Shown one piece after another: positions 1 through 45,006 of a stretch of DNA of 45,006 nucleotides. Source of the DNA: a virus. A model generated the notes under the pieces. That model made no database searches, was not told the origin of the DNA, and was given only the letters and a program-made list of their open reading frames with translations. The position numbers and the translations under genes are program-made. Positions within the stretch are counted from its first letter, which is position 1; the number at the start of each line of letters is the position of its first letter. The stretch covers positions 1 through 45,006 of the IMG/VR virus record IMGVR_UViG_3300045988_102880; one strand, written 5' to 3'.

Positions 1-297
1 TGCATTACCGTAGACCCGTGCATTACCGTAGACCCGTGCATTACCGTAGACCCGTGCATTACCGTAGACCCGTGCATCACCGGAGACCCATGCATCACCG
101 TAGACCTGTGCATTACCGGAGACCCGTGCATCACCGGAGACCCGTGCATCACCGTAGACCTGTGCATCACCGGAGACCCGTGCATTACCGTAGACCCGTG
201 CATCACCGGAGACCCATGCATCACCGGAGACCCGTGCATCACCGTAGACCTGTGCATCACCGTAGACCTGTGCATCACCGGAGACCCATGCATTACC
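1..297 (-). repeat. 18-bp coding tandem repeat array, part 1 (about 16.5 units)
   Basis: Units tgcatYaccgKagaccYR start at 1, 19, 37 ... 271. Only four positions per unit vary. Confidence 0.95.
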
Positions 298-444
298 ATC
301 ATTGCCGAGGTTAGATTCTTTCTCAATAAATCCTCCCAGGTCTCCTTCTTCAACATCACCGAACGCCACCAGAGCCTTGATTCTGAATAGCTTTTTTCCA
401 AAAATATTGGTCTCATATTCTGCTGTGAGTTCAAATTTTTTCAT
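1..444 (-). CDS. Hexapeptide-repeat (left-handed beta-helix) protein, YdcK-like; N-terminal part, continues in 44609-44929 (254 aa in total)
   Basis: ATG at 444-442 follows GGAGGT and overlaps the upstream stop (ATGA). Translation is MKKFELTAEYETNIFGKKLFRIKALVAFGDVEEGDLGGFIEKESNLGNDGNAW followed by (V-Y/S-G-N/D-A-R/Q/W)n. It is absent from the ORF track because it runs off the window edge. Confidence 0.8.
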   Translation of the reverse strand, partial: MKKFELTAEYETNIFGKKLFRIKALVAFGDVEEGDLGGFIEKESNLGNDGNAWVSGDAQVYGDAQVYGDARVSGDAWVSGDARVYGNARVSGDAQVYGDARVSGDARVSGNAQVYGDAWVSGDARVYGNARVYGNARVYGNARVYGNA

Positions 445-740
445 TCTGATTTTACCTCCAATTTCTTCACGCCTGGTCCCAACTCTTTCACCCAAACCAC
501 ATGCTGAAATGGTTCTATGAGCTTGTCCCAGTCCTCCAGCACATAGGCAAGATGGGATTTGGCCTTCTCCTTCTTTTGGACGATCTTGTATCTGCCGTCC
601 ACCAATGTTCCATTTTGCGCGTATACTGTTACTGCCCCAATGGGAATCCCCATCAGCTTTGCTATCTGACCGGCTGCCTTGCTTTGACCAATCAGCCGGT
701 CTTCGCAGTAAAGGTCGTACACATGTGTGATATATGCCAT
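441..740 (-). CDS. Hypothetical protein, 99 aa
   Basis: ORF 441..887 trimmed to MAYITHVYDLY. That ATG follows AAGGA and lies just after the stop of the replisome organizer gene at 745. Confidence 0.55.
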   Translation of the reverse strand: MAYITHVYDLYCEDRLIGQSKAAGQIAKLMGIPIGAVTVYAQNGTLVDGRYKIVQKKEKAKSHLAYVLEDWDKLIEPFQHVVWVKELGPGVKKLEVKSE

Positions 741-744
741 CTTT

Positions 745-1521
745 CTATCCTTTCTGGCTCTCCAGTAGCTCCCGTTCCAGTGTGTCAAAATCATAATCCC
801 GCTGCTGAAAGTTCGTGAATCCGGTTGGCTTGGCTCCCGTCTTCTTCTCCGGTCTTGCTGCGTTCTGTGACCTCGATAACCAGCCATTCAAAAATCTCTT
901 TGCACCGGCTCTCGTCTTCCGGTTCTTGGGATTCGATAAGCACCAGCCGGTAATGTTCCTGATTTCCTGTCTCACATCTATCCCCGGATAGAGCTGCTGG
1001 AAATTCTCCACGTCGTTCTCCGTGATCTCGTATGATGTTCCATCGTTCAGGAGGAAGCTTCCGGCGCAAGGCGATTTATCGTCCGGCACAGAAGGAGTAT
1101 TATTATTACTTTCTTTCCTTCTTCCCTTCTTACTTTCTTCTATTGTTGCCGGTTGACTGCCGGTTGCTTGCCGGTTGACTGCCACTTGACTGCCGGTTAC
1201 TGTGCCATCTGTCTGATATAGATTGTACTTTTTCACTGTAACTACGCTGAATTTTGAGTGCCGGTTGACTGCCACTTCCCCTGTCGTTTCAAGATGATTT
1301 AATGCGGTTCTTACATTCTTTACTGACAACCCTGTATCTTTCGCCAGACTGCTATAGGAAGTTACCAGCGATCCCCTCGGAACTTCTGTCCCCTGGAACC
1401 TGCCGTCCTTCCAGTTGGCTTTCAGCAGCAGGTGGATAAACAGCCGACAAGTGTTTATGTCCGAATACCATTCCCACTCAAGGATCCGGCGATCTATCTT
1501 GATATGTCCACCCATAGGCAT
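745..1521 (-). CDS. Phage replisome organizer / DnaD-like replication initiation protein
   Basis: N-terminus IKIDRRILEWEWYSDINTCRLFIHLLLKANWKDG..RGSLVTSYSSLAKDTGLSVKNVRTALNHLE is typical of the replisome-organizer winged helix. C-terminus ..ITGWCLSNPKNRKTRAGAKRFLNGWL. Internal DNA iterons are present. Confidence 0.75.
   Translation of the reverse strand: MPMGGHIKIDRRILEWEWYSDINTCRLFIHLLLKANWKDGRFQGTEVPRGSLVTSYSSLAKDTGLSVKNVRTALNHLETTGEVAVNRHSKFSVVTVKKYNLYQTDGTVTGSQVAVNRQATGSQPATIEESKKGRRKESNNNTPSVPDDKSPCAGSFLLNDGTSYEITENDVENFQQLYPGIDVRQEIRNITGWCLSNPKNRKTRAGAKRFLNGWLSRSQNAARPEKKTGAKPTGFTNFQQRDYDFDTLERELLESQKG
1148..1277. repeat. Iteron-like direct repeats inside the replisome organizer gene (candidate ori)
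   Basis: gccggttgactgcc occurs at 1148-1161 and 1170-1183. The 18-mer gccggttgactgccactt is exact at 1170-1187 and 1260-1277. Related ttgactgccggtt lies between them. Confidence 0.5.
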
Positions 1522-1525
1522 CCAC

Positions 1526-1846
1526 CTACAGGCCTGCTTTCTGATAGAGCTGCATCCAAGCTTCCATAGGCATCGTCACAAGCCATTCATGGTCGTTTTT
1601 ACGCCACATAACCGTGGGCATGGTTCCGATCTTCGCCGCGTCTCTTTTTGCCTGTTCAATGGCTTCGTAGACGTTCAGATTTTCTCTCCGCTTGACCTCG
1701 ATATGGATACCCGGAAGCCCTACCACATCCGCATCACCGTTTGCTCCGGCATACTGCTGACCTCTTCTACAAGGGTAACCGTAGCTGCGTAAAATCCTCG
1801 CCACTTCCAGCTCCCCGGCTTTCCCCTTCTTCTTCCCGTTTACCAT
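1526..1846 (-). CDS. PDDEXK-type Holliday junction resolvase-like nuclease
   Basis: MVNGKKKGKAGELEVARIL...GDADVVGLPGIHIEVKRRE shows an E...D...EVK catalytic-type pattern. ORF 1526..1864 was trimmed to the second ATG. Confidence 0.65.
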   Translation of the reverse strand: MVNGKKKGKAGELEVARILRSYGYPCRRGQQYAGANGDADVVGLPGIHIEVKRRENLNVYEAIEQAKRDAAKIGTMPTVMWRKNDHEWLVTMPMEAWMQLYQKAGL

Positions 1847-2153
1847 GCTTATCCATCCTTTCAAATGCCGCCCACATAGGTTTGATCTTGTCCAGTACCC
1901 TATATGCTCTGGCAGTCTCTTGCGCTATATATTGCTTGCATTCCAGCTTTTCATCCGGAATACTTAATCTTGGTTTGTAATAACCATCCCCGACATTGAT
2001 GATCGTGTCGTTGTCGCTATGCTCATTCCATTTACCGATCATCCGGCGAAGGCTTCTGTCCACTGCTCTGTTCCTTGGTCTCTCGACTCTGGACTCTCGC
2101 CCATAGCCGATTCGGTAAAACAGGTCTTCCGCAGCTTTCTTTTTGTCCTTCAT
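1767..2153 (-). CDS. Hypothetical protein, 128 aa
   Basis: ORF with GAAAGGAGAAGA before the ATG. Its 3' end overlaps the resolvase gene start by about 80 nt. Confidence 0.55.
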   Translation of the reverse strand: MKDKKKAAEDLFYRIGYGRESRVERPRNRAVDRSLRRMIGKWNEHSDNDTIINVGDGYYKPRLSIPDEKLECKQYIAQETARAYRVLDKIKPMWAAFERMDKHGKREEEGESRGAGSGEDFTQLRLPL

Positions 2154-2214
2154 TCTTCTCCTTTCTCCGGCGGTCTGAGCCGCCGGTTGAGAAACAATCT
2201 TGAAGATATATCCA

Positions 2215-2880
2215 TCATGGGCTTTTGTGTGATATATTATCGCCCGGAGGTAACTGATCTTTTATTACGATTCCATAGACCTTGTACATCTTCTGGAACC
2301 GCTCATCGCCTAAGTTATGCCACATCGTATGATGTTCACGGCAAAGGCACATTTTCCGATATTCGGAATCATCAACCTTACGCCGGTCGTTTCCCATGCC
2401 GATAGAGTCAACATGATGGATCTCACCAGGCTTGCCGCACACGCAACATTTCTTTGCCTTCAGGCAGAAGTACAGATATCTTCCGATATCATCTGTCCGC
2501 TCAACACCAGATTCTGTCAACTGAATACCTGCAGTTATGGCATACTCCAGAATCGTATTGATAAACTCTCTGGCAGTATCCATCGTGCAATCTGATAGCG
2601 AAAAATACTCACATCCGGTATTGGCGATGTGTAGATACTTCAGCCACTCCTTCTGTTCTTCTGGAAGATAACCGGTATATGCTGCGATATCTCGGATCGT
2701 GGCATATGCTTTTTTCCTTTGCTCAACAGAGATGGTCCGGCCATCATCAAATCTGATCTCCGACTTTCGGATCCGCTTCTTCATGAGCATATCTTGCAGT
2801 TGCAGCTTGGGAATATGGATGATCAGATCCGTTCCCTCTGCTGTCTGCTTGACCTTCTGGATCTCAGCTACTGTGTGCAC
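2215..2880 (-). CDS. HNH-like Cys/His zinc-finger nuclease-domain protein (DUF968-like)
   Basis: C-terminal CCVCGKPGEIHHVDSIG...MCLCREHHTMWHNLG (CxxC..HH..C.C..HH..H). It sits directly downstream of the annealing protein gene. Confidence 0.6.
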   Translation of the reverse strand: MHTVAEIQKVKQTAEGTDLIIHIPKLQLQDMLMKKRIRKSEIRFDDGRTISVEQRKKAYATIRDIAAYTGYLPEEQKEWLKYLHIANTGCEYFSLSDCTMDTAREFINTILEYAITAGIQLTESGVERTDDIGRYLYFCLKAKKCCVCGKPGEIHHVDSIGMGNDRRKVDDSEYRKMCLCREHHTMWHNLGDERFQKMYKVYGIVIKDQLPPGDNISHKSP

Positions 2881-3521
2881 TCAGCATCATCCTTTTTCTT
2901 TTTATCTTTGGCTGTCTCCAGCACCTTAATCATCACGTCTGCCACATCTTCCCTGAGTTCTCCACCATACTCTGCACCATACTTCCGATACATCATCTCG
3001 ATGTTCACATCCAACTCCTTACAGAGCTTTTCAATCTTCTCAAGTCTGGTCTTTCCTGCCGGTTTTGCAGGCGGAAGATCTTCCCCAGCGTAAATGTAAA
3101 GCCCCAGACCGTACATGGCAATGTTTTTTACCAGACACCGCATGATTGCTGTATTTACGTCAAACATGGTTGCCGCTTCCACCGGTTTCTCAATGTATCC
3201 GCCTGTCCAGCTTCCATTCTTGTACTCTTTTACCTGGTATGTATAACGCTCGGACTTCATGGCCTTGTTGGCTCCGTCCATCACCGGTAGCCACATAATC
3301 CGCTCTACTCCGTCAACAACCATCTTTGTCATAACCATGTAGCCGAGATCCGGATCTTCAAGATACGGCTTTCCATCAAACATCTGGATCTCGTATCTAG
3401 CATCCGGATATTTCCGCACAATCTCTGACCATGCCCAGCACCATGACAGGTAGTTCAGTCCGTTTTTTTTCTCAACGTGCTTGCTCACGTCCACACTTGC
3501 CAGTTGTCCAAAATCAACCAT
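2868..3521 (-). CDS. Rad52/Sak-type (DUF1071-like) single-strand annealing protein
   Basis: NGLNYLSWCWAWSEIVRKYPDARYE...NIAMYGLGLYIYAGEDLP matches the Sak/Rad52-like annealing-protein signature as I recall it. Confidence 0.7.
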   Translation of the reverse strand: MVDFGQLASVDVSKHVEKKNGLNYLSWCWAWSEIVRKYPDARYEIQMFDGKPYLEDPDLGYMVMTKMVVDGVERIMWLPVMDGANKAMKSERYTYQVKEYKNGSWTGGYIEKPVEAATMFDVNTAIMRCLVKNIAMYGLGLYIYAGEDLPPAKPAGKTRLEKIEKLCKELDVNIEMMYRKYGAEYGGELREDVADVMIKVLETAKDKKKKDDAECTQ

Positions 3522-3687
3522 TTAACCTCACCCTATGTTCCCTTCTCAAATATCGCATCACGCAATCAGCACACAGCCTGTATCCATCAATCTCATAGCA
3601 GTCATCTTGTTCATATTCATCTGTTTCTTTATGGATCTTTCCTCCACATCCATCACAGATGATATACGGATCTTCTTTTATACACAT
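3514..3687 (-). CDS. Small zinc-ribbon protein, 57 aa
   Basis: ORF 3514..3792 trimmed to MCIKEDPYIICDGCGGKIH...CADCVMRY. GGAGGAG lies 8 nt upstream. Confidence 0.5.
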   Translation of the reverse strand: MCIKEDPYIICDGCGGKIHKETDEYEQDDCYEIDGYRLCADCVMRYLRREHRVRLNG

Positions 3688-3860
3688 GCTGCCATCTCCT
3701 CCAACTTCAGCCGGATCTGCGGTTTCTCTGTATCCAGCAGTTTGTATAACTGCCTTCCTCGTCTTGTCCGTTCTCTTATCTTGGCTCGGCACTCTTCACA
3801 CAGCAGTCCCTCTCCCGGATCGAGGTTGCAACCGCAAGCATCGCATTTATACTTCCACAT
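3678..3860 (-). CDS. Small zinc-ribbon protein, 60 aa
   Basis: MWKYKCDACGCNLDPGEGLLCEECRAKI carries two CxxC pairs. Confidence 0.5.
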   Translation of the reverse strand: MWKYKCDACGCNLDPGEGLLCEECRAKIRERTRRGRQLYKLLDTEKPQIRLKLEEMAACV

Positions 3861-4032
3861 GATCCTCTTCCTTTACTGCATCCAGTCCCAGAGCCATGCG
3901 GGCAAGTCCTGCATCCAGATACTGTCTGGATACTGATGCGCTGTCGATCATCTTTCTTGCCATTTTGAGCTGCATATAATCTTCAAACTCACTTCTGGTA
4001 ATGAGAACCTTGTCTTCGATTACCTTAAACAT
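3847..4032 (-). CDS. Hypothetical protein, 61 aa
   Basis: ORF 3847..4110 trimmed to MFKVIEDKV. AGGAGG lies 6 nt upstream. Confidence 0.5.
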   Translation of the reverse strand: MFKVIEDKVLITRSEFEDYMQLKMARKMIDSASVSRQYLDAGLARMALGLDAVKEEDHVEV

Positions 4033-4120
4033 GTTCATCCTCCTATTCTCAATACTCCCGCCAGCACTACTGCCCAGATCATCAGGCACACCAGCAGGAT
4101 AATCGCCCACTTACAATCTT

Positions 4121-4306
4121 TCATAACTCATATTCCTCGTAAATGATTCCTGTGATGATTACACAGGCAAGTCCGCCCGCCGCTGTCATCACTGCCCACG
4201 GAATGTCCTTGCTGTCGCATATCGCCTCTGCTGTCCACAGCATCCCATAGGTAAATAGGCAAAAGCTAAAGCCGCCAAACAGCATCCACAAAAATCTCAT
4301 ATGCAA
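4121..4306 (-). CDS. Small membrane protein (2 predicted TM segments)
   Basis: Hydrophobic stretches FLWMLFGGFSFCLFTYGMLW and AVMTAAGGLACVIITGIIY. The start is uncertain because it overlaps the upstream ORF. Confidence 0.45.
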   Translation of the reverse strand: MHMRFLWMLFGGFSFCLFTYGMLWTAEAICDSKDIPWAVMTAAGGLACVIITGIIYEEYEL

Positions 4307-4448
4307 TAACTCCCAACGTTACCAGCCACACCAGTGCAAGCATCAGGCACAGGCGCTTCCAGAACAGTATCTTGTGCTTCAGCTTTCCAATAACCTCAGT
4401 AGCCAGTGTCTCCTGTGCTTCACTCCATGTTTTGACATTTGTACGCAT
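4266..4448 (-). CDS. Small membrane protein (1 TM segment)
   Basis: TAGGAGGGACTT precedes the ATG. TM stretch is LCLMLALVWLVTLGVIAY. Confidence 0.5.
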   Translation of the reverse strand: MRTNVKTWSEAQETLATEVIGKLKHKILFWKRLCLMLALVWLVTLGVIAYEIFVDAVWRL

Positions 4449-4570
4449 AAGTCCCTCCTATAATTCTTCCCACTTAAAACGACCCTTACCGGAATTTCTC
4501 CACTGTCCAATGCCGCGAAACTCTCCGTAATCAAGCCACTCTCTGACAATCTTCTACAGTTTTCTCCCTC

Positions 4571-4771
4571 TCACTTCCTCGACTGCCGCCACCGCTCAAA
4601 TTTCTCGGTCTCGATCAGTACCGGAGAGTTCCGGCTTTCCGGGCGAAGCTTAAATGCAAATGCCTGACCTGGATAATGGATCAGCCGGGATATACTCCCT
4701 CGACTGTATCCATACAGCCGCTCAATCTCGGTGGCTTTCATAATTTTCTTCGGATACTCCGTCTTTCTCAC
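4571..4771 (-). CDS. Excisionase-like / MerR-type HTH DNA-binding protein
   Basis: IMKATEIERLYGYSRGSISRLI...LIETEKFERWRQ resembles the excisionase-family HTH pattern. Confidence 0.5.
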   Translation of the reverse strand: MRKTEYPKKIMKATEIERLYGYSRGSISRLIHYPGQAFAFKLRPESRNSPVLIETEKFERWRQSRK

Positions 4772-4774
4772 CTC

Positions 4775-5035
4775 CTACCATGACAGACCCTGTATCTTGC
4801 CGTTGTACGACCGCTTCTTGACGGTTGCCATAAGTTCCTCGCCGTCAAGATCGCACAGTTGCGAGTACCATTTGGATCGGAAGAATATTTCGCAATCCTT
4901 TTTCAACCGCTCATGTGCGATCTCGCCAGATTCAGTTTTCTTGCTGGCAGGCAACCGGAGATACCGTAATGCTCTCTGGTAATCTCTGACCGCCTGCGCT
5001 ACGATCGCAAATATTAAGCGTTCCTCACCTTGCAT
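4775..5035 (-). CDS. Hypothetical protein, 86 aa
   Basis: Same-strand ORF packed 3 nt from its neighbours (..FAIVAQAVRDYQRAL..). Confidence 0.5.
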   Translation of the reverse strand: MQGEERLIFAIVAQAVRDYQRALRYLRLPASKKTESGEIAHERLKKDCEIFFRSKWYSQLCDLDGEELMATVKKRSYNGKIQGLSW

Positions 5036-5038
5036 GGT

Positions 5039-5176
5039 CTACTCCTTCTTTTTGCACTCTTCTTTTTTCTTGGAAAAGCTCTCTGTCTTGCCGAGAATGT
5101 ATCCCTTGTCAAAGTCTGACATCTTCGGGATATTCTCTCTCAGCTTTTCGATGATTCTTTTTTCTTTTTCTGACAT
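5039..5176 (-). CDS. Hypothetical protein, 45 aa
   Basis: ORF 5039..5245 trimmed to MSEKEKRIIEKL, which follows GGGAGTGAG. Confidence 0.4.
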   Translation of the reverse strand: MSEKEKRIIEKLRENIPKMSDFDKGYILGKTESFSKKKEECKKKE

Positions 5177-5195
5177 ATACTCACTCCCTTCTGTG

Positions 5196-5204
5196 TGGTA
5201 TACT
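5196..5204 (+). promoter_or_regulatory. Extended -10 promoter candidate (TGGTATACT) for the plus-strand gene at 5228
   Basis: tgtgtggtatact lies 24 nt upstream of the ATG. The same TGTGGTAT core recurs before the plus-strand gene at 5779. Confidence 0.4.
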
Positions 5205-5227
5205 CTCCTTGGGAAAGGAGGTATAAA

Positions 5228-5515
5228 ATGATAACCTGGAAACAATATCGGTTAATGAAGTCCGTTCTCAAAAACAACGGAACCACCGCACAAGATACCG
5301 AGAATCACGAAATGTATAGATATTTAGCATCTAAAGGATTCTTGCACAAGCAACCTGTACGTGGGTATGAGGGCTATGTGGTCACTCAGGACGGCGAAGT
5401 TGAAATGAAAATATATAGGGAAGATACTTACCGTTTCAAAGTGACTACCATAATCTCATTTATTGCTCTTATCACAAGTATCGTTTCCACGATTTTGAAA
5501 CTCTGTATCAAGTAG
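5228..5515 (+). CDS. Tail-anchored small membrane protein, 95 aa (moron-like, lysogen orientation)
   Basis: GGAGGTATAAA precedes the ATG. C-terminal TM stretch is VTTIISFIALITSIVSTILKL. The gene is antisense to the early operon. Confidence 0.55.
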   Translation: MITWKQYRLMKSVLKNNGTTAQDTENHEMYRYLASKGFLHKQPVRGYEGYVVTQDGEVEMKIYREDTYRFKVTTIISFIALITSIVSTILKLCIK

Positions 5516-5686
5516 ATCATCTGCAAGGTGTCCGAGTGGTATTTTCTCGCCGGGTTCTAAATGGATAGGATTTGGAAGCTCTAATCCATTTGTTTTCCCG
5601 GTAAGGACTGCCACTTTTAACTGATTTACCTGTTTCTGTAAATCTCTTACATAATCAAATAGATACTGGATATCTGATCTACTCAA
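5456..5686 (-). CDS. Hypothetical protein, 76 aa (TTG start)
   Basis: GAGAGGAGGTAAAACAG precedes the TTG. Its 3' 60 nt overlap the convergent plus-strand gene 5228-5515. Confidence 0.5.
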   Translation of the reverse strand: MSRSDIQYLFDYVRDLQKQVNQLKVAVLTGKTNGLELPNPIHLEPGEKIPLGHLADDLLDTEFQNRGNDTCDKSNK

Positions 5687-5715
5687 CTGTTTTACCTCCT
5701 CTCTTGTTGGTTACC

Positions 5716-5743
5716 TTGTAATCACATATTTTTGTGGTATCCT
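5716..5743 (+). promoter_or_regulatory. Promoter candidate TTGTAA-16-TATCCT with a TG extension, for the gene at 5779
   Basis: ttgtaa at 5716-5721 and tgtggtatcct ending at 5743. Confidence 0.4.
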
Positions 5744-5778
5744 TTTAGTAAAAATATGTTAAAAAAGGATGACTTCAT

Positions 5779-6291
5779 ATGCTGTTATTTGCCATAATCG
5801 GAATCGCTGCTTTAAAATTTACATTAAATTTTTTCCGCCTTATTGGAACTCTCGTTATCTTCCGCATTTTTCGGAGACAACCGAATAATCTTGCTCAATA
5901 TTGTCCTTTTGCGACATCCTTATTTAATTCTGCCGGAACTCAGCAGATTATTATTTCTACTGTCAGATCCAATGGGCTTAATCAAGCCAAAAAGGACTAC
6001 ATTTCAAATTCCCTGCACAAAAAGGACTCATATTATGCCTTGGAAAATATTTTTCAAAAAACCATCGGTGTGTACAAATTCAGAATGTTGGAAAGTATAA
6101 ATCCTTTTTATTGGATTTTCCTTCCGATTCGCATTCTTGAAAATTTAGAGATTGAGATTCCCGAAATCGCGAAGCCTATCATTAATCTCATTTACTGGTT
6201 TCTTGGCGTAATTGCAGCATATTTTCTCGAAAAATATCTGGATCTTCATTTCCAGGATTTGGATGTATACATATCTGACATGCTGAAGTGA
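5779..6291 (+). CDS. AT-rich membrane protein, 170 aa (moron; possible superinfection-exclusion or Abi-type function)
   Basis: N-terminal TM (LLFAIIGIAALKFTLNFF, LIGTLVIFRIF) and C-terminal TM (IINLIYWFLGVIAAYFL). The region is visibly more AT-rich than its flanks and antisense to the early operon. Confidence 0.55.
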   Translation: MLLFAIIGIAALKFTLNFFRLIGTLVIFRIFRRQPNNLAQYCPFATSLFNSAGTQQIIISTVRSNGLNQAKKDYISNSLHKKDSYYALENIFQKTIGVYKFRMLESINPFYWIFLPIRILENLEIEIPEIAKPIINLIYWFLGVIAAYFLEKYLDLHFQDLDVYISDMLK

Positions 6292-6433
6292 GAAAATCCC
6301 GTATGTCTTTCCTCTCTCCCTTGCTGCGGCACTTTCTCAGACGTATTGTCTCGTCAAACATAGCCTGGTAAAGAACCGCAACGATTTTTTCTTTGCTTGT
6401 CTCCGTGAACACAGGCTCGTCAAGCCGATTCAT
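6188..6433 (-). CDS. Hypothetical early protein, 81 aa
   Basis: GGAGTAGGAGGTGAGAAC precedes the ATG. Its last ~104 nt overlap the convergent gene 5779-6291, so the C-terminus may be read-through into an inserted moron. Confidence 0.5.
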   Translation of the reverse strand: MNRLDEPVFTETSKEKIVAVLYQAMFDETIRLRKCRSKGERKDIRDFLTSACQICIHPNPGNEDPDIFRENMLQLRQETSK

Positions 6434-6503
6434 GTTCTCACCTCCTACTCCTTCAAAAAATGCTCAATACTTACTCCGAAGTAATCTTCCAGCTCTTTCA
6501 TTA

Positions 6504-6677
6504 TTACTTCTTTAATTCAAAGCCGACTGAATCTACCGTAACATTCAGTGTCACAGTGAACTCTGCAGGACATCCTGCAGAGTTTTTCAACTCGTAGTCC
6601 TTCACATTCCGAATCTCGCAACCGTCTAAAAAAACCTTTCCATCCGGTGTAATCTTCAATTTTTGAAAATCTTCCAT
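6504..6677 (-). CDS. Hypothetical early protein, 57 aa (not in the ORF track)
   Basis: GGAGGTGAGAAGAG precedes the ATG. Translation is MEDFQKLKITPDGKVFLDGCEIRNVKDYELKNSAGCPAEFTVTLNVTVDSVGFELKK. Preferred over listed ORF 6517..6762, which overlaps the cro-like gene and lacks an RBS. Confidence 0.5.
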   Translation of the reverse strand: MEDFQKLKITPDGKVFLDGCEIRNVKDYELKNSAGCPAEFTVTLNVTVDSVGFELKK

Positions 6678-6698
6678 CTCTTCTCACCTCCATTCTGA

Positions 6699-6717
6699 AA
6701 TTCAATTTAATTGGATT
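6699..6717. promoter_or_regulatory. Operator-like 19-mer AATTCAATTTAATTGGATT (distal copy)
   Basis: 18/19 identical to the copy at 6946-6964. It spans the stop codon of the cro-like gene. Confidence 0.45.
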
Positions 6718-6910
6718 TATCGGGCACAAAAATAAAGTCCATAGGGATGCCGGAAAGCTCACTCATCTTTCTAAGCTGAGATACCGTTGGTTCGGTATTT
6801 CCTTTTTCCCAATTAACAACGGTTTTGTTGGAAACCCCTATTTTTTCAGCCCATTCTTTCTGGTTACATCGTGCATTTACACGTACCGCTTCCAAACAAA
6901 TCTGTGGCAT
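6707..6910 (-). CDS. Cro-like XRE-family HTH regulator
   Basis: RCNQKEWAEKIGVSNKTVVNWEKGNTEPTVSQLRKMSELSGIPMDFIF is a classic XRE HTH. The gene is divergent from the repressor gene. Confidence 0.8.
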   Translation of the reverse strand: MPQICLEAVRVNARCNQKEWAEKIGVSNKTVVNWEKGNTEPTVSQLRKMSELSGIPMDFIFVPDKSN

Positions 6911-6940
6911 TTCTTATCTCCTTTCTCAATTTCTGACTTT

Positions 6941-6969
6941 ATTATAATTCAATATAATTGGATTGTCAA
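6941..6969 (-). promoter_or_regulatory. Consensus sigma-A-type early promoter TTGACA-17-TATAAT (minus strand)
   Basis: Reverse complement of 6964-6969 is TTGACA and of 6941-6946 is TATAAT, with a 17-nt spacer. It sits about 30 nt upstream of the cro-like start. Confidence 0.7.
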
Positions 6970-6994
6970 CACTAAAATTCAAAAATATTGGATT
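6946..6994. promoter_or_regulatory. Two operator-like 19-mers (AATTCAA-N5-TTGGATT imperfect palindromes)
   Basis: 6946-6964 is AATTCAATATAATTGGATT and 6976-6994 is AATTCAAAAATATTGGATT. An extra inverted half-site TTGAATT lies at 7000-7006. Confidence 0.55.
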
Positions 6995-6999
6995 TAATA

Positions 7000-7028
7000 T
7001 TGAATTTTTTTCAATTCTGATGTAGAAT
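7000..7028 (+). promoter_or_regulatory. Repressor-side promoter candidate TTGAAT-17-TAGAAT
   Basis: ttgaat at 7000-7005 and tagaat at 7023-7028. AAGGAGGA follows at 7039-7046, before the ATG at 7053. Confidence 0.55.
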
Positions 7029-7052
7029 ATTACATGTAAGGAGGAAAGTGCA

Positions 7053-7421
7053 ATGACAAATGAAGATCAGAAAAGGATCTTCTCAAAAAATCTTTGCAGG
7101 TATGTTGCCGCAAGCGGAAAGCAGCAAAAAGAAGTCGCCAAAGAACTTGGAATAAATGCAACCACATTTAATATGTGGTGCACAGGGAAAGCAATTCCAG
7201 GAACCGGAAAGTTAGGAACTCTGGCGAAATATTTCAGAATTGGTCTTTCAGATTTGGTTAATGAAAAAACCGAAAAGGAATTTAATGCGGAGTTTTCTGA
7301 TGTGGTAATGAAAATTGGTCTGACAGATAAAAGATTCATGAATATTATTCTTGAATATGACAAGCTACCGACTGATAAAAAAGATTTGTTATGTGATTTT
7401 CTTGAGAAGTTTGTTTTCTAA
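7053..7421 (+). CDS. CI-like XRE-family HTH repressor (no S24 peptidase domain)
   Basis: FSKNLCRYVAASGKQQKEVAKELGINATTFNMWCTGKAIP is an XRE-type HTH. The gene is divergent from the cro-like gene. Confidence 0.8.
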   Translation: MTNEDQKRIFSKNLCRYVAASGKQQKEVAKELGINATTFNMWCTGKAIPGTGKLGTLAKYFRIGLSDLVNEKTEKEFNAEFSDVVMKIGLTDKRFMNIILEYDKLPTDKKDLLCDFLEKFVF

Positions 7422-7428
7422 GGCACAT

Positions 7429-7451
7429 GGGCAGGAACTACTTTCCTGCCC
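7429..7451 (+). terminator. Hairpin terminator after the repressor gene
   Basis: gggcagga-actact-ttcctgccc followed by attcttcttt. Confidence 0.55.
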
Positions 7452-7554
7452 ATTCTTCTTTATACCCTCTTTTCACAAACCAATAAATAAGATTCAGTAT
7501 TTTTTCACTATTTATCTTCTGCACCATGTCAATGATTTCTTTCTTGTAGTCCAT
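7438..7554 (-). CDS. Possible micro-protein, 38 aa
   Basis: AGGAGGGAACAC precedes the ATG. Translation is MDYKKEIIDMVQKINSEKILNLIYWFVKRGYKEEWAGK. It is below the ORF-track size cut-off. Confidence 0.35.
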   Translation of the reverse strand: MDYKKEIIDMVQKINSEKILNLIYWFVKRGYKEEWAGK

Positions 7555-7670
7555 GTGTTCCCTCCTATCAAAAGTAGCAGATGTATATTGTTTTACTTAA
7601 TCTTTACTAAAATTATATTATGTGATATGCTAAATTATACCAAAAATTATATATCGAGGAGGTATGTGTT

Positions 7671-8327
7671 ATGGCACTTACAAATTGCCCGGAGTGTGGT
7701 AAGGAGATCTCCGATCAGGCAGACAAATGCCCGAATTGCGGGGCACCTACACGCAAAGAAGCGGAGGAAAAGAGCACTAAAAAGAAGACACGTGGTTGTC
7801 TAGGCACTGTTCTTATAGTGTTTGCACTGCTTATTTTGATTGGAGCGTTTGGATCTATGCTGTCGTCTGACGATAAGCCCACAAAAGTAGACAGCGGAGA
7901 TTCAGCGGAAGCCACAGAAGAGGAAAAGACAGAATTTGCAGTCGGGGAAACAGCAAGTCTGAATGATGTGGAAGTTACGCTTGTATCAGCAGAGGAATCT
8001 AACGGTACGCAATTTCTGGCACCAGAAGCTGGCAACATTTATATCAATCTGTCATTCGAGATTACCAACAATTCAGACAGGGATATCACAGTCAGCTCCA
8101 TGCTCAACTTCGAAGCATACTGCGATGATTATTCTGTAAATCAGAGTATTTCTGGAGCAGCATCCAATAGTAACGGAAAAGTTACACTTGATGGAAATGT
8201 TGCATCCGGGAAGAAAATGAACGGGATCATAACTTATGAAGTTCCTGAAGATTACCAGAGATTGGAAGTATCATTCACACCGGATTTCTGGAAGAGCAAA
8301 GATATCAAATTTGTAGTCACGAAATAA
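7671..8327 (+). CDS. Zinc-ribbon / TM / DUF4352-type exported protein (prophage accessory)
   Basis: CPECGKEISDQADKCPNCG, then TM LGTVLIVFALLILIGAFG, then a DUF4352-like beta domain (VEVTLVSAEE..IYINLSFEITNNSDRDITV..GIITYEVPED). Confidence 0.7.
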   Translation: MALTNCPECGKEISDQADKCPNCGAPTRKEAEEKSTKKKTRGCLGTVLIVFALLILIGAFGSMLSSDDKPTKVDSGDSAEATEEEKTEFAVGETASLNDVEVTLVSAEESNGTQFLAPEAGNIYINLSFEITNNSDRDITVSSMLNFEAYCDDYSVNQSISGAASNSNGKVTLDGNVASGKKMNGIITYEVPEDYQRLEVSFTPDFWKSKDIKFVVTK

Positions 8328-8334
8328 TAAAAAA

Positions 8335-8356
8335 GCTCCCTGCGCCAACAGGGAGC
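8335..8356 (+). terminator. Hairpin terminator (a second hairpin follows at 8360-8377)
   Basis: gctccctg-cgccaa-cagggagc sits directly after the stop codon. Confidence 0.5.
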
Positions 8357-8494
8357 CGACTGCACACCAAGGTGCAGTGTATTACCTACACCCATATATT
8401 ACCACCTGGAATGCAGTCACGCAAGAGATAATGTCAAGAATTGTCGAAAAAAGTCGGCTGTATTTTTTATGCCCAAAAACAGGAGGTAAACGGG

Positions 8495-9628
8495 ATGGCA
8501 AAGAAAAAATATACAATGGGAGCAGATGGATATTACCGGACGAAGGTATGGGACGGAACCTACAACAAAGACGGCACGAAGCACCGGCAGAACCTGTGCA
8601 GTAAGAAGTCCAGCAAGGATCTGGAGAATCAGGTGGAAGCATTCAAGAAGCAAGTGGAAGAATCGCTGCGGAAAGGACAGATAGCTACACAGGCAAGTGA
8701 TATGTCCGTGTACGAATACGCACAGCAATGGAAGAAAACCTTTAAGCAGACAAGGGAAGCGAACACACAAGCTATGTATGAGAATATCATCGAGAAGAAG
8801 ATCGTTGCCCTGTCTGGAGTAAAACTGTCGGAAGTATCCCGTATCCACTTCCAGCAACTGATAAATAATAATGCGGATCACCCGCGCACCTGCCAGCAGA
8901 TCCAAGTCACATTTAAGCAGATCATAAAGAGTGCGATCTGGGACTCTCGCTTGCCTGCAGAAGCCTATGACCGTATCTGTTCGGAGATTTCTGCACCGGA
9001 ATATAAAGCACCGAAGAAGCGGCCGCTGACAGCTCTGGAGAAGGAAGCAATCAAAAAGGCAGACTTCACGGACCGGGAACGCTGCTACGTGTATCTGATC
9101 TACGGTCTGGGACTGCGCCGAGAGGAGGCTCTGGCACTCTGCCGGACAGACATCAACTTGCAGACCCGGAAAATCCGGGTGCATACGGCAGTCACCTTTG
9201 TCAGAAATGATCCGATTGAGAAGGGTCCGAAGTCGGATAACGGATACCGTGAGATCCCAATGCCAGATTTCCTCTGCCAGTTTCTGAGCGAGTACCTACA
9301 CGGTAAGAACGGATATCTGATCCAGAAGGTTCGGGGCGGTGGCAAGCTGACAAAATCATCATTCCGGCGCATGTGGGATTCTATCCGGGACAAAATCAAC
9401 ATTGCCGCTGGTGGAAATTCGGTGGTTGATATGGTTCCAGGTCTGACCTCTCATGTGTTCCGGCACAACTTCTGCACGGAGCTGTGCTACCAGGTCCCGA
9501 AGATCTCCATCAAAAAGATAGCGGAGATCATGGGAGACACGGAGAAGATGGTTATGGACGTGTACAGTCACATCCAGGAAGACAAAGAAAAGACCGCTGA
9601 AGCCGTGGAATCTGCCATTGGATTTTAG
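8495..9628 (+). CDS. int: Tyrosine integrase
   Basis: AGGAGGTAAACGGG precedes the ATG. N-terminal arm-binding-like YYRTKVWDGTYNKDGTKHRQ. Catalytic signature LGLRREE...SHVFRHNFCT...MVMDVYSH. Confidence 0.9.
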   Translation: MAKKKYTMGADGYYRTKVWDGTYNKDGTKHRQNLCSKKSSKDLENQVEAFKKQVEESLRKGQIATQASDMSVYEYAQQWKKTFKQTREANTQAMYENIIEKKIVALSGVKLSEVSRIHFQQLINNNADHPRTCQQIQVTFKQIIKSAIWDSRLPAEAYDRICSEISAPEYKAPKKRPLTALEKEAIKKADFTDRERCYVYLIYGLGLRREEALALCRTDINLQTRKIRVHTAVTFVRNDPIEKGPKSDNGYREIPMPDFLCQFLSEYLHGKNGYLIQKVRGGGKLTKSSFRRMWDSIRDKINIAAGGNSVVDMVPGLTSHVFRHNFCTELCYQVPKISIKKIAEIMGDTEKMVMDVYSHIQEDKEKTAEAVESAIGF

Positions 9629-9674
9629 GACAAAATCTGGACATTCGGGTTAAAAAGGACACGATCAGGACATC
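9627..9674 (+). repeat. Arm-type integrase-site candidates, P arm (two dimers of AGGACA)
   Basis: AGGACAaaatctGGACAT at 9627-9644 and AGGACAcgatcAGGACAT at 9656-9673. Confidence 0.45.
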
Positions 9675-9767
9675 TACTTTCGCTTATTTTGTGTTACTTA
9701 AAGCACTTTCAAAATTGTAATTTCAGGGATTTTCAAGACGCGAAAAACGTTTAGAATACAAGAAAAA

Positions 9768-9803
9768 ACCGCCATTCAGAGGTTTTCTGAGTGACGGTTT
9801 TTT
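9768..9803 (+). terminator. Rho-independent terminator downstream of int
   Basis: 13-bp stem accgccattcaga / tctgagtgacggt (one mismatch, one wobble) followed by TTTTTT. Confidence 0.75.
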
Positions 9804-9806
9804 GTG

Positions 9807-9857
9807 TGAGGCATCGGGGATTCGAACCCCGGACAACTTGATTAAAAGTCAAGTGCT
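9807..9857 (-). other. attP core: 3' half of a tRNA-Lys(UUU) gene (anticodon arm, T arm, acceptor 3' strand)
   Basis: Minus strand reads cttga-cTTTTaa-tcaag gttgtc cgggg-ttcgaat-ccccg atgcctc a. There is no D arm or 5' acceptor strand upstream. Confidence 0.75.
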
Positions 9858-9904
9858 TAAAACACCATTTTCGTCCGAAATATCAACGTTTTTGACGATT
9901 GGCG

Positions 9905-9923
9905 AGGACAAAATAAGGACATC
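9905..9923 (+). repeat. Arm-type integrase-site candidate, P' arm
   Basis: AGGACAaaataAGGACATc, same orientation and about 11-nt spacing as the two P-arm dimers. Confidence 0.45.
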
Positions 9924-10012
9924 TCAAATCTTTAATGTTTGTGATTATATCGCATTATAGATGATATGTCAATCAGAGTTTATTCCCTATTGTAATGACC
10001 TGCACCATAAAA

Positions 10013-10726
10013 TTATGCCTGCACAACTACTGCGTCAAAGCCTGCTTTCTTCAGTTTGTCAGCCTGTGCCTGTGCATTTTCTTTTTTGCTGTACGCACCT
10101 ACTTGAACACGGTACAGAGCTTTTCTGTCACCCGTGGAAGTTTCCTCGCCCTGTTCTGCTTTATCCGTTTCCGGTGTAATCTGCACGCGCTCTCCGGTGA
10201 TTCCATACACGATAGCATCAGCCATCTCCTCATAGGAATACAGCTGCACATCATCCTTGTCGTCCACAAAGCAGCACTCCAACAGCAGTGCCGGTGCCTT
10301 ACTTTTTTTAAGCACATACAGTTTCTGACTGATCTTCACACCACGATTTTTAAAGCCAAGATTGCTGATTGCCTGGCAGATCTTCTCAGCAAACGCTTTT
10401 GCCTTACTTGTCGCAGAATAAACATAGCACTCTACACCAGTGGTCTTACCGTTTCCACCTTTATCGCCTGCTCCAGAGTTGAAGTGAATGGAAACATCCA
10501 GATCTACTGCATGGGCATTGCATTTCGCAATGATCTTTTTCAGCACATCGACCTGCCCTGTACCGTTATCGACCGTGCAATCATAAACGATGTGACCAAG
10601 CTGCCGAAGCTTACTGATCACCTCATCTTTTACTCGTCTGGCCTCGGTTGACTCATTGATAAGACCTACTGCTCCGCAAGCTACCTTTCCAGCCGGATTA
10701 TGTCCAGCATGTACATTGATTCTCAT
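10013..10726 (-). CDS. Endolysin: N-acetylmuramoyl-L-alanine amidase (Amidase_3-like) with a C-terminal SPOR domain
   Basis: MRINVHAGHNPAGKVACGA...DLDVSIHFNSG...LLLECCFVDDKDD, then RVQVGAYSKKENAQAQADKLKKAGFDAVVV. Confidence 0.85.
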   Translation of the reverse strand: MRINVHAGHNPAGKVACGAVGLINESTEARRVKDEVISKLRQLGHIVYDCTVDNGTGQVDVLKKIIAKCNAHAVDLDVSIHFNSGAGDKGGNGKTTGVECYVYSATSKAKAFAEKICQAISNLGFKNRGVKISQKLYVLKKSKAPALLLECCFVDDKDDVQLYSYEEMADAIVYGITGERVQITPETDKAEQGEETSTGDRKALYRVQVGAYSKKENAQAQADKLKKAGFDAVVVQA

Positions 10727-10818
10727 ACTCTTCCTCCTTGTATTTTGATAAAATTATTATGTGCTACAACTTAATTACCATAATACCCACTTTATAAGAT
10801 TTGAGAGGAGGATCGCAT

Positions 10819-11262
10819 ATGCAGAAAAAAGAACAATTTAAGAATGAAATTTTGTTAAAAATGAAATATCATCTTGGGAAAAATGAGCTGGCAATTCTGG
10901 ACGAAGCTCTGTCGGAGAGCCTGTACCAGGTAGACATCATAGACGCAATAACACTTCCGGCTACAGTTGCCGACAGCAATGAGCCACTGTTTACGCATAT
11001 TGTTGGAGACAAAAGTAAAGTGCTTGGAAAAGGTGGAATTTTCAAGGAGATCAAAGACATAGCCAAAAGATGCGGTATAAATAAAAGAGTGTATCCGCAG
11101 CTCTTTAGATCTACTACTGCAACAAATATTGTGCGGCGCGGTGGTACGGCTGATGATTCCGGTTGTTATCTCGGACACAAAGGATCTGATGTAACAAGAA
11201 GACATTACATTGCGGAGAAAAATCCAAGAATTGTATTCTTCAGATTTGTGTATTCGATGTAG
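10819..11262 (+). pseudogene. Degenerate tyrosine-recombinase remnant (catalytic residues lost)
   Basis: C-terminus RVYPQLFRSTTATNIVRRG...YLGHKGSDVTRRHYI mimics the HxLRH...LGH...Y box, but H-x-x-R-H has become Q-L-F-R-S-T. At 147 aa it lacks most of the catalytic domain. Confidence 0.55.
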
Positions 11263-11420
11263 CTCTGCAGGGCGGATTTCTCCGCCCTAACTGTGAACTA
11301 AATGAGAAGTTTCGATAGCATTATTCTCAGATCCGACAGTCCTCTATTATTTTTTAATACGCTCATGATATCCTCCCGCTCTATCTTCCAACCGCCCCAT
11401 AAAGGGGCGAGATTGGAAGA

Positions 11421-12347
11421 TCAAGCGATAATGAAGCCGGGGGCTACGCCATAGGAGGCGGCTGCGCCACCGCCATCTCTGCTGGTATAGCCGTCTCTGC
11501 TGACAAGGCAGAAGTTGGTGTCGTTAAAGGCATACGGGGATGCCAACCACCAGTTCACACGAGAACCACTTGCTGCAGCTCCTTTCCCAAGCCCTTTGAC
11601 GATATGACGGTATGAATGGGCAAAAATCGGAAGCTGGATGCCTCCGCCATCAAAACCATCAGACCAGTTATTTCTGCCAAAAACTTCTGTTTCCTGAAGT
11701 AGCCACAGTTTTCTAGATGCCCATGCCCAGCCGCTTTTGTTATTATCCATTCTCCGAACTTCTTTCATTACTGATTTGAGATCAGCAGGCAAGGTGTTGT
11801 AAATGGTTGTATTGACCGTTTTTGCCAAAGCCGAAGAAGCGTATCCTCCGGTGTTGGTGTGGCTGGAGTTCATCTGATACGTTGTCTTCAGACAATCTCG
11901 GAACGTAAAATACAAATGCGGATCAGTTAGAATGTCTGAATCACCTACATTCATGTAGGTATTAAATCCTGAAAGATCCACCCGTACATCTTCACCGGTT
12001 GAAAGAACAATGTCCTTGTAATCTCCGATATGTAACCCGGAGAAATCCTCTGTCTTAATCTTGGCAGATAATTCAGCCCACGACATTGTGATCTCTTTTC
12101 CGTAGCTGTAAGTAGCTGCTCCAAGTAGAGGACCATTGATATTCTCATTTAGTTCACTAAATCCATTTGCGACTCGATTCTCAAAATCGTTCATATTTTC
12201 TGCAGAAAAAGCGTCACCTTCTTCCGAAATCATTCCTTCAGATCTGGCAACAGTCACCAACTCAGATGTTCCATCTGTTTTTGTGAGTGATCTTCGTGTT
12301 GGAAATTCGCTGATACGGTCTTTCCAAATTTTTTTAATAAATCCCAT
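11421..12347 (-). CDS. Tail fibre / receptor-binding protein candidate
   Basis: Last gene of the tail module, 308 aa, followed by a long imperfect hairpin at 11384-11420. Confidence 0.55.
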   Translation of the reverse strand: MGFIKKIWKDRISEFPTRRSLTKTDGTSELVTVARSEGMISEEGDAFSAENMNDFENRVANGFSELNENINGPLLGAATYSYGKEITMSWAELSAKIKTEDFSGLHIGDYKDIVLSTGEDVRVDLSGFNTYMNVGDSDILTDPHLYFTFRDCLKTTYQMNSSHTNTGGYASSALAKTVNTTIYNTLPADLKSVMKEVRRMDNNKSGWAWASRKLWLLQETEVFGRNNWSDGFDGGGIQLPIFAHSYRHIVKGLGKGAAASGSRVNWWLASPYAFNDTNFCLVSRDGYTSRDGGGAAASYGVAPGFIIA

Positions 12348-12356
12348 GTCTTCCTC

Positions 12357-12824
12357 CTATAATAAAAATCCAAATTCGTCACCAGCATATATTTCAGATC
12401 CGGCATAATAATGGAAGTTATTTAATAATATTTGATAAATATCATCCAATATCTTTTCAATATTATTAACTTTCTGATAATCATTAACCGGTTTTTCTGG
12501 TACTGCAGGTGTGTCGGGATGGTATGCTCCTGCGTCTCTTATTGCCTTGACATTACTTAATAGATTCGCAAAATATGATTCATTAACCAACTCCGGTATT
12601 CCATCTGCATAAGTGTCAAGTGACAGCTCTAATACATCGCTTAAAAGCTGAATGTTGTTCTCGATTCTCAGCAAATCCGATTCGTTAAGAGATCCCTTCA
12701 TACCTGCAAGCCACTCTGCCTTTTGTTCGTCCGTAAGGCTGTTCCAACCAGTTTGATTATAGAGCACAGCTTTGTCCACATCAGTCTGAGTCCGATCTGT
12801 CACTGCTTCTTGCCACAGATTCAC
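12357..12824 (-). CDS. Tail-tip accessory protein, 155 aa (GTG start)
   Basis: GGAGGGATACC precedes the GTG. C-terminus HYYAGSEIYAGDEFGFLL shares a motif with the end of the 577-aa tail protein. Confidence 0.55.
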   Translation of the reverse strand: MNLWQEAVTDRTQTDVDKAVLYNQTGWNSLTDEQKAEWLAGMKGSLNESDLLRIENNIQLLSDVLELSLDTYADGIPELVNESYFANLLSNVKAIRDAGAYHPDTPAVPEKPVNDYQKVNNIEKILDDIYQILLNNFHYYAGSEIYAGDEFGFLL

Positions 12825-12939
12825 GGTATCCCTCCACTTCTTCTTCCAACTCCATATTTTTCTTTTTTAATTCCTCGTTTTCCTGCTGCAACTTTTTGAC
12901 AATTGCAGTCCAATATGGATTGATCGGGTCAAGATTCAT
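12781..12939 (-). CDS. Possible coiled-coil micro-protein, 52 aa
   Basis: ATGA overlap with the stop of the 577-aa gene. Translation begins MNLDPINPYWTAIVKKLQQENEELKKKNMELEEEVEGY. The 3' end overlaps the next gene. Confidence 0.35.
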   Translation of the reverse strand: MNLDPINPYWTAIVKKLQQENEELKKKNMELEEEVEGYRESVARSSDRSDSD

Positions 12940-14669
12940 AGCAAAAAATCACCTCCAGCATACAGTTCCGATCCTGTATAGTAAAATGTTGTAACAACGG
13001 TATTATATCCTCTGCATGTAGCAATTCCAATAAATCCTCCAGTCAAGTCGATATCCTGGGATTCCAATAATGTAGTAGACACCATTCCTTTTGTGTCTTT
13101 TACATTAAGCCAATTCCCGACCTTTTCAGTATCCACAAAAAATTGCATTTCTAACTTCTTGCGAAGCTGTAAATAGGATAAAAGAGATTCTAGTTTTTCG
13201 GTAATCTGATCAGAATTGTAAAGAGTAATTGTCCCATACTCTTTTATATTCTCTGTTTCTCCGCCCTTTACAACGTTAGACAACATTTTTTTAAATGTGT
13301 TTTTTTCATACTGTTTCCCAGTAATCGTACATTTACCGGCTGCATCCATATTGATAACAGCGTAATTATGTTTCGCCTCACGCAAAGATCCACCTGATAC
13401 GGAGACAGTCGCCGGATCACACGGAGAGGAAAATTCAACTGTGGATACTCCCGCTGGCAGATCATCGTCATAAAGGTTCTGCGCATCGCTTTGAAGTAGG
13501 TATGTTGCGCTTTCTATTGAGACACCACTGACATAATCATCAAGCTCTATTGATGTTGTACCATATATTTTTCTGTCAGGACCAACTTCTTCTGTTACAT
13601 ATCGTGTAGGCTTATAAACCCTTATAGTGTCAGATCGGCTGTCGTCCGCAAGTGCACTAATAGCAAAGCATACCATTTTCAAAGCTTCTCTGCAGGTTTG
13701 GATTTCCAAATGGCCAGACAGCAATATATCATATAAGTCAGAGTCGATCTCATATTTATCAATTCCTGCTGCAACAAATATGGACTCCATTATTTTCCCA
13801 GCTTTTGCATTTTTATACACTTCTCCATTTCTAAATATGTATCTGTCCATTTTACCAACAGAATCTATCAGCGAAAAAGTCGCTATGTTATCGCTAAATT
13901 TTTGCTCATCAATATAATACGTTCCCATTTCGATTTCTTTGCCGTCTTTAGTCTGTGTCAACCAGATTGGTTGATCTCGCTGTACACTTTTCCACGATCC
14001 TTCTGCATTAGCTATGTCAAAATCATACCGTTCATCGTGTATACTTATTTCTGCCGTGTTTATTGCAAGCGTATCAGATGTCTCGTCCACTTCTTCATGT
14101 ACACTGGCAGACATTATAAGTGCATCTGTCCATTCCAGATATTCACCATACAAAATATACTGTAATTTTATATAGCGATCCGGCAATTTAGTTTTTACAA
14201 ACTTAATTATAATTTTTCCGTAATTTTCAACTTGCTTTTTGCAAAAATATATTAAACTATCTGGGCAAAAGGTCTTATTTGTAATTTTTATTCCTGCAAG
14301 ATCATACCATGTTATATCGATTTCCTCTGGATACTCATCAGAAAAATATAAAGTTATACCTGCAGACGAATGGTTTTTTGTAAATGTTACCGTTATTACT
14401 GGTACATTCAAAAAGGCGCAATCGTCTCCAGATTTTTCCGAACTCCAAAATGCAACATTTTCCGGTACATCCGGCATGATTTCTTTTTCTCCATTTAAGA
14501 CAAATTGGTTCTTCTCGATGGTTCCCCAATCTGGAATAGAGATAAAATCATCTTTTTCAAATGGTTCCAGCGATCCTATTTCCTGTTTTCCAGAGATGGC
14601 AAGGTTTGCATCTGCTATTGCCGTAACATCTGAAAACCTCATTCTTGCAAAGCAACTTGTTTTTGCCAT
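12936..14669 (-). CDS. Tail-tip / baseplate minor structural protein, 577 aa
   Basis: Large ORF two genes after the tape measure gene, placed by position in an A118/SPP1-like tail module. Confidence 0.6.
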   Translation of the reverse strand: MAKTSCFARMRFSDVTAIADANLAISGKQEIGSLEPFEKDDFISIPDWGTIEKNQFVLNGEKEIMPDVPENVAFWSSEKSGDDCAFLNVPVITVTFTKNHSSAGITLYFSDEYPEEIDITWYDLAGIKITNKTFCPDSLIYFCKKQVENYGKIIIKFVKTKLPDRYIKLQYILYGEYLEWTDALIMSASVHEEVDETSDTLAINTAEISIHDERYDFDIANAEGSWKSVQRDQPIWLTQTKDGKEIEMGTYYIDEQKFSDNIATFSLIDSVGKMDRYIFRNGEVYKNAKAGKIMESIFVAAGIDKYEIDSDLYDILLSGHLEIQTCREALKMVCFAISALADDSRSDTIRVYKPTRYVTEEVGPDRKIYGTTSIELDDYVSGVSIESATYLLQSDAQNLYDDDLPAGVSTVEFSSPCDPATVSVSGGSLREAKHNYAVINMDAAGKCTITGKQYEKNTFKKMLSNVVKGGETENIKEYGTITLYNSDQITEKLESLLSYLQLRKKLEMQFFVDTEKVGNWLNVKDTKGMVSTTLLESQDIDLTGGFIGIATCRGYNTVVTTFYYTGSELYAGGDFLL

Positions 14670-14678
14670 TCTTGCCTC

Positions 14679-15083
14679 CTATGGTTTCTTGTATGGTTTC
14701 TTGCTTGTCATCTTCCATGTAAGGCTCTTAAATTCTGCCCCTGACTCAAATACTTTTTCGATTTCATCCGCGATACTGGAAAAATATCCATAAAAAGAGA
14801 AGTTTCCATTTGCATCTGGAAGAGTGACTTCGTGGAACCGGTTGTCTACATCTGTGATATGCTCAAATAGCTTGTCATAGGTTGCCTTATCATTTATCGT
14901 TCCAATGGATATTGTATAATTTTTATAAACTCCGATTGTCTCGATATGGACATCTCCGTCTTCTGTTCTGTTTGCGTACTTTTCCAAAAAGTCAGCGGTT
15001 CTTTTAATCGACACTAACGGGATGTTATAATTCACCCCGTCAATGACAAGCCCCCTTGTATATTTTTGCTCCATAAAATTCAC
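14679..15083 (-). CDS. Short distal-tail-like protein, 134 aa
   Basis: Immediately downstream of the tape measure gene (adjacent coordinates). Confidence 0.45.
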   Translation of the reverse strand: MNFMEQKYTRGLVIDGVNYNIPLVSIKRTADFLEKYANRTEDGDVHIETIGVYKNYTISIGTINDKATYDKLFEHITDVDNRFHEVTLPDANGNFSFYGYFSSIADEIEKVFESGAEFKSLTWKMTSKKPYKKP

Positions 15084-17192
15084 CTACTTTGTAAATGAGA
15101 GTCCCACACGATTATTCTCAGCCTCCGAATAAGGATGCATCAACCTTGCAAATGTCTTACCATCAACCTGCAAATAAACAGGACCTGTCTGCGCTGCTGG
15201 AATCTTGTCCGCGATTCTGTTCGCAAATTCGTCCAGATAGCCAAGATTATTTTCCAAAGGCAACACTGCTTCTCTCCCGGCCTCTCCAATCTTTGCAAGT
15301 GTAGCTCCAGAAGTGATTCCACCATTCGCCAGTGCCGGAACTTCAAGCCTGCCAAACGTTACATGTGAAATCTGCGGAGCATCAAAATCAAAGCCAGGAA
15401 TCTTGTTTGCCGCATCTACTGCAGCTTTGATAATTGCATTGATTCCATCAATGATAAAATTTATCAAAGATTCAAATGCTGTAATGATTGCATTCACAAT
15501 ATTTATAGCAAATACGCAAAGATCATGTAATGCAGATTTAAAATCACCAGCAAATATATCTTTGACAAATTTACTAAGAGCGGCAAACGCATCTTTTAAA
15601 AATCCAACTGCTTCCTGCAATTTTCCAGCTCTTGCAAGGGCCACAACAAACAGAGACGCCAATATAGCAATGGCTCCAACCACAACCGCAGCAGCTCCAC
15701 CAAATACAAGGAAAACCCCAACTATAAGTCCAAAAACCGAAACCAATAACAAGCTTATATTCTGAACATTCAAGCCATTTTCGTAAATATCTTTGAATGC
15801 CAACACAAGTCCAGCTATTCCGGCTACGATCAAAGCTATTCCAGCTACCGCAGGGCCAAACAACGCATATAAACCAGCAAATACCAACGAAACACCAACG
15901 ATATAACCAATCAGTCCTTTCCAATCTACACCGTTATTCCACATGTGTAAGTAGCTGTATATTGCCAGTGCTGCACCGGCAATAATAAACAGTATAGACA
16001 AAATTTTACCAAGAATTGGATTTACAGCCATAAGTTTTGTCAAGAAATCTGTAAGTTTCCATGCAAGAAAAGCTGCTCCGATCAGAACGACAAACGGAAG
16101 AATAGCTTCCAGTATCGCTTTGACCTTTTCCAACAGAGAAATGTCTGCATCAGTAAATGGCACTTCCTCAAATGCTCCTGCACCAGTGATTTCTCCGCCT
16201 CCGCCTGCTCCTCCAGTTGATCCGGTATCCTGCTGAAGAACATCAAGATCATCAAATCCTGCCAGTGATGTTTTGGCTTTATCCGCAGCTTTTGAAGTAT
16301 TCTGCAATGACTTTGCGTAATTCTTCTGCTGTTTGACCGCTCTGGTCCATGTGCTTTTACCGGATACAAATGCGGCAAATTTGCTTATCAGATTTGCTGC
16401 TGTCGTAAGCCATCCGCACAGAGTGGTCAGCGCAGGAACAAACAAGTTTAAGATTGGTGCTGCCGCAGTTGCCATTGAATTTTTCAGAGTTGCAGCCGAA
16501 CTAGAGAAGTCAGACATAGTCTTATTGTACTCAGCGGAGTACTGAACATAATTCTTCAGCCCCTCCTGAATCCCAGATACCATAGCTCTGAATGCTTTTG
16601 CGATAAGCGAAAAGATAAAGATTCTCTTCGCAAGTCCAGCAATTCTCTTTCCAAGCTTTCCAAGAGCAGAGCCTACGCTGGAAGAACCTTTTGATACCTC
16701 TTTCTGCTTTTGCTTTAATTCCTCATGTTTCTGCTTTAAAACTTCCAGGTCTCTGCTTGTCTGCCTTATCTGCATATCAAGATTTGCATATCCTGATGCT
16801 GCAGTTGGATCAATAAACGCGCCACCAGAAGCTTCAAGTTCTTCCTTTTCAGCCTTTGCATACTCAATCGTTTGCCGAAGTTGCTCTGCATCGTACTGCA
16901 TAGCCGAAAAGGTATTACTTGTTGTGCTTTTTCCAAGATCCTGCCACTTCTGCATTCTGTCTACAAGAGTGTTCAATTTCTTTTCAGACTCTGCTATCTG
17001 ATTCTGGATTTCTTTATATTCATCTGTTGGTATTCTCTGCTCCGATAACTCTTTCTGCTTCTTTTTCAAATTTTCCAATTTGTCAGACGTTTTTACAATT
17101 CTGTTCTCCAGCGTAGACATTTTTGAGTCTGCACCATCTGTGATGATTTCTGTATTGATATAAATGCTTCCGTCATACTGCATCAGGTGCAC
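15084..17192 (-). CDS. Tail tape measure protein
   Basis: 702 aa with coiled-coil N-terminus, a long Gly/Ala-rich multi-TM centre, and position after the Gp15-type chaperone. Confidence 0.85.
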   Translation of the reverse strand: MHLMQYDGSIYINTEIITDGADSKMSTLENRIVKTSDKLENLKKKQKELSEQRIPTDEYKEIQNQIAESEKKLNTLVDRMQKWQDLGKSTTSNTFSAMQYDAEQLRQTIEYAKAEKEELEASGGAFIDPTAASGYANLDMQIRQTSRDLEVLKQKHEELKQKQKEVSKGSSSVGSALGKLGKRIAGLAKRIFIFSLIAKAFRAMVSGIQEGLKNYVQYSAEYNKTMSDFSSSAATLKNSMATAAAPILNLFVPALTTLCGWLTTAANLISKFAAFVSGKSTWTRAVKQQKNYAKSLQNTSKAADKAKTSLAGFDDLDVLQQDTGSTGGAGGGGEITGAGAFEEVPFTDADISLLEKVKAILEAILPFVVLIGAAFLAWKLTDFLTKLMAVNPILGKILSILFIIAGAALAIYSYLHMWNNGVDWKGLIGYIVGVSLVFAGLYALFGPAVAGIALIVAGIAGLVLAFKDIYENGLNVQNISLLLVSVFGLIVGVFLVFGGAAAVVVGAIAILASLFVVALARAGKLQEAVGFLKDAFAALSKFVKDIFAGDFKSALHDLCVFAINIVNAIITAFESLINFIIDGINAIIKAAVDAANKIPGFDFDAPQISHVTFGRLEVPALANGGITSGATLAKIGEAGREAVLPLENNLGYLDEFANRIADKIPAAQTGPVYLQVDGKTFARLMHPYSEAENNRVGLSFTK

Positions 17193-17845
17193 CTCCTAAA
17201 TTCTTCTACTGCCTTTTTCTCTAACTCTTTTCTGGATTTTGATTTTGCTGCAAACTTGTCATACTGGTCGATTTTCTCTTTTTCGTCATCGTCATATTCT
17301 TTTTCTATAGGCTTAGAATCCAATGCATATATGACCTTGGCTTTAGCTATGACCTCTTTCTCCTCTTTACTCATCTTGCTAGTAACTTTCTTATTACGTA
17401 TCGCGATTACCTTCAAAAAAGAGGAGGATTCGTCCGGCATATTCCACAACATTCCACAAAATTCCCACCAATGCATATCTGCCTCATTGAGATTGATCCC
17501 GTAAATCTGGCGAAAATCAGCATATATTCTCCACTGATCTATATTATAATCTACCAGTCGTTTTTTATCGCTTTCGCTCGGTTGCCGATCATGATACCAT
17601 CCGTTCAAAAACCATTTAATGCAATCTTCAAGCTCATCTATATCTTGCGGATGATCTCGCATATACAGATTTCCGCTTTCATCTTCGTCTTCAAACAGCA
17701 ACTCAATGATAAGGCTCGACTTTTCCAAATTGGTCAATTCCTCATCGTAATATATGAGAGATACCTGTATTCCGACTTGGAACCATGTATTGATCTTATA
17801 GCCATTCCACTCATCCGGGAGTGGATGAATCAGAACATTATTCAT
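17183..17845 (-). CDS. Gp15-family tail assembly protein
   Basis: EWNGYKINTWFQVGIQVSLIYYDEELTNLEKSSLIIELLF matches the Listeria A118 Gp15-type N-terminus. Confidence 0.7.
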   Translation of the reverse strand: MNNVLIHPLPDEWNGYKINTWFQVGIQVSLIYYDEELTNLEKSSLIIELLFEDEDESGNLYMRDHPQDIDELEDCIKWFLNGWYHDRQPSESDKKRLVDYNIDQWRIYADFRQIYGINLNEADMHWWEFCGMLWNMPDESSSFLKVIAIRNKKVTSKMSKEEKEVIAKAKVIYALDSKPIEKEYDDDEKEKIDQYDKFAAKSKSRKELEKKAVEEFRRCT

Positions 17846-18407
17846 GTTTGTATCCTTGGATCATGGTCCTTTTATTATACTTGCTATTTTTGCCACGATT
17901 ACGAGCATTGTATCTGGATTTCACGCTCTGGAATCTCTGTCCAAACAATTCCGTCATAACCGGGATCAGTTTATCGACAAGTTCTACCAGTGCAGCCTCA
18001 TCCGGGATAAAATACTCGTCCATCTCGTAATTTTCCCGGTACACATTTCTTACCGTTCCCTGACCAAATACTAAGTCAAGCTCCTCGATACACTTTTTCA
18101 GATAAGATACATTCATACGGCTTCTATCAATAATTTGCTCGGTATCTACATTCTCTCCACCGTTGTAAACAATCTTTCTGCCTGTATACTTGGCATCCAT
18201 AGCCTTTTTCTGTTCGTTTTGCTCGTCTGTGATTTTGTTGAGCCGGTCAATAAGCTGCGCAAATTTCTCTGCTGTCCGGCCATCTGCAACATTGATTTTC
18301 AACACGGTAATCAAATCACCGTTCTCTTTTTTTACAGCAATCTCTTTAATACCATTATCAAGGATAAGCTCCTGCATTTTGTCCTCCTTCAAATAAAGGC
18401 TTGCCAA
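17838..18407 (-). CDS. Tail assembly chaperone
   Basis: Position between the major tail and Gp15 genes; acidic 189-aa protein. Confidence 0.6.
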   Translation of the reverse strand: MASLYLKEDKMQELILDNGIKEIAVKKENGDLITVLKINVADGRTAEKFAQLIDRLNKITDEQNEQKKAMDAKYTGRKIVYNGGENVDTEQIIDRSRMNVSYLKKCIEELDLVFGQGTVRNVYRENYEMDEYFIPDEAALVELVDKLIPVMTELFGQRFQSVKSRYNARNRGKNSKYNKRTMIQGYKHE

Positions 18408-18424
18408 AAAGCAAGCCCTGTGAT

Positions 18425-18925
18425 TTATTTCGTTGCCCAGCTATATTCTCCTGTTGCACTGATTGTAACAGTTCCAACTTCGACATCACCGTTGCCATTG
18501 ATCTGGATAGATGATGTCAGCGGATCTCCACCCTGTCCGCCAGTACTGGACGCGCATACAGTAACCGGTACCTTGATACAGTCTCCAGTCATGCTATCGC
18601 CGGACTCAGAAAGATCAGTCTTATAAAACCGGTAGTAATATGTCTCGCAGTCTGCTCCTGTCGGGAACATCTTAAAAATCTTGTTGATTGCAGTCTGCAC
18701 CTCATCAGAGATAAATTCTCTTTCCGGTGTCATGGATAAACCATATCCTTTTACCGTAGAGGATTTGGACTTCATGTTCACGTACTGGGTGTCTGATGTA
18801 TCCGGTCCCCAGTCCTCAGTGATCTCGGAAAATCCATTTCCAAGCTCTACGATTTTAGGTGTCAGACCGCTCATCAGAGTTCCGATATCCAAGAGAGATA
18901 CCATATTTGTTCTATCCTGTGCCAT
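18425..18925 (-). CDS. Major tail protein
   Basis: 166 aa, placed by position. Its 5' leader is shared with the major capsid gene. Confidence 0.7.
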   Translation of the reverse strand: MAQDRTNMVSLLDIGTLMSGLTPKIVELGNGFSEITEDWGPDTSDTQYVNMKSKSSTVKGYGLSMTPEREFISDEVQTAINKIFKMFPTGADCETYYYRFYKTDLSESGDSMTGDCIKVPVTVCASSTGGQGGDPLTSSIQINGNGDVEVGTVTISATGEYSWATK

Positions 18926-18971
18926 AAAAAATCCTTTCTACCTATATCTGTTAAAAGGTGTGTAGGTTAGC
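18922..18971 (-). promoter_or_regulatory. Conserved ~50-nt leader, copy 1 (upstream of the major tail gene)
   Basis: Minus strand reads gctaacctacacaccttttaacagatataggtagaaaggattttttATGG. It is near-identical to 23701-23751. Confidence 0.7.
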
Positions 18972-18996
18972 AGCTGCTTTAGACAGCAGCCGGAAT

Positions 18997-19503
18997 TTAC
19001 ATGCTTCTTTTTTTGAATGTATTAGTATAACGAGCAGTCACCGGAAGAACCCAGTCCTGCACGCCGTTTGCTGTCGGCTCTGCGGCGTATACGTTATCCC
19101 ACATCAACTCATTTATCTTTCTTCCATCTGTCATGGCTGGATATTTTTCCAGCATATACGTTTCCCCGTCAATGGTAACAATTTCTCCTGCGAGCCACTT
19201 TCCCATTGTCTCCAGAAATTCGGCAATGGTAATCTTATAAGATTCTTTCTCTGATGCCGATGTCCTGTACACAATGTAAAATGGATACTGGCATTTCTGC
19301 ACTACCGTACCATCAATGTACTTTGTCTCGGAGTAGATCACAGATCCATTATTGCTGGTAAAGATAATCCCGGTATCTTCTGAGGATTCCTCAAATTTGA
19401 TTCGTTCATCTTCGTACAGTCCAGGATACTGGTTAAGCAGATCTTGGACAGCTTTTATAATAACCGTATGACCAGATGTATCATATTTTACAGGCTTTTC
19501 CAC
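18997..19503 (-). CDS. Minor capsid / head-tail joining protein (Minor_capsid_3-like position)
   Basis: 168 aa, third of three consecutive A118-type minor capsid genes. Confidence 0.55.
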   Translation of the reverse strand: MEKPVKYDTSGHTVIIKAVQDLLNQYPGLYEDERIKFEESSEDTGIIFTSNNGSVIYSETKYIDGTVVQKCQYPFYIVYRTSASEKESYKITIAEFLETMGKWLAGEIVTIDGETYMLEKYPAMTDGRKINELMWDNVYAAEPTANGVQDWVLPVTARYTNTFKKRSM

Positions 19504-19504
19504 A

Positions 19505-20008
19505 TTATCCGCCTCCTGCCGTCTTCTTTGCTGCCTTTACCCATTTCTTACCATCTACTCTTTTTGCCGCATCGAACCAATGATCCGTAGCTTTTGGATG
19601 CTTATCACGCGCGTAATTCAACGGGCGATCTGTCGGGACAAGCTTTGCATCTTTCCGGAATCTAAAAATATAATCTCCAGCTCCTGATCCTGTCGGGATC
19701 TTTGCTGGTCCTTTTCCTGTCTCGCTGTCTACCATGACTTTTCCTTCGTACAGGCACCGCCCCTGCGGACGAAATCCTGCACAGACCATCCCAGTGCCCT
19801 GCAATGATGCGCTGTGAGCGCGTGTGACGTTGATAAACGTCCCATCCTGCATAGGCATAAAAGGTATCATGCTGTTCATTACATTTCCGTCCAGCTCATA
19901 CTGGGCGCGCTGAAACTGCTTGTTGAACCGTGACATATCAATATTGAGCTTGATATCGCCCTGCACAACGGAATAATCTTTGAAGTGTTTAATATTACTT
20001 CGTGCCAT
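19505..20008 (-). CDS. Minor capsid / head-tail joining protein (Minor_capsid_2-like)
   Basis: 167 aa; ..NVMNSMIPFMPMQDGTFIN.. pattern and position. Confidence 0.55.
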   Translation of the reverse strand: MARSNIKHFKDYSVVQGDIKLNIDMSRFNKQFQRAQYELDGNVMNSMIPFMPMQDGTFINVTRAHSASLQGTGMVCAGFRPQGRCLYEGKVMVDSETGKGPAKIPTGSGAGDYIFRFRKDAKLVPTDRPLNYARDKHPKATDHWFDAAKRVDGKKWVKAAKKTAGGG

Positions 20009-20010
20009 GA

Positions 20011-20484
20011 TTATTTACCCATAATCTCAAAATGCGGGATAACCGTGTACGGATCGCTTACACTGGTAATTTTGTACACACCATCCTTGTTGGCATTCAT
20101 GTAAGCATAAAAACCCTCATACCGCCTGTCTTGATAGTCTGCATCGTTCACAGGTCCCTTGTCCCATTCTCCCTGCCAGAAGAAGTCCTTCGGAGAGATC
20201 CGGATACTGTTTGCAAGTCCTTCGTTTGTCTGTGCTTCCCATGCCTTTTCTTTCATCCACAGAAGCATTATGCCGGAGCTGTCCGGTATCACGATACTTC
20301 CGTCTTGCATCTGGTAACGGATATGGAGCTTTACGGAGTCTGACGACTCTGCGCCGTACTTCGCCTGGATAGCTGCACGATCCGCAATCACATCAACGCC
20401 AGAAAGCACATGCGGATACCATGTAACCTCACCCGTAATCTTGCTTTCATATTGATTAAAAAGTGTGATCGTCTTGCCATACAT
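20011..20484 (-). CDS. Minor capsid / head closure protein (Minor_capsid_1-like)
   Basis: 157 aa; MYGKTITLFNQYESKITGEVTWYPHVLSGV and position. Confidence 0.55.
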   Translation of the reverse strand: MYGKTITLFNQYESKITGEVTWYPHVLSGVDVIADRAAIQAKYGAESSDSVKLHIRYQMQDGSIVIPDSSGIMLLWMKEKAWEAQTNEGLANSIRISPKDFFWQGEWDKGPVNDADYQDRRYEGFYAYMNANKDGVYKITSVSDPYTVIPHFEIMGK

Positions 20485-20487
20485 GGT

Positions 20488-21129
20488 TTATACCTCGCAT
20501 AATGCCTCTGAGAATTTGTCTGAAAATGCCTTGATTCTGACAATGTTTCCTTTGCACTCTTCCGGCACTTTCCCGTAAAAGATAATGCTTTCTGGATGTA
20601 ACCTGTCGATCATGGCATTATAGCCGGACATAAACAGCTCTTTCTTTGCTTTTCCATTCATGCAGCCAACCGAAGACACTGCCACGGTTCCGCCCTCTGG
20701 CTCCCCATCAAAGCACCAATCATAGGAATCCGGAGTGCTCCATGAGATTGTCGGAATCACTTTGCATCCTGCTTCTTGCAGATATGCGCCGACCCAGTGC
20801 TTCCGGTAATGATTGTAAATCTGAATAGCTTTCGGAAAATCAGTGTAAGTGCTGAAATCCGGTGTCAGAACATATCGAAACCGGCTCAGCTTCTCCACAT
20901 ACCTGTCAACATTTATCCACAGTGCATTGAATTGATAATCATCAAGGAAGAAATGAACCGCTTTATCTTCCGGGTTCTTGCAGTTGACTCTGGCATAGTT
21001 AAATCCGATAAATTCACACTCGCCATCAAATGTTTCTGGCTGTAACTGCGGTATGCCGTATTCTCCAACACCATCAAAGATCCGGCGATTCAAATTCTCA
21101 TATGCCATGCTGTTTGATTTATCTTCCAT
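20488..21129 (-). CDS. DUF4417-like protein
   Basis: HFFLDDYQFNALW...VLTPDFSTYTDFPKAIQIYNHYRKHWVGAYLQEAGCKVIPTISW fits my recollection of DUF4417. Confidence 0.6.
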   Translation of the reverse strand: MEDKSNSMAYENLNRRIFDGVGEYGIPQLQPETFDGECEFIGFNYARVNCKNPEDKAVHFFLDDYQFNALWINVDRYVEKLSRFRYVLTPDFSTYTDFPKAIQIYNHYRKHWVGAYLQEAGCKVIPTISWSTPDSYDWCFDGEPEGGTVAVSSVGCMNGKAKKELFMSGYNAMIDRLHPESIIFYGKVPEECKGNIVRIKAFSDKFSEALCEV

Positions 21130-21536
21130 TACTTACGCTTTCTCTTTCCTTTATACACAAATTCAAGATTTTTTCCTGTCCAATCTACATCATTTGCTTT
21201 TACCGTCGATTCAATGACTTTTACTCCCGGCTTTGGTCTGCCGAGTGGAGTCTTTGTCCATTTTTCCGCTTGCGCCTTAGACAAAAATACCCAGTCATTT
21301 TGATTTATACTATCCCCAATAGTGGCTCTGTATATTTTTACGTTTGAATCTCTGCCCTTGATAGAGTTAATCTGTGAAATAGCTTCCGTGGCAAGTTTAT
21401 TTCCGACTATCTTTTGTGGCAGTCCATCTATTTTACTTTTCATATCGGAGACATTTACTCCACTACTACTCGCTCTTCCGGACCCTAAATTTTTCCCTTG
21501 ATAGTCTAATCCACTGCTTCCACCACGTCCGCCCAT
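21129..21536 (-). CDS. Hypothetical protein, 135 aa, Gly-rich N-terminus
   Basis: MGGRGGSSGLDYQGK.. ; TAATG overlap with the next gene. Confidence 0.5.
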   Translation of the reverse strand: MGGRGGSSGLDYQGKNLGSGRASSSGVNVSDMKSKIDGLPQKIVGNKLATEAISQINSIKGRDSNVKIYRATIGDSINQNDWVFLSKAQAEKWTKTPLGRPKPGVKVIESTVKANDVDWTGKNLEFVYKGKRKRK

Positions 21537-21540
21537 AAGA

Positions 21541-21768
21541 TCACTCCGCTTCTACTTCAGGAATACCTGCAATACTGGTAGCTACGGATAAGATGCCAGC
21601 CAGAACGGATGCAGAAATTACCATCTTCCAATCTACACTGCCAAGAACCGAAGCTGTTCCAACGCTTGCCACAAAAGTCTGCGCTACAGTTTTCACAGCT
21701 CTTACTCCTGCATTTTTCAACCACTTCTGTGTATTTACAGACACTTTAAATACGCAATTTTTAAACAT
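21541..21768 (-). CDS. Holin, Phage_holin_1 (phi LC3 / r1t) family-like
   Basis: GAAGGAGGTAAAT precedes the ATG. RAVKTVAQTFVASVGTASVLGSVDWKMVISASVLAGILSVATSIAGIPE follows the RAxKTxAQ...VDW...S..TS.A.GIP pattern. Confidence 0.65.
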   Translation of the reverse strand: MFKNCVFKVSVNTQKWLKNAGVRAVKTVAQTFVASVGTASVLGSVDWKMVISASVLAGILSVATSIAGIPEVEAE

Positions 21769-21779
21769 ATTTACCTCCT

Positions 21780-22097
21780 TCAGATTGGAAGCACTCTGGC
21801 TTCCTGCATACATCTCTGGATTTTTGGGATCTGGATACTGAACCAGTCCACCATTTCCTCATTCACCGCCCAGTTGTCAGCCTTACCGCTCGAAGTATCA
21901 AGACCGGACTCAAACAGAAATGCATGTATGATTTCATGCCGTGTCACCTGTCTCACGTATTCAAGCATATTTGCTTTTGTACCAGGCTGTTTTTCTGCAT
22001 AATGCATATCATCAACCACAATGGTCCTCGTAGACGAATCCATATACCCGTCCATCTCTTTTAATGCCGGATTATTCGTTCTCCGACCCGTATACAA
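21780..22097 (-). CDS. Small HExxH zinc-metallopeptidase-like protein
   Basis: QVTRHEIIHAFLFESGL contains HExxH. TTG start with a weak RBS, so the start is uncertain. Confidence 0.45.
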   Translation of the reverse strand: MYTGRRTNNPALKEMDGYMDSSTRTIVVDDMHYAEKQPGTKANMLEYVRQVTRHEIIHAFLFESGLDTSSGKADNWAVNEEMVDWFSIQIPKIQRCMQEARVLPI

Positions 22098-22126
22098 TTT
22101 TCCACTGTGATCCTAAAATGTTGATT

Positions 22127-22621
22127 TTACAGTCCTGCATAAAGAATCGGGATTCCTTCATCGTCTCTTACTCCCATCAGTAACGGTAAAGCCGTCTTTA
22201 AGAGTAAGTCATTGGTTTTCTGCATGTCTCCGGCTGCTGCATATACTGCATTCCATTCCTTTGCGCTTGCTCCAATCTGCTGCGGTGTCGCATAGGATAT
22301 GGATTCGCTGCCGGATGATACAGAGGTAATAATTCCGGTCGTACTGCCATTGGTTCCTACCGTAGTAGTGCTTCCGCCAGCAGCAGCCACGGAATTTTTC
22401 TCTGCGAGATCAAGCTCGTAGATTTTATCAGCCAGTGCACAGACTGCCTTTTTGATACGCTTTTGAGAGCGTTCATTTGATGGCAGTCCACCCGCCAGCC
22501 TGTCAAAAGTCATAACATCCACAAAGTCGGAAGCCTGCTCCGCTACCCGCGGGAAGTCAGATTTCGGCACGACACTGCCAAAGTATGAAGTTGTGTAAAA
22601 ATCATAATCTACATATGCCAT
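22127..22621 (-). CDS. Head-tail connector (gp6-like) protein
   Basis: MAYVDYDFYTTSYFGSVVPKSDFPRVAEQASDFVDVMTFDRL and position directly after the major capsid gene. Confidence 0.6.
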   Translation of the reverse strand: MAYVDYDFYTTSYFGSVVPKSDFPRVAEQASDFVDVMTFDRLAGGLPSNERSQKRIKKAVCALADKIYELDLAEKNSVAAAGGSTTTVGTNGSTTGIITSVSSGSESISYATPQQIGASAKEWNAVYAAAGDMQKTNDLLLKTALPLLMGVRDDEGIPILYAGL

Positions 22622-22633
22622 GCCGTGGTCTCC

Positions 22634-23704
22634 TTAACCTCTTGTGATGATCTGTGCAATAGCGATTGCTTTGATTGGGAAATACTTCTTGGAAGAAGTA
22701 GCATTGTTGTTTGCCAGCTCCCAGTTTGTGCCACTTTCAAGCTGCTCTTTTGTCGGTGAGACAATGCCGCTCTGCTTGAAACTGATACCGTAAGGGGAGA
22801 AGATCTTTCGCTGCCTGGAATACAATGTATCCTCTCCGCCGTTCTTCGCCGGGTCTCTATCCATCTCATACGGAACCTTTGCGCCGCAGTTGGTATACTC
22901 GATTGCGCCCTGTCCAAGAACGTAAGTGGTATACGCGGTGTAAGTGTATCCGTCCCCTTTTCCAGTATCGGATTCCGGAACGGTCACTTCTTTGGTCGGC
23001 ATATTGTCGTCAACCAGGACAACTCTACCATTGAGGGTGGCAAGGGTCAGCTCTCTCTCAATGCCGTCCGCATCCGTGCCCTTCATGTAGGATACCAGCT
23101 TCAGATTCTCCAGATTGGTCGCCACCTGGGAATGCATGATAGCCAGCGCAAACTTGGACTTGTTATCCCCGAGTGCCTGCTGGATTGCGTTATTCAGAGT
23201 AGTTTCTCCGAACTTTCCAGTTTCACCAGTATTAGCGGTAATGTCGTAGGTGTGGCCGTCCACGAACTTCTTGTTCTCGGTTCCGGTCATGGAAAAGATA
23301 CCTTTCAGAGTAGATACAAGGGTCTCCTGGTCGATATCATCCCAATACTCTGCGACCTCTTCTGCTGCAGGCATGAAGTCCTCTCCGGTAATGTCGGAAG
23401 AGAAATCTTTCTCTGTCCATCCGTGCGCACGTCCTACTACAATTCTGCCGTGAGTGAACGTGTCTCTGGAATCTGCCGTAATATTGGTAGATCCATCATA
23501 GTTCTGTGGATTTCCACTGATTCTTGCTTTGATCGGCACAGTGATATAATTACCACCTGTCTGATCCGGGAGCATATCTGCATACTGCGGTTTTTCTACG
23601 ATTGCTCCAGACTTGATAAGTTCGTTTCTGTTAAGATTCGGGACTTTGTCAACATATGCCCCAAAAACTTCACCATTAAAGTTTTTCTGGTCAAATAAAG
23701 CCAT
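22634..23704 (-). CDS. Major capsid protein
   Basis: 356 aa, directly after the GP20-type scaffold gene. N-terminus MALFDQKNFNGEVFGAYVDKVPNLNRNELIKSGAI. Confidence 0.8.
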   Translation of the reverse strand: MALFDQKNFNGEVFGAYVDKVPNLNRNELIKSGAIVEKPQYADMLPDQTGGNYITVPIKARISGNPQNYDGSTNITADSRDTFTHGRIVVGRAHGWTEKDFSSDITGEDFMPAAEEVAEYWDDIDQETLVSTLKGIFSMTGTENKKFVDGHTYDITANTGETGKFGETTLNNAIQQALGDNKSKFALAIMHSQVATNLENLKLVSYMKGTDADGIERELTLATLNGRVVLVDDNMPTKEVTVPESDTGKGDGYTYTAYTTYVLGQGAIEYTNCGAKVPYEMDRDPAKNGGEDTLYSRQRKIFSPYGISFKQSGIVSPTKEQLESGTNWELANNNATSSKKYFPIKAIAIAQIITRG

Positions 23705-23751
23705 AAAAAAATCCTTTCTACCTATAATTCTTAAAAGGTGTGTAGGTTAGC
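23701..23751 (-). promoter_or_regulatory. Conserved ~50-nt leader, copy 2 (upstream of the major capsid gene)
   Basis: Minus strand reads gctaacctacacaccttttaagaattataggtagaaaggatttttttATGG. Confidence 0.7.
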
Positions 23752-23787
23752 GGTAACGCTCCATCCGCGCCACCGGTTGTTTTTCTG

Positions 23788-24432
23788 TTACATGTACTGT
23801 GTGATATCCAGATCCGGATTTTCATTTTTCATTTTCATAAGCTCAGACATAGTGTATTTCTGTCCTTCTGGATGCATCTTAGCTGTCGGTTTTGTAAACA
23901 CAGCTTTCTTCTGGTTTGCATCAATTTGCTGTTTGTCAACAAAAATTCCGGTTTTCTGTTTTCCGTCCGCATCGGTAATCATACCCTTAAAGATGTCGCT
24001 GATAGATTTTCCTTTCGCAGAATCTTTGTCCAGCTCCTGCACCAAAGCTTCCCGATAATGCTGCTCAGTAATGTCATTCAAAAATTCGTACTGCTTCACT
24101 CCCTTATCATCCACAGATGCAAGGAAATCATTCACAGTCTTTTCGACTTCAACCTTCCGAGCGTCCGCCGCTCTGGCTTTCTTTTCATCATCGATCTGAG
24201 TAGTGAGAGTGCTAATCTGGTTTTTCAAATCATTTACATCGACATCCTTAAATCCGTCCAGCTTTGCCTGCACATCATCCAGAGATGTCTTATATTCGTC
24301 TCTTTTTGTCACTACCTTGTCATAATCTGATTTTGTACGATAATTTTCATCCATCTTCTTTTTCAGATCGCTTTTTTTATCCTCTGGAATCTCGATACCA
24401 AGCTCCGCAAGGATCTGTTCATAATTCTGCAT
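23788..24432 (-). CDS. Scaffolding protein (Phage_GP20-like)
   Basis: Acidic coiled-coil 214 aa: MQNYEQILAELGIEIPEDKKSDLKKKMDENYRTKSDYDKV... Confidence 0.75.
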   Translation of the reverse strand: MQNYEQILAELGIEIPEDKKSDLKKKMDENYRTKSDYDKVVTKRDEYKTSLDDVQAKLDGFKDVDVNDLKNQISTLTTQIDDEKKARAADARKVEVEKTVNDFLASVDDKGVKQYEFLNDITEQHYREALVQELDKDSAKGKSISDIFKGMITDADGKQKTGIFVDKQQIDANQKKAVFTKPTAKMHPEGQKYTMSELMKMKNENPDLDITQYM

Positions 24433-24808
24433 AACATCCTCCTAAACGTGATTATTAACCGCCCGTCAGCGGTATGGATTCAGCCGGATAAACCACCGGC
24501 GGGGTAATCGGAACACCCGGGATCGAACCGGAACAAAGGGCGCGACCCTTCACATCTGCCATTGATGATATGTTCCATATGCTGTCTTTCCAGCCGTCAG
24601 CCCGGACACCAGGCACAATGCGCATGTCGGACATTGCATCCGCTTTTCAACCTCCCGGTTTGGCCGTGTTGCCGGAGGTTAGCAACACCCGGTTTCTATT
24701 AAGGACATGCGCGCCATTCAACAAGTTACCAAAAGGAAAGAAGGTGCATATGGTTTCACCACACATTCATCATATCTTGTATACTGCTGTCTCCTGTCAC
24801 CACATCAT
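24433..24808 (-). ncRNA. Candidate structured RNA / structured leader (pseudoknot domain plus tRNA-like cloverleaf)
   Basis: 376 nt with no ORF of 60 codons or more, about 56% G+C by hand count over 24461-24720. A 9-bp closing stem (24620-24628 / 24704-24712) encloses an H-type pseudoknot (24666-72/24682-88 and 24649-55/24674-80). A cloverleaf lies at 24508-24577. Confidence 0.45.
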
Positions 24809-25237
24809 TTACGCATCTGCCAACATGCGGATCCGGTTCATAATTTCCCGCTTTTCCTCCTGGAAGTCAGAATCCATAATCATTGCAGACAAAAGATCGT
24901 ACATCTCAACCATCAGCCGTCCAACAGCTTCCATCAACTTGTCCTTATGGCCCTGATCTCCGGTCTTCTTGTAATCCTGTTTAGCCGCAAGATATACATC
25001 GTATAACGCATCTATGTTATGGTCATATCTGCCGTTGGAATACTTCTTGATAAGCCCTTCCGCAACCTCAGACACGGTTTCTTTACTCACGTATGAGCCG
25101 GATTCCATGCATTTAAGGTTGTTAATCACACTCGTCAGCTTAAAGATCGTATCCAAATTATTCGCCGTCAGCTTTTCTTCCGCATTTTTCTTTTCGATTT
25201 CAAGCTGTTTTTCCATTACTTCAATCAGTTTATGCAT
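24809..25237 (-). CDS. Hypothetical helical protein, 142 aa
   Basis: Same-strand ORF overlapping the upstream gene by 8 nt. Confidence 0.55.
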   Translation of the reverse strand: MHKLIEVMEKQLEIEKKNAEEKLTANNLDTIFKLTSVINNLKCMESGSYVSKETVSEVAEGLIKKYSNGRYDHNIDALYDVYLAAKQDYKKTGDQGHKDKLMEAVGRLMVEMYDLLSAMIMDSDFQEEKREIMNRIRMLADA

Positions 25238-25826
25238 ACTTTTCCACCTCTTTCAGCTTATCCCGGTATTTATCGTGGATATCTTTCTGACTCTCGACAA
25301 TATAAGTCATGTCGTACCCTGTGGATATCAGGTCAACCATGATTCGCTCCAAGCATTTCAGCTCTTTGTCCACATCTTCCACCAGTTCATCCACATAGAT
25401 AGCATCTGCGATCATGCCGCCGGTCCGTAACTCGGTCGCGTACTTTTCATACAATTCTTTTGTCGTGGACTCCCATTCTCGATACTGCAGGAATCCATCT
25501 TCAACCGCTTTCTGCTTCGTGGACTTGCCAACACTCATTCTATTTGCAGTCTTCCATCCATCCGGAATCATCTGAACGACTCCGTCATAGCGATCCGGGA
25601 TGATCTGGTTATGGTGGTTGATATAATACCGGTTGAGACATCTGCGCTCTTTGCCTTCGTCAAAATACTGGTATTCGTGGATCCGCTTATATCCTCGGAA
25701 TCCAAGAAAATCAAAGTAATCTGCCATCTGAGAATGGAACATAAGCGCAGCTATCATTCTTGCATTGATCTCCGCAAAGATATCTTCTGTACTGTGCACG
25801 TCTGTCTTGCTTTTAAAGGTAATCAA
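25230..25826 (-). CDS. Ferritin-like four-helix-bundle protein (ferroxidase ligands apparently not conserved)
   Basis: FAEINARMIAALMFHSQMADYFDFLGFRGYKRIHEYQYFDEGKERRCLNRYYINHHNQIIP aligns by eye with the ferritin helix A-B region (LNEQMNLELY..YQQMS.W....F.G.A.FL..HA.EE..H...L..YL). The E / ExxH positions differ. Confidence 0.45.
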   Translation of the reverse strand: MITFKSKTDVHSTEDIFAEINARMIAALMFHSQMADYFDFLGFRGYKRIHEYQYFDEGKERRCLNRYYINHHNQIIPDRYDGVVQMIPDGWKTANRMSVGKSTKQKAVEDGFLQYREWESTTKELYEKYATELRTGGMIADAIYVDELVEDVDKELKCLERIMVDLISTGYDMTYIVESQKDIHDKYRDKLKEVEKYA

Positions 25827-25841
25827 TCAGATCACCCCCTG

Positions 25842-26270
25842 TCATGACAGCTTTTTGATAATCAGATTTGCATCTTTAACAAGTACAGCTCCTGAGGAAA
25901 TGTTGCCAACAGATACAATCAAGGATGTTCCAGCCGGAACCGGAATCAGCGCAGATGCTCCGACATTCTGGAACACTCCTGCAGTAACCACTGTATAGTC
26001 CATTTCTGTTCCGCCGATTGCTTCGCCGTTAATCTCCATTGTCAAGACAGTTTCTCCAGCCGCTGAAGCTGTAATATTGCTATTAAACTGTACCTCAACC
26101 GCCATCGGCTGATTTGTACGGTTTGTAAGGGTAAACTGTCCGCTTCCCTCAATATGATTAAGCCATCCGCTGGCGCATCCGCATCTGCGTGATCTGACTC
26201 TTGTGCTGGTAAAAATTACATTCTGCCCTGCGCTGATTTGCTGCGCGTCTTTCGCGATTACATTTAACAT
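25842..26270 (-). CDS. Beta-rich protein resembling the C1q/TNF-like C-terminal domain of BclA exosporium proteins
   Basis: AAAGGAGACAAGAAT precedes the ATG. ..GQFTLTNRTNQPMAVEVQFNSNI..VLTMEINGEAIGGTEM..GTSLIVSVGNISSGAVLVKDANLIIKKL has a strand pattern like the BclA C-terminal domain. Confidence 0.4.
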   Translation of the reverse strand: MLNVIAKDAQQISAGQNVIFTSTRVRSRRCGCASGWLNHIEGSGQFTLTNRTNQPMAVEVQFNSNITASAAGETVLTMEINGEAIGGTEMDYTVVTAGVFQNVGASALIPVPAGTSLIVSVGNISSGAVLVKDANLIIKKLS

Positions 26271-26331
26271 ATTCTTGTCTCCTTTCAAAAAACAAAGAGG
26301 GCAAGCAATGCCTACCCTCTTCTGTGCACGA

Positions 26332-26541
26332 CTACTCAGTAGCCTTGGATTCTTCCAACATGCTGATTATCTTCTTTTGATTTTCCAGTATCCGCTCTAG
26401 ATACTTTTTGTCCTGCTCTTGCAAATGTCTTGCGAGATCTGCGTTGCTTTCTTGCGACAGGTCGCTCTGGTAATTGAGTGCCTGAAGAAAAACTCCGAGC
26501 AGGTTTAAAAGATCCAGAGCAGTCAGCTCCTTGTTGTTCAC
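26332..26541 (-). CDS. Hypothetical helical protein, 69 aa
   Basis: Overlaps the upstream stop by 4 nt (translational coupling). Confidence 0.5.
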   Translation of the reverse strand: MNNKELTALDLLNLLGVFLQALNYQSDLSQESNADLARHLQEQDKKYLERILENQKKIISMLEESKATE

Positions 26542-27230
26542 AGCACGTTACCACTGCCGCAGCACCCGCCCCCGTAAAAAGAACCGGTGTTGTACGCAAA
26601 GTACGGGCTGCAAGTCAGATACGCCGGTGTCGGTGTCGGTCTGATTGCATCAACAATGTTCTTGGTCTGGTTGACCTGGGAAATCTGCCAGTATGCAGTC
26701 TGGAGATCTCTGTCTCTGTCTGCCAGCTTGTCGCGGAGTCCCTGAATGGTATTATCCTGCATAAGCTGTCTGGTAGCCTGTCCGTCAGCCAGAATGCTCT
26801 CTTTGATATCACAGCAACACTGTGCCATCTGCGCCTGGATGTTCTGCGCCATTAACGCAGAATCATACCGGCTCTGCAGGATTTCCTTCTGTGTTTCGCA
26901 ACAACACTGCTGGGACTGTGCTCCCAACTGCTGCATTCCGAGCTGGTTAGTGTACCGGTTTTCCAGCACATCCCTCTGGGTCTGACATGCTGTGTTGGAT
27001 ACATTCTGATTGGTATTAAAGATATCGCGCTTTACAAACTCATCAGAGATAAAGTTATCATGCACGCCCGTCTCAACACCGCCGCGGTTCCATCCGCCCA
27101 TCATCGGGAAGATGAATGCAAGCAGGATAATCCAGATCCACCAGCCACCGCCGCCCCACATGCCATCATTGTCATTTCTTGTAACTGCTGCCACATCCGC
27201 AGCCGTTAAGCCCATGCCATCGTTTGTCAT
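26538..27230 (-). CDS. Membrane-anchored Cys-cluster repeat protein, 230 aa
   Basis: TM stretch GGGGWWIWIILLAFIFPMMGGW. Three ~29-aa repeats: ACQTQRDVLENRYTN.., CCCETQKEILQSRYDS.., CCCDIKESILADGQAT... C-terminus PAYLTCSPYF..GGGCCGSGNVL. Confidence 0.6.
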   Translation of the reverse strand: MTNDGMGLTAADVAAVTRNDNDGMWGGGGWWIWIILLAFIFPMMGGWNRGGVETGVHDNFISDEFVKRDIFNTNQNVSNTACQTQRDVLENRYTNQLGMQQLGAQSQQCCCETQKEILQSRYDSALMAQNIQAQMAQCCCDIKESILADGQATRQLMQDNTIQGLRDKLADRDRDLQTAYWQISQVNQTKNIVDAIRPTPTPAYLTCSPYFAYNTGSFYGGGCCGSGNVL

Positions 27231-27284
27231 GTTGGTTGTCTCCTTATCATATATTTATCAAGCCGTTGCGCACCGGCGAGATAG

Positions 27285-27542
27285 CTATTTAATCATTTTT
27301 GCAATTTGCCCAAGATCCATTCCGTTCTGTCGGCACATCTGCTCAAATACCTGTTGTGGATTTTTTCCCTGGCACATATCCATTGCCTTTTTTATGTTCG
27401 GATTCTGCTGTGCCAATATGTCCATTGCAGCATGCGGATTCTCAAACTGTTTAATCTGGTTTACCACCTGCATAGCTTGTGATATAGCAGACATAGGGTT
27501 GTTTCCACCTGCGTTACCCATCATACCCATTAAAGGATTCAT
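27285..27542 (-). CDS. Small helical protein with NP-motif repeats, 85 aa
   Basis: MNPLMGMMGNAGGNNP..FENPHAAMDILAQQNPNIKKAMDMCQGKNPQQVFEQM. 4-nt overlap with the upstream gene. Confidence 0.55.
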   Translation of the reverse strand: MNPLMGMMGNAGGNNPMSAISQAMQVVNQIKQFENPHAAMDILAQQNPNIKKAMDMCQGKNPQQVFEQMCRQNGMDLGQIAKMIK

Positions 27543-27970
27543 AAGGTTTCCTCCTTCTTCTCCTGCGCCGGTTCACCCAATTTTGTGAGTAACGCATTAA
27601 ATTCCTCGCGGGTCACATAATCATTGCTTTTCTGAGGTGCTGTGGGCGCGTCAAGTGGAATTTCATGGAACTGAAATGCCTTAAAAGTAGCACTTCCCAT
27701 GTTATCCACGGTTTTTACATAAAAAATAGGAGAGTTATTGTCCATCATCCATGCAATGTTTCCAGGCTGTACAATCTGGTTCTTTGCCCCATCAACTCCG
27801 GCCACATAAATCCAGTTGACATTCTGTGTAGGTATCGCCGGTTGTGCTGGCATTTGATTCGGGTACTGCATCTGCTGCCTTTGCTGTTCCATCTGTTGGA
27901 TACGTTGCTGGATTTCCAACTGATCCGGTGTCATCATGTTCATTCCGTACACTGGCGGCATATATCCCAT
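27539..27970 (-). CDS. Gln-rich N-terminus / beta-rich C-terminus protein, 143 aa
   Basis: GGGAGGGATAGCT precedes the ATG. QLEIQQRIQQMEQQRQQMQYPNQMPAQP, then NVNWIYVAGVDGAKNQIVQPGNIAWMMDNNSPIFYVKTVDNMG. Confidence 0.55.
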   Translation of the reverse strand: MGYMPPVYGMNMMTPDQLEIQQRIQQMEQQRQQMQYPNQMPAQPAIPTQNVNWIYVAGVDGAKNQIVQPGNIAWMMDNNSPIFYVKTVDNMGSATFKAFQFHEIPLDAPTAPQKSNDYVTREEFNALLTKLGEPAQEKKEETL

Positions 27971-27993
27971 AGCTATCCCTCCCATGCCTTCAA

Positions 27994-28012
27994 ATCATCC
28001 AAAACGGATGAT
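27994..28012. promoter_or_regulatory. Inverted repeat atcatcc-N5-ggatgat upstream of the seven-gene cassette
   Basis: 7-bp arms, 24 nt upstream of the start codon at 27970 and just downstream of the terminator. Confidence 0.35.
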
Positions 28013-28057
28013 ATGGATATGAAATCTTTGCTAACTTTTTATATATAAATTATGGCA

Positions 28058-28092
28058 TAAAAAAGGAGCCTTGATAGTATCATCAAAGGCTC
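28058..28092 (-). terminator. Rho-independent terminator inside the head-gene block
   Basis: Minus strand reads gagcctttgatg-atac-tatcaaggctc (one bulge) followed by cTTTTTTat. It lies 10 nt after the HTH gene stop. Confidence 0.7.
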
Positions 28093-28101
28093 GTAAAAGT
28101 C

Positions 28102-28302
28102 TCAACACACTTTTATAATCTTTCTGTTTACTCTACAGCTCAACCGCTTAATAGTTGCACTGCTCATATTCATGATTTCCGCACACTGCATCAACGGTAC
28201 ACCCTGCGCCCGATATTCAAACAATGTTCGCTCCTCTGGTGTAAAGTTTGCCATCCGCCGAAAGCGGTCAAGTTCCGGCACCGTAAAATCATAAATTTTC
28301 AA
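28102..28302 (-). CDS. Small sigma-70 region-4 / LuxR-type HTH protein, 66 aa (TTG start)
   Basis: FTPEERTLFEYRAQGVPLMQCAEIMNMSSATIKRLSCRVNRKI; AGAGGG lies 6 nt before the TTG. Confidence 0.6.
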   Translation of the reverse strand: MKIYDFTVPELDRFRRMANFTPEERTLFEYRAQGVPLMQCAEIMNMSSATIKRLSCRVNRKIIKVC

Positions 28303-28313
28303 TATTAACCCTC

Positions 28314-28646
28314 TTATTTGTCTGTCAATGCATGAATCAGATCGTCCCTCGTTTTTTTTAGACCCTCGACATTGTTCCCGGTAATTTTGTTCTCGATCAG
28401 ATCAAACATACTACGCATTAACAGACTCATATCATTCCTGTTCTGGTTGATATCCTTGTAGTCCTGATTTAGCTTAGATTTGATATCTTTGATATCGGAC
28501 TCAATCGTATCCAGCCTACACTTAATGTCCGTCTGTGGTTTCTTTGCTCCGGCATAAATCTTATAGATCACACCGCCAGCAGCTCCGATCACGGTAACTG
28601 CTCCGCAAATCTGCAAAAGAGCCTGTCCAAATTCCATATAATTCAT
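28314..28646 (-). CDS. N-terminally anchored coiled-coil membrane protein, 110 aa (BhlA/UviB-like architecture)
   Basis: TM stretch ALLQICGAVTVIGAAGGVIYKIY followed by coiled coil. ATGA overlap with the upstream micro-ORF. Confidence 0.55.
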   Translation of the reverse strand: MNYMEFGQALLQICGAVTVIGAAGGVIYKIYAGAKKPQTDIKCRLDTIESDIKDIKSKLNQDYKDINQNRNDMSLLMRSMFDLIENKITGNNVEGLKKTRDDLIHALTDK

Positions 28647-28789
28647 TCGTTTTTCACCTCTGATTCATAATGATCGCACTTTTTACAGTCTTCTCTATCA
28701 GGGAACCCAAGTATATAATCGCTCTTTTCGCATACGCATATGTCCTCGCATAAATGTATGCAACGTTTCTCTTTCGGTTTATCATCCAT
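28643..28789 (-). CDS. Cys-rich micro-protein, 48 aa (not in the ORF track)
   Basis: MDDKPKEKRCIHLCEDICVCEKSDYILGFPDREDCKKCDHYESEVKNE. TAATG overlap with the minor capsid stop and ATGA overlap with the next start. Confidence 0.5.
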   Translation of the reverse strand: MDDKPKEKRCIHLCEDICVCEKSDYILGFPDREDCKKCDHYESEVKNE

Positions 28790-30018
28790 TAGCTTATCCC
28801 CTTTGCATCCTTATAGAGCTTTGCATCAGCCCTTGCCTTTCGCACCTGCTCCCGCTGCCACTTTGCCATCTGTAGCCGCTCGTTCTGTGGCTTTAGATTG
28901 TTGTCCTTGCAGTATTGGCTGTATGCAGTTGACTGTCTTTCAAGCAGATAAGACTTGCGCTCCAGAAGTTGCTGAAGCTCAAACCTTGCCGCATCGTCCT
29001 TAGTATTCTGCACCGCATCCTGCAAAGCCATAACCGCCCGCTTGGTGCTCCTGATTCTTCGCTCCAATAACCTCTGTCGTTTCTGAGCCTGTTCTGCCTT
29101 GTAGTTGTCCGCCTGGTTGATCTCCTTGTATGGGTTATCTTCTGATCGGCCTGTCCCAGATCCGAATGAGTGACGGCAATTCCATCCACACAGTCCCTCA
29201 CCTGTGCCGTATCCTGTGGACTCTTTGAAATCCGGGAACCGCTTATCTATTCCGGTGCGGGAATAATACTGCCCTTGCCACCATAGATGATTACTCGGAT
29301 TCTGCCCTCCATCTCCGGTACGTGCGCCCACATGAGCAGATACAAGAATGATATCCCAGTCCATCTCTTCCATGCGCTTTAAGGCTATGTCTCCTGTCGC
29401 CTGTGCTATCCCTGTCCGTACTGCACGCGCTGTGGCAGTCTCCAGCGTGTCCTTGTGACCTGTTGGGTATATGATTACCGCGCCACTGTCTATAGCCATT
29501 TCCACCGCTTCTCTGACCGCCTGTGCGTATGATGTTGCTCCGGTCATAACCTTGTTGTACGCAAGGTCACATGCTGTTATATACGTCCTTTGAGCCATTT
29601 CTGCCGTTGTCCTTGTAAAGTTATCCCACTCGCCAAGAGTTGCCAGCATATTACGCTCCATGAGCCGTATAAGTCCTGGAGACTGCTCTAAAGGCATAGG
29701 AGATAACCCGGCATCAGTATAAACCTTGTGGTCATATTCTAAAGCCTTAACCCCGGCTTCTTCCATTGATGCTTTAATCTCTTTTTTCTGCAGCTTTGTC
29801 CTTTTTGCGAGTTCGGCTGTTATCTCTTCTAACAGATATCCTGATTCCTGCAGTGTCTCAATACTCCATCGGTCTGTTCCAGACAATATATAGTCTTTCC
29901 CTTTTCCGATCCGCCGGAGTATTCGGATCACAAGACGGTCAATGATATAATCATGCAGATCGGACGCTATCTTTTCGCTTCCTTCCGCCACGTTGCGGAG
30001 ATATTCCGGGTCAAGCAT
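28789..30018 (-). CDS. Head morphogenesis / minor capsid protein (Mu F / SPP1 gp7 / Phage_min_cap2-like)
   Basis: 409 aa after the portal gene. ..HVGARTGDGGQNPSNHLWWQGQYY..GEGLCGWNCRHSF motif. Confidence 0.75.
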   Translation of the reverse strand: MLDPEYLRNVAEGSEKIASDLHDYIIDRLVIRILRRIGKGKDYILSGTDRWSIETLQESGYLLEEITAELAKRTKLQKKEIKASMEEAGVKALEYDHKVYTDAGLSPMPLEQSPGLIRLMERNMLATLGEWDNFTRTTAEMAQRTYITACDLAYNKVMTGATSYAQAVREAVEMAIDSGAVIIYPTGHKDTLETATARAVRTGIAQATGDIALKRMEEMDWDIILVSAHVGARTGDGGQNPSNHLWWQGQYYSRTGIDKRFPDFKESTGYGTGEGLCGWNCRHSFGSGTGRSEDNPYKEINQADNYKAEQAQKRQRLLERRIRSTKRAVMALQDAVQNTKDDAARFELQQLLERKSYLLERQSTAYSQYCKDNNLKPQNERLQMAKWQREQVRKARADAKLYKDAKGIS

Positions 30019-30199
30019 TTTTTATATACCCAGACTGGCATTCGCTCATCTTCTTGCAACTCATTTCACTATCGCAGAATACAGTTTCATTGCCTTCCAA
30101 AACGTTACCTTTATTGCAATATCTTTTCATATTTGCGATAACTTGGATTCTTGGGCATTCACATTCGAGACAACATTCTTTTAATCTGATCTCTACCAT
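30011..30199 (-). CDS. Cys-rich small protein, 62 aa
   Basis: GAGGAGGAATAG precedes the ATG; LKECCLECECPRIQ..YCNKG..FCDSEMSCKKMSEC. Confidence 0.5.
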   Translation of the reverse strand: MVEIRLKECCLECECPRIQVIANMKRYCNKGNVLEGNETVFCDSEMSCKKMSECQSGYIKNA

Positions 30200-31636
30200 C
30201 TATTCCTCCTCAAACAGCCCTTTTTCTTTTGGCTGTGCTTCTTCAACCATTTTCTTTGCTTCTTCTTCCGACATACCCTCGAATTTTTGGAAATACATCC
30301 ATGCCGGCACTTTTCCCTGCATTACATATTGCCACCAGCGTGCTCTGTCCTCTTCCCTGTTGTATGTGATATCTCCGAAGTCATAGGTTACCTCATATGT
30401 TCCAACAGGCGCAAGACCGTACAAATCTGCAAAGACATTCAGCGCATAGATTGTACCATTCAGGCACTCTTCCAGTTTATCTCGCACATCTTTGATATAC
30501 TGGATCGTCCTCCGGTCGTCAGCTTCCACCTGCGTAGCCGTCACCATTCCTGTGCTCTGGTTAAATACAAAGTATCCGTTGCTAAATCCGCACTTATAAC
30601 CAATCTGGGAAAGAAGCGCATCAATACCTTTCAAACGAGTATCTGTGTTGAGCTGGGGGGTAATCTCCTGGTAAAATTCCTTCTGGTCATTGCCGAACAC
30701 ATTCTTCACGTAATGCGGGAGCTTCATCTCTTCTCTTCTTCTCTCCCGCGTTTCTGTGGTCATGTTGCTCAGCTTCGTTCCGTCCGGAATCAGAAGACGA
30801 TCATCCGCAAGCACAATCTTCTCACTGTCGTAGATCTCGCCTGCATTCCGGCTGTATGCCACGTCCAGATCTCTTAGCTCCTCAATAGCCTCTGCATATA
30901 CCGGCAAACCCATAGGTGTTTCCAAATCCTTGTTGTTTGCCTGAGGTGTTCTCATCATGCCAAATAACGGACCATCAAGCCTTGATCCGTCCGCTTTGAG
31001 AATCGGCGGCGTCTCTTCCATGAGATTGCTCCAGACCGTGCCAGATAGTGACACCGGTTTCCCAATGTCACTTGGATTATTGGACACATAAGCCTTATTG
31101 GTTACTATGTACGGCTCTGTTCCGTCTTCTGCATGTTCAAATCTATGATATTCCAATCTGGTATAGTATTTGTCGTTATCCGTGTATGAATCGCGGAAGA
31201 TAATGCCCTTTACTCCCAGATTGTCGTACTCGATCAGTAGCACATCCGCAGGAGTAAATACATCAATGCCTGTCCCGTTCGGTTTTAGGAAGACCGTGCC
31301 ATACGCGCATCCATACTCTACCCAGTGCCGAATCTTGAAGTACATTGCATCAATCTGAGACTGCAGCCATGTTGCCCTGGCAGACCCATTAATAGTGATC
31401 CCTATCGCCAACGTAGTCAGCCGCGCTGTCTCTGAGCATACAGATTTTGCAAAGTTAATGGTCTTTACCCCGTCTTTGCCATTGACCCAATATGGATGTC
31501 CCGAATATATACCGTAGCAGACGCTGATAATCTTTTCCATTTCCGGCGACACTCGCGCCTTTACGTTAAAATCATCCTCTGCCTTTTTCTTAAAAATCAT
31601 AGTAAACCACCTCTTGATTGTTGCTATTAGTCCCAT
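30200..31636 (-). CDS. Portal protein (SPP1 Gp6-like)
   Basis: 478 aa directly after terL. An alternative start at 31600 (MIFKKK) has a better RBS. Confidence 0.85.
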   Translation of the reverse strand: MGLIATIKRWFTMIFKKKAEDDFNVKARVSPEMEKIISVCYGIYSGHPYWVNGKDGVKTINFAKSVCSETARLTTLAIGITINGSARATWLQSQIDAMYFKIRHWVEYGCAYGTVFLKPNGTGIDVFTPADVLLIEYDNLGVKGIIFRDSYTDNDKYYTRLEYHRFEHAEDGTEPYIVTNKAYVSNNPSDIGKPVSLSGTVWSNLMEETPPILKADGSRLDGPLFGMMRTPQANNKDLETPMGLPVYAEAIEELRDLDVAYSRNAGEIYDSEKIVLADDRLLIPDGTKLSNMTTETRERRREEMKLPHYVKNVFGNDQKEFYQEITPQLNTDTRLKGIDALLSQIGYKCGFSNGYFVFNQSTGMVTATQVEADDRRTIQYIKDVRDKLEECLNGTIYALNVFADLYGLAPVGTYEVTYDFGDITYNREEDRARWWQYVMQGKVPAWMYFQKFEGMSEEEAKKMVEEAQPKEKGLFEEE

Positions 31637-32892
31637 TACGCGCTATGACCCCTTCTCATTGCCATAGGAGAAATGCTGTACCTCAATGCATCTATCCAAT
31701 GATCGTTACCATCCGGATAATCTGCGATAACTTCTCCATTTTTATCAATTTCATGCTCATATTCTATAATTTCTTTATATGCTCTCGGTGTTCTTGCTGG
31801 ATCTATAACAATCGTGCGGCATTGTAACCATTCGAATGTGTATTTACGACTTCCTGGCGTTACAATGGCTTTTCTTGCAGGTATGCCTGCATCTCGGAAA
31901 TCAATAACGCTTTCGTCTTCATCGACGCCGCAATAGATAACATAGTCATCATATTGTTTTGCTTTGATCTGATCAGCCATCGCAGCAACACGTATTTTAC
32001 ACCCGCCCATTTCGTCCAAAAGAATGACCTTTTCCTGATTAGGCACATATGCCGCACGTATAAATGCCTTTGGATCTGGCCACCAACCCCAGTCCTGTCC
32101 TTGATATATGCTTTGATAATTTTGGATCTCTTCATCCGTTATTGTTTTGATTTCCAGTAAATCAAAAACATTAGTGCCAAGTCCAACAGGAATACCAAGA
32201 TATTCATGTTCATAAGCTCTCGGATTTGTATTTTTTAAATGTTCAGCGTCATTAATAAACTGTTGCCCCAGCCATTCAATAGGAACTGATCTGTAATCGC
32301 TTTTATGCCGGAAGCTATCCGCTCTAGGTTCGTTAACATATGTGTTCGCCCAGTTGCTCCGGCTGATCGGTGGATTAAATGTTTTAAACACTACGAATTT
32401 GCTGCCACCACGGAGAACAGACTGTTGTACTGTACGTATTTCTTCGATTCCAGAAAATTCGTCAAGTTCTTCAAACCACAAATATTTAAAATACCCTTTA
32501 CTCGCTTTGATAGATTTCGTCTTTTTTGCCTTATCCAGTCCTCTAAATATAATCTTCTGGCCTGTCGGCTTATAAGTGTACTGCATAGGGCTTACGCTTG
32601 TACTCCACAAATCATTAGCATTGAGCGCATCAATTCCCCATGCGATCTGCTCATATACAGATTCCCTGAGTGTATTGCCAACCTTTCGGAATATAACCGC
32701 ATTGGACATTACACCATTTTCTGCATCCTGCATCATCAGGAGTGGAATCATCACACCCACAAAAGAAGATTTTGTAGACCCACGTCCACCATACAAATCA
32801 TAATAGGTGTGCTTTTCGTCCAGAATATCCCAGAACACGTTGTAAAAGGCAGGAGCTATGATTTTCTTCAAATCAACAGAATTATTATTCAT
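31636..32892 (-). CDS. terL: Terminase large subunit (PBSX / Terminase_3-like)
   Basis: Walker A YGGRGSTKSSF; 418 aa; follows terS. Confidence 0.9.
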   Translation of the reverse strand: MNNNSVDLKKIIAPAFYNVFWDILDEKHTYYDLYGGRGSTKSSFVGVMIPLLMMQDAENGVMSNAVIFRKVGNTLRESVYEQIAWGIDALNANDLWSTSVSPMQYTYKPTGQKIIFRGLDKAKKTKSIKASKGYFKYLWFEELDEFSGIEEIRTVQQSVLRGGSKFVVFKTFNPPISRSNWANTYVNEPRADSFRHKSDYRSVPIEWLGQQFINDAEHLKNTNPRAYEHEYLGIPVGLGTNVFDLLEIKTITDEEIQNYQSIYQGQDWGWWPDPKAFIRAAYVPNQEKVILLDEMGGCKIRVAAMADQIKAKQYDDYVIYCGVDEDESVIDFRDAGIPARKAIVTPGSRKYTFEWLQCRTIVIDPARTPRAYKEIIEYEHEIDKNGEVIADYPDGNDHWIDALRYSISPMAMRRGHSA

Positions 32893-33286
32893 CCTGTTCC
32901 TCTGGCCTTGGAATATTGTTAATTATGGTGATTCCGCATGAATCATTTTTATTTGTTTCTGCCTTTTCAATACGTTTCATAAGCTCTCTTCCCGCTGCCA
33001 TTCTTGTATCAAGAGAAGCATCGAATCCAAATTGGTCTTTTATTTCCCCTCTCATCACAGCGGAATAAAATTCTTGAATTTCTGTTATATTTGCAATTCG
33101 TTTGCTCTCAATTTTCTTTTGCCGCTCCTGTATATACTCAGATACAGACGGTTTTGACAAGTTTTCAGTTCCAATTTGTCTCGCTGACCGTGCGCTATAC
33201 CCCGCTTTTTTCGCCGCTTCCGTAGCATTTCCGCAGGCCAAATATTCGTCAGCAAACATTTTCTGCTTTGGCGTCAGCTCGGTCAT
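32885..33286 (-). CDS. terS: Terminase small subunit (Terminase_2-like)
   Basis: LTPKQKMFADEYLACGNATEAAKKAGYSARSARQIGTENLSKPSVSEYIQ. Confidence 0.85.
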   Translation of the reverse strand: MTELTPKQKMFADEYLACGNATEAAKKAGYSARSARQIGTENLSKPSVSEYIQERQKKIESKRIANITEIQEFYSAVMRGEIKDQFGFDASLDTRMAAGRELMKRIEKAETNKNDSCGITIINNIPRPEEQDE

Positions 33287-33301
33287 TATCACCACCTACC
33301 A

Positions 33302-33562
33302 TCATTCCCAGTCTGCCAGCACTTCCCATATCTCCTTCAGTGTCATAATCACATCATACTGTGACGCTGTATGCATGATTTCATAGTCTTTTGTCTTCCA
33401 CTTCTCCCTCACCGGCATCAACACCGGTGTAGATATGGTGTACATGGTTATCATTCGATTCTGCTCTTTACTGTAAAATTGATTTGTATTTATCTTTATC
33501 TGCAACTGTTTGGTTAATAATGCCCGTTGCAACTTCTTTATAATCTGATTAGGATTTCTCAT
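33302..33562 (-). CDS. Hypothetical protein, 86 aa
   Basis: Same-strand ORF directly upstream of terS. Confidence 0.5.
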   Translation of the reverse strand: MRNPNQIIKKLQRALLTKQLQIKINTNQFYSKEQNRMITMYTISTPVLMPVREKWKTKDYEIMHTASQYDVIMTLKEIWEVLADWE

Positions 33563-33598
33563 CTCTTTCCATTATCACCCCTTTTCCGCATCTTTCTA

Positions 33599-33901
33599 TC
33601 AGCACATTTTCCCTTCCATTCTCAAAAACCTGTAAAACTGCTCCGCAACCTTGCGTTTATATGCGTAGAAATCATCCGCTTTTGCTAATATCGCCCGCCC
33701 TCGCTTGATCTGAGTCTTGTACCCGGTTCCGGTCGTGAGACTGTCGTATACCGGTACTTCCAGCCCGTATGCAGAGGATATGCAGCACTGGAAAAGCAGC
33801 AGTGATTCCTCCCGGCTCAGATGCTTGCAGTATTCATATAGCTTTTCTATATCCTCCGGCCAGACTCCGTGATCCACTAGGCTCTTTTCCCGTGTCCGCA
33901 T
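33599..33901 (-). CDS. Hypothetical protein, 100 aa (late regulator suggested by position only)
   Basis: ORF located two genes upstream of terS. No motif recognised. Confidence 0.45.
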   Translation of the reverse strand: MRTREKSLVDHGVWPEDIEKLYEYCKHLSREESLLLFQCCISSAYGLEVPVYDSLTTGTGYKTQIKRGRAILAKADDFYAYKRKVAEQFYRFLRMEGKMC

Positions 33902-33916
33902 ATGTTTTACCTCCTA

Positions 33917-34102
33917 CTACTTCACAAGGCTATCCATTTTGACAACAAATCCATCAAAATTTCTAGTTTCTATATAATGGTTTGTATCAAAAAACATTAT
34001 TTCCTTATCCTTTGTTACCCCTATACTCATGCCGTTTTTCATCAACGCAGTTCTCAATATCGTTAAGGCCGCTTGAATATCTTCTTTTGCCGTATCAGTC
34101 AT
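33917..34102 (-). CDS. Hypothetical protein, 61 aa
   Basis: Same-strand ORF: MTDTAKEDIQAALTILRTALMKNG... Confidence 0.45.
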   Translation of the reverse strand: MTDTAKEDIQAALTILRTALMKNGMSIGVTKDKEIMFFDTNHYIETRNFDGFVVKMDSLVK

Positions 34103-34268
34103 CGTCTACACCAAATGCCTTTCTCAAATCATGTACTACTTTTTCTGCCGGCTTCTGCAAACTGTTATATGTTGGTCTCAGTTTGCATTTTTCTCTATAT
34201 CCATCACAAAGAGTTCCGTACAGATATAAATTCCTGCAAATTCCATCCTGTTCAGCGATGCATTTTTT

Positions 34269-34403
34269 TTATTGTTCATCCCATCCATCCTCTCTGTTAT
34301 TCGGACACTCCGGGCATCTGCACACCAGCTTCCCGTCATCGTTAAGATAGCAATCATCACCGTACCCGCTGCACTCATAGCAGTAATCATAGTCTGGATC
34401 CAT
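34269..34403 (-). CDS. Cys-rich micro-protein, 44 aa (not in the ORF track)
   Basis: MDPDYDYCYECSGYGDDCYLNDDGKLVCRCPECPNNREDGWDEQ. Starts 3 nt after the upstream stop. Preferred over listed ORF 34178..34390. Confidence 0.45.
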   Translation of the reverse strand: MDPDYDYCYECSGYGDDCYLNDDGKLVCRCPECPNNREDGWDEQ

Positions 34404-34405
34404 GC

Positions 34406-34963
34406 TCAGTCACCATCCACTTTCAAGTCATCCATATATCCTCCATACTCATCCAGATCACATTTCTTCCGCCAGTAATCCTTGCTGTTTCTTTTGCACT
34501 TCCGGCATGGCAGCTCCCAAGGCTCCACATGCTCAAATGCGCAGCCGCAACAGCCGTCCGCATTCTCTTTCATGGCAAGGATCTCATCCCTGCCACGCTC
34601 ATAGCCTTTTTCACATTCTCCGTCATTATTGTTGCCTTTCTCATCCAGTGAATTATAAATGTGTAAATACATCTCAAAATCGTCAGGATCCATCTTGTCC
34701 GAAAGGAAATCCAAGAAATCTTTATTCCGCAAGCATTCTTCCGGCGTTCCGATTTTCCGGTATTCATCCCACATGGCTGCTTCATCGTATGTAAGGACTC
34801 TGGCGTTAAAAGGGTTGCTTTTCTGGAGTTTTGATACCCGTTCTATCGAATCCACGACATCTTTCAATGTCATGGTTCCACCAAAAATAGTATTCACACG
34901 ATCTTTTAATTGGCTATACTCCTGCATATCTCTCAACAGGATTTCTACTTCATTCCCCTTCAT
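34406..34963 (-). CDS. Hypothetical protein, 185 aa, Cys-rich C-terminus
   Basis: ..ENADGCCGCAFEHVEPWELPCRKCKRNSKDYW.. Confidence 0.55.
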   Translation of the reverse strand: MKGNEVEILLRDMQEYSQLKDRVNTIFGGTMTLKDVVDSIERVSKLQKSNPFNARVLTYDEAAMWDEYRKIGTPEECLRNKDFLDFLSDKMDPDDFEMYLHIYNSLDEKGNNNDGECEKGYERGRDEILAMKENADGCCGCAFEHVEPWELPCRKCKRNSKDYWRKKCDLDEYGGYMDDLKVDGD

Positions 34964-35336
34964 CGCTTTCCTCCATTTCTGTCAGCTTGGCTTCTGCTTC
35001 CTCTCTAGTGATATACAGCACCTTTCCAATATCGTCCGCCATAAAAAGAAGATGTCTTCCATATTTATCGGTAACTTCCAACGCGTATGAATTATCAAAA
35101 AGCACGATTCTCTCTACACTCATTCGGATAATCGGCTCTCTTACTTCCTTATTAATCCGGTACACAATGTCATTCGGTCTGCACGGCAACCGCAGCAACA
35201 ATCCCCGCTTTTCCAGATCTTCGAGTTCTGCCAGTTTATTACAACACTTACTATGTCCATTTGATCTTATTTCCGGATCTGGAATAGCCTGTCTTTTTTC
35301 GCCATCGTCAATCCATTTTGTTAATCTTTTCATCAT
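34950..35336 (-). CDS. Hypothetical protein, 128 aa
   Basis: ORF 34950..35390 trimmed to MMKRLTKWIDDG, just after the YopX stop. Confidence 0.5.
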   Translation of the reverse strand: MMKRLTKWIDDGEKRQAIPDPEIRSNGHSKCCNKLAELEDLEKRGLLLRLPCRPNDIVYRINKEVREPIIRMSVERIVLFDNSYALEVTDKYGRHLLFMADDIGKVLYITREEAEAKLTEMEESDEGE

Positions 35337-35340
35337 ACAC

Positions 35341-35754
35341 CTACAACAGCTCTGAATTGTCAAATTTATTGCCGACAATTTTTGCATCAACCATGTTTAT
35401 CCAATACCCTAAATCTTTTCTCATGTATTCTTTATCAGTAACTGACCAGTCCACATAAAATCCAACATGCTCTGTTTTTGTGCTATCAAAGCAGCTTTGA
35501 TAACTTCCGTATCTAATCGGTGCTATCGTGTCACTAAAGAGATATTTTACCAAATCACCCTCCCAGATCTTCTTACCGTTCTTGTCGATCAGACCTGTGT
35601 ACTGGCAGATGGTCTCTGGATCAACTAAAAACTCACATTTTCCATCGTTTATGTGATTTTCGTCTTCCAAATACCCTTCTACCCATGTTCCATCTAAATG
35701 TTTGTTCTCCGGGCATACATGCATATGCTTCCCACGGAAAAGAATCTCTCTCAT
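35341..35754 (-). CDS. YopX-family protein
   Basis: MREILFRGKHM...VEGYL...QYTGLIDKNGKKIWEGDLVKY...GNKFDNSELL. Confidence 0.75.
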   Translation of the reverse strand: MREILFRGKHMHVCPENKHLDGTWVEGYLEDENHINDGKCEFLVDPETICQYTGLIDKNGKKIWEGDLVKYLFSDTIAPIRYGSYQSCFDSTKTEHVGFYVDWSVTDKEYMRKDLGYWINMVDAKIVGNKFDNSELL

Positions 35755-35903
35755 ACCTCATCCTCCACATATTCTGGACAGTCCTCTGCAAATTCGTAGC
35801 TGTCCATATCGTCACACTGGCATCCGCAAGATTCCGATTTGTTACAGCAGATGCAGCACTCGGTCTCGCCATCCAGACATTCTCTGGTACAGTGTTTAGC
35901 CAT
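35751..35903 (-). CDS. Cys-rich acidic micro-protein, 50 aa
   Basis: AGGAGGTATGAT precedes the ATG; MAKHCTRECLDGETECCICCNKSESCGCQCDD. Confidence 0.45.
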   Translation of the reverse strand: MAKHCTRECLDGETECCICCNKSESCGCQCDDMDSYEFAEDCPEYVEDEV

Positions 35904-35904
35904 A

Positions 35905-36618
35905 TCATACCTCCTGCGGTTTCTCATACCGCTCAAACTCGATCACCCAGACGTAAGGATTTGCATCCCAACCATACCGGTCAAGGTCGGATTTCTTGAT
36001 GGTTGATTCCCACAGCCAAGCAAATTGCTCCTTTGCAATCCCGTACTCTGGGTCTACTTCTGTTCCATAATTTTTTTCACCGTATCCGATATCATCATAG
36101 AAAAGGTTTCCAACACCTTCGCTTTCTGCCCCCTTTGGTGTTATTTCCTGCAACCGCTCCACTCTCACATTTGTAACCTTAAGCCAGATTCTAGCCGCTG
36201 CTTTCGGCATGTGGATGGATGGGTGCCATTCTGGTTCACTTTCCGCCATAGATTCATACATCTTTTCAAATTTTTCATCTGGGAGATGCACTTCTCGACA
36301 GCCTTCGTTTTCCTGGTCTTCAGATGCTCGATATACTATATAGGCCATCTTGCTTTCATCGTCCATATTGCTGATACCCCATGTTTCTCGAACATACAGG
36401 AGGTCACCCGGCTGATACGGCAATTTGTAAAATCCTTCGCCGTATCCATCGGCATACACCCCTCTACAAGATATATATCCTTTAGGAGTAAATGCTGTAT
36501 ATCCCCATAATGCATCATCTGGAATAAATCCTTTCGCAATCCGCCGTGTGCAGGTCTTCCGCCCGTCCAAAATCGCCCGAACCATTTCGGTGTTAAATAA
36601 TATCGGTTTAATTGCCAT
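35905..36618 (-). CDS. ASCH/PUA-like domain protein
   Basis: KPILFNTEMVRAILDGRKTCTRR...GDLLYVRETW...WHPSIHMPKAAARIWLKVTNVRVERLQEI...NPYVWVIEFE. Confidence 0.6.
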   Translation of the reverse strand: MAIKPILFNTEMVRAILDGRKTCTRRIAKGFIPDDALWGYTAFTPKGYISCRGVYADGYGEGFYKLPYQPGDLLYVRETWGISNMDDESKMAYIVYRASEDQENEGCREVHLPDEKFEKMYESMAESEPEWHPSIHMPKAAARIWLKVTNVRVERLQEITPKGAESEGVGNLFYDDIGYGEKNYGTEVDPEYGIAKEQFAWLWESTIKKSDLDRYGWDANPYVWVIEFERYEKPQEV

Positions 36619-36901
36619 CTGCACCACCGCCTTTAACGATCTCGATTGCTCTTTTAACGCTTATTGCTTTATAGTAGTTATGGCATCCCGGATTAGATTT
36701 TCCATACAGTTTGTTTGACTTAGCTTCACTCATTTTCTGTCCGTTCTTTTCCAACTGCTCCACAACCTTGTCCTGGTCGTATATTTTTTCTGATCTGCAT
36801 AATTCTTCAATCTGATATACGATAAAATAATCACAGGTTCCACGATTAGAAGTATTTATGAGTTCCATCACATCATCTACTCTTACATATTTACCGCTCA
36901 T
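36608..36901 (-). CDS. Hypothetical protein, 97 aa
   Basis: AGGAGGCAGTG precedes the ATG, which overlaps the Lar-like stop. Confidence 0.5.
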   Translation of the reverse strand: MSGKYVRVDDVMELINTSNRGTCDYFIVYQIEELCRSEKIYDQDKVVEQLEKNGQKMSEAKSNKLYGKSNPGCHNYYKAISVKRAIEIVKGGGADGN

Positions 36902-37080
36902 CACTGCCTCCTGTTCCATTCGGAAATTACCTCACTCAGGTTATGTCCTGCCGGATAAGACACTACCGGCACAGGACAATCAGGATTGTTGCACTTTACC
37001 ATATACATCATTCCTCCACTTGACCAATGTTCGATTTTTGGTGTTTTTCCACAGAACGGGCACGGTTTAAGTTTCTCCAT
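36901..37080 (-). CDS. lar: Lar-family restriction-alleviation-like protein, 59 aa (not in the ORF track)
   Basis: MEKLKPCPFCGKTPKIEHWSSGGMMYMVKCNNPDCPVPVVSYPAGHNLSEVISEWNRRQ shows LKPCPFCG ... V.C..C ... WNRR. Confidence 0.65.
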   Translation of the reverse strand: MEKLKPCPFCGKTPKIEHWSSGGMMYMVKCNNPDCPVPVVSYPAGHNLSEVISEWNRRQ

Positions 37081-37246
37081 CAGCTTCTCCCTCCCTATCT
37101 TTCACACAGCCTACTCTATGTTCATAGCAGGCATATGCCAGGTTTCTACCTCTTACTCTCATATATGCAACAATTGTTCCGTCCGCTTTGCATTTCTTGC
37201 GTTTTTTATCCAGAAATTCGCAGTTTCCATTACAGTACATACTCAT
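37067..37246 (-). CDS. Cys-rich micro-protein, 59 aa
   Basis: GGAGAGGAGA precedes the ATG, with an ATGA overlap with the upstream stop. MSMYCNGNCEFLDKKRKKCKADG.. Confidence 0.45.
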   Translation of the reverse strand: MSMYCNGNCEFLDKKRKKCKADGTIVAYMRVRGRNLAYACYEHRVGCVKDREGEADGET

Positions 37247-37845
37247 TCTCCTCTCCACGGCTCCGGCAGTGGCATCCAAGCGATTACTTTATACGCCTTT
37301 GTTCCACCGCACCCATCTGAATATTTATCCCATTCGAGATACCCATATTTCTTCTCATTCCAGTATCCCGCGTCTCCAAATTTCAGATAGTTTGCAATTC
37401 CACAAAATACCTCTGGCTCTCCATACGTCTTTTTAAGAGTTACAAGATACGCTCTTTCATCTTCCGGCAACCGCTCACTCACCGGTATCCACCGGCTCTT
37501 CTTCTCCAACTTCGTCAGCTCATCAATCTCATGCCCTTTCGGCTTCCAGAGATGCAAGCAGTTCTCAACATCATTCACGTACTGGCTATTCTTCGGATGG
37601 ATCTGATAGGCTTCTTCCTCATACTCGAAAAAGATGTCCTTCAGAACACACATATCGTCCCAGCTCGGCATCCTGAACTGTTTCTTTGGCGATACGGATA
37701 CATGTTCCATGCCGTCCTCGCAGTCACTCCAGATTACACTGCACTTTCCGCATTCTGGCAGCTTCACCCAGGCTGAGTGAAACTGGAACATAATCTCATG
37801 TCCCCAGATTCTTTCATTTTTTAAGATTTCATCAAGTTTTTTCAT
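37243..37845 (-). CDS. DUF551-domain protein
   Basis: C-terminus RWIPVSERLPEDERAYLV...YKVIAWMPLPEPW. Confidence 0.65.
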   Translation of the reverse strand: MKKLDEILKNERIWGHEIMFQFHSAWVKLPECGKCSVIWSDCEDGMEHVSVSPKKQFRMPSWDDMCVLKDIFFEYEEEAYQIHPKNSQYVNDVENCLHLWKPKGHEIDELTKLEKKSRWIPVSERLPEDERAYLVTLKKTYGEPEVFCGIANYLKFGDAGYWNEKKYGYLEWDKYSDGCGGTKAYKVIAWMPLPEPWRGE

Positions 37846-37852
37846 CTTCTAT

Positions 37853-37918
37853 CCTCCAACTCATCAGTTGAGTTAATTTAACTCGTTAATTGAGTTAACT
37901 CGAGTTAAGTTGAGTTAC
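37853..37918. repeat. Cluster of direct and inverted GAGTTAA heptamers in the methyltransferase / DUF551 intergenic region
   Basis: TTGAGTTAA at 37868, 37890 and 37910 (the last ends in C); GAGTTAA at 37902; TTAACTC at 37878 and 37895. Palindromes ttaactcgagttaa and aactca-N5-tgagtt are also present. Confidence 0.8.
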
Positions 37919-39735
37919 GCAAACCGGAGTTGCCCGGTCTGTTCTGCCTGTATCCGCATATTCGGCATTCTCTCCGCCACACAAAGCTCTGGCAGATTAG
38001 CTCTGACCATTGCTGCCGGAATCGGTGGGCATACCGCATTTCCACAACGCTTGACCTGCTCTGCTCTCGGATATATCTTTCCGGTGTAATCATGATCTAT
38101 TATGTAATCTTCCGGGAATCCCTGGCATCCGTACAGTTCCCGTGGTTCCAGCATCCTCAGCCCGATATCAACAATCTGATAATCTACCCCTGCAATGGTC
38201 ACAAGCCCAAATCTATCTTTGGTCGTAACAGTATCAAGCGGATTTTTGATATCCTGTCCGGTGCAATCACCGTAATATTTAATTAAAAATGCTCTGACTT
38301 CTCCAAAGTGCCCAGGCGATGTGGTCACAGTATGTAATGGCTCCCTAATATCCTGCCCAGTACCGCTCTTATAAAATTTGCTTAAAAATGATGTAACCAG
38401 TCCATATCTGTTTGATCCATCCACTGTCATGATCGGGTCTTTAATTGTCTGCCCTCGGACTTCTCCTCGTGCGGTCTCGGAATGGTACTGAATCAGTGTT
38501 GGACTGATTAAACATTGCTGGTTGCCGGTTGTAATGGTATGCAACGGATCTTCGCAGCTTCCGCCCGGATGATTGGTTGTATTGGTGCCCATATATGGTG
38601 CAAGTTTAGGCTCAATAAGACAATGCTCATTTTTGCTCACAATCGTAGTCAGCGGATCTCTTACATCCTTACTTCTATCCGCCGCGAATCCTGTCTGACC
38701 GATCTGTACCATATATGGTTCACATAAATAATGTTTTCCATTTCCGACGATGGTGGGTAATGGTTTCTCCACATCATGCACTCTTGGGGCTTGTCCATAC
38801 CTTTCTCCGTAACCAATAGGTATCATATAAGGCTCTACCACACCGTAACCATGTTTCCCAGTGATAGTCGGCATCGGCTCTCTGATGTCGTTCGGTCTAC
38901 GCTCACCGCCATGATTGCATTGGATGATAAAAGGTTCCGGATTTTCCAGTACAAATTTTTTCAATCCTCTGGCAATACGCTCCATTGTCTTGGGTGCCAG
39001 TGGACGTACCGCCCGGATCCCGTACTTTTCCTTGATCTCTTCGGATGTATCAAAGATACTCGGGCACGGCAACGAAAAATCAAGCTGCGTATATGCTCCA
39101 ACATATGCCTTTAACAATCCGGCTTTTACCGCCTCACTGTCTGCCGGTCCATGTGTCGGCTCTGGCCACATAATCGGCACTCCATCACACCTGGCGATCA
39201 GAAAGAACCTTTTTCTCATAGTCGGTGCACCGTAATCTGCTGCCACAAGCTCCTTTGTCTGTACTTCATATCCAAGCTCCTGCAACTGTTGAATGAACTT
39301 CTGATAGGTTTTTCCTGTCTTACTTTTAATCGGTCTATGGCTCCGGTTTAACGGTCCCCAGGTCTTAAATTCTTCCACATTTTCCAGCATGATAACTCTA
39401 GGTCTCACAAGTCCCGCCCATCGGCAGGCTACCCATGCCAGACCTCTGATATTCTTGTCCTTTGGCTTACCGCCTTTAGCTTTTGAAAAATGCTTACAGT
39501 CCGGTGAAAACCATGCCAGTCCTACTGGATATCCTCCACAGGCTTTTACTGGATCTACCTGCCATACATCCTCACAATAATGTTTCGTGTTAGGATGATT
39601 CATCTTGTGCATTCGGATGGCTTCTGGATCATGATTGATGGCTATGTCCACACTGTATCCTGTTGCCAGCTCAATACCAGTGGAAGCACCGCCACCACCA
39701 GCAAAATTATCTACTATCAATTCACCGTGAATCAT
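37915..39735 (-). CDS. DNA (cytosine-5)-methyltransferase with seven tandem TRD-like repeats
   Basis: Motif I VDNFAGGGGAS, motif IV FSPDCKHFS, motif VI MLENVEEF, C-terminal RMLEPRELYGCQGFP and GNAVCPP. Between them are 7 x [D/E/N/K]P[LMI]xT[IV] modules. Confidence 0.85.
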   Translation of the reverse strand: MIHGELIVDNFAGGGGASTGIELATGYSVDIAINHDPEAIRMHKMNHPNTKHYCEDVWQVDPVKACGGYPVGLAWFSPDCKHFSKAKGGKPKDKNIRGLAWVACRWAGLVRPRVIMLENVEEFKTWGPLNRSHRPIKSKTGKTYQKFIQQLQELGYEVQTKELVAADYGAPTMRKRFFLIARCDGVPIMWPEPTHGPADSEAVKAGLLKAYVGAYTQLDFSLPCPSIFDTSEEIKEKYGIRAVRPLAPKTMERIARGLKKFVLENPEPFIIQCNHGGERRPNDIREPMPTITGKHGYGVVEPYMIPIGYGERYGQAPRVHDVEKPLPTIVGNGKHYLCEPYMVQIGQTGFAADRSKDVRDPLTTIVSKNEHCLIEPKLAPYMGTNTTNHPGGSCEDPLHTITTGNQQCLISPTLIQYHSETARGEVRGQTIKDPIMTVDGSNRYGLVTSFLSKFYKSGTGQDIREPLHTVTTSPGHFGEVRAFLIKYYGDCTGQDIKNPLDTVTTKDRFGLVTIAGVDYQIVDIGLRMLEPRELYGCQGFPEDYIIDHDYTGKIYPRAEQVKRCGNAVCPPIPAAMVRANLPELCVAERMPNMRIQAEQTGQLRFA

Positions 39736-39868
39736 CTTTTCGCATTCTCCTCATCTGCCGGTTATTCGCATTCACTAAATGTGCTTGCTGTCCAAACTGT
39801 TTCCCGTATCTGCTCATACCTACCAGCTGCCCTGCGGCTTTGGTCTTGGCATATTTTGATTTACTCAT
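39722..39868 (-). CDS. Basic micro-protein, 48 aa (not in the ORF track)
   Basis: GGAGGTATAGGTT precedes the ATG. MSKSKYAKTKAAGQLVGMSRYGKQFGQQAHLVNANNRQMRRMRKDDSR. Overlaps the methyltransferase start by 14 nt. Confidence 0.4.
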   Translation of the reverse strand: MSKSKYAKTKAAGQLVGMSRYGKQFGQQAHLVNANNRQMRRMRKDDSR

Positions 39869-39871
39869 AAC

Positions 39872-42484
39872 CTATACCTCCATAAAATCAAACAGTGTCG
39901 GCTCATCCACCTCGTTCTCTGCAGCCTGCAGATATCCAACACCATCCCGGAAGTAATCTGGATTTAGCTCACAGCCTTTTCCATACCGGTGCATCTTTAC
40001 TGCTGTCATAGGCACCGTCATAAGCCCTCCAAACGGGTCATAAACCGTATCTCCCTCGTTGCTGTAACGATTGATGATCCGCTCCACAATATCCAGCTGT
40101 AACGGACACACATGCATCTGTGCGCGTCTGCGGCTCTGTGTTGTGTTAAGGGTACGCATCCGGTTGATATCATCCCATACTTCCATCTGATTCCAGGATC
40201 CCGGTGCAACCACCATGAAGGTAGCCGGGAGTTTCCCGTTTTCATCCAGCTTCTTTGCCAGATTCACATGGTCTTCATAGCTGTATATGCTTTCCCGGCT
40301 GTACTTCCGGTACACTGCCTGCAGGTTATCTACGGATATGTTTTCCAGCTCTTCCTTGCTGATCAGACGGTCTCCAGATGACCTCCAGTATCCGTGAGCA
40401 TCAATCTGCCACTGTGCCCTTGTATACTCCTCCTTGGACTTCTTGACCGGCATATCCGCATATGCCGTGGATCTATCTGTCGGAAGTTTCCGAAAAAGCA
40501 GGATATACTCCGGGCATCCTACTCCCATCTTGGATCCGTCCTTGCACTGCTCCGACCACCCCAGCCGGTAGGTCTGGTTATTCTCACGAACCACATCCGT
40601 TACCACTGTGATCATTCCAAAATACTGGAAGCCGTGTTTCATATAGTGGCTGATGCACTGTGCATGAAATGGTTCAATAGTCGGCATTCCGGTACCTGTC
40701 GCATTACCAAACAGCACACGGTCTTTTACATGAATTGCTGCCACTCTGCCAGGGCGCAATACCCGCAGCAGTTCCGGTGTAAGATAATCCATCTGCTCAA
40801 AAAACCGGTCTGTATTTTGGTTATGACCGAAATCATTGTAATTTGCACTGTATTCATAGTGATTACCAAAGGGGATGGATGTATGGATCAGATCCACACT
40901 GTTGCTTTCCATCGCTCTTGTCTCTTCCACGCAATCTCCATACACCGCCTCATAATGCTGTCCTCGCACTGTTCTTTCTTCTCTGCTGCCTTCCACGCCC
41001 ATCTTCCTTTCCAGCCGCTCTGCCTTATTTGCAGAGGTCAGTCCATATTTCTTTACAATCTCGATCATCTTTGCAACCATGTGATTGTGGTTCTTCCATT
41101 TTTCCAGCAATGCTTCCTTGATCTGCCGCTCATTCTCCATGTAAATGATGTCGATCACAACCGGATATTGCTGCAAGAACCTGTAACACCGGTGCACCGC
41201 CTGAATGAAATCATTGAACTCATAATCAAGTCCCAGAAAGATTTCCCTGTGACAATACCTCTGGAAATTACATCCGGATCCCGATAATGATTTCTTTGTA
41301 GCAAACAGCTTTGTCTTACCATTCGAGAAATCAATCACCCTCTGCTCCCGAAGGTCATAGTCCATAGATCCGTAAATGTCCACGGTCTCCGGTAATGCCT
41401 TTTTAATTGCATGCCGCTCATTTTCGAGATCATGCCACAGCAGGAAATGATCTTCCGGGGATTCTTCCACGATTCTCTTCATCTCAGCTACACGCTGATC
41501 TATGCTGTCACGCTTCACTGCTGCCGCTTCTTTTAGTCCTTCCGCTGCTTCCTGAAACAGTTGCATCTGACCGTTCTTGTCAGCAGTATCACCATAGTGC
41601 ACCGGCAATTCATGCCACCTTACTTCCAACGGCGGCAGATCATAACCGACATCAGAATATGTAGGATCCAGATCTGAAGGTCTGGTGATGAATAATGCCC
41701 AGCTACTCACCCACATCCAGAACTCATCTTCCATGTTTGGATACAGGGTCAGGTTATTTGCCTTGGTACTGTCACGCTGAAAGAATCGTGTCAGTGCCTG
41801 TCCGGTGTCCATCACTTCCAGATATCCAGCATAATGGATCAGCTCCTTATATTTGTTCGGTGACGGTGTAGCCGTTGCTACCAGCTTATACGGCACGTTC
41901 TTGAATTTGTTCAGGAACGTCTGATATGTCTTACTGCCAAATGATCGGAGTACACTCGCTTCATCCAACGATGTTGCCGAAAAATAATCTGGCCGGATGT
42001 CTCCATCTCGAACTCTCTCATAATTTGTGATCACGATCTGGCTGGTACTATGTTCCACTTCTTCCATTGTCCGGCAGTATTCTGGTTTCTCATACCCCAG
42101 AACTTCCACCGCATCTCTGGTAAATTCCTGCTTTACTCCAAGCGGTAACACGATCAATGCACGTCCGCCACTATGTTCCGCTGCCAGATGGCAAAACTCG
42201 ATTTCCTGCACGGTCTTTCCCAGTCCAAAGCTTTCAAATAGTGCCCGTCTGCCACCTCTTAATGCCCACATCACAGCATCACACTGGTGTGGCTTCAATG
42301 CTTTATTGACTTTCTCCGGATCCACTATGAATCCGCTCTCTGTCGCAAGCTCAATCTTTGTTTCCAAAAACTCTTTGTATGTCATTTCATAAAAGGAGAC
42401 CGCATATGCTTCACTCTGGCCAGAGTCTCGGCTCCTTTCTTCTATTCTACGTCTATCCCCGTTAAACATCTGGGATGATCCCAT
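39872..42484 (-). CDS. SNF2-family helicase fused to an N4/N6-type (beta-class) DNA methyltransferase
   Basis: Helicase motifs LKPHQ, GLGKT, DEAS and QAVHRCYRF. Methyltransferase half has DLIHTSIPFG (motif IV variant) and later DTVYDPFGGLMT (motif I). The start codon is uncertain. Confidence 0.8.
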   Translation of the reverse strand: MGSSQMFNGDRRRIEERSRDSGQSEAYAVSFYEMTYKEFLETKIELATESGFIVDPEKVNKALKPHQCDAVMWALRGGRRALFESFGLGKTVQEIEFCHLAAEHSGGRALIVLPLGVKQEFTRDAVEVLGYEKPEYCRTMEEVEHSTSQIVITNYERVRDGDIRPDYFSATSLDEASVLRSFGSKTYQTFLNKFKNVPYKLVATATPSPNKYKELIHYAGYLEVMDTGQALTRFFQRDSTKANNLTLYPNMEDEFWMWVSSWALFITRPSDLDPTYSDVGYDLPPLEVRWHELPVHYGDTADKNGQMQLFQEAAEGLKEAAAVKRDSIDQRVAEMKRIVEESPEDHFLLWHDLENERHAIKKALPETVDIYGSMDYDLREQRVIDFSNGKTKLFATKKSLSGSGCNFQRYCHREIFLGLDYEFNDFIQAVHRCYRFLQQYPVVIDIIYMENERQIKEALLEKWKNHNHMVAKMIEIVKKYGLTSANKAERLERKMGVEGSREERTVRGQHYEAVYGDCVEETRAMESNSVDLIHTSIPFGNHYEYSANYNDFGHNQNTDRFFEQMDYLTPELLRVLRPGRVAAIHVKDRVLFGNATGTGMPTIEPFHAQCISHYMKHGFQYFGMITVVTDVVRENNQTYRLGWSEQCKDGSKMGVGCPEYILLFRKLPTDRSTAYADMPVKKSKEEYTRAQWQIDAHGYWRSSGDRLISKEELENISVDNLQAVYRKYSRESIYSYEDHVNLAKKLDENGKLPATFMVVAPGSWNQMEVWDDINRMRTLNTTQSRRRAQMHVCPLQLDIVERIINRYSNEGDTVYDPFGGLMTVPMTAVKMHRYGKGCELNPDYFRDGVGYLQAAENEVDEPTLFDFMEV

Positions 42485-42654
42485 TTAATCCTATATCCAC
42501 AACTCCTACAAAAATCAGATATTACACCGCAGGACACCGTTGCTCCGCATTTCCCACATGTCCACCAATCTTTAATATGATTTCCTTTGTGATATTTGGG
42601 TCTAATTCCAGTATTCATTTTTTCATATCGTTCTAACTTTTCCTTGTCTGTCAT
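42442..42654 (-). CDS. Zinc-ribbon protein, 70 aa
   Basis: WWTCGKCGATVSCGVISDFCRSCGYRI. Confidence 0.5.
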   Translation of the reverse strand: MTDKEKLERYEKMNTGIRPKYHKGNHIKDWWTCGKCGATVSCGVISDFCRSCGYRIKWDHPRCLTGIDVE

Positions 42655-42661
42655 CTATACC

Positions 42662-43882
42662 TCACTTCATCTGATCCAGCGGCAAACTTATCTGTCCCTT
42701 ACAGTTCCCACCAATCGTAGTTGGATCCCAATCAACGCCGATATAATCAAGTACCTTCGCCCAACCATAGTCATTTCCATCAGCGTCCTTGCACATATGG
42801 AACATCAGGTAATCCCACTCTTTCGGATTTTCCTTGTACAACATATCGAACCGGTGAGGTCTTTTCTCCATGTGGATTCCGAATCCACACATTGAACAAC
42901 CGGTACGCTGTGCCTTTGTGGTATATAGGGTTCCATCTGGTTTCTTTTCAATGGTTCCATAAATCTCTGGAATGATGCTGTCTGGCATCTGGAAGCTCTC
43001 TGCAATCTTTCCTTCCTCCAGAAGCTTCTCATGGTACTTTTCCTTCAGTCCAGACTTCCACATCTGGTCCATTTCCAGTGCCAAGATCAAGATATCCTGT
43101 CTATGGAAGATCGCAAACGGTGCTGATCTGATGGTTGACTTTCCGAAGTAATTACATCCGTTCATCCGTAGGCTTTTGGCACGTCTGCCGCCTTCGGATG
43201 CCATCAGTCCCAGATAAGGTACACTGTTATGCTCCTTACCCCAGTTATCACAGTTCTTCTCTTTGAGGTAATAGCAGCACTTGGAAGATACTAGGAAATC
43301 CGGCTTCTGATAATTGCACCCTTCATTCTCATTTTCATATCCACCGAACAGCTCCAGCCATCGTTGCTTCAGCTTCATGTTGGAGTCTTTCTGCCAGCCT
43401 CCATACTCTCCGGTTTCACCGGTTATGATGGCATGCCGGACCGTCTTATTCTTCTCAGATGGGTTCTGCAGCAATTCTATCTTGGCTGCCACTTCTTTGG
43501 ATATTACCGGAAATCCAAATTCCTGTATCACTCTGGCTTTCGTCCAGAGCTTCCCGTCCTCTCTCCGTAGCGGTGGTACCCGGATAATCCCCAGTGCTCT
43601 ATGTACCCGCTGGATCGACTTATCCTCCAGCATTGATGCACTCACTCCTGGAGCATTGATATTGCAGACCTCATGTAAAAACAAGTACAGAACAATGCTG
43701 TCCAGTCCGCCAACCGATACATGATAATTCAATCCTCGTCCGTCACATTCCGTGGCAAATTCCTCTGCCCGAATCTGTGCGTATTTCCGCTTAAATTCAT
43801 ACGGCTGTTTTTCCTTTTGCATGAAGGATGCTATCTTTTCATACGTTCCCAGCCGTTCCATTCTTTCTTGTACTGATTCCAT
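42662..43882 (-). CDS. PP-loop / PAPS-reductase-family protein (phage type)
   Basis: YHVSVGGLDSIVLYLFL is an SxGGxDS-like PP-loop. C-terminus has RTGCSMCGFGIHME. 406 aa. Confidence 0.65.
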   Translation of the reverse strand: MESVQERMERLGTYEKIASFMQKEKQPYEFKRKYAQIRAEEFATECDGRGLNYHVSVGGLDSIVLYLFLHEVCNINAPGVSASMLEDKSIQRVHRALGIIRVPPLRREDGKLWTKARVIQEFGFPVISKEVAAKIELLQNPSEKNKTVRHAIITGETGEYGGWQKDSNMKLKQRWLELFGGYENENEGCNYQKPDFLVSSKCCYYLKEKNCDNWGKEHNSVPYLGLMASEGGRRAKSLRMNGCNYFGKSTIRSAPFAIFHRQDILILALEMDQMWKSGLKEKYHEKLLEEGKIAESFQMPDSIIPEIYGTIEKKPDGTLYTTKAQRTGCSMCGFGIHMEKRPHRFDMLYKENPKEWDYLMFHMCKDADGNDYGWAKVLDYIGVDWDPTTIGGNCKGQISLPLDQMK

Positions 43883-43939
43883 TTTCTACGGAGTAAAGAG
43901 CTCTTTCACGCTGGCCAGCAAACCTCTTACTCCTTTCAA

Positions 43940-44200
43940 TTATTTTTTCCGCTTGCTACCGCAATACGGGCAATATGCAAACGGCGCATTCACCGGATCC
44001 CGGTATTCCATGTCGCATATACCACAGATCGTATATGTAAATTTATAGTCCGCTCCGGCTTCCTCCAGCTCAAACAGCTTTGCCAGAGCCGTATCAATAA
44101 CCTGCGTGATCCGAGGTTTTCGGCATCTGATGGCCTTAGAGCCAACAACTCGGAAATGCCGCTCGTCAACATATTCGGTCAATCTGTCTACTACTTTCAT
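43940..44200 (-). CDS. Zinc-ribbon protein, 86 aa
   Basis: ORF 43940..44236 trimmed to MKVVDRL. ..CGICDMEYRDPVNAPFAYCPYCGSKRKK. Confidence 0.5.
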   Translation of the reverse strand: MKVVDRLTEYVDERHFRVVGSKAIRCRKPRITQVIDTALAKLFELEEAGADYKFTYTICGICDMEYRDPVNAPFAYCPYCGSKRKK

Positions 44201-44373
44201 TTCTTCTTCCTCTTTCTCGGCTGGTACTTGTCGCACCAGCCTACATCACAATTCCGCCGCTGTCCGGTATCCAGATAATAATTGCAGTCAACCCTTGTCT
44301 TTCCTCCCATGTCTATCCCATAGGCACATTGGCGACAGTATGAGTTACTGGTTCTCACCATCTTCTGTGTCAT
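44197..44373 (-). CDS. Cys-rich micro-protein, 58 aa (not in the ORF track)
   Basis: AGGAGGCTCTAA precedes the ATG. MTQKMVRTSNSYCRQCAYGIDMGGKTRVDCNYYLDTGQRRNCDVGWCDKYQPRKRKKK. ATGA overlap with the next gene. Confidence 0.5.
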   Translation of the reverse strand: MTQKMVRTSNSYCRQCAYGIDMGGKTRVDCNYYLDTGQRRNCDVGWCDKYQPRKRKKK

Positions 44374-44622
44374 TTAGAGCCTCCTGCAAATAACCTCCAG
44401 CTTGTTACGGATTTCGGCTAATCTCTCGCGATTGCTAACAAGTGCCTGCTCCATGCAGTTTACCTGTTCAACGTTTTTCTGATCCATATCATATCCGTAC
44501 AGTTTTCTGCCGATATCACACACAAGACTTTCAATTCCGGTCAGAATTTCTCCTGTATTCACCACCACCTCGGCAAGGTTCATCTCATCACTTGGTTTAA
44601 CTACCATATTATCGTTCATCAT
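44374..44622 (-). CDS. Hypothetical protein, 82 aa
   Basis: GGAGGAAAAGAAG precedes the ATG. The start overlaps the stop of the hexapeptide-repeat gene. Confidence 0.5.
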   Translation of the reverse strand: MMNDNMVVKPSDEMNLAEVVVNTGEILTGIESLVCDIGRKLYGYDMDQKNVEQVNCMEQALVSNRERLAEIRNKLEVICRRL

Positions 44623-44929
44623 CTTCTTTTCCTCCTGCAAAATGTAATTCCATCAGATCCGCGATCATCAGGTATTCCTGTGCGTATTTACTGTCTTTGT
44701 GCGTTTCCTTTACTTTCGCTCTAAATTGTTCAATGGTTCCGCAAAAGCATCCACATATGACACCTATCGCTCCATCCTTCCGGATGAAGAATGTAGATGT
44801 CCGCTGCTCACTGCCAAAACCTCCAACCGTTGCATAGTCCAGATCACCGGAGACCTGTGCATCACCGGAGACCCGTGCATCACCGGAGACCCATGCATCA
44901 CCGTAGACCTGTGCATTACCGGAGACCTG
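44609..44929 (-). CDS. Hexapeptide-repeat protein, C-terminal part (joins 1-444 across the junction)
   Basis: ..DARVSGDAQVSGDLDYATVGGFGSEQRTSTFFIRKDGAIGVICGCFCGTIEQFRAKVKETHKDSKYAQEYLMIADLMELHFAGGKEDDER, stop at 44611-44609. The listed ORF 44764..45006 is the wrong frame. Confidence 0.8.
   Translation of the reverse strand, partial: QVSGNAQVYGDAWVSGDARVSGDAQVSGDLDYATVGGFGSEQRTSTFFIRKDGAIGVICGCFCGTIEQFRAKVKETHKDSKYAQEYLMIADLMELHFAGGKEDDER
44843..44929 (-). repeat. 18-bp coding tandem repeat array, part 2 (about 5 units), contiguous with part 1 across the junction
   Basis: Same 18-mer with unit starts at 44858, 44876, 44894 and 44912, plus a degenerate first unit. Confidence 0.9.
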
Positions 44930-45006
44930 TGCATTACCGTAGACCCGTGCATTACCGTAGACCCGTGCATTACCGTAGACCCGTGCATTACCGTAGACCC
45001 GTGCAT
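44930..45006. repeat. 77-bp terminal overlap identical to 1-77 (circularisation / assembly overlap)
   Basis: Both ends read 4 x tgcattaccgtagacccg + tgcat. Removing one copy leaves the crossing ORF in frame (444 + 321 = 765 nt). Confidence 0.9.

Follow-up and report, generated by a model that had tools for sequence, protein, structure and literature searches.

Three conserved RNA modules, among them RAGATH-21 and a tRNA look-alike, precede the scaffold gene of a gut-bacterial prophage

What does the spacer at positions 24433-24808 of the IMG/VR record IMGVR_UViG_3300045988_102880 (analyzed as one stretch of 45,006 nucleotides, hereinafter the window) contribute to the phage that carries it? 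The source locus is a prophage of a gut bacterium, whose late head-gene operon runs through terminase, portal, minor head protein, small accessory genes, the spacer, scaffold, and capsid, the identity of the head module being confirmed by PHROGs. We found that the spacer carries three conserved RNA modules ahead of the scaffold gene, namely a RAGATH-21 RNA, a tRNA look-alike, and a two-hairpin leader (Table 1). The initial annotation, made from the letters alone, had proposed a structured RNA between the accessory genes and the scaffold and capsid genes, and homology and covariation agree in bearing this out and in showing it to be conserved; each of the pairings it listed is present in the sequence, and its estimate of about 56% G+C matches a value of 0.56 over 24500-24699, the flanks having 0.37-0.46. 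The RNA is real, yet mostly a new example of already known kinds of RNA. Its three modules could be defined directly in their identity, boundaries, conservation, and covariation, and in their fixed order and context; that together they serve the scaffold-capsid genes of a family of temperate Lachnospiraceae phages as a composite RNA leader is a proposition to which we give an even chance. Since the folding energies are unexceptional relative to shuffled sequences (z-scores: whole spacer, +0.5; 5′ element, -2.07; cloverleaf, -1.1; 3′ hairpins, -0.4), we built the case for a structured RNA on homology and covariation: the paired regions of all three modules are kept or covary in relatives.

Table 1. 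Features in and around the spacer upstream of the scaffold gene (window coordinates).
Feature	Position	Strand	Details
RAGATH-21 RNA (Rfam RF03097)	24619..24713	-	cmscan 77.8 bits, E 1.6e-13, model 1-76 of 76
RAGATH-21 fold	24619..24713	-	closing helix P1 enclosing three hairpins P2-P4; conserved junctions CUUAAUAGAAA and GAG
P1 5′ strand	24704..24712	-	partner 24628-24620; the 9-bp closing stem of the initial annotation
P1 3′ strand	24620..24628	-	A-UU next
P2, unusually long	24655..24692	-	base helix CCGG/CCGG, 24692-24689 with 24658-24655
P2 distal 7-bp hairpin	24688-24666	-	stem 24688-24682/24672-24666; apical loop UAACCUCCG
P3	24651-24642	-	GUU-GAAA-AGC; Rfam consensus alignment
P4	24641-24629	-	GGA-UGCAAUG-UCC; Rfam consensus alignment
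Pyrimidine tract CCUUCUUUCCUUUU	24731..24744	-	upstream of P1; site differing from 99%-identical relatives
Linker hairpin	24600..24614	-	GCCUGG-UGU-CCGGGC; in MFE fold; one relative breaks a pair
Non-canonical tRNA-like element, tRNA-Ala(CGC) type	24508..24577	-	homology and ARAGORN at 95% threshold
Leader hairpin H1	24483..24500	-	GCCGG-UGGUUUAU-CCGGC
Leader hairpin H2	24458..24473	-	ACCGC-UGACGG-GCGGU
Whole 3′ leader module	24430..24507	-	UUACCCC, H1, UGAAUCCAU, H2, SD AGGAGGA (24443-24437), scaffold start codon (24432-24430)
Scaffold protein gene (GP20/Phage_scaffold family)	23788..24432	-	PF06810 7.7e-12; phrog_194
Major capsid gene	22634-23704	-	phrog_247 at 7e-86; after scaffold gene
Plus-strand ORF, 128 aa	24570-24956	+	overlaps spacer
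Plus-strand ORF, 99 aa	24707-25006	+	overlaps spacer

The 5′ module, which the initial annotation had presented as an H-type pseudoknot, turned out to belong to an RNA family already catalogued, RAGATH-21: the match spans the whole model, and its score exceeds the RF03097 gathering score of 70.3 bits. In 26 diverse members, 96.5% of the cells are paired, as against 27-55% in slid controls. P1 consists of nine Watson-Crick pairs in the window; in the family, both partners change in seven of its 10 pairs, variation that leaves the pairing intact is seen at pairs 2-7 and 9, and the G.U and U.G wobbles are consistent with the gene strand. An AUU follows P1 in most members, though not in all. P2 is variable, with 39 different versions seen, and by the Rfam alignment its distal part in the window is a 24-nt insertion in the P2 loop; all four pairs of its base helix covary in the family (C-G, U-A, A-U, and others), and its first base pairs with the base preceding GAGG, as the family requires. 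P3 and P4 are both able to form in the window, and are invariant across the sampled members because the sample was collected using this core as the search pattern. GGAG (24655-24652) and the start of P3 together give a conserved SD-like GGAGG, and a conserved AUG (24639-24637) lies inside the P4 loop. Nearly all related loci display a UUCCUCCUUUC motif a short distance upstream of P1, of which we read the pyrimidine tract CCUUCUUUCCUUUU of the window, from its sequence, as a degenerate counterpart. The linker hairpin between this module and the next may be a decayed copy of H1 (see below); the similarity is marginal (p about 0.05 by shuffling), and we accordingly set aside a duplication of H1 after RAGATH-21. 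No match to known ribozyme families of Rfam was found in the element, and a literature search recovered neither a mention of RAGATH-21 in the papers covered nor a published function for it; neither the fixed pre-scaffold position nor the link to tRNAs was found described in the literature searched, which extended to sources other than the 2017 discovery supplement. RAGATH motifs are found near ribozyme-associated genes, and we take this as a lead only.

Comparison of gene neighborhoods places this RNA in a recurrent setting. RAGATH-21 occurs in at least 125 related gut-phage loci, at the same position upstream of the scaffold gene wherever the sequence reaches that gene, and in a conserved, single-strand gene order: up230, up148, variable genes, RAGATH-21, tRNAs, scaffold, capsid, and adaptor. 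One to three same-strand tRNA genes lie downstream of it in 87 of the 125 loci, starting 3-405 nt after P1; most of the distinct tRNAs in this slot (66 of 71) have no CCA at or just past the called end, and many are then followed by a UUACCY trailer. A shorter, uncatalogued sister motif that ends in a hairpin of canonical T-arm form (GG-UUCGAYU-CC) was also recovered; in Rfam searches at E≤10 it does not fall under RAGATH-21, and other families give chance-level matches. In front of distant scaffold genes, other RNA motifs, GP20-a and GP20-b, fill the same upstream position along with tRNAs (e.g., model matches in the distant relatives L349, L352, and L344). RAGATH-21 folds alone and may be separated from the scaffold gene by hundreds of bases of tRNA genes; on these sequence features we think it more likely to act autonomously, whether for processing/punctuation or as a stable small RNA, and regard a classical riboswitch of the scaffold gene as the less likely reading.

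The second module is the cloverleaf that the initial annotation had called tRNA-like. That part of the claim stands, in that the element is related to tRNA, keeps its stems, and is still a live candidate for a mimic or processing signal; it falls, however, below the default thresholds of tRNA detection, with no tRNA called in the region by ARAGORN at default thresholds and no tRNA match among those listed for this stretch in Rfam at E≤10. ARAGORN at a 95% threshold does report a 70-nt tRNA-Ala(cgc) here, and the element has 80.6% identity over 66 nt to the tRNA-Ala annotated in R. gnavus phages, from which kind of phage tRNA-Ala it descends as judged by sequence. The acceptor has 7 bp in the fold first proposed, and ARAGORN gives an eighth acceptor pair and a 4-bp T stem. 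The loops are canonical (D loop AAUGGCA with GG; 7-nt anticodon loop GUCGCGC with U33; T loop UUCGAUC, of the UUCRANY type and closed by G53-C61); the variable loop has 2 nt where class I tRNAs have 4-5, the acceptor-D linker has 3 nt where 2 is the norm, position 32 is a G able to pair with C38, and no CCA is encoded. Across 25 family members, 97.1% of the cells are paired versus 31-54% in slid controls, with six pairs changing on both sides and all stems retained; the search pattern fixed the D stem, which accordingly shows no variation. The window differs from its 99%-identical relatives at about six sites, two of them in the anticodon arm. The cloverleaf may be a poor enzyme substrate or a decaying pseudogene.

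While we favor a reading of the tRNA or tRNA-like element as probably a processing point, a view taken from sequence and placement, two other readings of the cloverleaf deserve weight. It is possible, though we think it unlikely, that it is a neutral, decaying remnant of an inserted tRNA gene, with RAGATH-21 and the H1/H2 hairpins as the only functional parts. tRNAs are gained and lost freely at this position (about 20 cargo combinations), the locus L306 from another clade keeps just a T arm or tRNA 3′ half there, the family has decayed members (L249, L253, and L247), polymorphisms are located in the anticodon arm, and the window copy lies under the default tRNA thresholds. Against this, the changes that separate the window from its closest clade preserve pairing (7:66 from U.G to C-G; 28:42 from G-C to A-U), the high pairing across the family holds, and each of the three 99%-identical relatives has an unbroken acceptor, D, and T arm. 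Unlikely, too, is a working but unusual decoding tRNA (for Ala-GCG or another amino acid) serving late expression, with RAGATH-21 as the leader of a tRNA cassette. The family is widespread (76 loci, 45 distinct sequences), keeps four arms with the canonical D-loop GG and T-loop UUCGAUC, and in most members has Ala-type anticodons (CGC, AGC, or UGC); relatives hold bona fide tRNAs in the same position. One difficulty lies in the acceptor: G3.U70 is the AlaRS identity element, and position 3:70 is G-C in the window and in 24 of the 25 family members when the window's acceptor register is applied, the sole G.U being in L254, which combines it with a GGGG start and the anticodon UGC. The possible G32-C38 pair, the 2-nt variable loop, and the 8/4 acceptor/T stems of ARAGORN likewise speak against decoding, as do the 8-nt anticodon loop of near-identical relatives and the best Rfam matches of the relatives' copies, which are to tRNA-Sec and below threshold (22-28 bits), with none listed for the window copy.

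The third module directly adjoins the scaffold ribosome-binding site. The initial annotation noted two hairpins here; both are real and strongly covarying: H1 is 100% paired in 18 diverse loci, with three of its five pairs changing on both sides, and H2 is 99% paired in the diverse loci, with three of six pairs doing so. The module as a whole is conserved in 26 distinct versions (94% identity in MT839484), and is placed after the last tRNA or, as in L003 and L010, directly after RAGATH-21. The GP20-a and GP20-b models (RF02991 and RF03003) have no window match at gathering score and none in the spacer at E≤10.

As for transcription, a scan for promoters and terminators on the gene strand in and around the window spacer yielded nothing above shuffled expectation; with no terminator-like site and no convincing promoter, read-through transcription is expected. 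Most unique upstream regions of the relatives have a TGnTAAAAT, TGnTACAAT, or TATAAT box about 60-82 nt before P1, so the unit may be transcribed alone in the many relatives with such an extended -10 box upstream of RAGATH-21. These boxes invite the reading of RAGATH-21 as a cis-acting transcriptional element, such as an antiterminator of the HK022 put kind, which would act below an internal promoter by modifying RNA polymerase for the structural operon. A clear intrinsic terminator lies just upstream of RAGATH-21 in some loci, and a co-transcriptional role would fit the presence of tRNAs between this RNA and the scaffold gene. We nevertheless hold such a role to be improbable: the support consists of consensus matches, a good promoter-like box is missing from the corresponding position in the window, where no gene-strand terminator-like site was found downstream either, and known antiterminator RNAs in Rfam have no sequence or structure similarity to the element.

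Less probable still is the arrangement first proposed for the 5′ element, namely an H-type pseudoknot in which the loop AACCUCC (24680-24674) pairs with GGAGGUU (24655-24649) and hides the SD of a 29-codon ORF (24639-24550), acting as a translational switch. The complement does exist on the minus strand, and shuffling of that insert yields a perfect 7-nt complement of the inner loop to GGAGGUU in 0.4% of cases; a 5-nt complement is present in three of the four other P2 versions of the window's own clade (CCUCC in L002 and L084; ACCUC in L142), and the family conserves GGAGG together with an AUG placed 11 nt downstream. The pairing is, however, weakly enriched, found in the window's own clade, and not a feature of the family, CCUCC being absent from P2 in 36 of 39 versions. 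Moreover, G24655 is part of a covarying closing pair of P2, and GUU 24651-24649 forms P3 in the Rfam model, so the proposed pseudoknot clashes with two helices of the family fold. In MFE folds CCUCC is mostly paired to a purine run farther upstream and not to GGAGG, which is invariant in the sample, and the L002 loop is a closer match to the scaffold SD (GGAGGAU) than to the internal GGAGGUU, leaving the pairing partner ambiguous. The switch has a further difficulty in its target: the 29-codon ORF is unconserved among relatives, so sequestration of its SD is unsupported. ORFs from the conserved AUG give 55 distinct peptides of 12-97 codons, with MQFP as their only common part, which is shared because it is encoded by RNA-conserved bases.

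Indeed, no small ORF is conserved in the spacer. The initial annotation had reported no ORF of 60 codons or more; this holds for the gene strand, where the longest has 59 aa (24634-24455), but two plus-strand ORFs overlap the spacer (Table 1). We rejected the small and plus-strand ORFs as genes, as they are unconserved, frameshifted in relatives, and without profile matches: the small ORFs of 29, 39, and 59 aa and the plus-strand ORFs of 99 and 128 aa have no Pfam or PHROG match at E≤0.01. We likewise rejected an opposite-strand gene at CCUCCUUUC, where some loci allow an RBS+ATG reading; its start codon is unconserved, and in the loci examined the upstream gene shares the orientation of the element. 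That the region is a decayed protein gene, a check raised by the initial annotation, or that its structures arose by chance from a high G+C content, can be dismissed: the whole-spacer folding energy equals that of shuffles and ORFs on both strands overlap the spacer, but the sole match among the spacer ORFs is to a PHROG at 0.054 (99-aa plus-strand ORF), relatives with 99% identity carry a 1-nt indel that frameshifts the 59-aa ORF, and all three modules covary strongly, with an Rfam E-value far from chance (Table 1).

Returning to the composite leader, we can outline, by inference from sequence, how its modules might act in concert. The late transcript would read through the spacer, where the tRNA-like element takes the slot in which most relatives have one to three tRNA genes without CCA. 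Host RNase P would cut on the 5′ side of this element and RNase Z on the 3′ side, the latter being assigned on account of the missing CCA; in Bacillus subtilis, tRNA precursors without CCA are substrates of RNase Z. The cuts would separate the upstream message from a scaffold-capsid mRNA starting at H1/H2 and the strong SD, and these could stabilize the mRNA or act as a cis-regulatory site. 5′-proximal structure with a strong SD stabilizes mRNAs in Firmicutes, and the scaffold protein of P22 exerts post-transcriptional control over its own synthesis. More speculatively, and with a probability that we regard as low, RAGATH-21 and its sister motif might each be a tRNA-like minihelix, with the closing helix stacked on a T-arm-like hairpin, that is seen by host tRNA-processing enzymes, punctuates the late transcript, and marks a hot spot for the gain and loss of tRNA cassettes; in that case the Ala look-alike, devoid of G3:U70, would persist for its use as a processing signal and not as a decoder.

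RAGATH-21 is an orphan RNA family, for which this locus and its relatives supply a precise and repeatable context: upstream of the scaffold-capsid genes, usually followed by CCA-less tRNA genes, and ahead of a covarying two-hairpin leader. More generally, the fronts of GP20-type scaffold genes attract several unrelated structured RNAs of unexplained role. The cultivable hosts (the Enterocloster hominis isolate CLA-SR-H021, which carries locus L280, and those of R. gnavus phages) make RAGATH-21 function open to experiment. If the processing model is true, it would account for how the most abundant structural mRNAs of a temperate gut phage are set apart and boosted and for why tRNA genes gather at the pre-scaffold spot.

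Set beside known systems, the window shares with RAGATH-21 as catalogued (RF03097; Weinberg et al., 2017, NAR 45:10811, PMC5737381) P1, the junction CCUUAAUAGAAA, a variable P2, the core GGAGGUUGAAAAGCGGAUGCAAU, and the association with phages of gut Firmicutes; it differs in the 24-nt insertion and AACCUCC loop of P2, in one substitution directly after the core that makes the P4 loop UGCAAUG in place of the family's UGCAAUU, and in its degenerate upstream CCUCCUUUC motif. The cloverleaf has in common with tRNA-Ala(CGC) of the R. gnavus phage phiRg507T2_2 and relatives (MT980836) the D arm, T arm, GUCGCGC loop, 3-nt acceptor-D linker, and lack of G3:U70; unlike it, the window copy has a variable/T region shorter by 1 nt, a U.G first pair, and a score under the ARAGORN default, and is situated inside the head operon and not after the RinA activator gene. 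Mitochondrial punctuation, the MALAT1 mascRNA, and E. coli tyrU-tufB offer an analogy for how we think the element may work, in which a tRNA shape within a longer transcript is cut by RNase P/Z to make mRNA ends; the likeness is one of comparison and not of family membership. GP20-a, GP20-b, and six further candidate RNAs lie directly upstream of GP20 genes (PMC10690425), and so resemble the present leader as conserved structured RNAs in front of a GP20/Phage_scaffold gene, but H1/H2 of the window fit neither Rfam model. Precedents for the possible roles of H1/H2 and AGGAGGA may be seen, by analogy, in P22 scaffold autoregulation and in the STAB-SD/5′ hairpins of Firmicutes. Finally, HDV-like theta ribozymes adjoin tRNAs in gut Caudoviricetes, with a proposed role in tRNA maturation (PMC10879173): like RAGATH-21, these are small structured RNAs in physical linkage with the tRNA genes of gut phages, but they are placed 3′ of the tRNA and adopt the HDV fold, whereas RAGATH-21 lies 5′ of the tRNAs and has a different fold.

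Comparative sequence analysis shows that the spacer at 24808-24433, between a gene of unknown function and the scaffold gene, contains three RNA modules of the late head operon, each conserved independently of the others and arranged in a fixed order: a RAGATH-21 element, a tRNA-like cloverleaf and a leader with two hairpins, H1 and H2 (see table). The spacer is read from the minus strand, as are the genes for the terminase large subunit, the portal and the minor head protein, which lie upstream of it. We hold these identifications to be very probably correct. All the pairings listed in the initial annotation are present in the sequence at their positions, as is the described GC-richness (G+C maximum 0.56). 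Since the folding energy of the whole spacer is no better than that of shuffled sequence (z +0.5), and that of its separate parts only mildly better, the case for function rests on homology and covariation.

Features of the window and of related loci (L handles) discussed in the text
Feature	Location	Strand	Remarks
Gene of unknown function, 142 aa	24809-25237	-	upstream border of spacer
RAGATH-21 (RF03097)	24713-24619	-	full-length match
Counterpart of UUCCUCCUUUC	24731-24744	-	degenerate
H1	24500-24483	-	leader hairpin
H2	24473-24458	-	leader hairpin
Scaffold gene	23788-24432	-	PF06810 Phage_scaffold/GP20, phrog_194; downstream border of spacer
Major capsid gene	22634-23704	-	next after scaffold gene
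ORF, 128 aa	24570-24956	+	overlaps spacer and end of upstream gene
ORF, 99 aa	24707-25006	+	overlaps spacer and end of upstream gene
tRNA-Lys(UUU)-like, 60 nt, without D arm	9807-9866	-	Rfam tRNA 36 bits
Sister motif	L004:1713-1764 and 81 further loci (L156-L236)		8-bp closing helix, CCUU-(GCGG/AACG)-GAAGGUUGAAAAUGC, hairpin GG-UUCGAYU-CC
GP20-a/GP20-b, one sub-threshold gut-2 match, tRNAs often	L349:698-796, L352:269-367, L353:657-759, L344:379-440, L341:653-700		distant scaffold leaders

The cloverleaf proposed initially proved to be tRNA-related; it escapes detection at standard thresholds. In BLAST against phage records, 24571-24506 matched a gene annotated as tRNA-Ala(cgc) in Ruminococcus gnavus phages at 80.6% identity. 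ARAGORN at 95% of its threshold placed a 70-nt tRNA-Ala(cgc) precisely over 24577-24508 and gave it an additional, eighth acceptor pair and a 4-bp T stem; at the default threshold it was not called, the Rfam tRNA model found nothing in this stretch at E ≤ 10, and the relatives' copies reached only sub-threshold tRNA-Sec scores (22-28 bits). Two pattern scans gave 76 loci of this family with 45 distinct sequences, and in 25 members the cloverleaf covaries, being 97.1% paired (31-54% after sliding the alignment register) with six pairs changed on both sides. Most members have the anticodon CGC, AGC or UGC, and in a single one (L254) the start GGGG, the pair G3.U70 and the anticodon UGC are those of ordinary tRNA-Ala; judging by these traits, the family appears to descend from tRNA-Ala. 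When every member is aligned in the acceptor register of the window, position 3:70 is G-C in 24/25; G32 is able to pair with C38, and the variable region has 2-3 nt. Over 412 nt, two IMG/VR contigs with 99% identity to the window differ from it at about six sites, two of them in the anticodon arm (a G insertion giving an 8-nt loop, and a G-to-U change). These odd traits and differences point either to retention of the RNA for its shape and not for decoding, or to the onset of decay. A neutral tRNA remnant, to which the anticodon-arm differences would be congenial and the maintained pairing less so, is unlikely; a working odd tRNA, which the Ala-type anticodons would favor and the odd traits would not, is about as unlikely.

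The tRNA-like family also has another setting: in R. gnavus phages (MT980836; L001:1494-1566 and 1755-1829) the same odd tRNA-Ala(cgc) occurs with a normal tRNA-Asn where the late operon begins, just after the gene for the RinA-family late activator. Elsewhere in the window, a tRNA-Lys-like fragment in which ARAGORN found nothing lies between the genes for a tyrosine integrase (8441-9628 +, PF00589) and an amidase endolysin (10013-10726 -); it is probably a partial tRNA copy remaining at a prophage attachment site.

From the cloverleaf end to the scaffold start runs a conserved leader module, UUACCYY, H1, UUAAUCCAUU, H2, AGGAGGAU and AUG, found in 26 distinct versions. Both hairpins, already noted in the initial annotation, are conserved, being 99.5% paired in 18 diverse loci with 6 of 11 pairs changed on both sides. 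The module follows the last tRNA; in Dulem virus 35 (L003) and locus L010 it comes directly after P1, the closing helix of RAGATH-21.

The 5′ element is RAGATH-21, as the suggested Infernal/Rfam check, run on the whole window, established (77.8 bits versus a gathering score of 70.3, E 1.6e-13). The 9-bp closing stem first described is its helix P1, and the 7-bp hairpin is formed by 24 nt inserted into the tip of P2, a variable hairpin. At least 120 further IMG/VR loci were collected by the exact pattern of the conserved core; sampling by exact patterns, used for all the families here, fixes parts of the alignments and inflates apparent conservation, so that the predicted helices P3 and P4, invariant across the sample, are fixed there, and our samples are dominated by IMG/VR contigs from one large study. 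Among 26 diverse members P1 and the base of P2 covary, with 96.5% pairing (27-55% in slid controls) and 11 pairs changed on both sides; the G.U and U.G wobbles of P1 are compatible with the gene strand, and the RNA is therefore read in the direction of the genes. In GTDB genomes the core occurs mostly in assemblies of Lachnospiraceae and other Clostridia, including an Enterocloster hominis isolate (exact core). Among the RAGATH-21 loci, most copies have AUU after them. In Dulem virus 35 (PP511522.1, L003:2424-2555) a GenBank CDS for a 43-aa 'hypothetical protein' lies exactly over the RNA (2425-2501), and is probably an RNA mis-annotated as a gene.

The genes around RAGATH-21 keep the same order, all on one strand: two upstream accessory genes, variable genes, RAGATH-21, tRNAs, scaffold, capsid and adaptor. 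One to three same-strand tRNAs follow in 87/125 loci, beginning 3-405 nt after P1, with cargo including Met, Asn, Ile-UAU, Tyr, Thr+Ala(cgc), Val and Gln; of the 71 distinct tRNAs, 66 lack CCA both at the called end and just beyond it, and many have a UUACCY trailer behind them. At the same site in front of the scaffold gene, 82 loci carry a shorter sister motif, which matches no Rfam family even at E ≤ 10 and has a tRNA next, mostly Ile-UAU, in 80. The motif retains CCUU...GAAGGUUGAAAAUGC, has no P2 and finishes with a canonical T-arm-like hairpin beside the closing helix, an arrangement which suggests that RAGATH-21-type elements may mimic the acceptor/T-arm half of tRNA. Distant scaffold homologues have Rfam GP20-a or GP20-b, plus tRNAs, at this position, and one clade has a different 5′ structure with a tRNA 3′-half remnant; scaffold leaders are thus in general a hot spot where unrelated structured RNAs occur. 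The literature already places GP20-a, GP20-b and six further candidate RNAs immediately before GP20 genes (PMC10690425). In the aforementioned clade (L306:590-900; also L307-L319 and L331), whose scaffold protein is 72-73% identical, a different stem-loop replaces RAGATH-21 after the same CCUCCUUUC motif; a terminator-like hairpin, a tRNA reduced to its 3′ half (T arm GGTTCGAATCC with the trailer) and the H1/H2 module with further compensatory changes follow.

In nearly all loci P1 is preceded at a short distance by UUCCUCCUUUC, the same sequence as the anti-Shine-Dalgarno end of Firmicute 16S rRNA. The unrelated structure of L306 has this motif upstream as well, and in MFE folds the motif pairs mostly with a purine run near a putative transcription start; an opposite-strand start codon at this motif is not conserved. 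An extended -10-like box, degenerate in the window, stands 60-82 nt before P1 in most loci, which suggests a candidate internal promoter for RAGATH-21, tRNAs and scaffold gene in relatives; promoter and terminator calls are consensus matches only. The boxes read TGTGGTAAAAT, TGnTACAAT or TATAAT at a conserved distance (L002, L003, L005, L007, L023, L028 and most others), followed by a small covarying hairpin and a U run; L010, L039, L068 and L074 have instead a clear intrinsic terminator just upstream, and the window only a weak TATGAT at 24774-24769. In relatives, tRNA genes amounting to as much as several hundred bases can stand between RAGATH-21 and the scaffold gene, which argues against a classical riboswitch with expression platform and for an autonomous or co-transcriptional role. 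A put-like transcriptional element, which would fit a co-transcriptional role, is improbable.

The initial annotation also drew a pseudoknot, a possible Shine-Dalgarno (SD)-sequestering switch, from the P2 tip AACCUCC to GGAGGUU. This 7-nt complementarity is present and arises in 0.4% of shuffles; as a family feature the pseudoknot was rejected, since G24655 forms the covarying closing pair of P2, the family model assigns the GUU of GGAGGUU to the 5′ strand of P3, and CCUCC occurs within P2 in only 3/39 distinct versions. As 3/4 other P2 versions of the window's own clade (L002, L084, L142) have a 5-nt complement, an interaction limited to that clade may exist; which partner the loop would have is ambiguous, the L002 loop being a better match to the scaffold SD than to the internal GGAGG. 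The alternative of GGAGGTT as the SD of a 29-codon ORF fails, the ORFs from the conserved AUG spanning 12-97 codons with only MQFP, encoded by RNA-conserved bases, in common. We regard such a switch as very improbable.

The earlier observation of no ORF of 60 codons or more holds for the minus strand (a 59-aa ORF) and not for the plus strand, whose 128- and 99-aa ORFs have no significant Pfam or PHROG match and are probably spurious. As Pfam/PHROG searches with the spacer-overlapping ORFs gave nothing at E ≤ 0.01 (the sole match, for the 99-aa ORF, is a PHROG at E 0.054) and the 59-aa ORF is frameshifted in relatives 99% identical to the window, a decayed gene was ruled out, and chance structure or gene decay is a negligible explanation.

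For the three modules we tentatively propose a processing mechanism as possible. Operon transcription would run through the spacer, whose gene strand has no terminator-like site and no convincing promoter in the window; the tRNA-like element would be excised by RNase P plus RNase Z, the latter because no CCA is encoded; and the scaffold-capsid mRNA would then begin at H1/H2 with a strong SD, which could protect the mRNA or serve as a regulatory site. The 5′ stabilisers of Firmicutes and the autoregulation of P22 scaffold are precedents for these respective roles. In the literature covered we found no description of the shared trailer, the upstream CCUCCUUUC motif or the T-arm-bearing sister motif, nor of the constant placement of RAGATH-21 before the scaffold gene or its link to a tRNA-accumulating position; some of these may be known. 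RAGATH-21 itself is a catalogued family, and GenBank phage records already label members of the cloverleaf family tRNA-Ala, so that the locus adds an instance of known RNA types.

Follow-up and report, generated by a model that had tools for sequence, protein, structure and literature searches.

Why does a phage carry seven genes between its minor-capsid and scaffold genes, and what could such a block encode? The window (the whole 45,006-nt stretch analysed, from the IMG/VR virus record IMGVR_UViG_3300045988_102880) contains at this site seven packed minus-strand ORFs, denoted A to G (24809-27985). All are present as originally predicted, along with the quoted sequence features: QQRIQQMEQQRQQMQ in A, four NP motifs in B and three repeats opened by C or CCC in C (Table 1). 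Because each of the seven has conserved counterparts in more than 70 other contigs, these are real genes and not chance ORFs; the probable start of A is the ATG behind the RBS GGGAGGG. The upstream flank, previously labelled Mu-F-like, is Phage_min_cap2 (Pfam PF06152, 9e-73) and the downstream flank is Phage_scaffold (PF06810). Three further small genes, coding for 48, 110 and 66 aa, lie between the minor-capsid gene and terminator T1. The GC content of the block is host-like.

Table 1. Features of the locus, in order of decreasing coordinate
Feature	Coordinates	Strand	Remarks
s110	28314..28646	-	110 aa, N-terminal transmembrane helix then coiled coil
sig66	28102..28302	-	66 aa stand-alone HTH, sigma-70 region 4 / LuxR-GerE type
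Terminator T1	28058..28092	-	GAGCCTTTGATGATACTATCAAGGCTC then T7
Inverted repeat ATCATCC-GTTTT-GGATGAT	27994..28012	.	just upstream of gene A RBS
A, maximal ORF	27539-27985	-	from ORF list
Gene A	27539..27970	-	143 aa from ATG 27970 (probable start)
Gene B	27285..27542	-	85 aa
Gene C	26538..27230	-	230 aa
Gene D	26332..26541	-	69 aa
Terminator T2, internal	26294..26322	-	13-bp stem and T-run
Gene E	25842..26270	-	142 aa, ATG behind AGGAG
Gene F	25230..25826	-	198 aa, TTG start behind GGGGGTGA
Gene G	24809..25237	-	142 aa
RAGATH-21 RNA	24619..24713	-	Rfam RF03097, 77.8 bits vs gathering score 70.3

The minor-capsid and scaffold genes were thought to be normally adjacent, and in relatives lacking the cassette the gap between them is indeed only 132-786 bp (L152, L153, L160, L162 and L165-L173, with minor-capsid proteins 54-65% identical). 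In the window, the block together with the HTH gene sig66, and probably s110, has been inserted between the two. The site is, as suspected, an accessory-gene hot spot with variable content; immediately upstream of gene A is a variable slot, which in L350 holds a Tad2-like anti-Thoeris gene. The families co-occur. In about 75 close relatives, s110, sig66 and A-G follow each other in constant order, with the TerL and MCP types swapped. A core order, running HTH, A, B, C, the protein at the E position and then the G-like one, is found in 29 distant genome loci and 160 further IMG/VR loci. Of the seven families, six are present in the Clostridium perfringens phages vB_CpeS-17DYC and HMD-PC1, which have a further protein where G would be. 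The A-B-C-E-G-like order is kept in more than 250 loci, at different genome positions and across C subfamilies that are only about 25-40% identical. The members of the conserved core are a small HTH protein, A, B, C, E or another small beta-rich protein in its place, and a G-like helical protein. In other lineages a Cys-His-Asp protein or an HExxH protein is added; family f6 has an invariant D-C...H...D.

Other phages have the module at four different places in the genome. It occupies the early region of the C. perfringens phages, between the antirepressor and the Gam/RecT/ThyX/SSB genes, precedes the terminase and portal genes in L074, and follows the endolysin at the prophage end, next to host ThiC or AlaRS, in L086, L100 and L084; in 55 of the 160 IMG/VR loci, less than 1.5 kb of contig remains after it. 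The hosts include Megasphaera, with the module in prophages. The cassette is dispensable, given the existence of three deletion derivatives (L071, L134 and L143). Because it is absent from relatives, recurrently deleted, bracketed by terminators and variable in position, the block is a self-contained accessory module and not core morphogenesis, as the original prediction had it: a mobile, dispensable accessory operon that hundreds of phages of gut Firmicutes carry and that corresponds to no described system.

The unit does not consist of exactly seven genes, as first delimited: the HTH gene also belongs to it, s110 probably does too, and D and F are optional. One or two copies of sig66, or the HTH-like f10/f27, are located directly upstream of the module in most loci, and sig66, which shows weak Pfam matches (Sigma70_r4_2, 1.2e-3; GerE, 2.6e-3) and matches the phrog_1190 sigma factor (2.7e-4), is a candidate regulator of the module. 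s110, which probably travels with the module, accompanies the cassette in all close relatives and is retained alone in L160/L162; f11 and f16, of s110-like architecture, lie upstream of the module in distant loci. s110 has no Pfam family and matches only phrog_1009, the function of which is unannotated, and in Pfam and PHROG searches neither s110 nor its analogues matched holin, XhlA or BhlA families. The hairpin and T-run of T1, reported previously, also occur in L011, L015 and L018, where the stem sequences differ (compensatory changes); this intrinsic terminator closes the upstream head-gene transcript. T2, a strong intrinsic terminator directly upstream of the gene E RBS that is likewise kept with compensatory stem changes (L004, L007, L015 and L016), divides the cassette into A-D and E-G. 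The inverted repeat ATCATCCGTTTTGGATGAT is also present as described, is seen in the nearest relatives L002/L003 only, and is a possible operator or 5' hairpin.

Profile and fold searches assigned identities to E and F, whereas A, B, D and G showed no match to anything known. In protein A, a Q/M/P-rich N-terminus and a helix precede a conserved alpha/beta core of about 50 aa, and another helix forms the C-terminus; the protein matches phrog_21718, none of its 327 homologues is named, and the core, modelled by AF2 with pLDDT about 88, gave no significant fold match in a structure search. The f3 and f13 proteins of distant loci are A-like (hhalign 97.8% and 90%). Protein B is helical and M/Q/N-rich, with no family in any library searched; its own family is present in 88 loci, and f12 is B-like at an hhalign probability of 77%. 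The optional D, a hydrophobic N-terminal helix followed by a coiled coil, has its family in 78 loci, is placed after E in L074-L077 and the C. perfringens phages, and is absent from many variants. G is a helical acidic protein that matches phrog_28802 and aligns with f5 over the N-terminal 41 residues (hhalign 94%); the G-like proteins of other lineages have Tyr/Gly/Arg/Asp-rich tails.

C is the anchor of the module and the most conserved protein of the region, with 83-90% identity compared with 56-64% for the portal and minor-capsid proteins. Its family (901 clusters at 50% identity, median of 8 Cys) has no Pfam counterpart. In gene C, an acidic N-tail and one Gly/Trp-flanked transmembrane helix are followed by a long helical region, in which a CCC motif is invariant; P-x-P-A-Y is conserved as well, and CGC/CC is found at the C-terminus. 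The N-tail counts are 3.5 D/E vs 0.9 K/R and, going by these charge counts alone, the short N-tail probably faces out and the long helical domain faces the cytoplasm. Read by eye, the C-terminal tail type of C shows no visible correlation with the protein that follows at the E position. The CCC motif could bind metal, as an alternative to cross-linking; the cytoplasm of anaerobes keeps cysteines reduced, so that cross-linking of C would need release or an oxidant.

The C1q/BclA-C-like assignment of E is borne out by the BclA_C model PF18573, which some close homologues pass, and by Foldseek. The fold is a BclA-C / ExsF / C1q-TNF-like jelly roll, modelled by AF2 with moderate confidence (pLDDT 76.8) and matching PDB structures at a TM score of about 0.6, with sequence identity of only 13-22%. 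The matches include the F-BclA CTD (9h38, 4.5e-6, TM score 0.64), BclA, BxpB/ExsF, C1q, TNF-like lectins, ExsF bound to an anchor peptide (9h3d, from the entry title), phage tail-fibre tips and PRD1 P5; in BFVD, the matches are stand-alone phage proteins (TM score 0.75-0.80). E has no collagen-like stalk or repeats and no signal peptide, and is a small, probably trimeric beta protein.

The ferritin-like assignment of F likewise stands, with the family profile giving E = 1.1e-5 against PDB ferritins (0.025 when restricted to close relatives), although there is no Pfam ferritin match. The match is to prokaryotic ferritins, covers helices A-B and part of C, and falls at equivalent positions; several carboxylates are conserved (E19, D/E56-E/D57-x-x-E/H60, E119 and E155). 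F is a helical protein of the ferritin superfamily, an optional member of the module that comes and goes and occurs in C. perfringens phages too. F also departs from ferritins. In the window its ferroxidase ligands are altered (Glu17 to Arg, Glu49 to Ala or Asp, His53 to Glu), with equivalents of the canonical Glu17 and His53 missing; helices B and C are separated by a long insertion; and the gene belongs to a phage operon, not to an iron-storage setting.

What such a set of proteins makes can be proposed only tentatively. With a probability of about 0.4, and by analogy, the product is a fibre or coat that is anchored in the membrane, can be cross-linked and is assembled in infected or induced cells. 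C would enter the host cytoplasmic membrane via its single transmembrane helix, its helical domain might oligomerize as a coiled-coil stalk, and the invariant CCC and C-terminal CGC/CC might lock or cross-link this stalk; E, a trimer-type jelly roll, would dock on the stalk or cap it, as in exosporium naps and endospore appendages. A and B, rich in Gln, Met, Asn and Pro, and the G-like proteins with their tails could be matrix or adaptors, and F, along with the Cys-His-Asp protein where present, could supply redox, cross-linking or processing chemistry. The product would alter the cell envelope or released material, not the virion. The resemblance to the naps and appendages of the Bacillus cereus group (BclA, BxpB/ExsF, F-BclA/F-Anchor of F-ENA), in which an ExsF-type domain holds an anchor peptide, according to the title of 9h3d, extends to the jelly-roll fold, the Cys-rich partners and the lack of signal peptides; because the soluble members have none, assembly would take place in the cytoplasm, and the structure would become exposed only through lysis or a non-classical route. 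In contrast to the spore systems, the phage E lacks collagen-like repeats, the module has no ExsY/CotY, Ena (DUF3992) or other coat families, its anchor is a transmembrane protein of a family without a Pfam model, and the genes are carried by phages, among them lytic-type C. perfringens phages, where they lie in the early region, and Megasphaera prophages. Because Megasphaera, to our knowledge, does not sporulate, a strictly spore-related role is unlikely.

A rather unlikely alternative is a host-takeover, superinfection-exclusion or anti-defence complex, in which the membrane protein C and its partners block phage DNA entry or disable membrane-associated defence, with the HTH gene acting like an anti-defence-associated regulator. 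Such a role would fit the adjoining antirepressor in the C. perfringens phages, the prophage-end site, a classical moron position, the Tad2-like gene in the hot-spot slot, the small HTH upstream of the module in most loci and the dispensability of the block, and a conserved host target would fit the very strong conservation of C. However, known functions of this kind are mostly single small proteins, whereas an order held constant over five to seven genes, even where identity falls to about 25-30%, suggests a multi-subunit machine; PADLOC and Pfam gave no links, and the BclA-C-like trimer, the ferritin homologue and the Tyr/Gly-rich tails are without precedent there. That the block is a pile of unrelated morons with no common function, the random alternative named in the original prediction, is hardly credible: the hot spot and the coming and going of D and F would agree with it, but the synteny across divergent C subfamilies and differing genome positions contradicts it. 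The module does resemble morons and lysogenic-conversion cassettes in its presence/absence polymorphism among related phages, its own terminators and regulator, its dispensability and its placement at module boundaries and prophage ends, but morons usually comprise one or two genes of varying composition, not a block of five to seven in fixed order conserved far beyond one phage lineage.

Improbable as well are virion accessory proteins. These could be head fibres or decoration, E forming trimers on the capsid, or could act inside the head or in ejection, C serving as a membrane-inserting pilot. The block is co-oriented within the head module in the window and about 100 relatives, next to minor-capsid (gp7-like) proteins that are head-internal, as is the SPP1 minor-capsid protein gp7; the proteins lack signal peptides, as virion proteins do, and tail-fibre tips and PRD1 P5 have E-like folds. 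Capsid decoration, one of the options initially considered, is weakened because the module is also found in the early region and, at prophage ends, after lysis genes, and elsewhere it lies upstream of terS; moreover, swaps of capsid and terminase type leave the block in place, related phages lack it or have lost it, terminators insulate it from the head genes, and no member matches a structural PHROG or Pfam family. With T4 Hoc/Soc, lambda gpD and phi29 gp8.5, it shares the location in the head module, in the window, and a small beta protein, but there is no homology, the position is not conserved, and a membrane protein and terminator insulation set the block apart. Slightly less probable still is late lysis-linked release, whereby the transmembrane/coiled-coil protein (s110, f11 or f16) and the HTH protein drive expression and a holin-type release, independent of signal peptides, of a lectin-like cargo made up of E and its partners. 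In the clostridial UviA/UviB/BCN5 and TcdR/TcdE/toxin loci, a sigma factor and a holin-like protein accompany signal-less cargo, and PBSX has XhlA-type lysis genes; the phage locus similarly combines a small transmembrane/coiled-coil protein directly upstream of the HTH gene and module, a sigma-region-4-type regulator and signal-less proteins, with holin (f18) and endolysin upstream in some loci and TNF-like lectins among the fold matches of E. Yet sig66 is a 66-aa region-4-like HTH and not a full, group-5 sigma factor, the module matches no BhlA, XhlA or holin model, s110 and its analogues included, and contains no toxin or bacteriocin domain, the C. perfringens phages have it without such a transmembrane/coiled-coil neighbour, and a pure cargo model leaves the membrane-anchored, most conserved C unexplained.

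The spacer of 376 nt that separates G from the scaffold gene accommodates a RAGATH-21 RNA, which adjoins the module and is not necessarily part of it; its position is kept in L004.

The seven minus-strand open reading frames (A-G) described in the original prediction are present at the predicted positions, and the start-site details favor the predicted protein sizes: gene A starts at ATG 27970, preceded by the ribosome-binding site (RBS) GGGAGGG (143 aa), gene E at ATG 26270, preceded by AGGAG (142 aa), and gene F at a TTG codon preceded by GGGGGTGA. The window represents a temperate siphovirus-type genome with genes for TerS, TerL, portal, integrase and endolysin, and the block is located within its head module, flanked upstream by a Phage_min_cap2 gene (Pfam PF06152, 9e-73) and downstream by a Phage_scaffold gene (PF06810) that is followed by the major capsid gene. 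Three additional small genes, for proteins of 48, 110 (s110) and 66 (sig66) amino acids, lie between the minor-capsid gene and the predicted terminator T1, which is real. The 48-aa open reading frame is detected by tblastn in only L002, L003 and, weakly, L012 among 76 related viral loci. The sig66 protein contains only a region-4/LuxR-type HTH, not the regions 2 and 4 of a sigma-70 family member, and its HMM scores (18.9 and 17.8 bits) are below the respective gathering thresholds (25.7 and 23.5 bits).

Features of the window, with positions in nucleotides
Feature	Position	Strand	Description
48-aa ORF	28643-28789	-	seven Cys; overlaps the minor-capsid gene stop codon
s110	28314-28646		110 aa; TM helix and coiled coil
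sig66	28102-28302		66 aa; sigma-region-4/LuxR-type HTH
T1	28058-28092		terminator
Gene A	27539-27970	-	
Gene B	27285-27542	-	
Gene C	26538-27230	-	
Gene D	26332-26541	-	
T2	26294-26322		strong terminator between D and E, directly 5' of the E RBS
Gene E	25842-26270	-	
Gene F	25230-25826	-	
Gene G	24809-25237	-	
RAGATH-21 RNA (Rfam RF03097)	24619-24713	-	77.8 bits vs gathering score 70.3; model positions 1-76 of 76
Scaffold-gene 5' leader	24436-24506		
Low-GC stretches	5001-8000; 12001-15000		GC content 0.36-0.39 vs 0.42-0.50 elsewhere
308-aa protein gene	11421-12347	-	downstream of tail genes
Endolysin gene	10013-10726	-	
tRNA call	9807-9866	-	Rfam, 36 bits; none by ARAGORN
Integrase gene	8441-9628	+	

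Both T1 and the second terminator, T2, are retained in diverged relatives, with differing stem sequences, and therefore, the transcription units are A-B-C-D and E-F-G. No sequence upstream of A was convincing as a sigma-70 promoter, and by-eye inspection of the same region identified no sporulation-type (sigma-E/K-like) -10 elements conserved between relatives. A conserved T-run/TGC..AAAATAT motif downstream of T1 was considered as a shared promoter and discarded, as the window has a single copy of it on the relevant strand.

The block is a dispensable insertion. With the minor-capsid protein as anchor, a scan retrieved 80 loci, among which L152, L153 and L165-L173 (minor-capsid identity of 54-65%) have a gap of only 132-617 bp between the minor-capsid and scaffold genes, and L160 and L162 have s110 alone in this position. 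In addition, three natural deletion derivatives of the cassette were detected: L071 (about 9600-10230) lacks A-D and half of E, whereas L134 (2328-2702) and L143 (10597-10824) retain a truncated A and no other gene of the block. The short gaps and the deletion derivatives, which lead to this conclusion, also bear out the claim that the cassette is wedged between the minor-capsid and scaffold genes. In L134 and L143, gene A is broken at the same point, after GEAGAKS, pointing to a deletion that recurred or was inherited.

Where present, the block is conserved as a unit. A scan with E yielded 76 viral loci, and s110, sig66 and A-G occur in the same order in about 70 of these, including loci with a different type of terminase and major capsid protein (major capsid identity of 28% vs 72%). 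In the largest group of close relatives, C is 86% identical to the window protein, compared with 64% for the portal, 56% for the minor-capsid protein and 55-58% for A, F and G; the block is better conserved than the surrounding capsid-assembly genes. A search with C led to 29 distant genome loci, in Coprococcus comes, Marvinbryantia, Waltera, Oscillospiraceae, Ruminococcus, Subdoligranulum, Colidextribacter and Megasphaera, along with a few metagenome-assembled genomes assigned to other phyla, probably through mis-binning. Comparison by iterated HMMs and hhalign reveals a single architecture across these distant loci, namely the HTH gene, A-like, B-like, C, a small beta-rich protein (E or one of the unrelated-looking families f7 and f19) and G-like. 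Two further single-protein scans with distant C proteins added 160 loci with the same core order. Lineage-specific additions include a 120-135-aa protein with an invariant Asp-Cys...His...Asp pattern, a DUF7841 protein and an HExxH protein, and the C. perfringens phages vB_CpeS-17DYC and HMD-PC1 encode A-like, B, C, f19, D, a 132-aa protein in the G position, and F. All scans together give >250 loci with the core order, which excludes the outcome that the original prediction had set against itself, that is, families that do not co-occur. These genes comprise one conserved, mobile, dispensable and separately terminated operon, in which the membrane protein is the most constrained part. It ranges over phages of Lachnospiraceae, Oscillospiraceae, C. 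perfringens and Megasphaera. Its carriers in culture are the lysogen Coprococcus comes MSK.16.63, with the prophage on NZ_JAAIMM010000013, and phages of C. perfringens.

The genomic position of the block varies. L074-L077 carry it upstream of terS, with HTH genes on one side and, on the other, those for the terminase, SPP1-type portal, scaffold and capsid; in L084, L086 and L100, it is found at the end of the prophage, past the genes for tail and endolysin, with ThiC and its TPP riboswitch, or an MBL-fold gene and AlaRS, as neighbors; and in C. perfringens phages, it occupies the early region, between the antirepressor and Gam/RecT/ThyX/SSB genes. The contig ends <1.5 kb past the last module gene in 55 of the 160 additional loci; it starts that close to the first gene in only 24. 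The slot between the HTH gene and A contains 0.1-2.3 kb of unrelated genes, with variants seen at L350 7182-7727, where it holds a Tad2-like gene (PF11195, anti-Thoeris), at L031 7904-8188 and at about 6000-7500 of L009, L012 and L072; other contents of this slot are a 94-aa protein that resembles deoxyribosyltransferases by eye only, or proteins starting with MGGRGGSSG. Small genes with a TM segment and a coiled coil, resembling s110, are often found directly 5' of the HTH gene and the module (L074 7238-7450, L089 1850-2287, L084 8399-8913 and others), as is f18, holin-like by eye only. None of these s110-like genes matched a holin or XhlA model; their likeness to XhlA/BhlA is one of architecture only. 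Essentially no plasmids carry the family (one match, in an 861-kb replicon), and no locus outside a phage context was seen among those examined.

The membrane protein C belongs to a large family, with 1582 homologs in a word-indexed search and 901 clusters at 50% identity in an exhaustive search, all of them stand-alone proteins of 170-290 aa, and none named; 76 diverse members scanned showed no domain fusions or Pfam links. The conserved N-terminal part consists of an acidic tail (A-D-x-x-A-V-T) and a single TM helix flanked by Gly and Trp, and is followed by an invariant CCC within QQCCCETQxAI, further helical blocks, P-x-P-A-Y and a C-terminal CGC or CC, with a family median of eight Cys. 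C is the only block protein with a hydrophobic segment, and no signal peptide was detected in the others.

The prediction of a C1q/BclA-C-like fold for E agrees with the AF2 model (pLDDT 76.8), in which Foldseek recognizes a C1q/TNF-like jelly roll, with probability 1.00 and TM scores of 0.55-0.64 to 9h38, 3tyj, 3twi, 2z5w, 8d02, 9h3d and C1q heads; the matches comprise the F-BclA tip domain, BclA, BxpB/ExsF, a cyanophage tail-fiber domain, Pgp3 and C1q. Stand-alone gut-phage proteins of 130-142 aa are closer still (TM 0.75-0.80). At the sequence level, E of the window has no match to the BclA C-terminal domain (PF18573) at E ≤ 0.1, and its profile reaches BclA in the PDB at E = 0.3-0.8 only; several homologs with 77-85% identity carry a precomputed PF18573 match, and one is named 'BclA C-terminal domain-containing' in UniRef. 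The BclA-type N-terminal anchoring peptide and collagen-like GXX repeats are absent from E, which has 142 aa and is a beta domain from the start. Short matches of the E profile to tau among PDB sequences are spurious.

The ferritin-like character proposed for F is substantiated once the C. perfringens members join the profile (E = 1.1e-5): a profile of nine family members matches >20 ferritin entries at E = 1e-5 to 5e-4 (query 11-94 to chain 6-85). Aligned to 5ls9 and 1s3q, the close family of the window protein has, as consensus, Arg, Ala and Glu at the ferroxidase positions Glu17, Glu49 and His53; the C. perfringens homolog keeps E-D-x-x-H, and E19, E119 and E155 are invariant in the F family. 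Judged by sequence, F is a ferritin homolog with an apparently altered set of metal ligands. Encapsulin-like loading of F into the capsid as cargo was rejected because, in C. perfringens phages, F is far from any capsid gene, and CotJ-like spore-coat homology because no CotJ or coat Pfam model matched. The model of A has a confidently predicted alpha/beta core of about 50 residues, for which Foldseek found no significant match (the best being SH2 or tailspike fragments, E = 0.2). Profile searches of A, C, G and the Cys-His-Asp protein (f6) against PDB sequences gave no match, and no relative of B, D or G has a known function; G-like proteins of other lineages carry Tyr/Gly/Arg/Asp-rich tails. 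Searches of Pfam, NCBIfam, PADLOC and PHROGs with A-G and the extra members retrieved only PHROGs of unknown function, DUF7841 and a weak Peptidase_M78 match, none of A-G matching a structural family in Pfam, PHROGs or NCBIfam.

The best, tentative reading of this anatomy (probability of about 0.4) is a kit for a cross-linkable fiber or coat that would be assembled in the cytoplasm and attached to the membrane. The parts are a membrane anchor (C) with a long, helical, Cys-studded domain, a putative trimer-type BclA/ExsF-like head (E), low-complexity partners rich in Gln/Met and in Tyr/Gly, and a ferritin-like protein, to which other lineages add an enzyme-like Cys-His-Asp protein. The main rival, a doubtful possibility, is a membrane-based exclusion, anti-defense or takeover complex, in line with the early-region and prophage-end positions and the anti-defense neighbor; a set order of several genes, and folds of this kind, argue against it. 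The Tad2-like gene is only a neighbor (in L350), and no PADLOC match to defense or anti-defense families within the block was better than E = 3.5e-3. More specifically, the fiber or coat might be a portable morphogenetic kit of gut Firmicutes phages for a membrane-anchored, Cys/Tyr/Gln cross-linked non-virion structure with BclA/ExsF-type heads that remodels the infected cell surface, spore or debris. This extension is unlikely as it stands; if true, phages would encode supramolecular assemblies of a new class, whose component families have no Pfam model or known function, and which would be analogous to, not homologous with, exosporium naps and endospore appendages.

A role in the virion is quite unlikely, given the terminator insulation, the lack of matches of A-G to known virion protein families, the absence of the block in relatives and its shifting position (early region, upstream of terS, or after endolysin at prophage ends). 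Still less probable is a lysis-linked release module, to which only a resemblance in gene order points. As in morons or lysogenic-conversion genes, the block is polymorphic in presence and absence, with conserved flanking and internal terminators, and it resembles moron cassettes in placement, but typical morons are much smaller and conserved far less widely; an assortment of unrelated morons without a common function is excluded.

The closest known systems, the exosporium nap and the endospore-appendage tip, are similar to the block in the fold of E, cysteine richness and presumed cytoplasmic assembly. However, the block lacks the collagen-like stalk, ExsY/CotY, the Ena families and the sporulation context, and some of the hosts are Megasphaera; it is not a member of this kind. 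Literature searches on RAGATH-21, 9H38 and BclA-like prophage modules returned nothing relevant, and no description of the block was found in the searched libraries, solved structures or literature; it is therefore rated as a system without a described counterpart, with a predicted function only. At 50% identity, the family of the anchor C alone comprises about 900 clusters, and it has no Pfam model, solved relative or name; together with its fixed partners, C makes up a conserved gene block that is among the more widespread in Firmicutes phages of the human gut. Better conservation than that of capsid-assembly genes, combined with dispensability, usually marks a function that counts in the ecology of the host and not in the test tube; exclusion, adhesion, and remodeling of the envelope or spore surface are examples. 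Its occurrence in a cultured lysogen and in cultured C. perfringens phages makes the block directly testable.

The spacer between G and the scaffold gene contains a full-length RAGATH-21 RNA scoring above the gathering threshold, found also at L004 11599-11684. In relatives, the same spacer harbors tRNA genes (L004, L079, L074) or GP20-b RNA (RF03003, L079), and thus, is a hot spot for small RNAs. The scaffold-gene 5' leader shares 94% identity with MT839484, a gut phage fragment that is otherwise unrelated, and 76-80% with others. No Rfam match was found in this leader or the 190 nt upstream of the scaffold gene, and a structured RNA in these 190 nt was dismissed, the folding energy being no better than that of shuffles (z = 0.33).

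Elsewhere in the window, the first low-GC stretch coincides with a switch to plus-strand genes near the integrase. The Rfam tRNA call is probably an attachment-site tRNA fragment because it adjoins the integrase and endolysin genes. The C-terminal region of the 308-aa protein matches a 'Hoc-like head decoration' PHROG (4.4e-7) and is probably an Ig-like domain on a tail or fiber protein.
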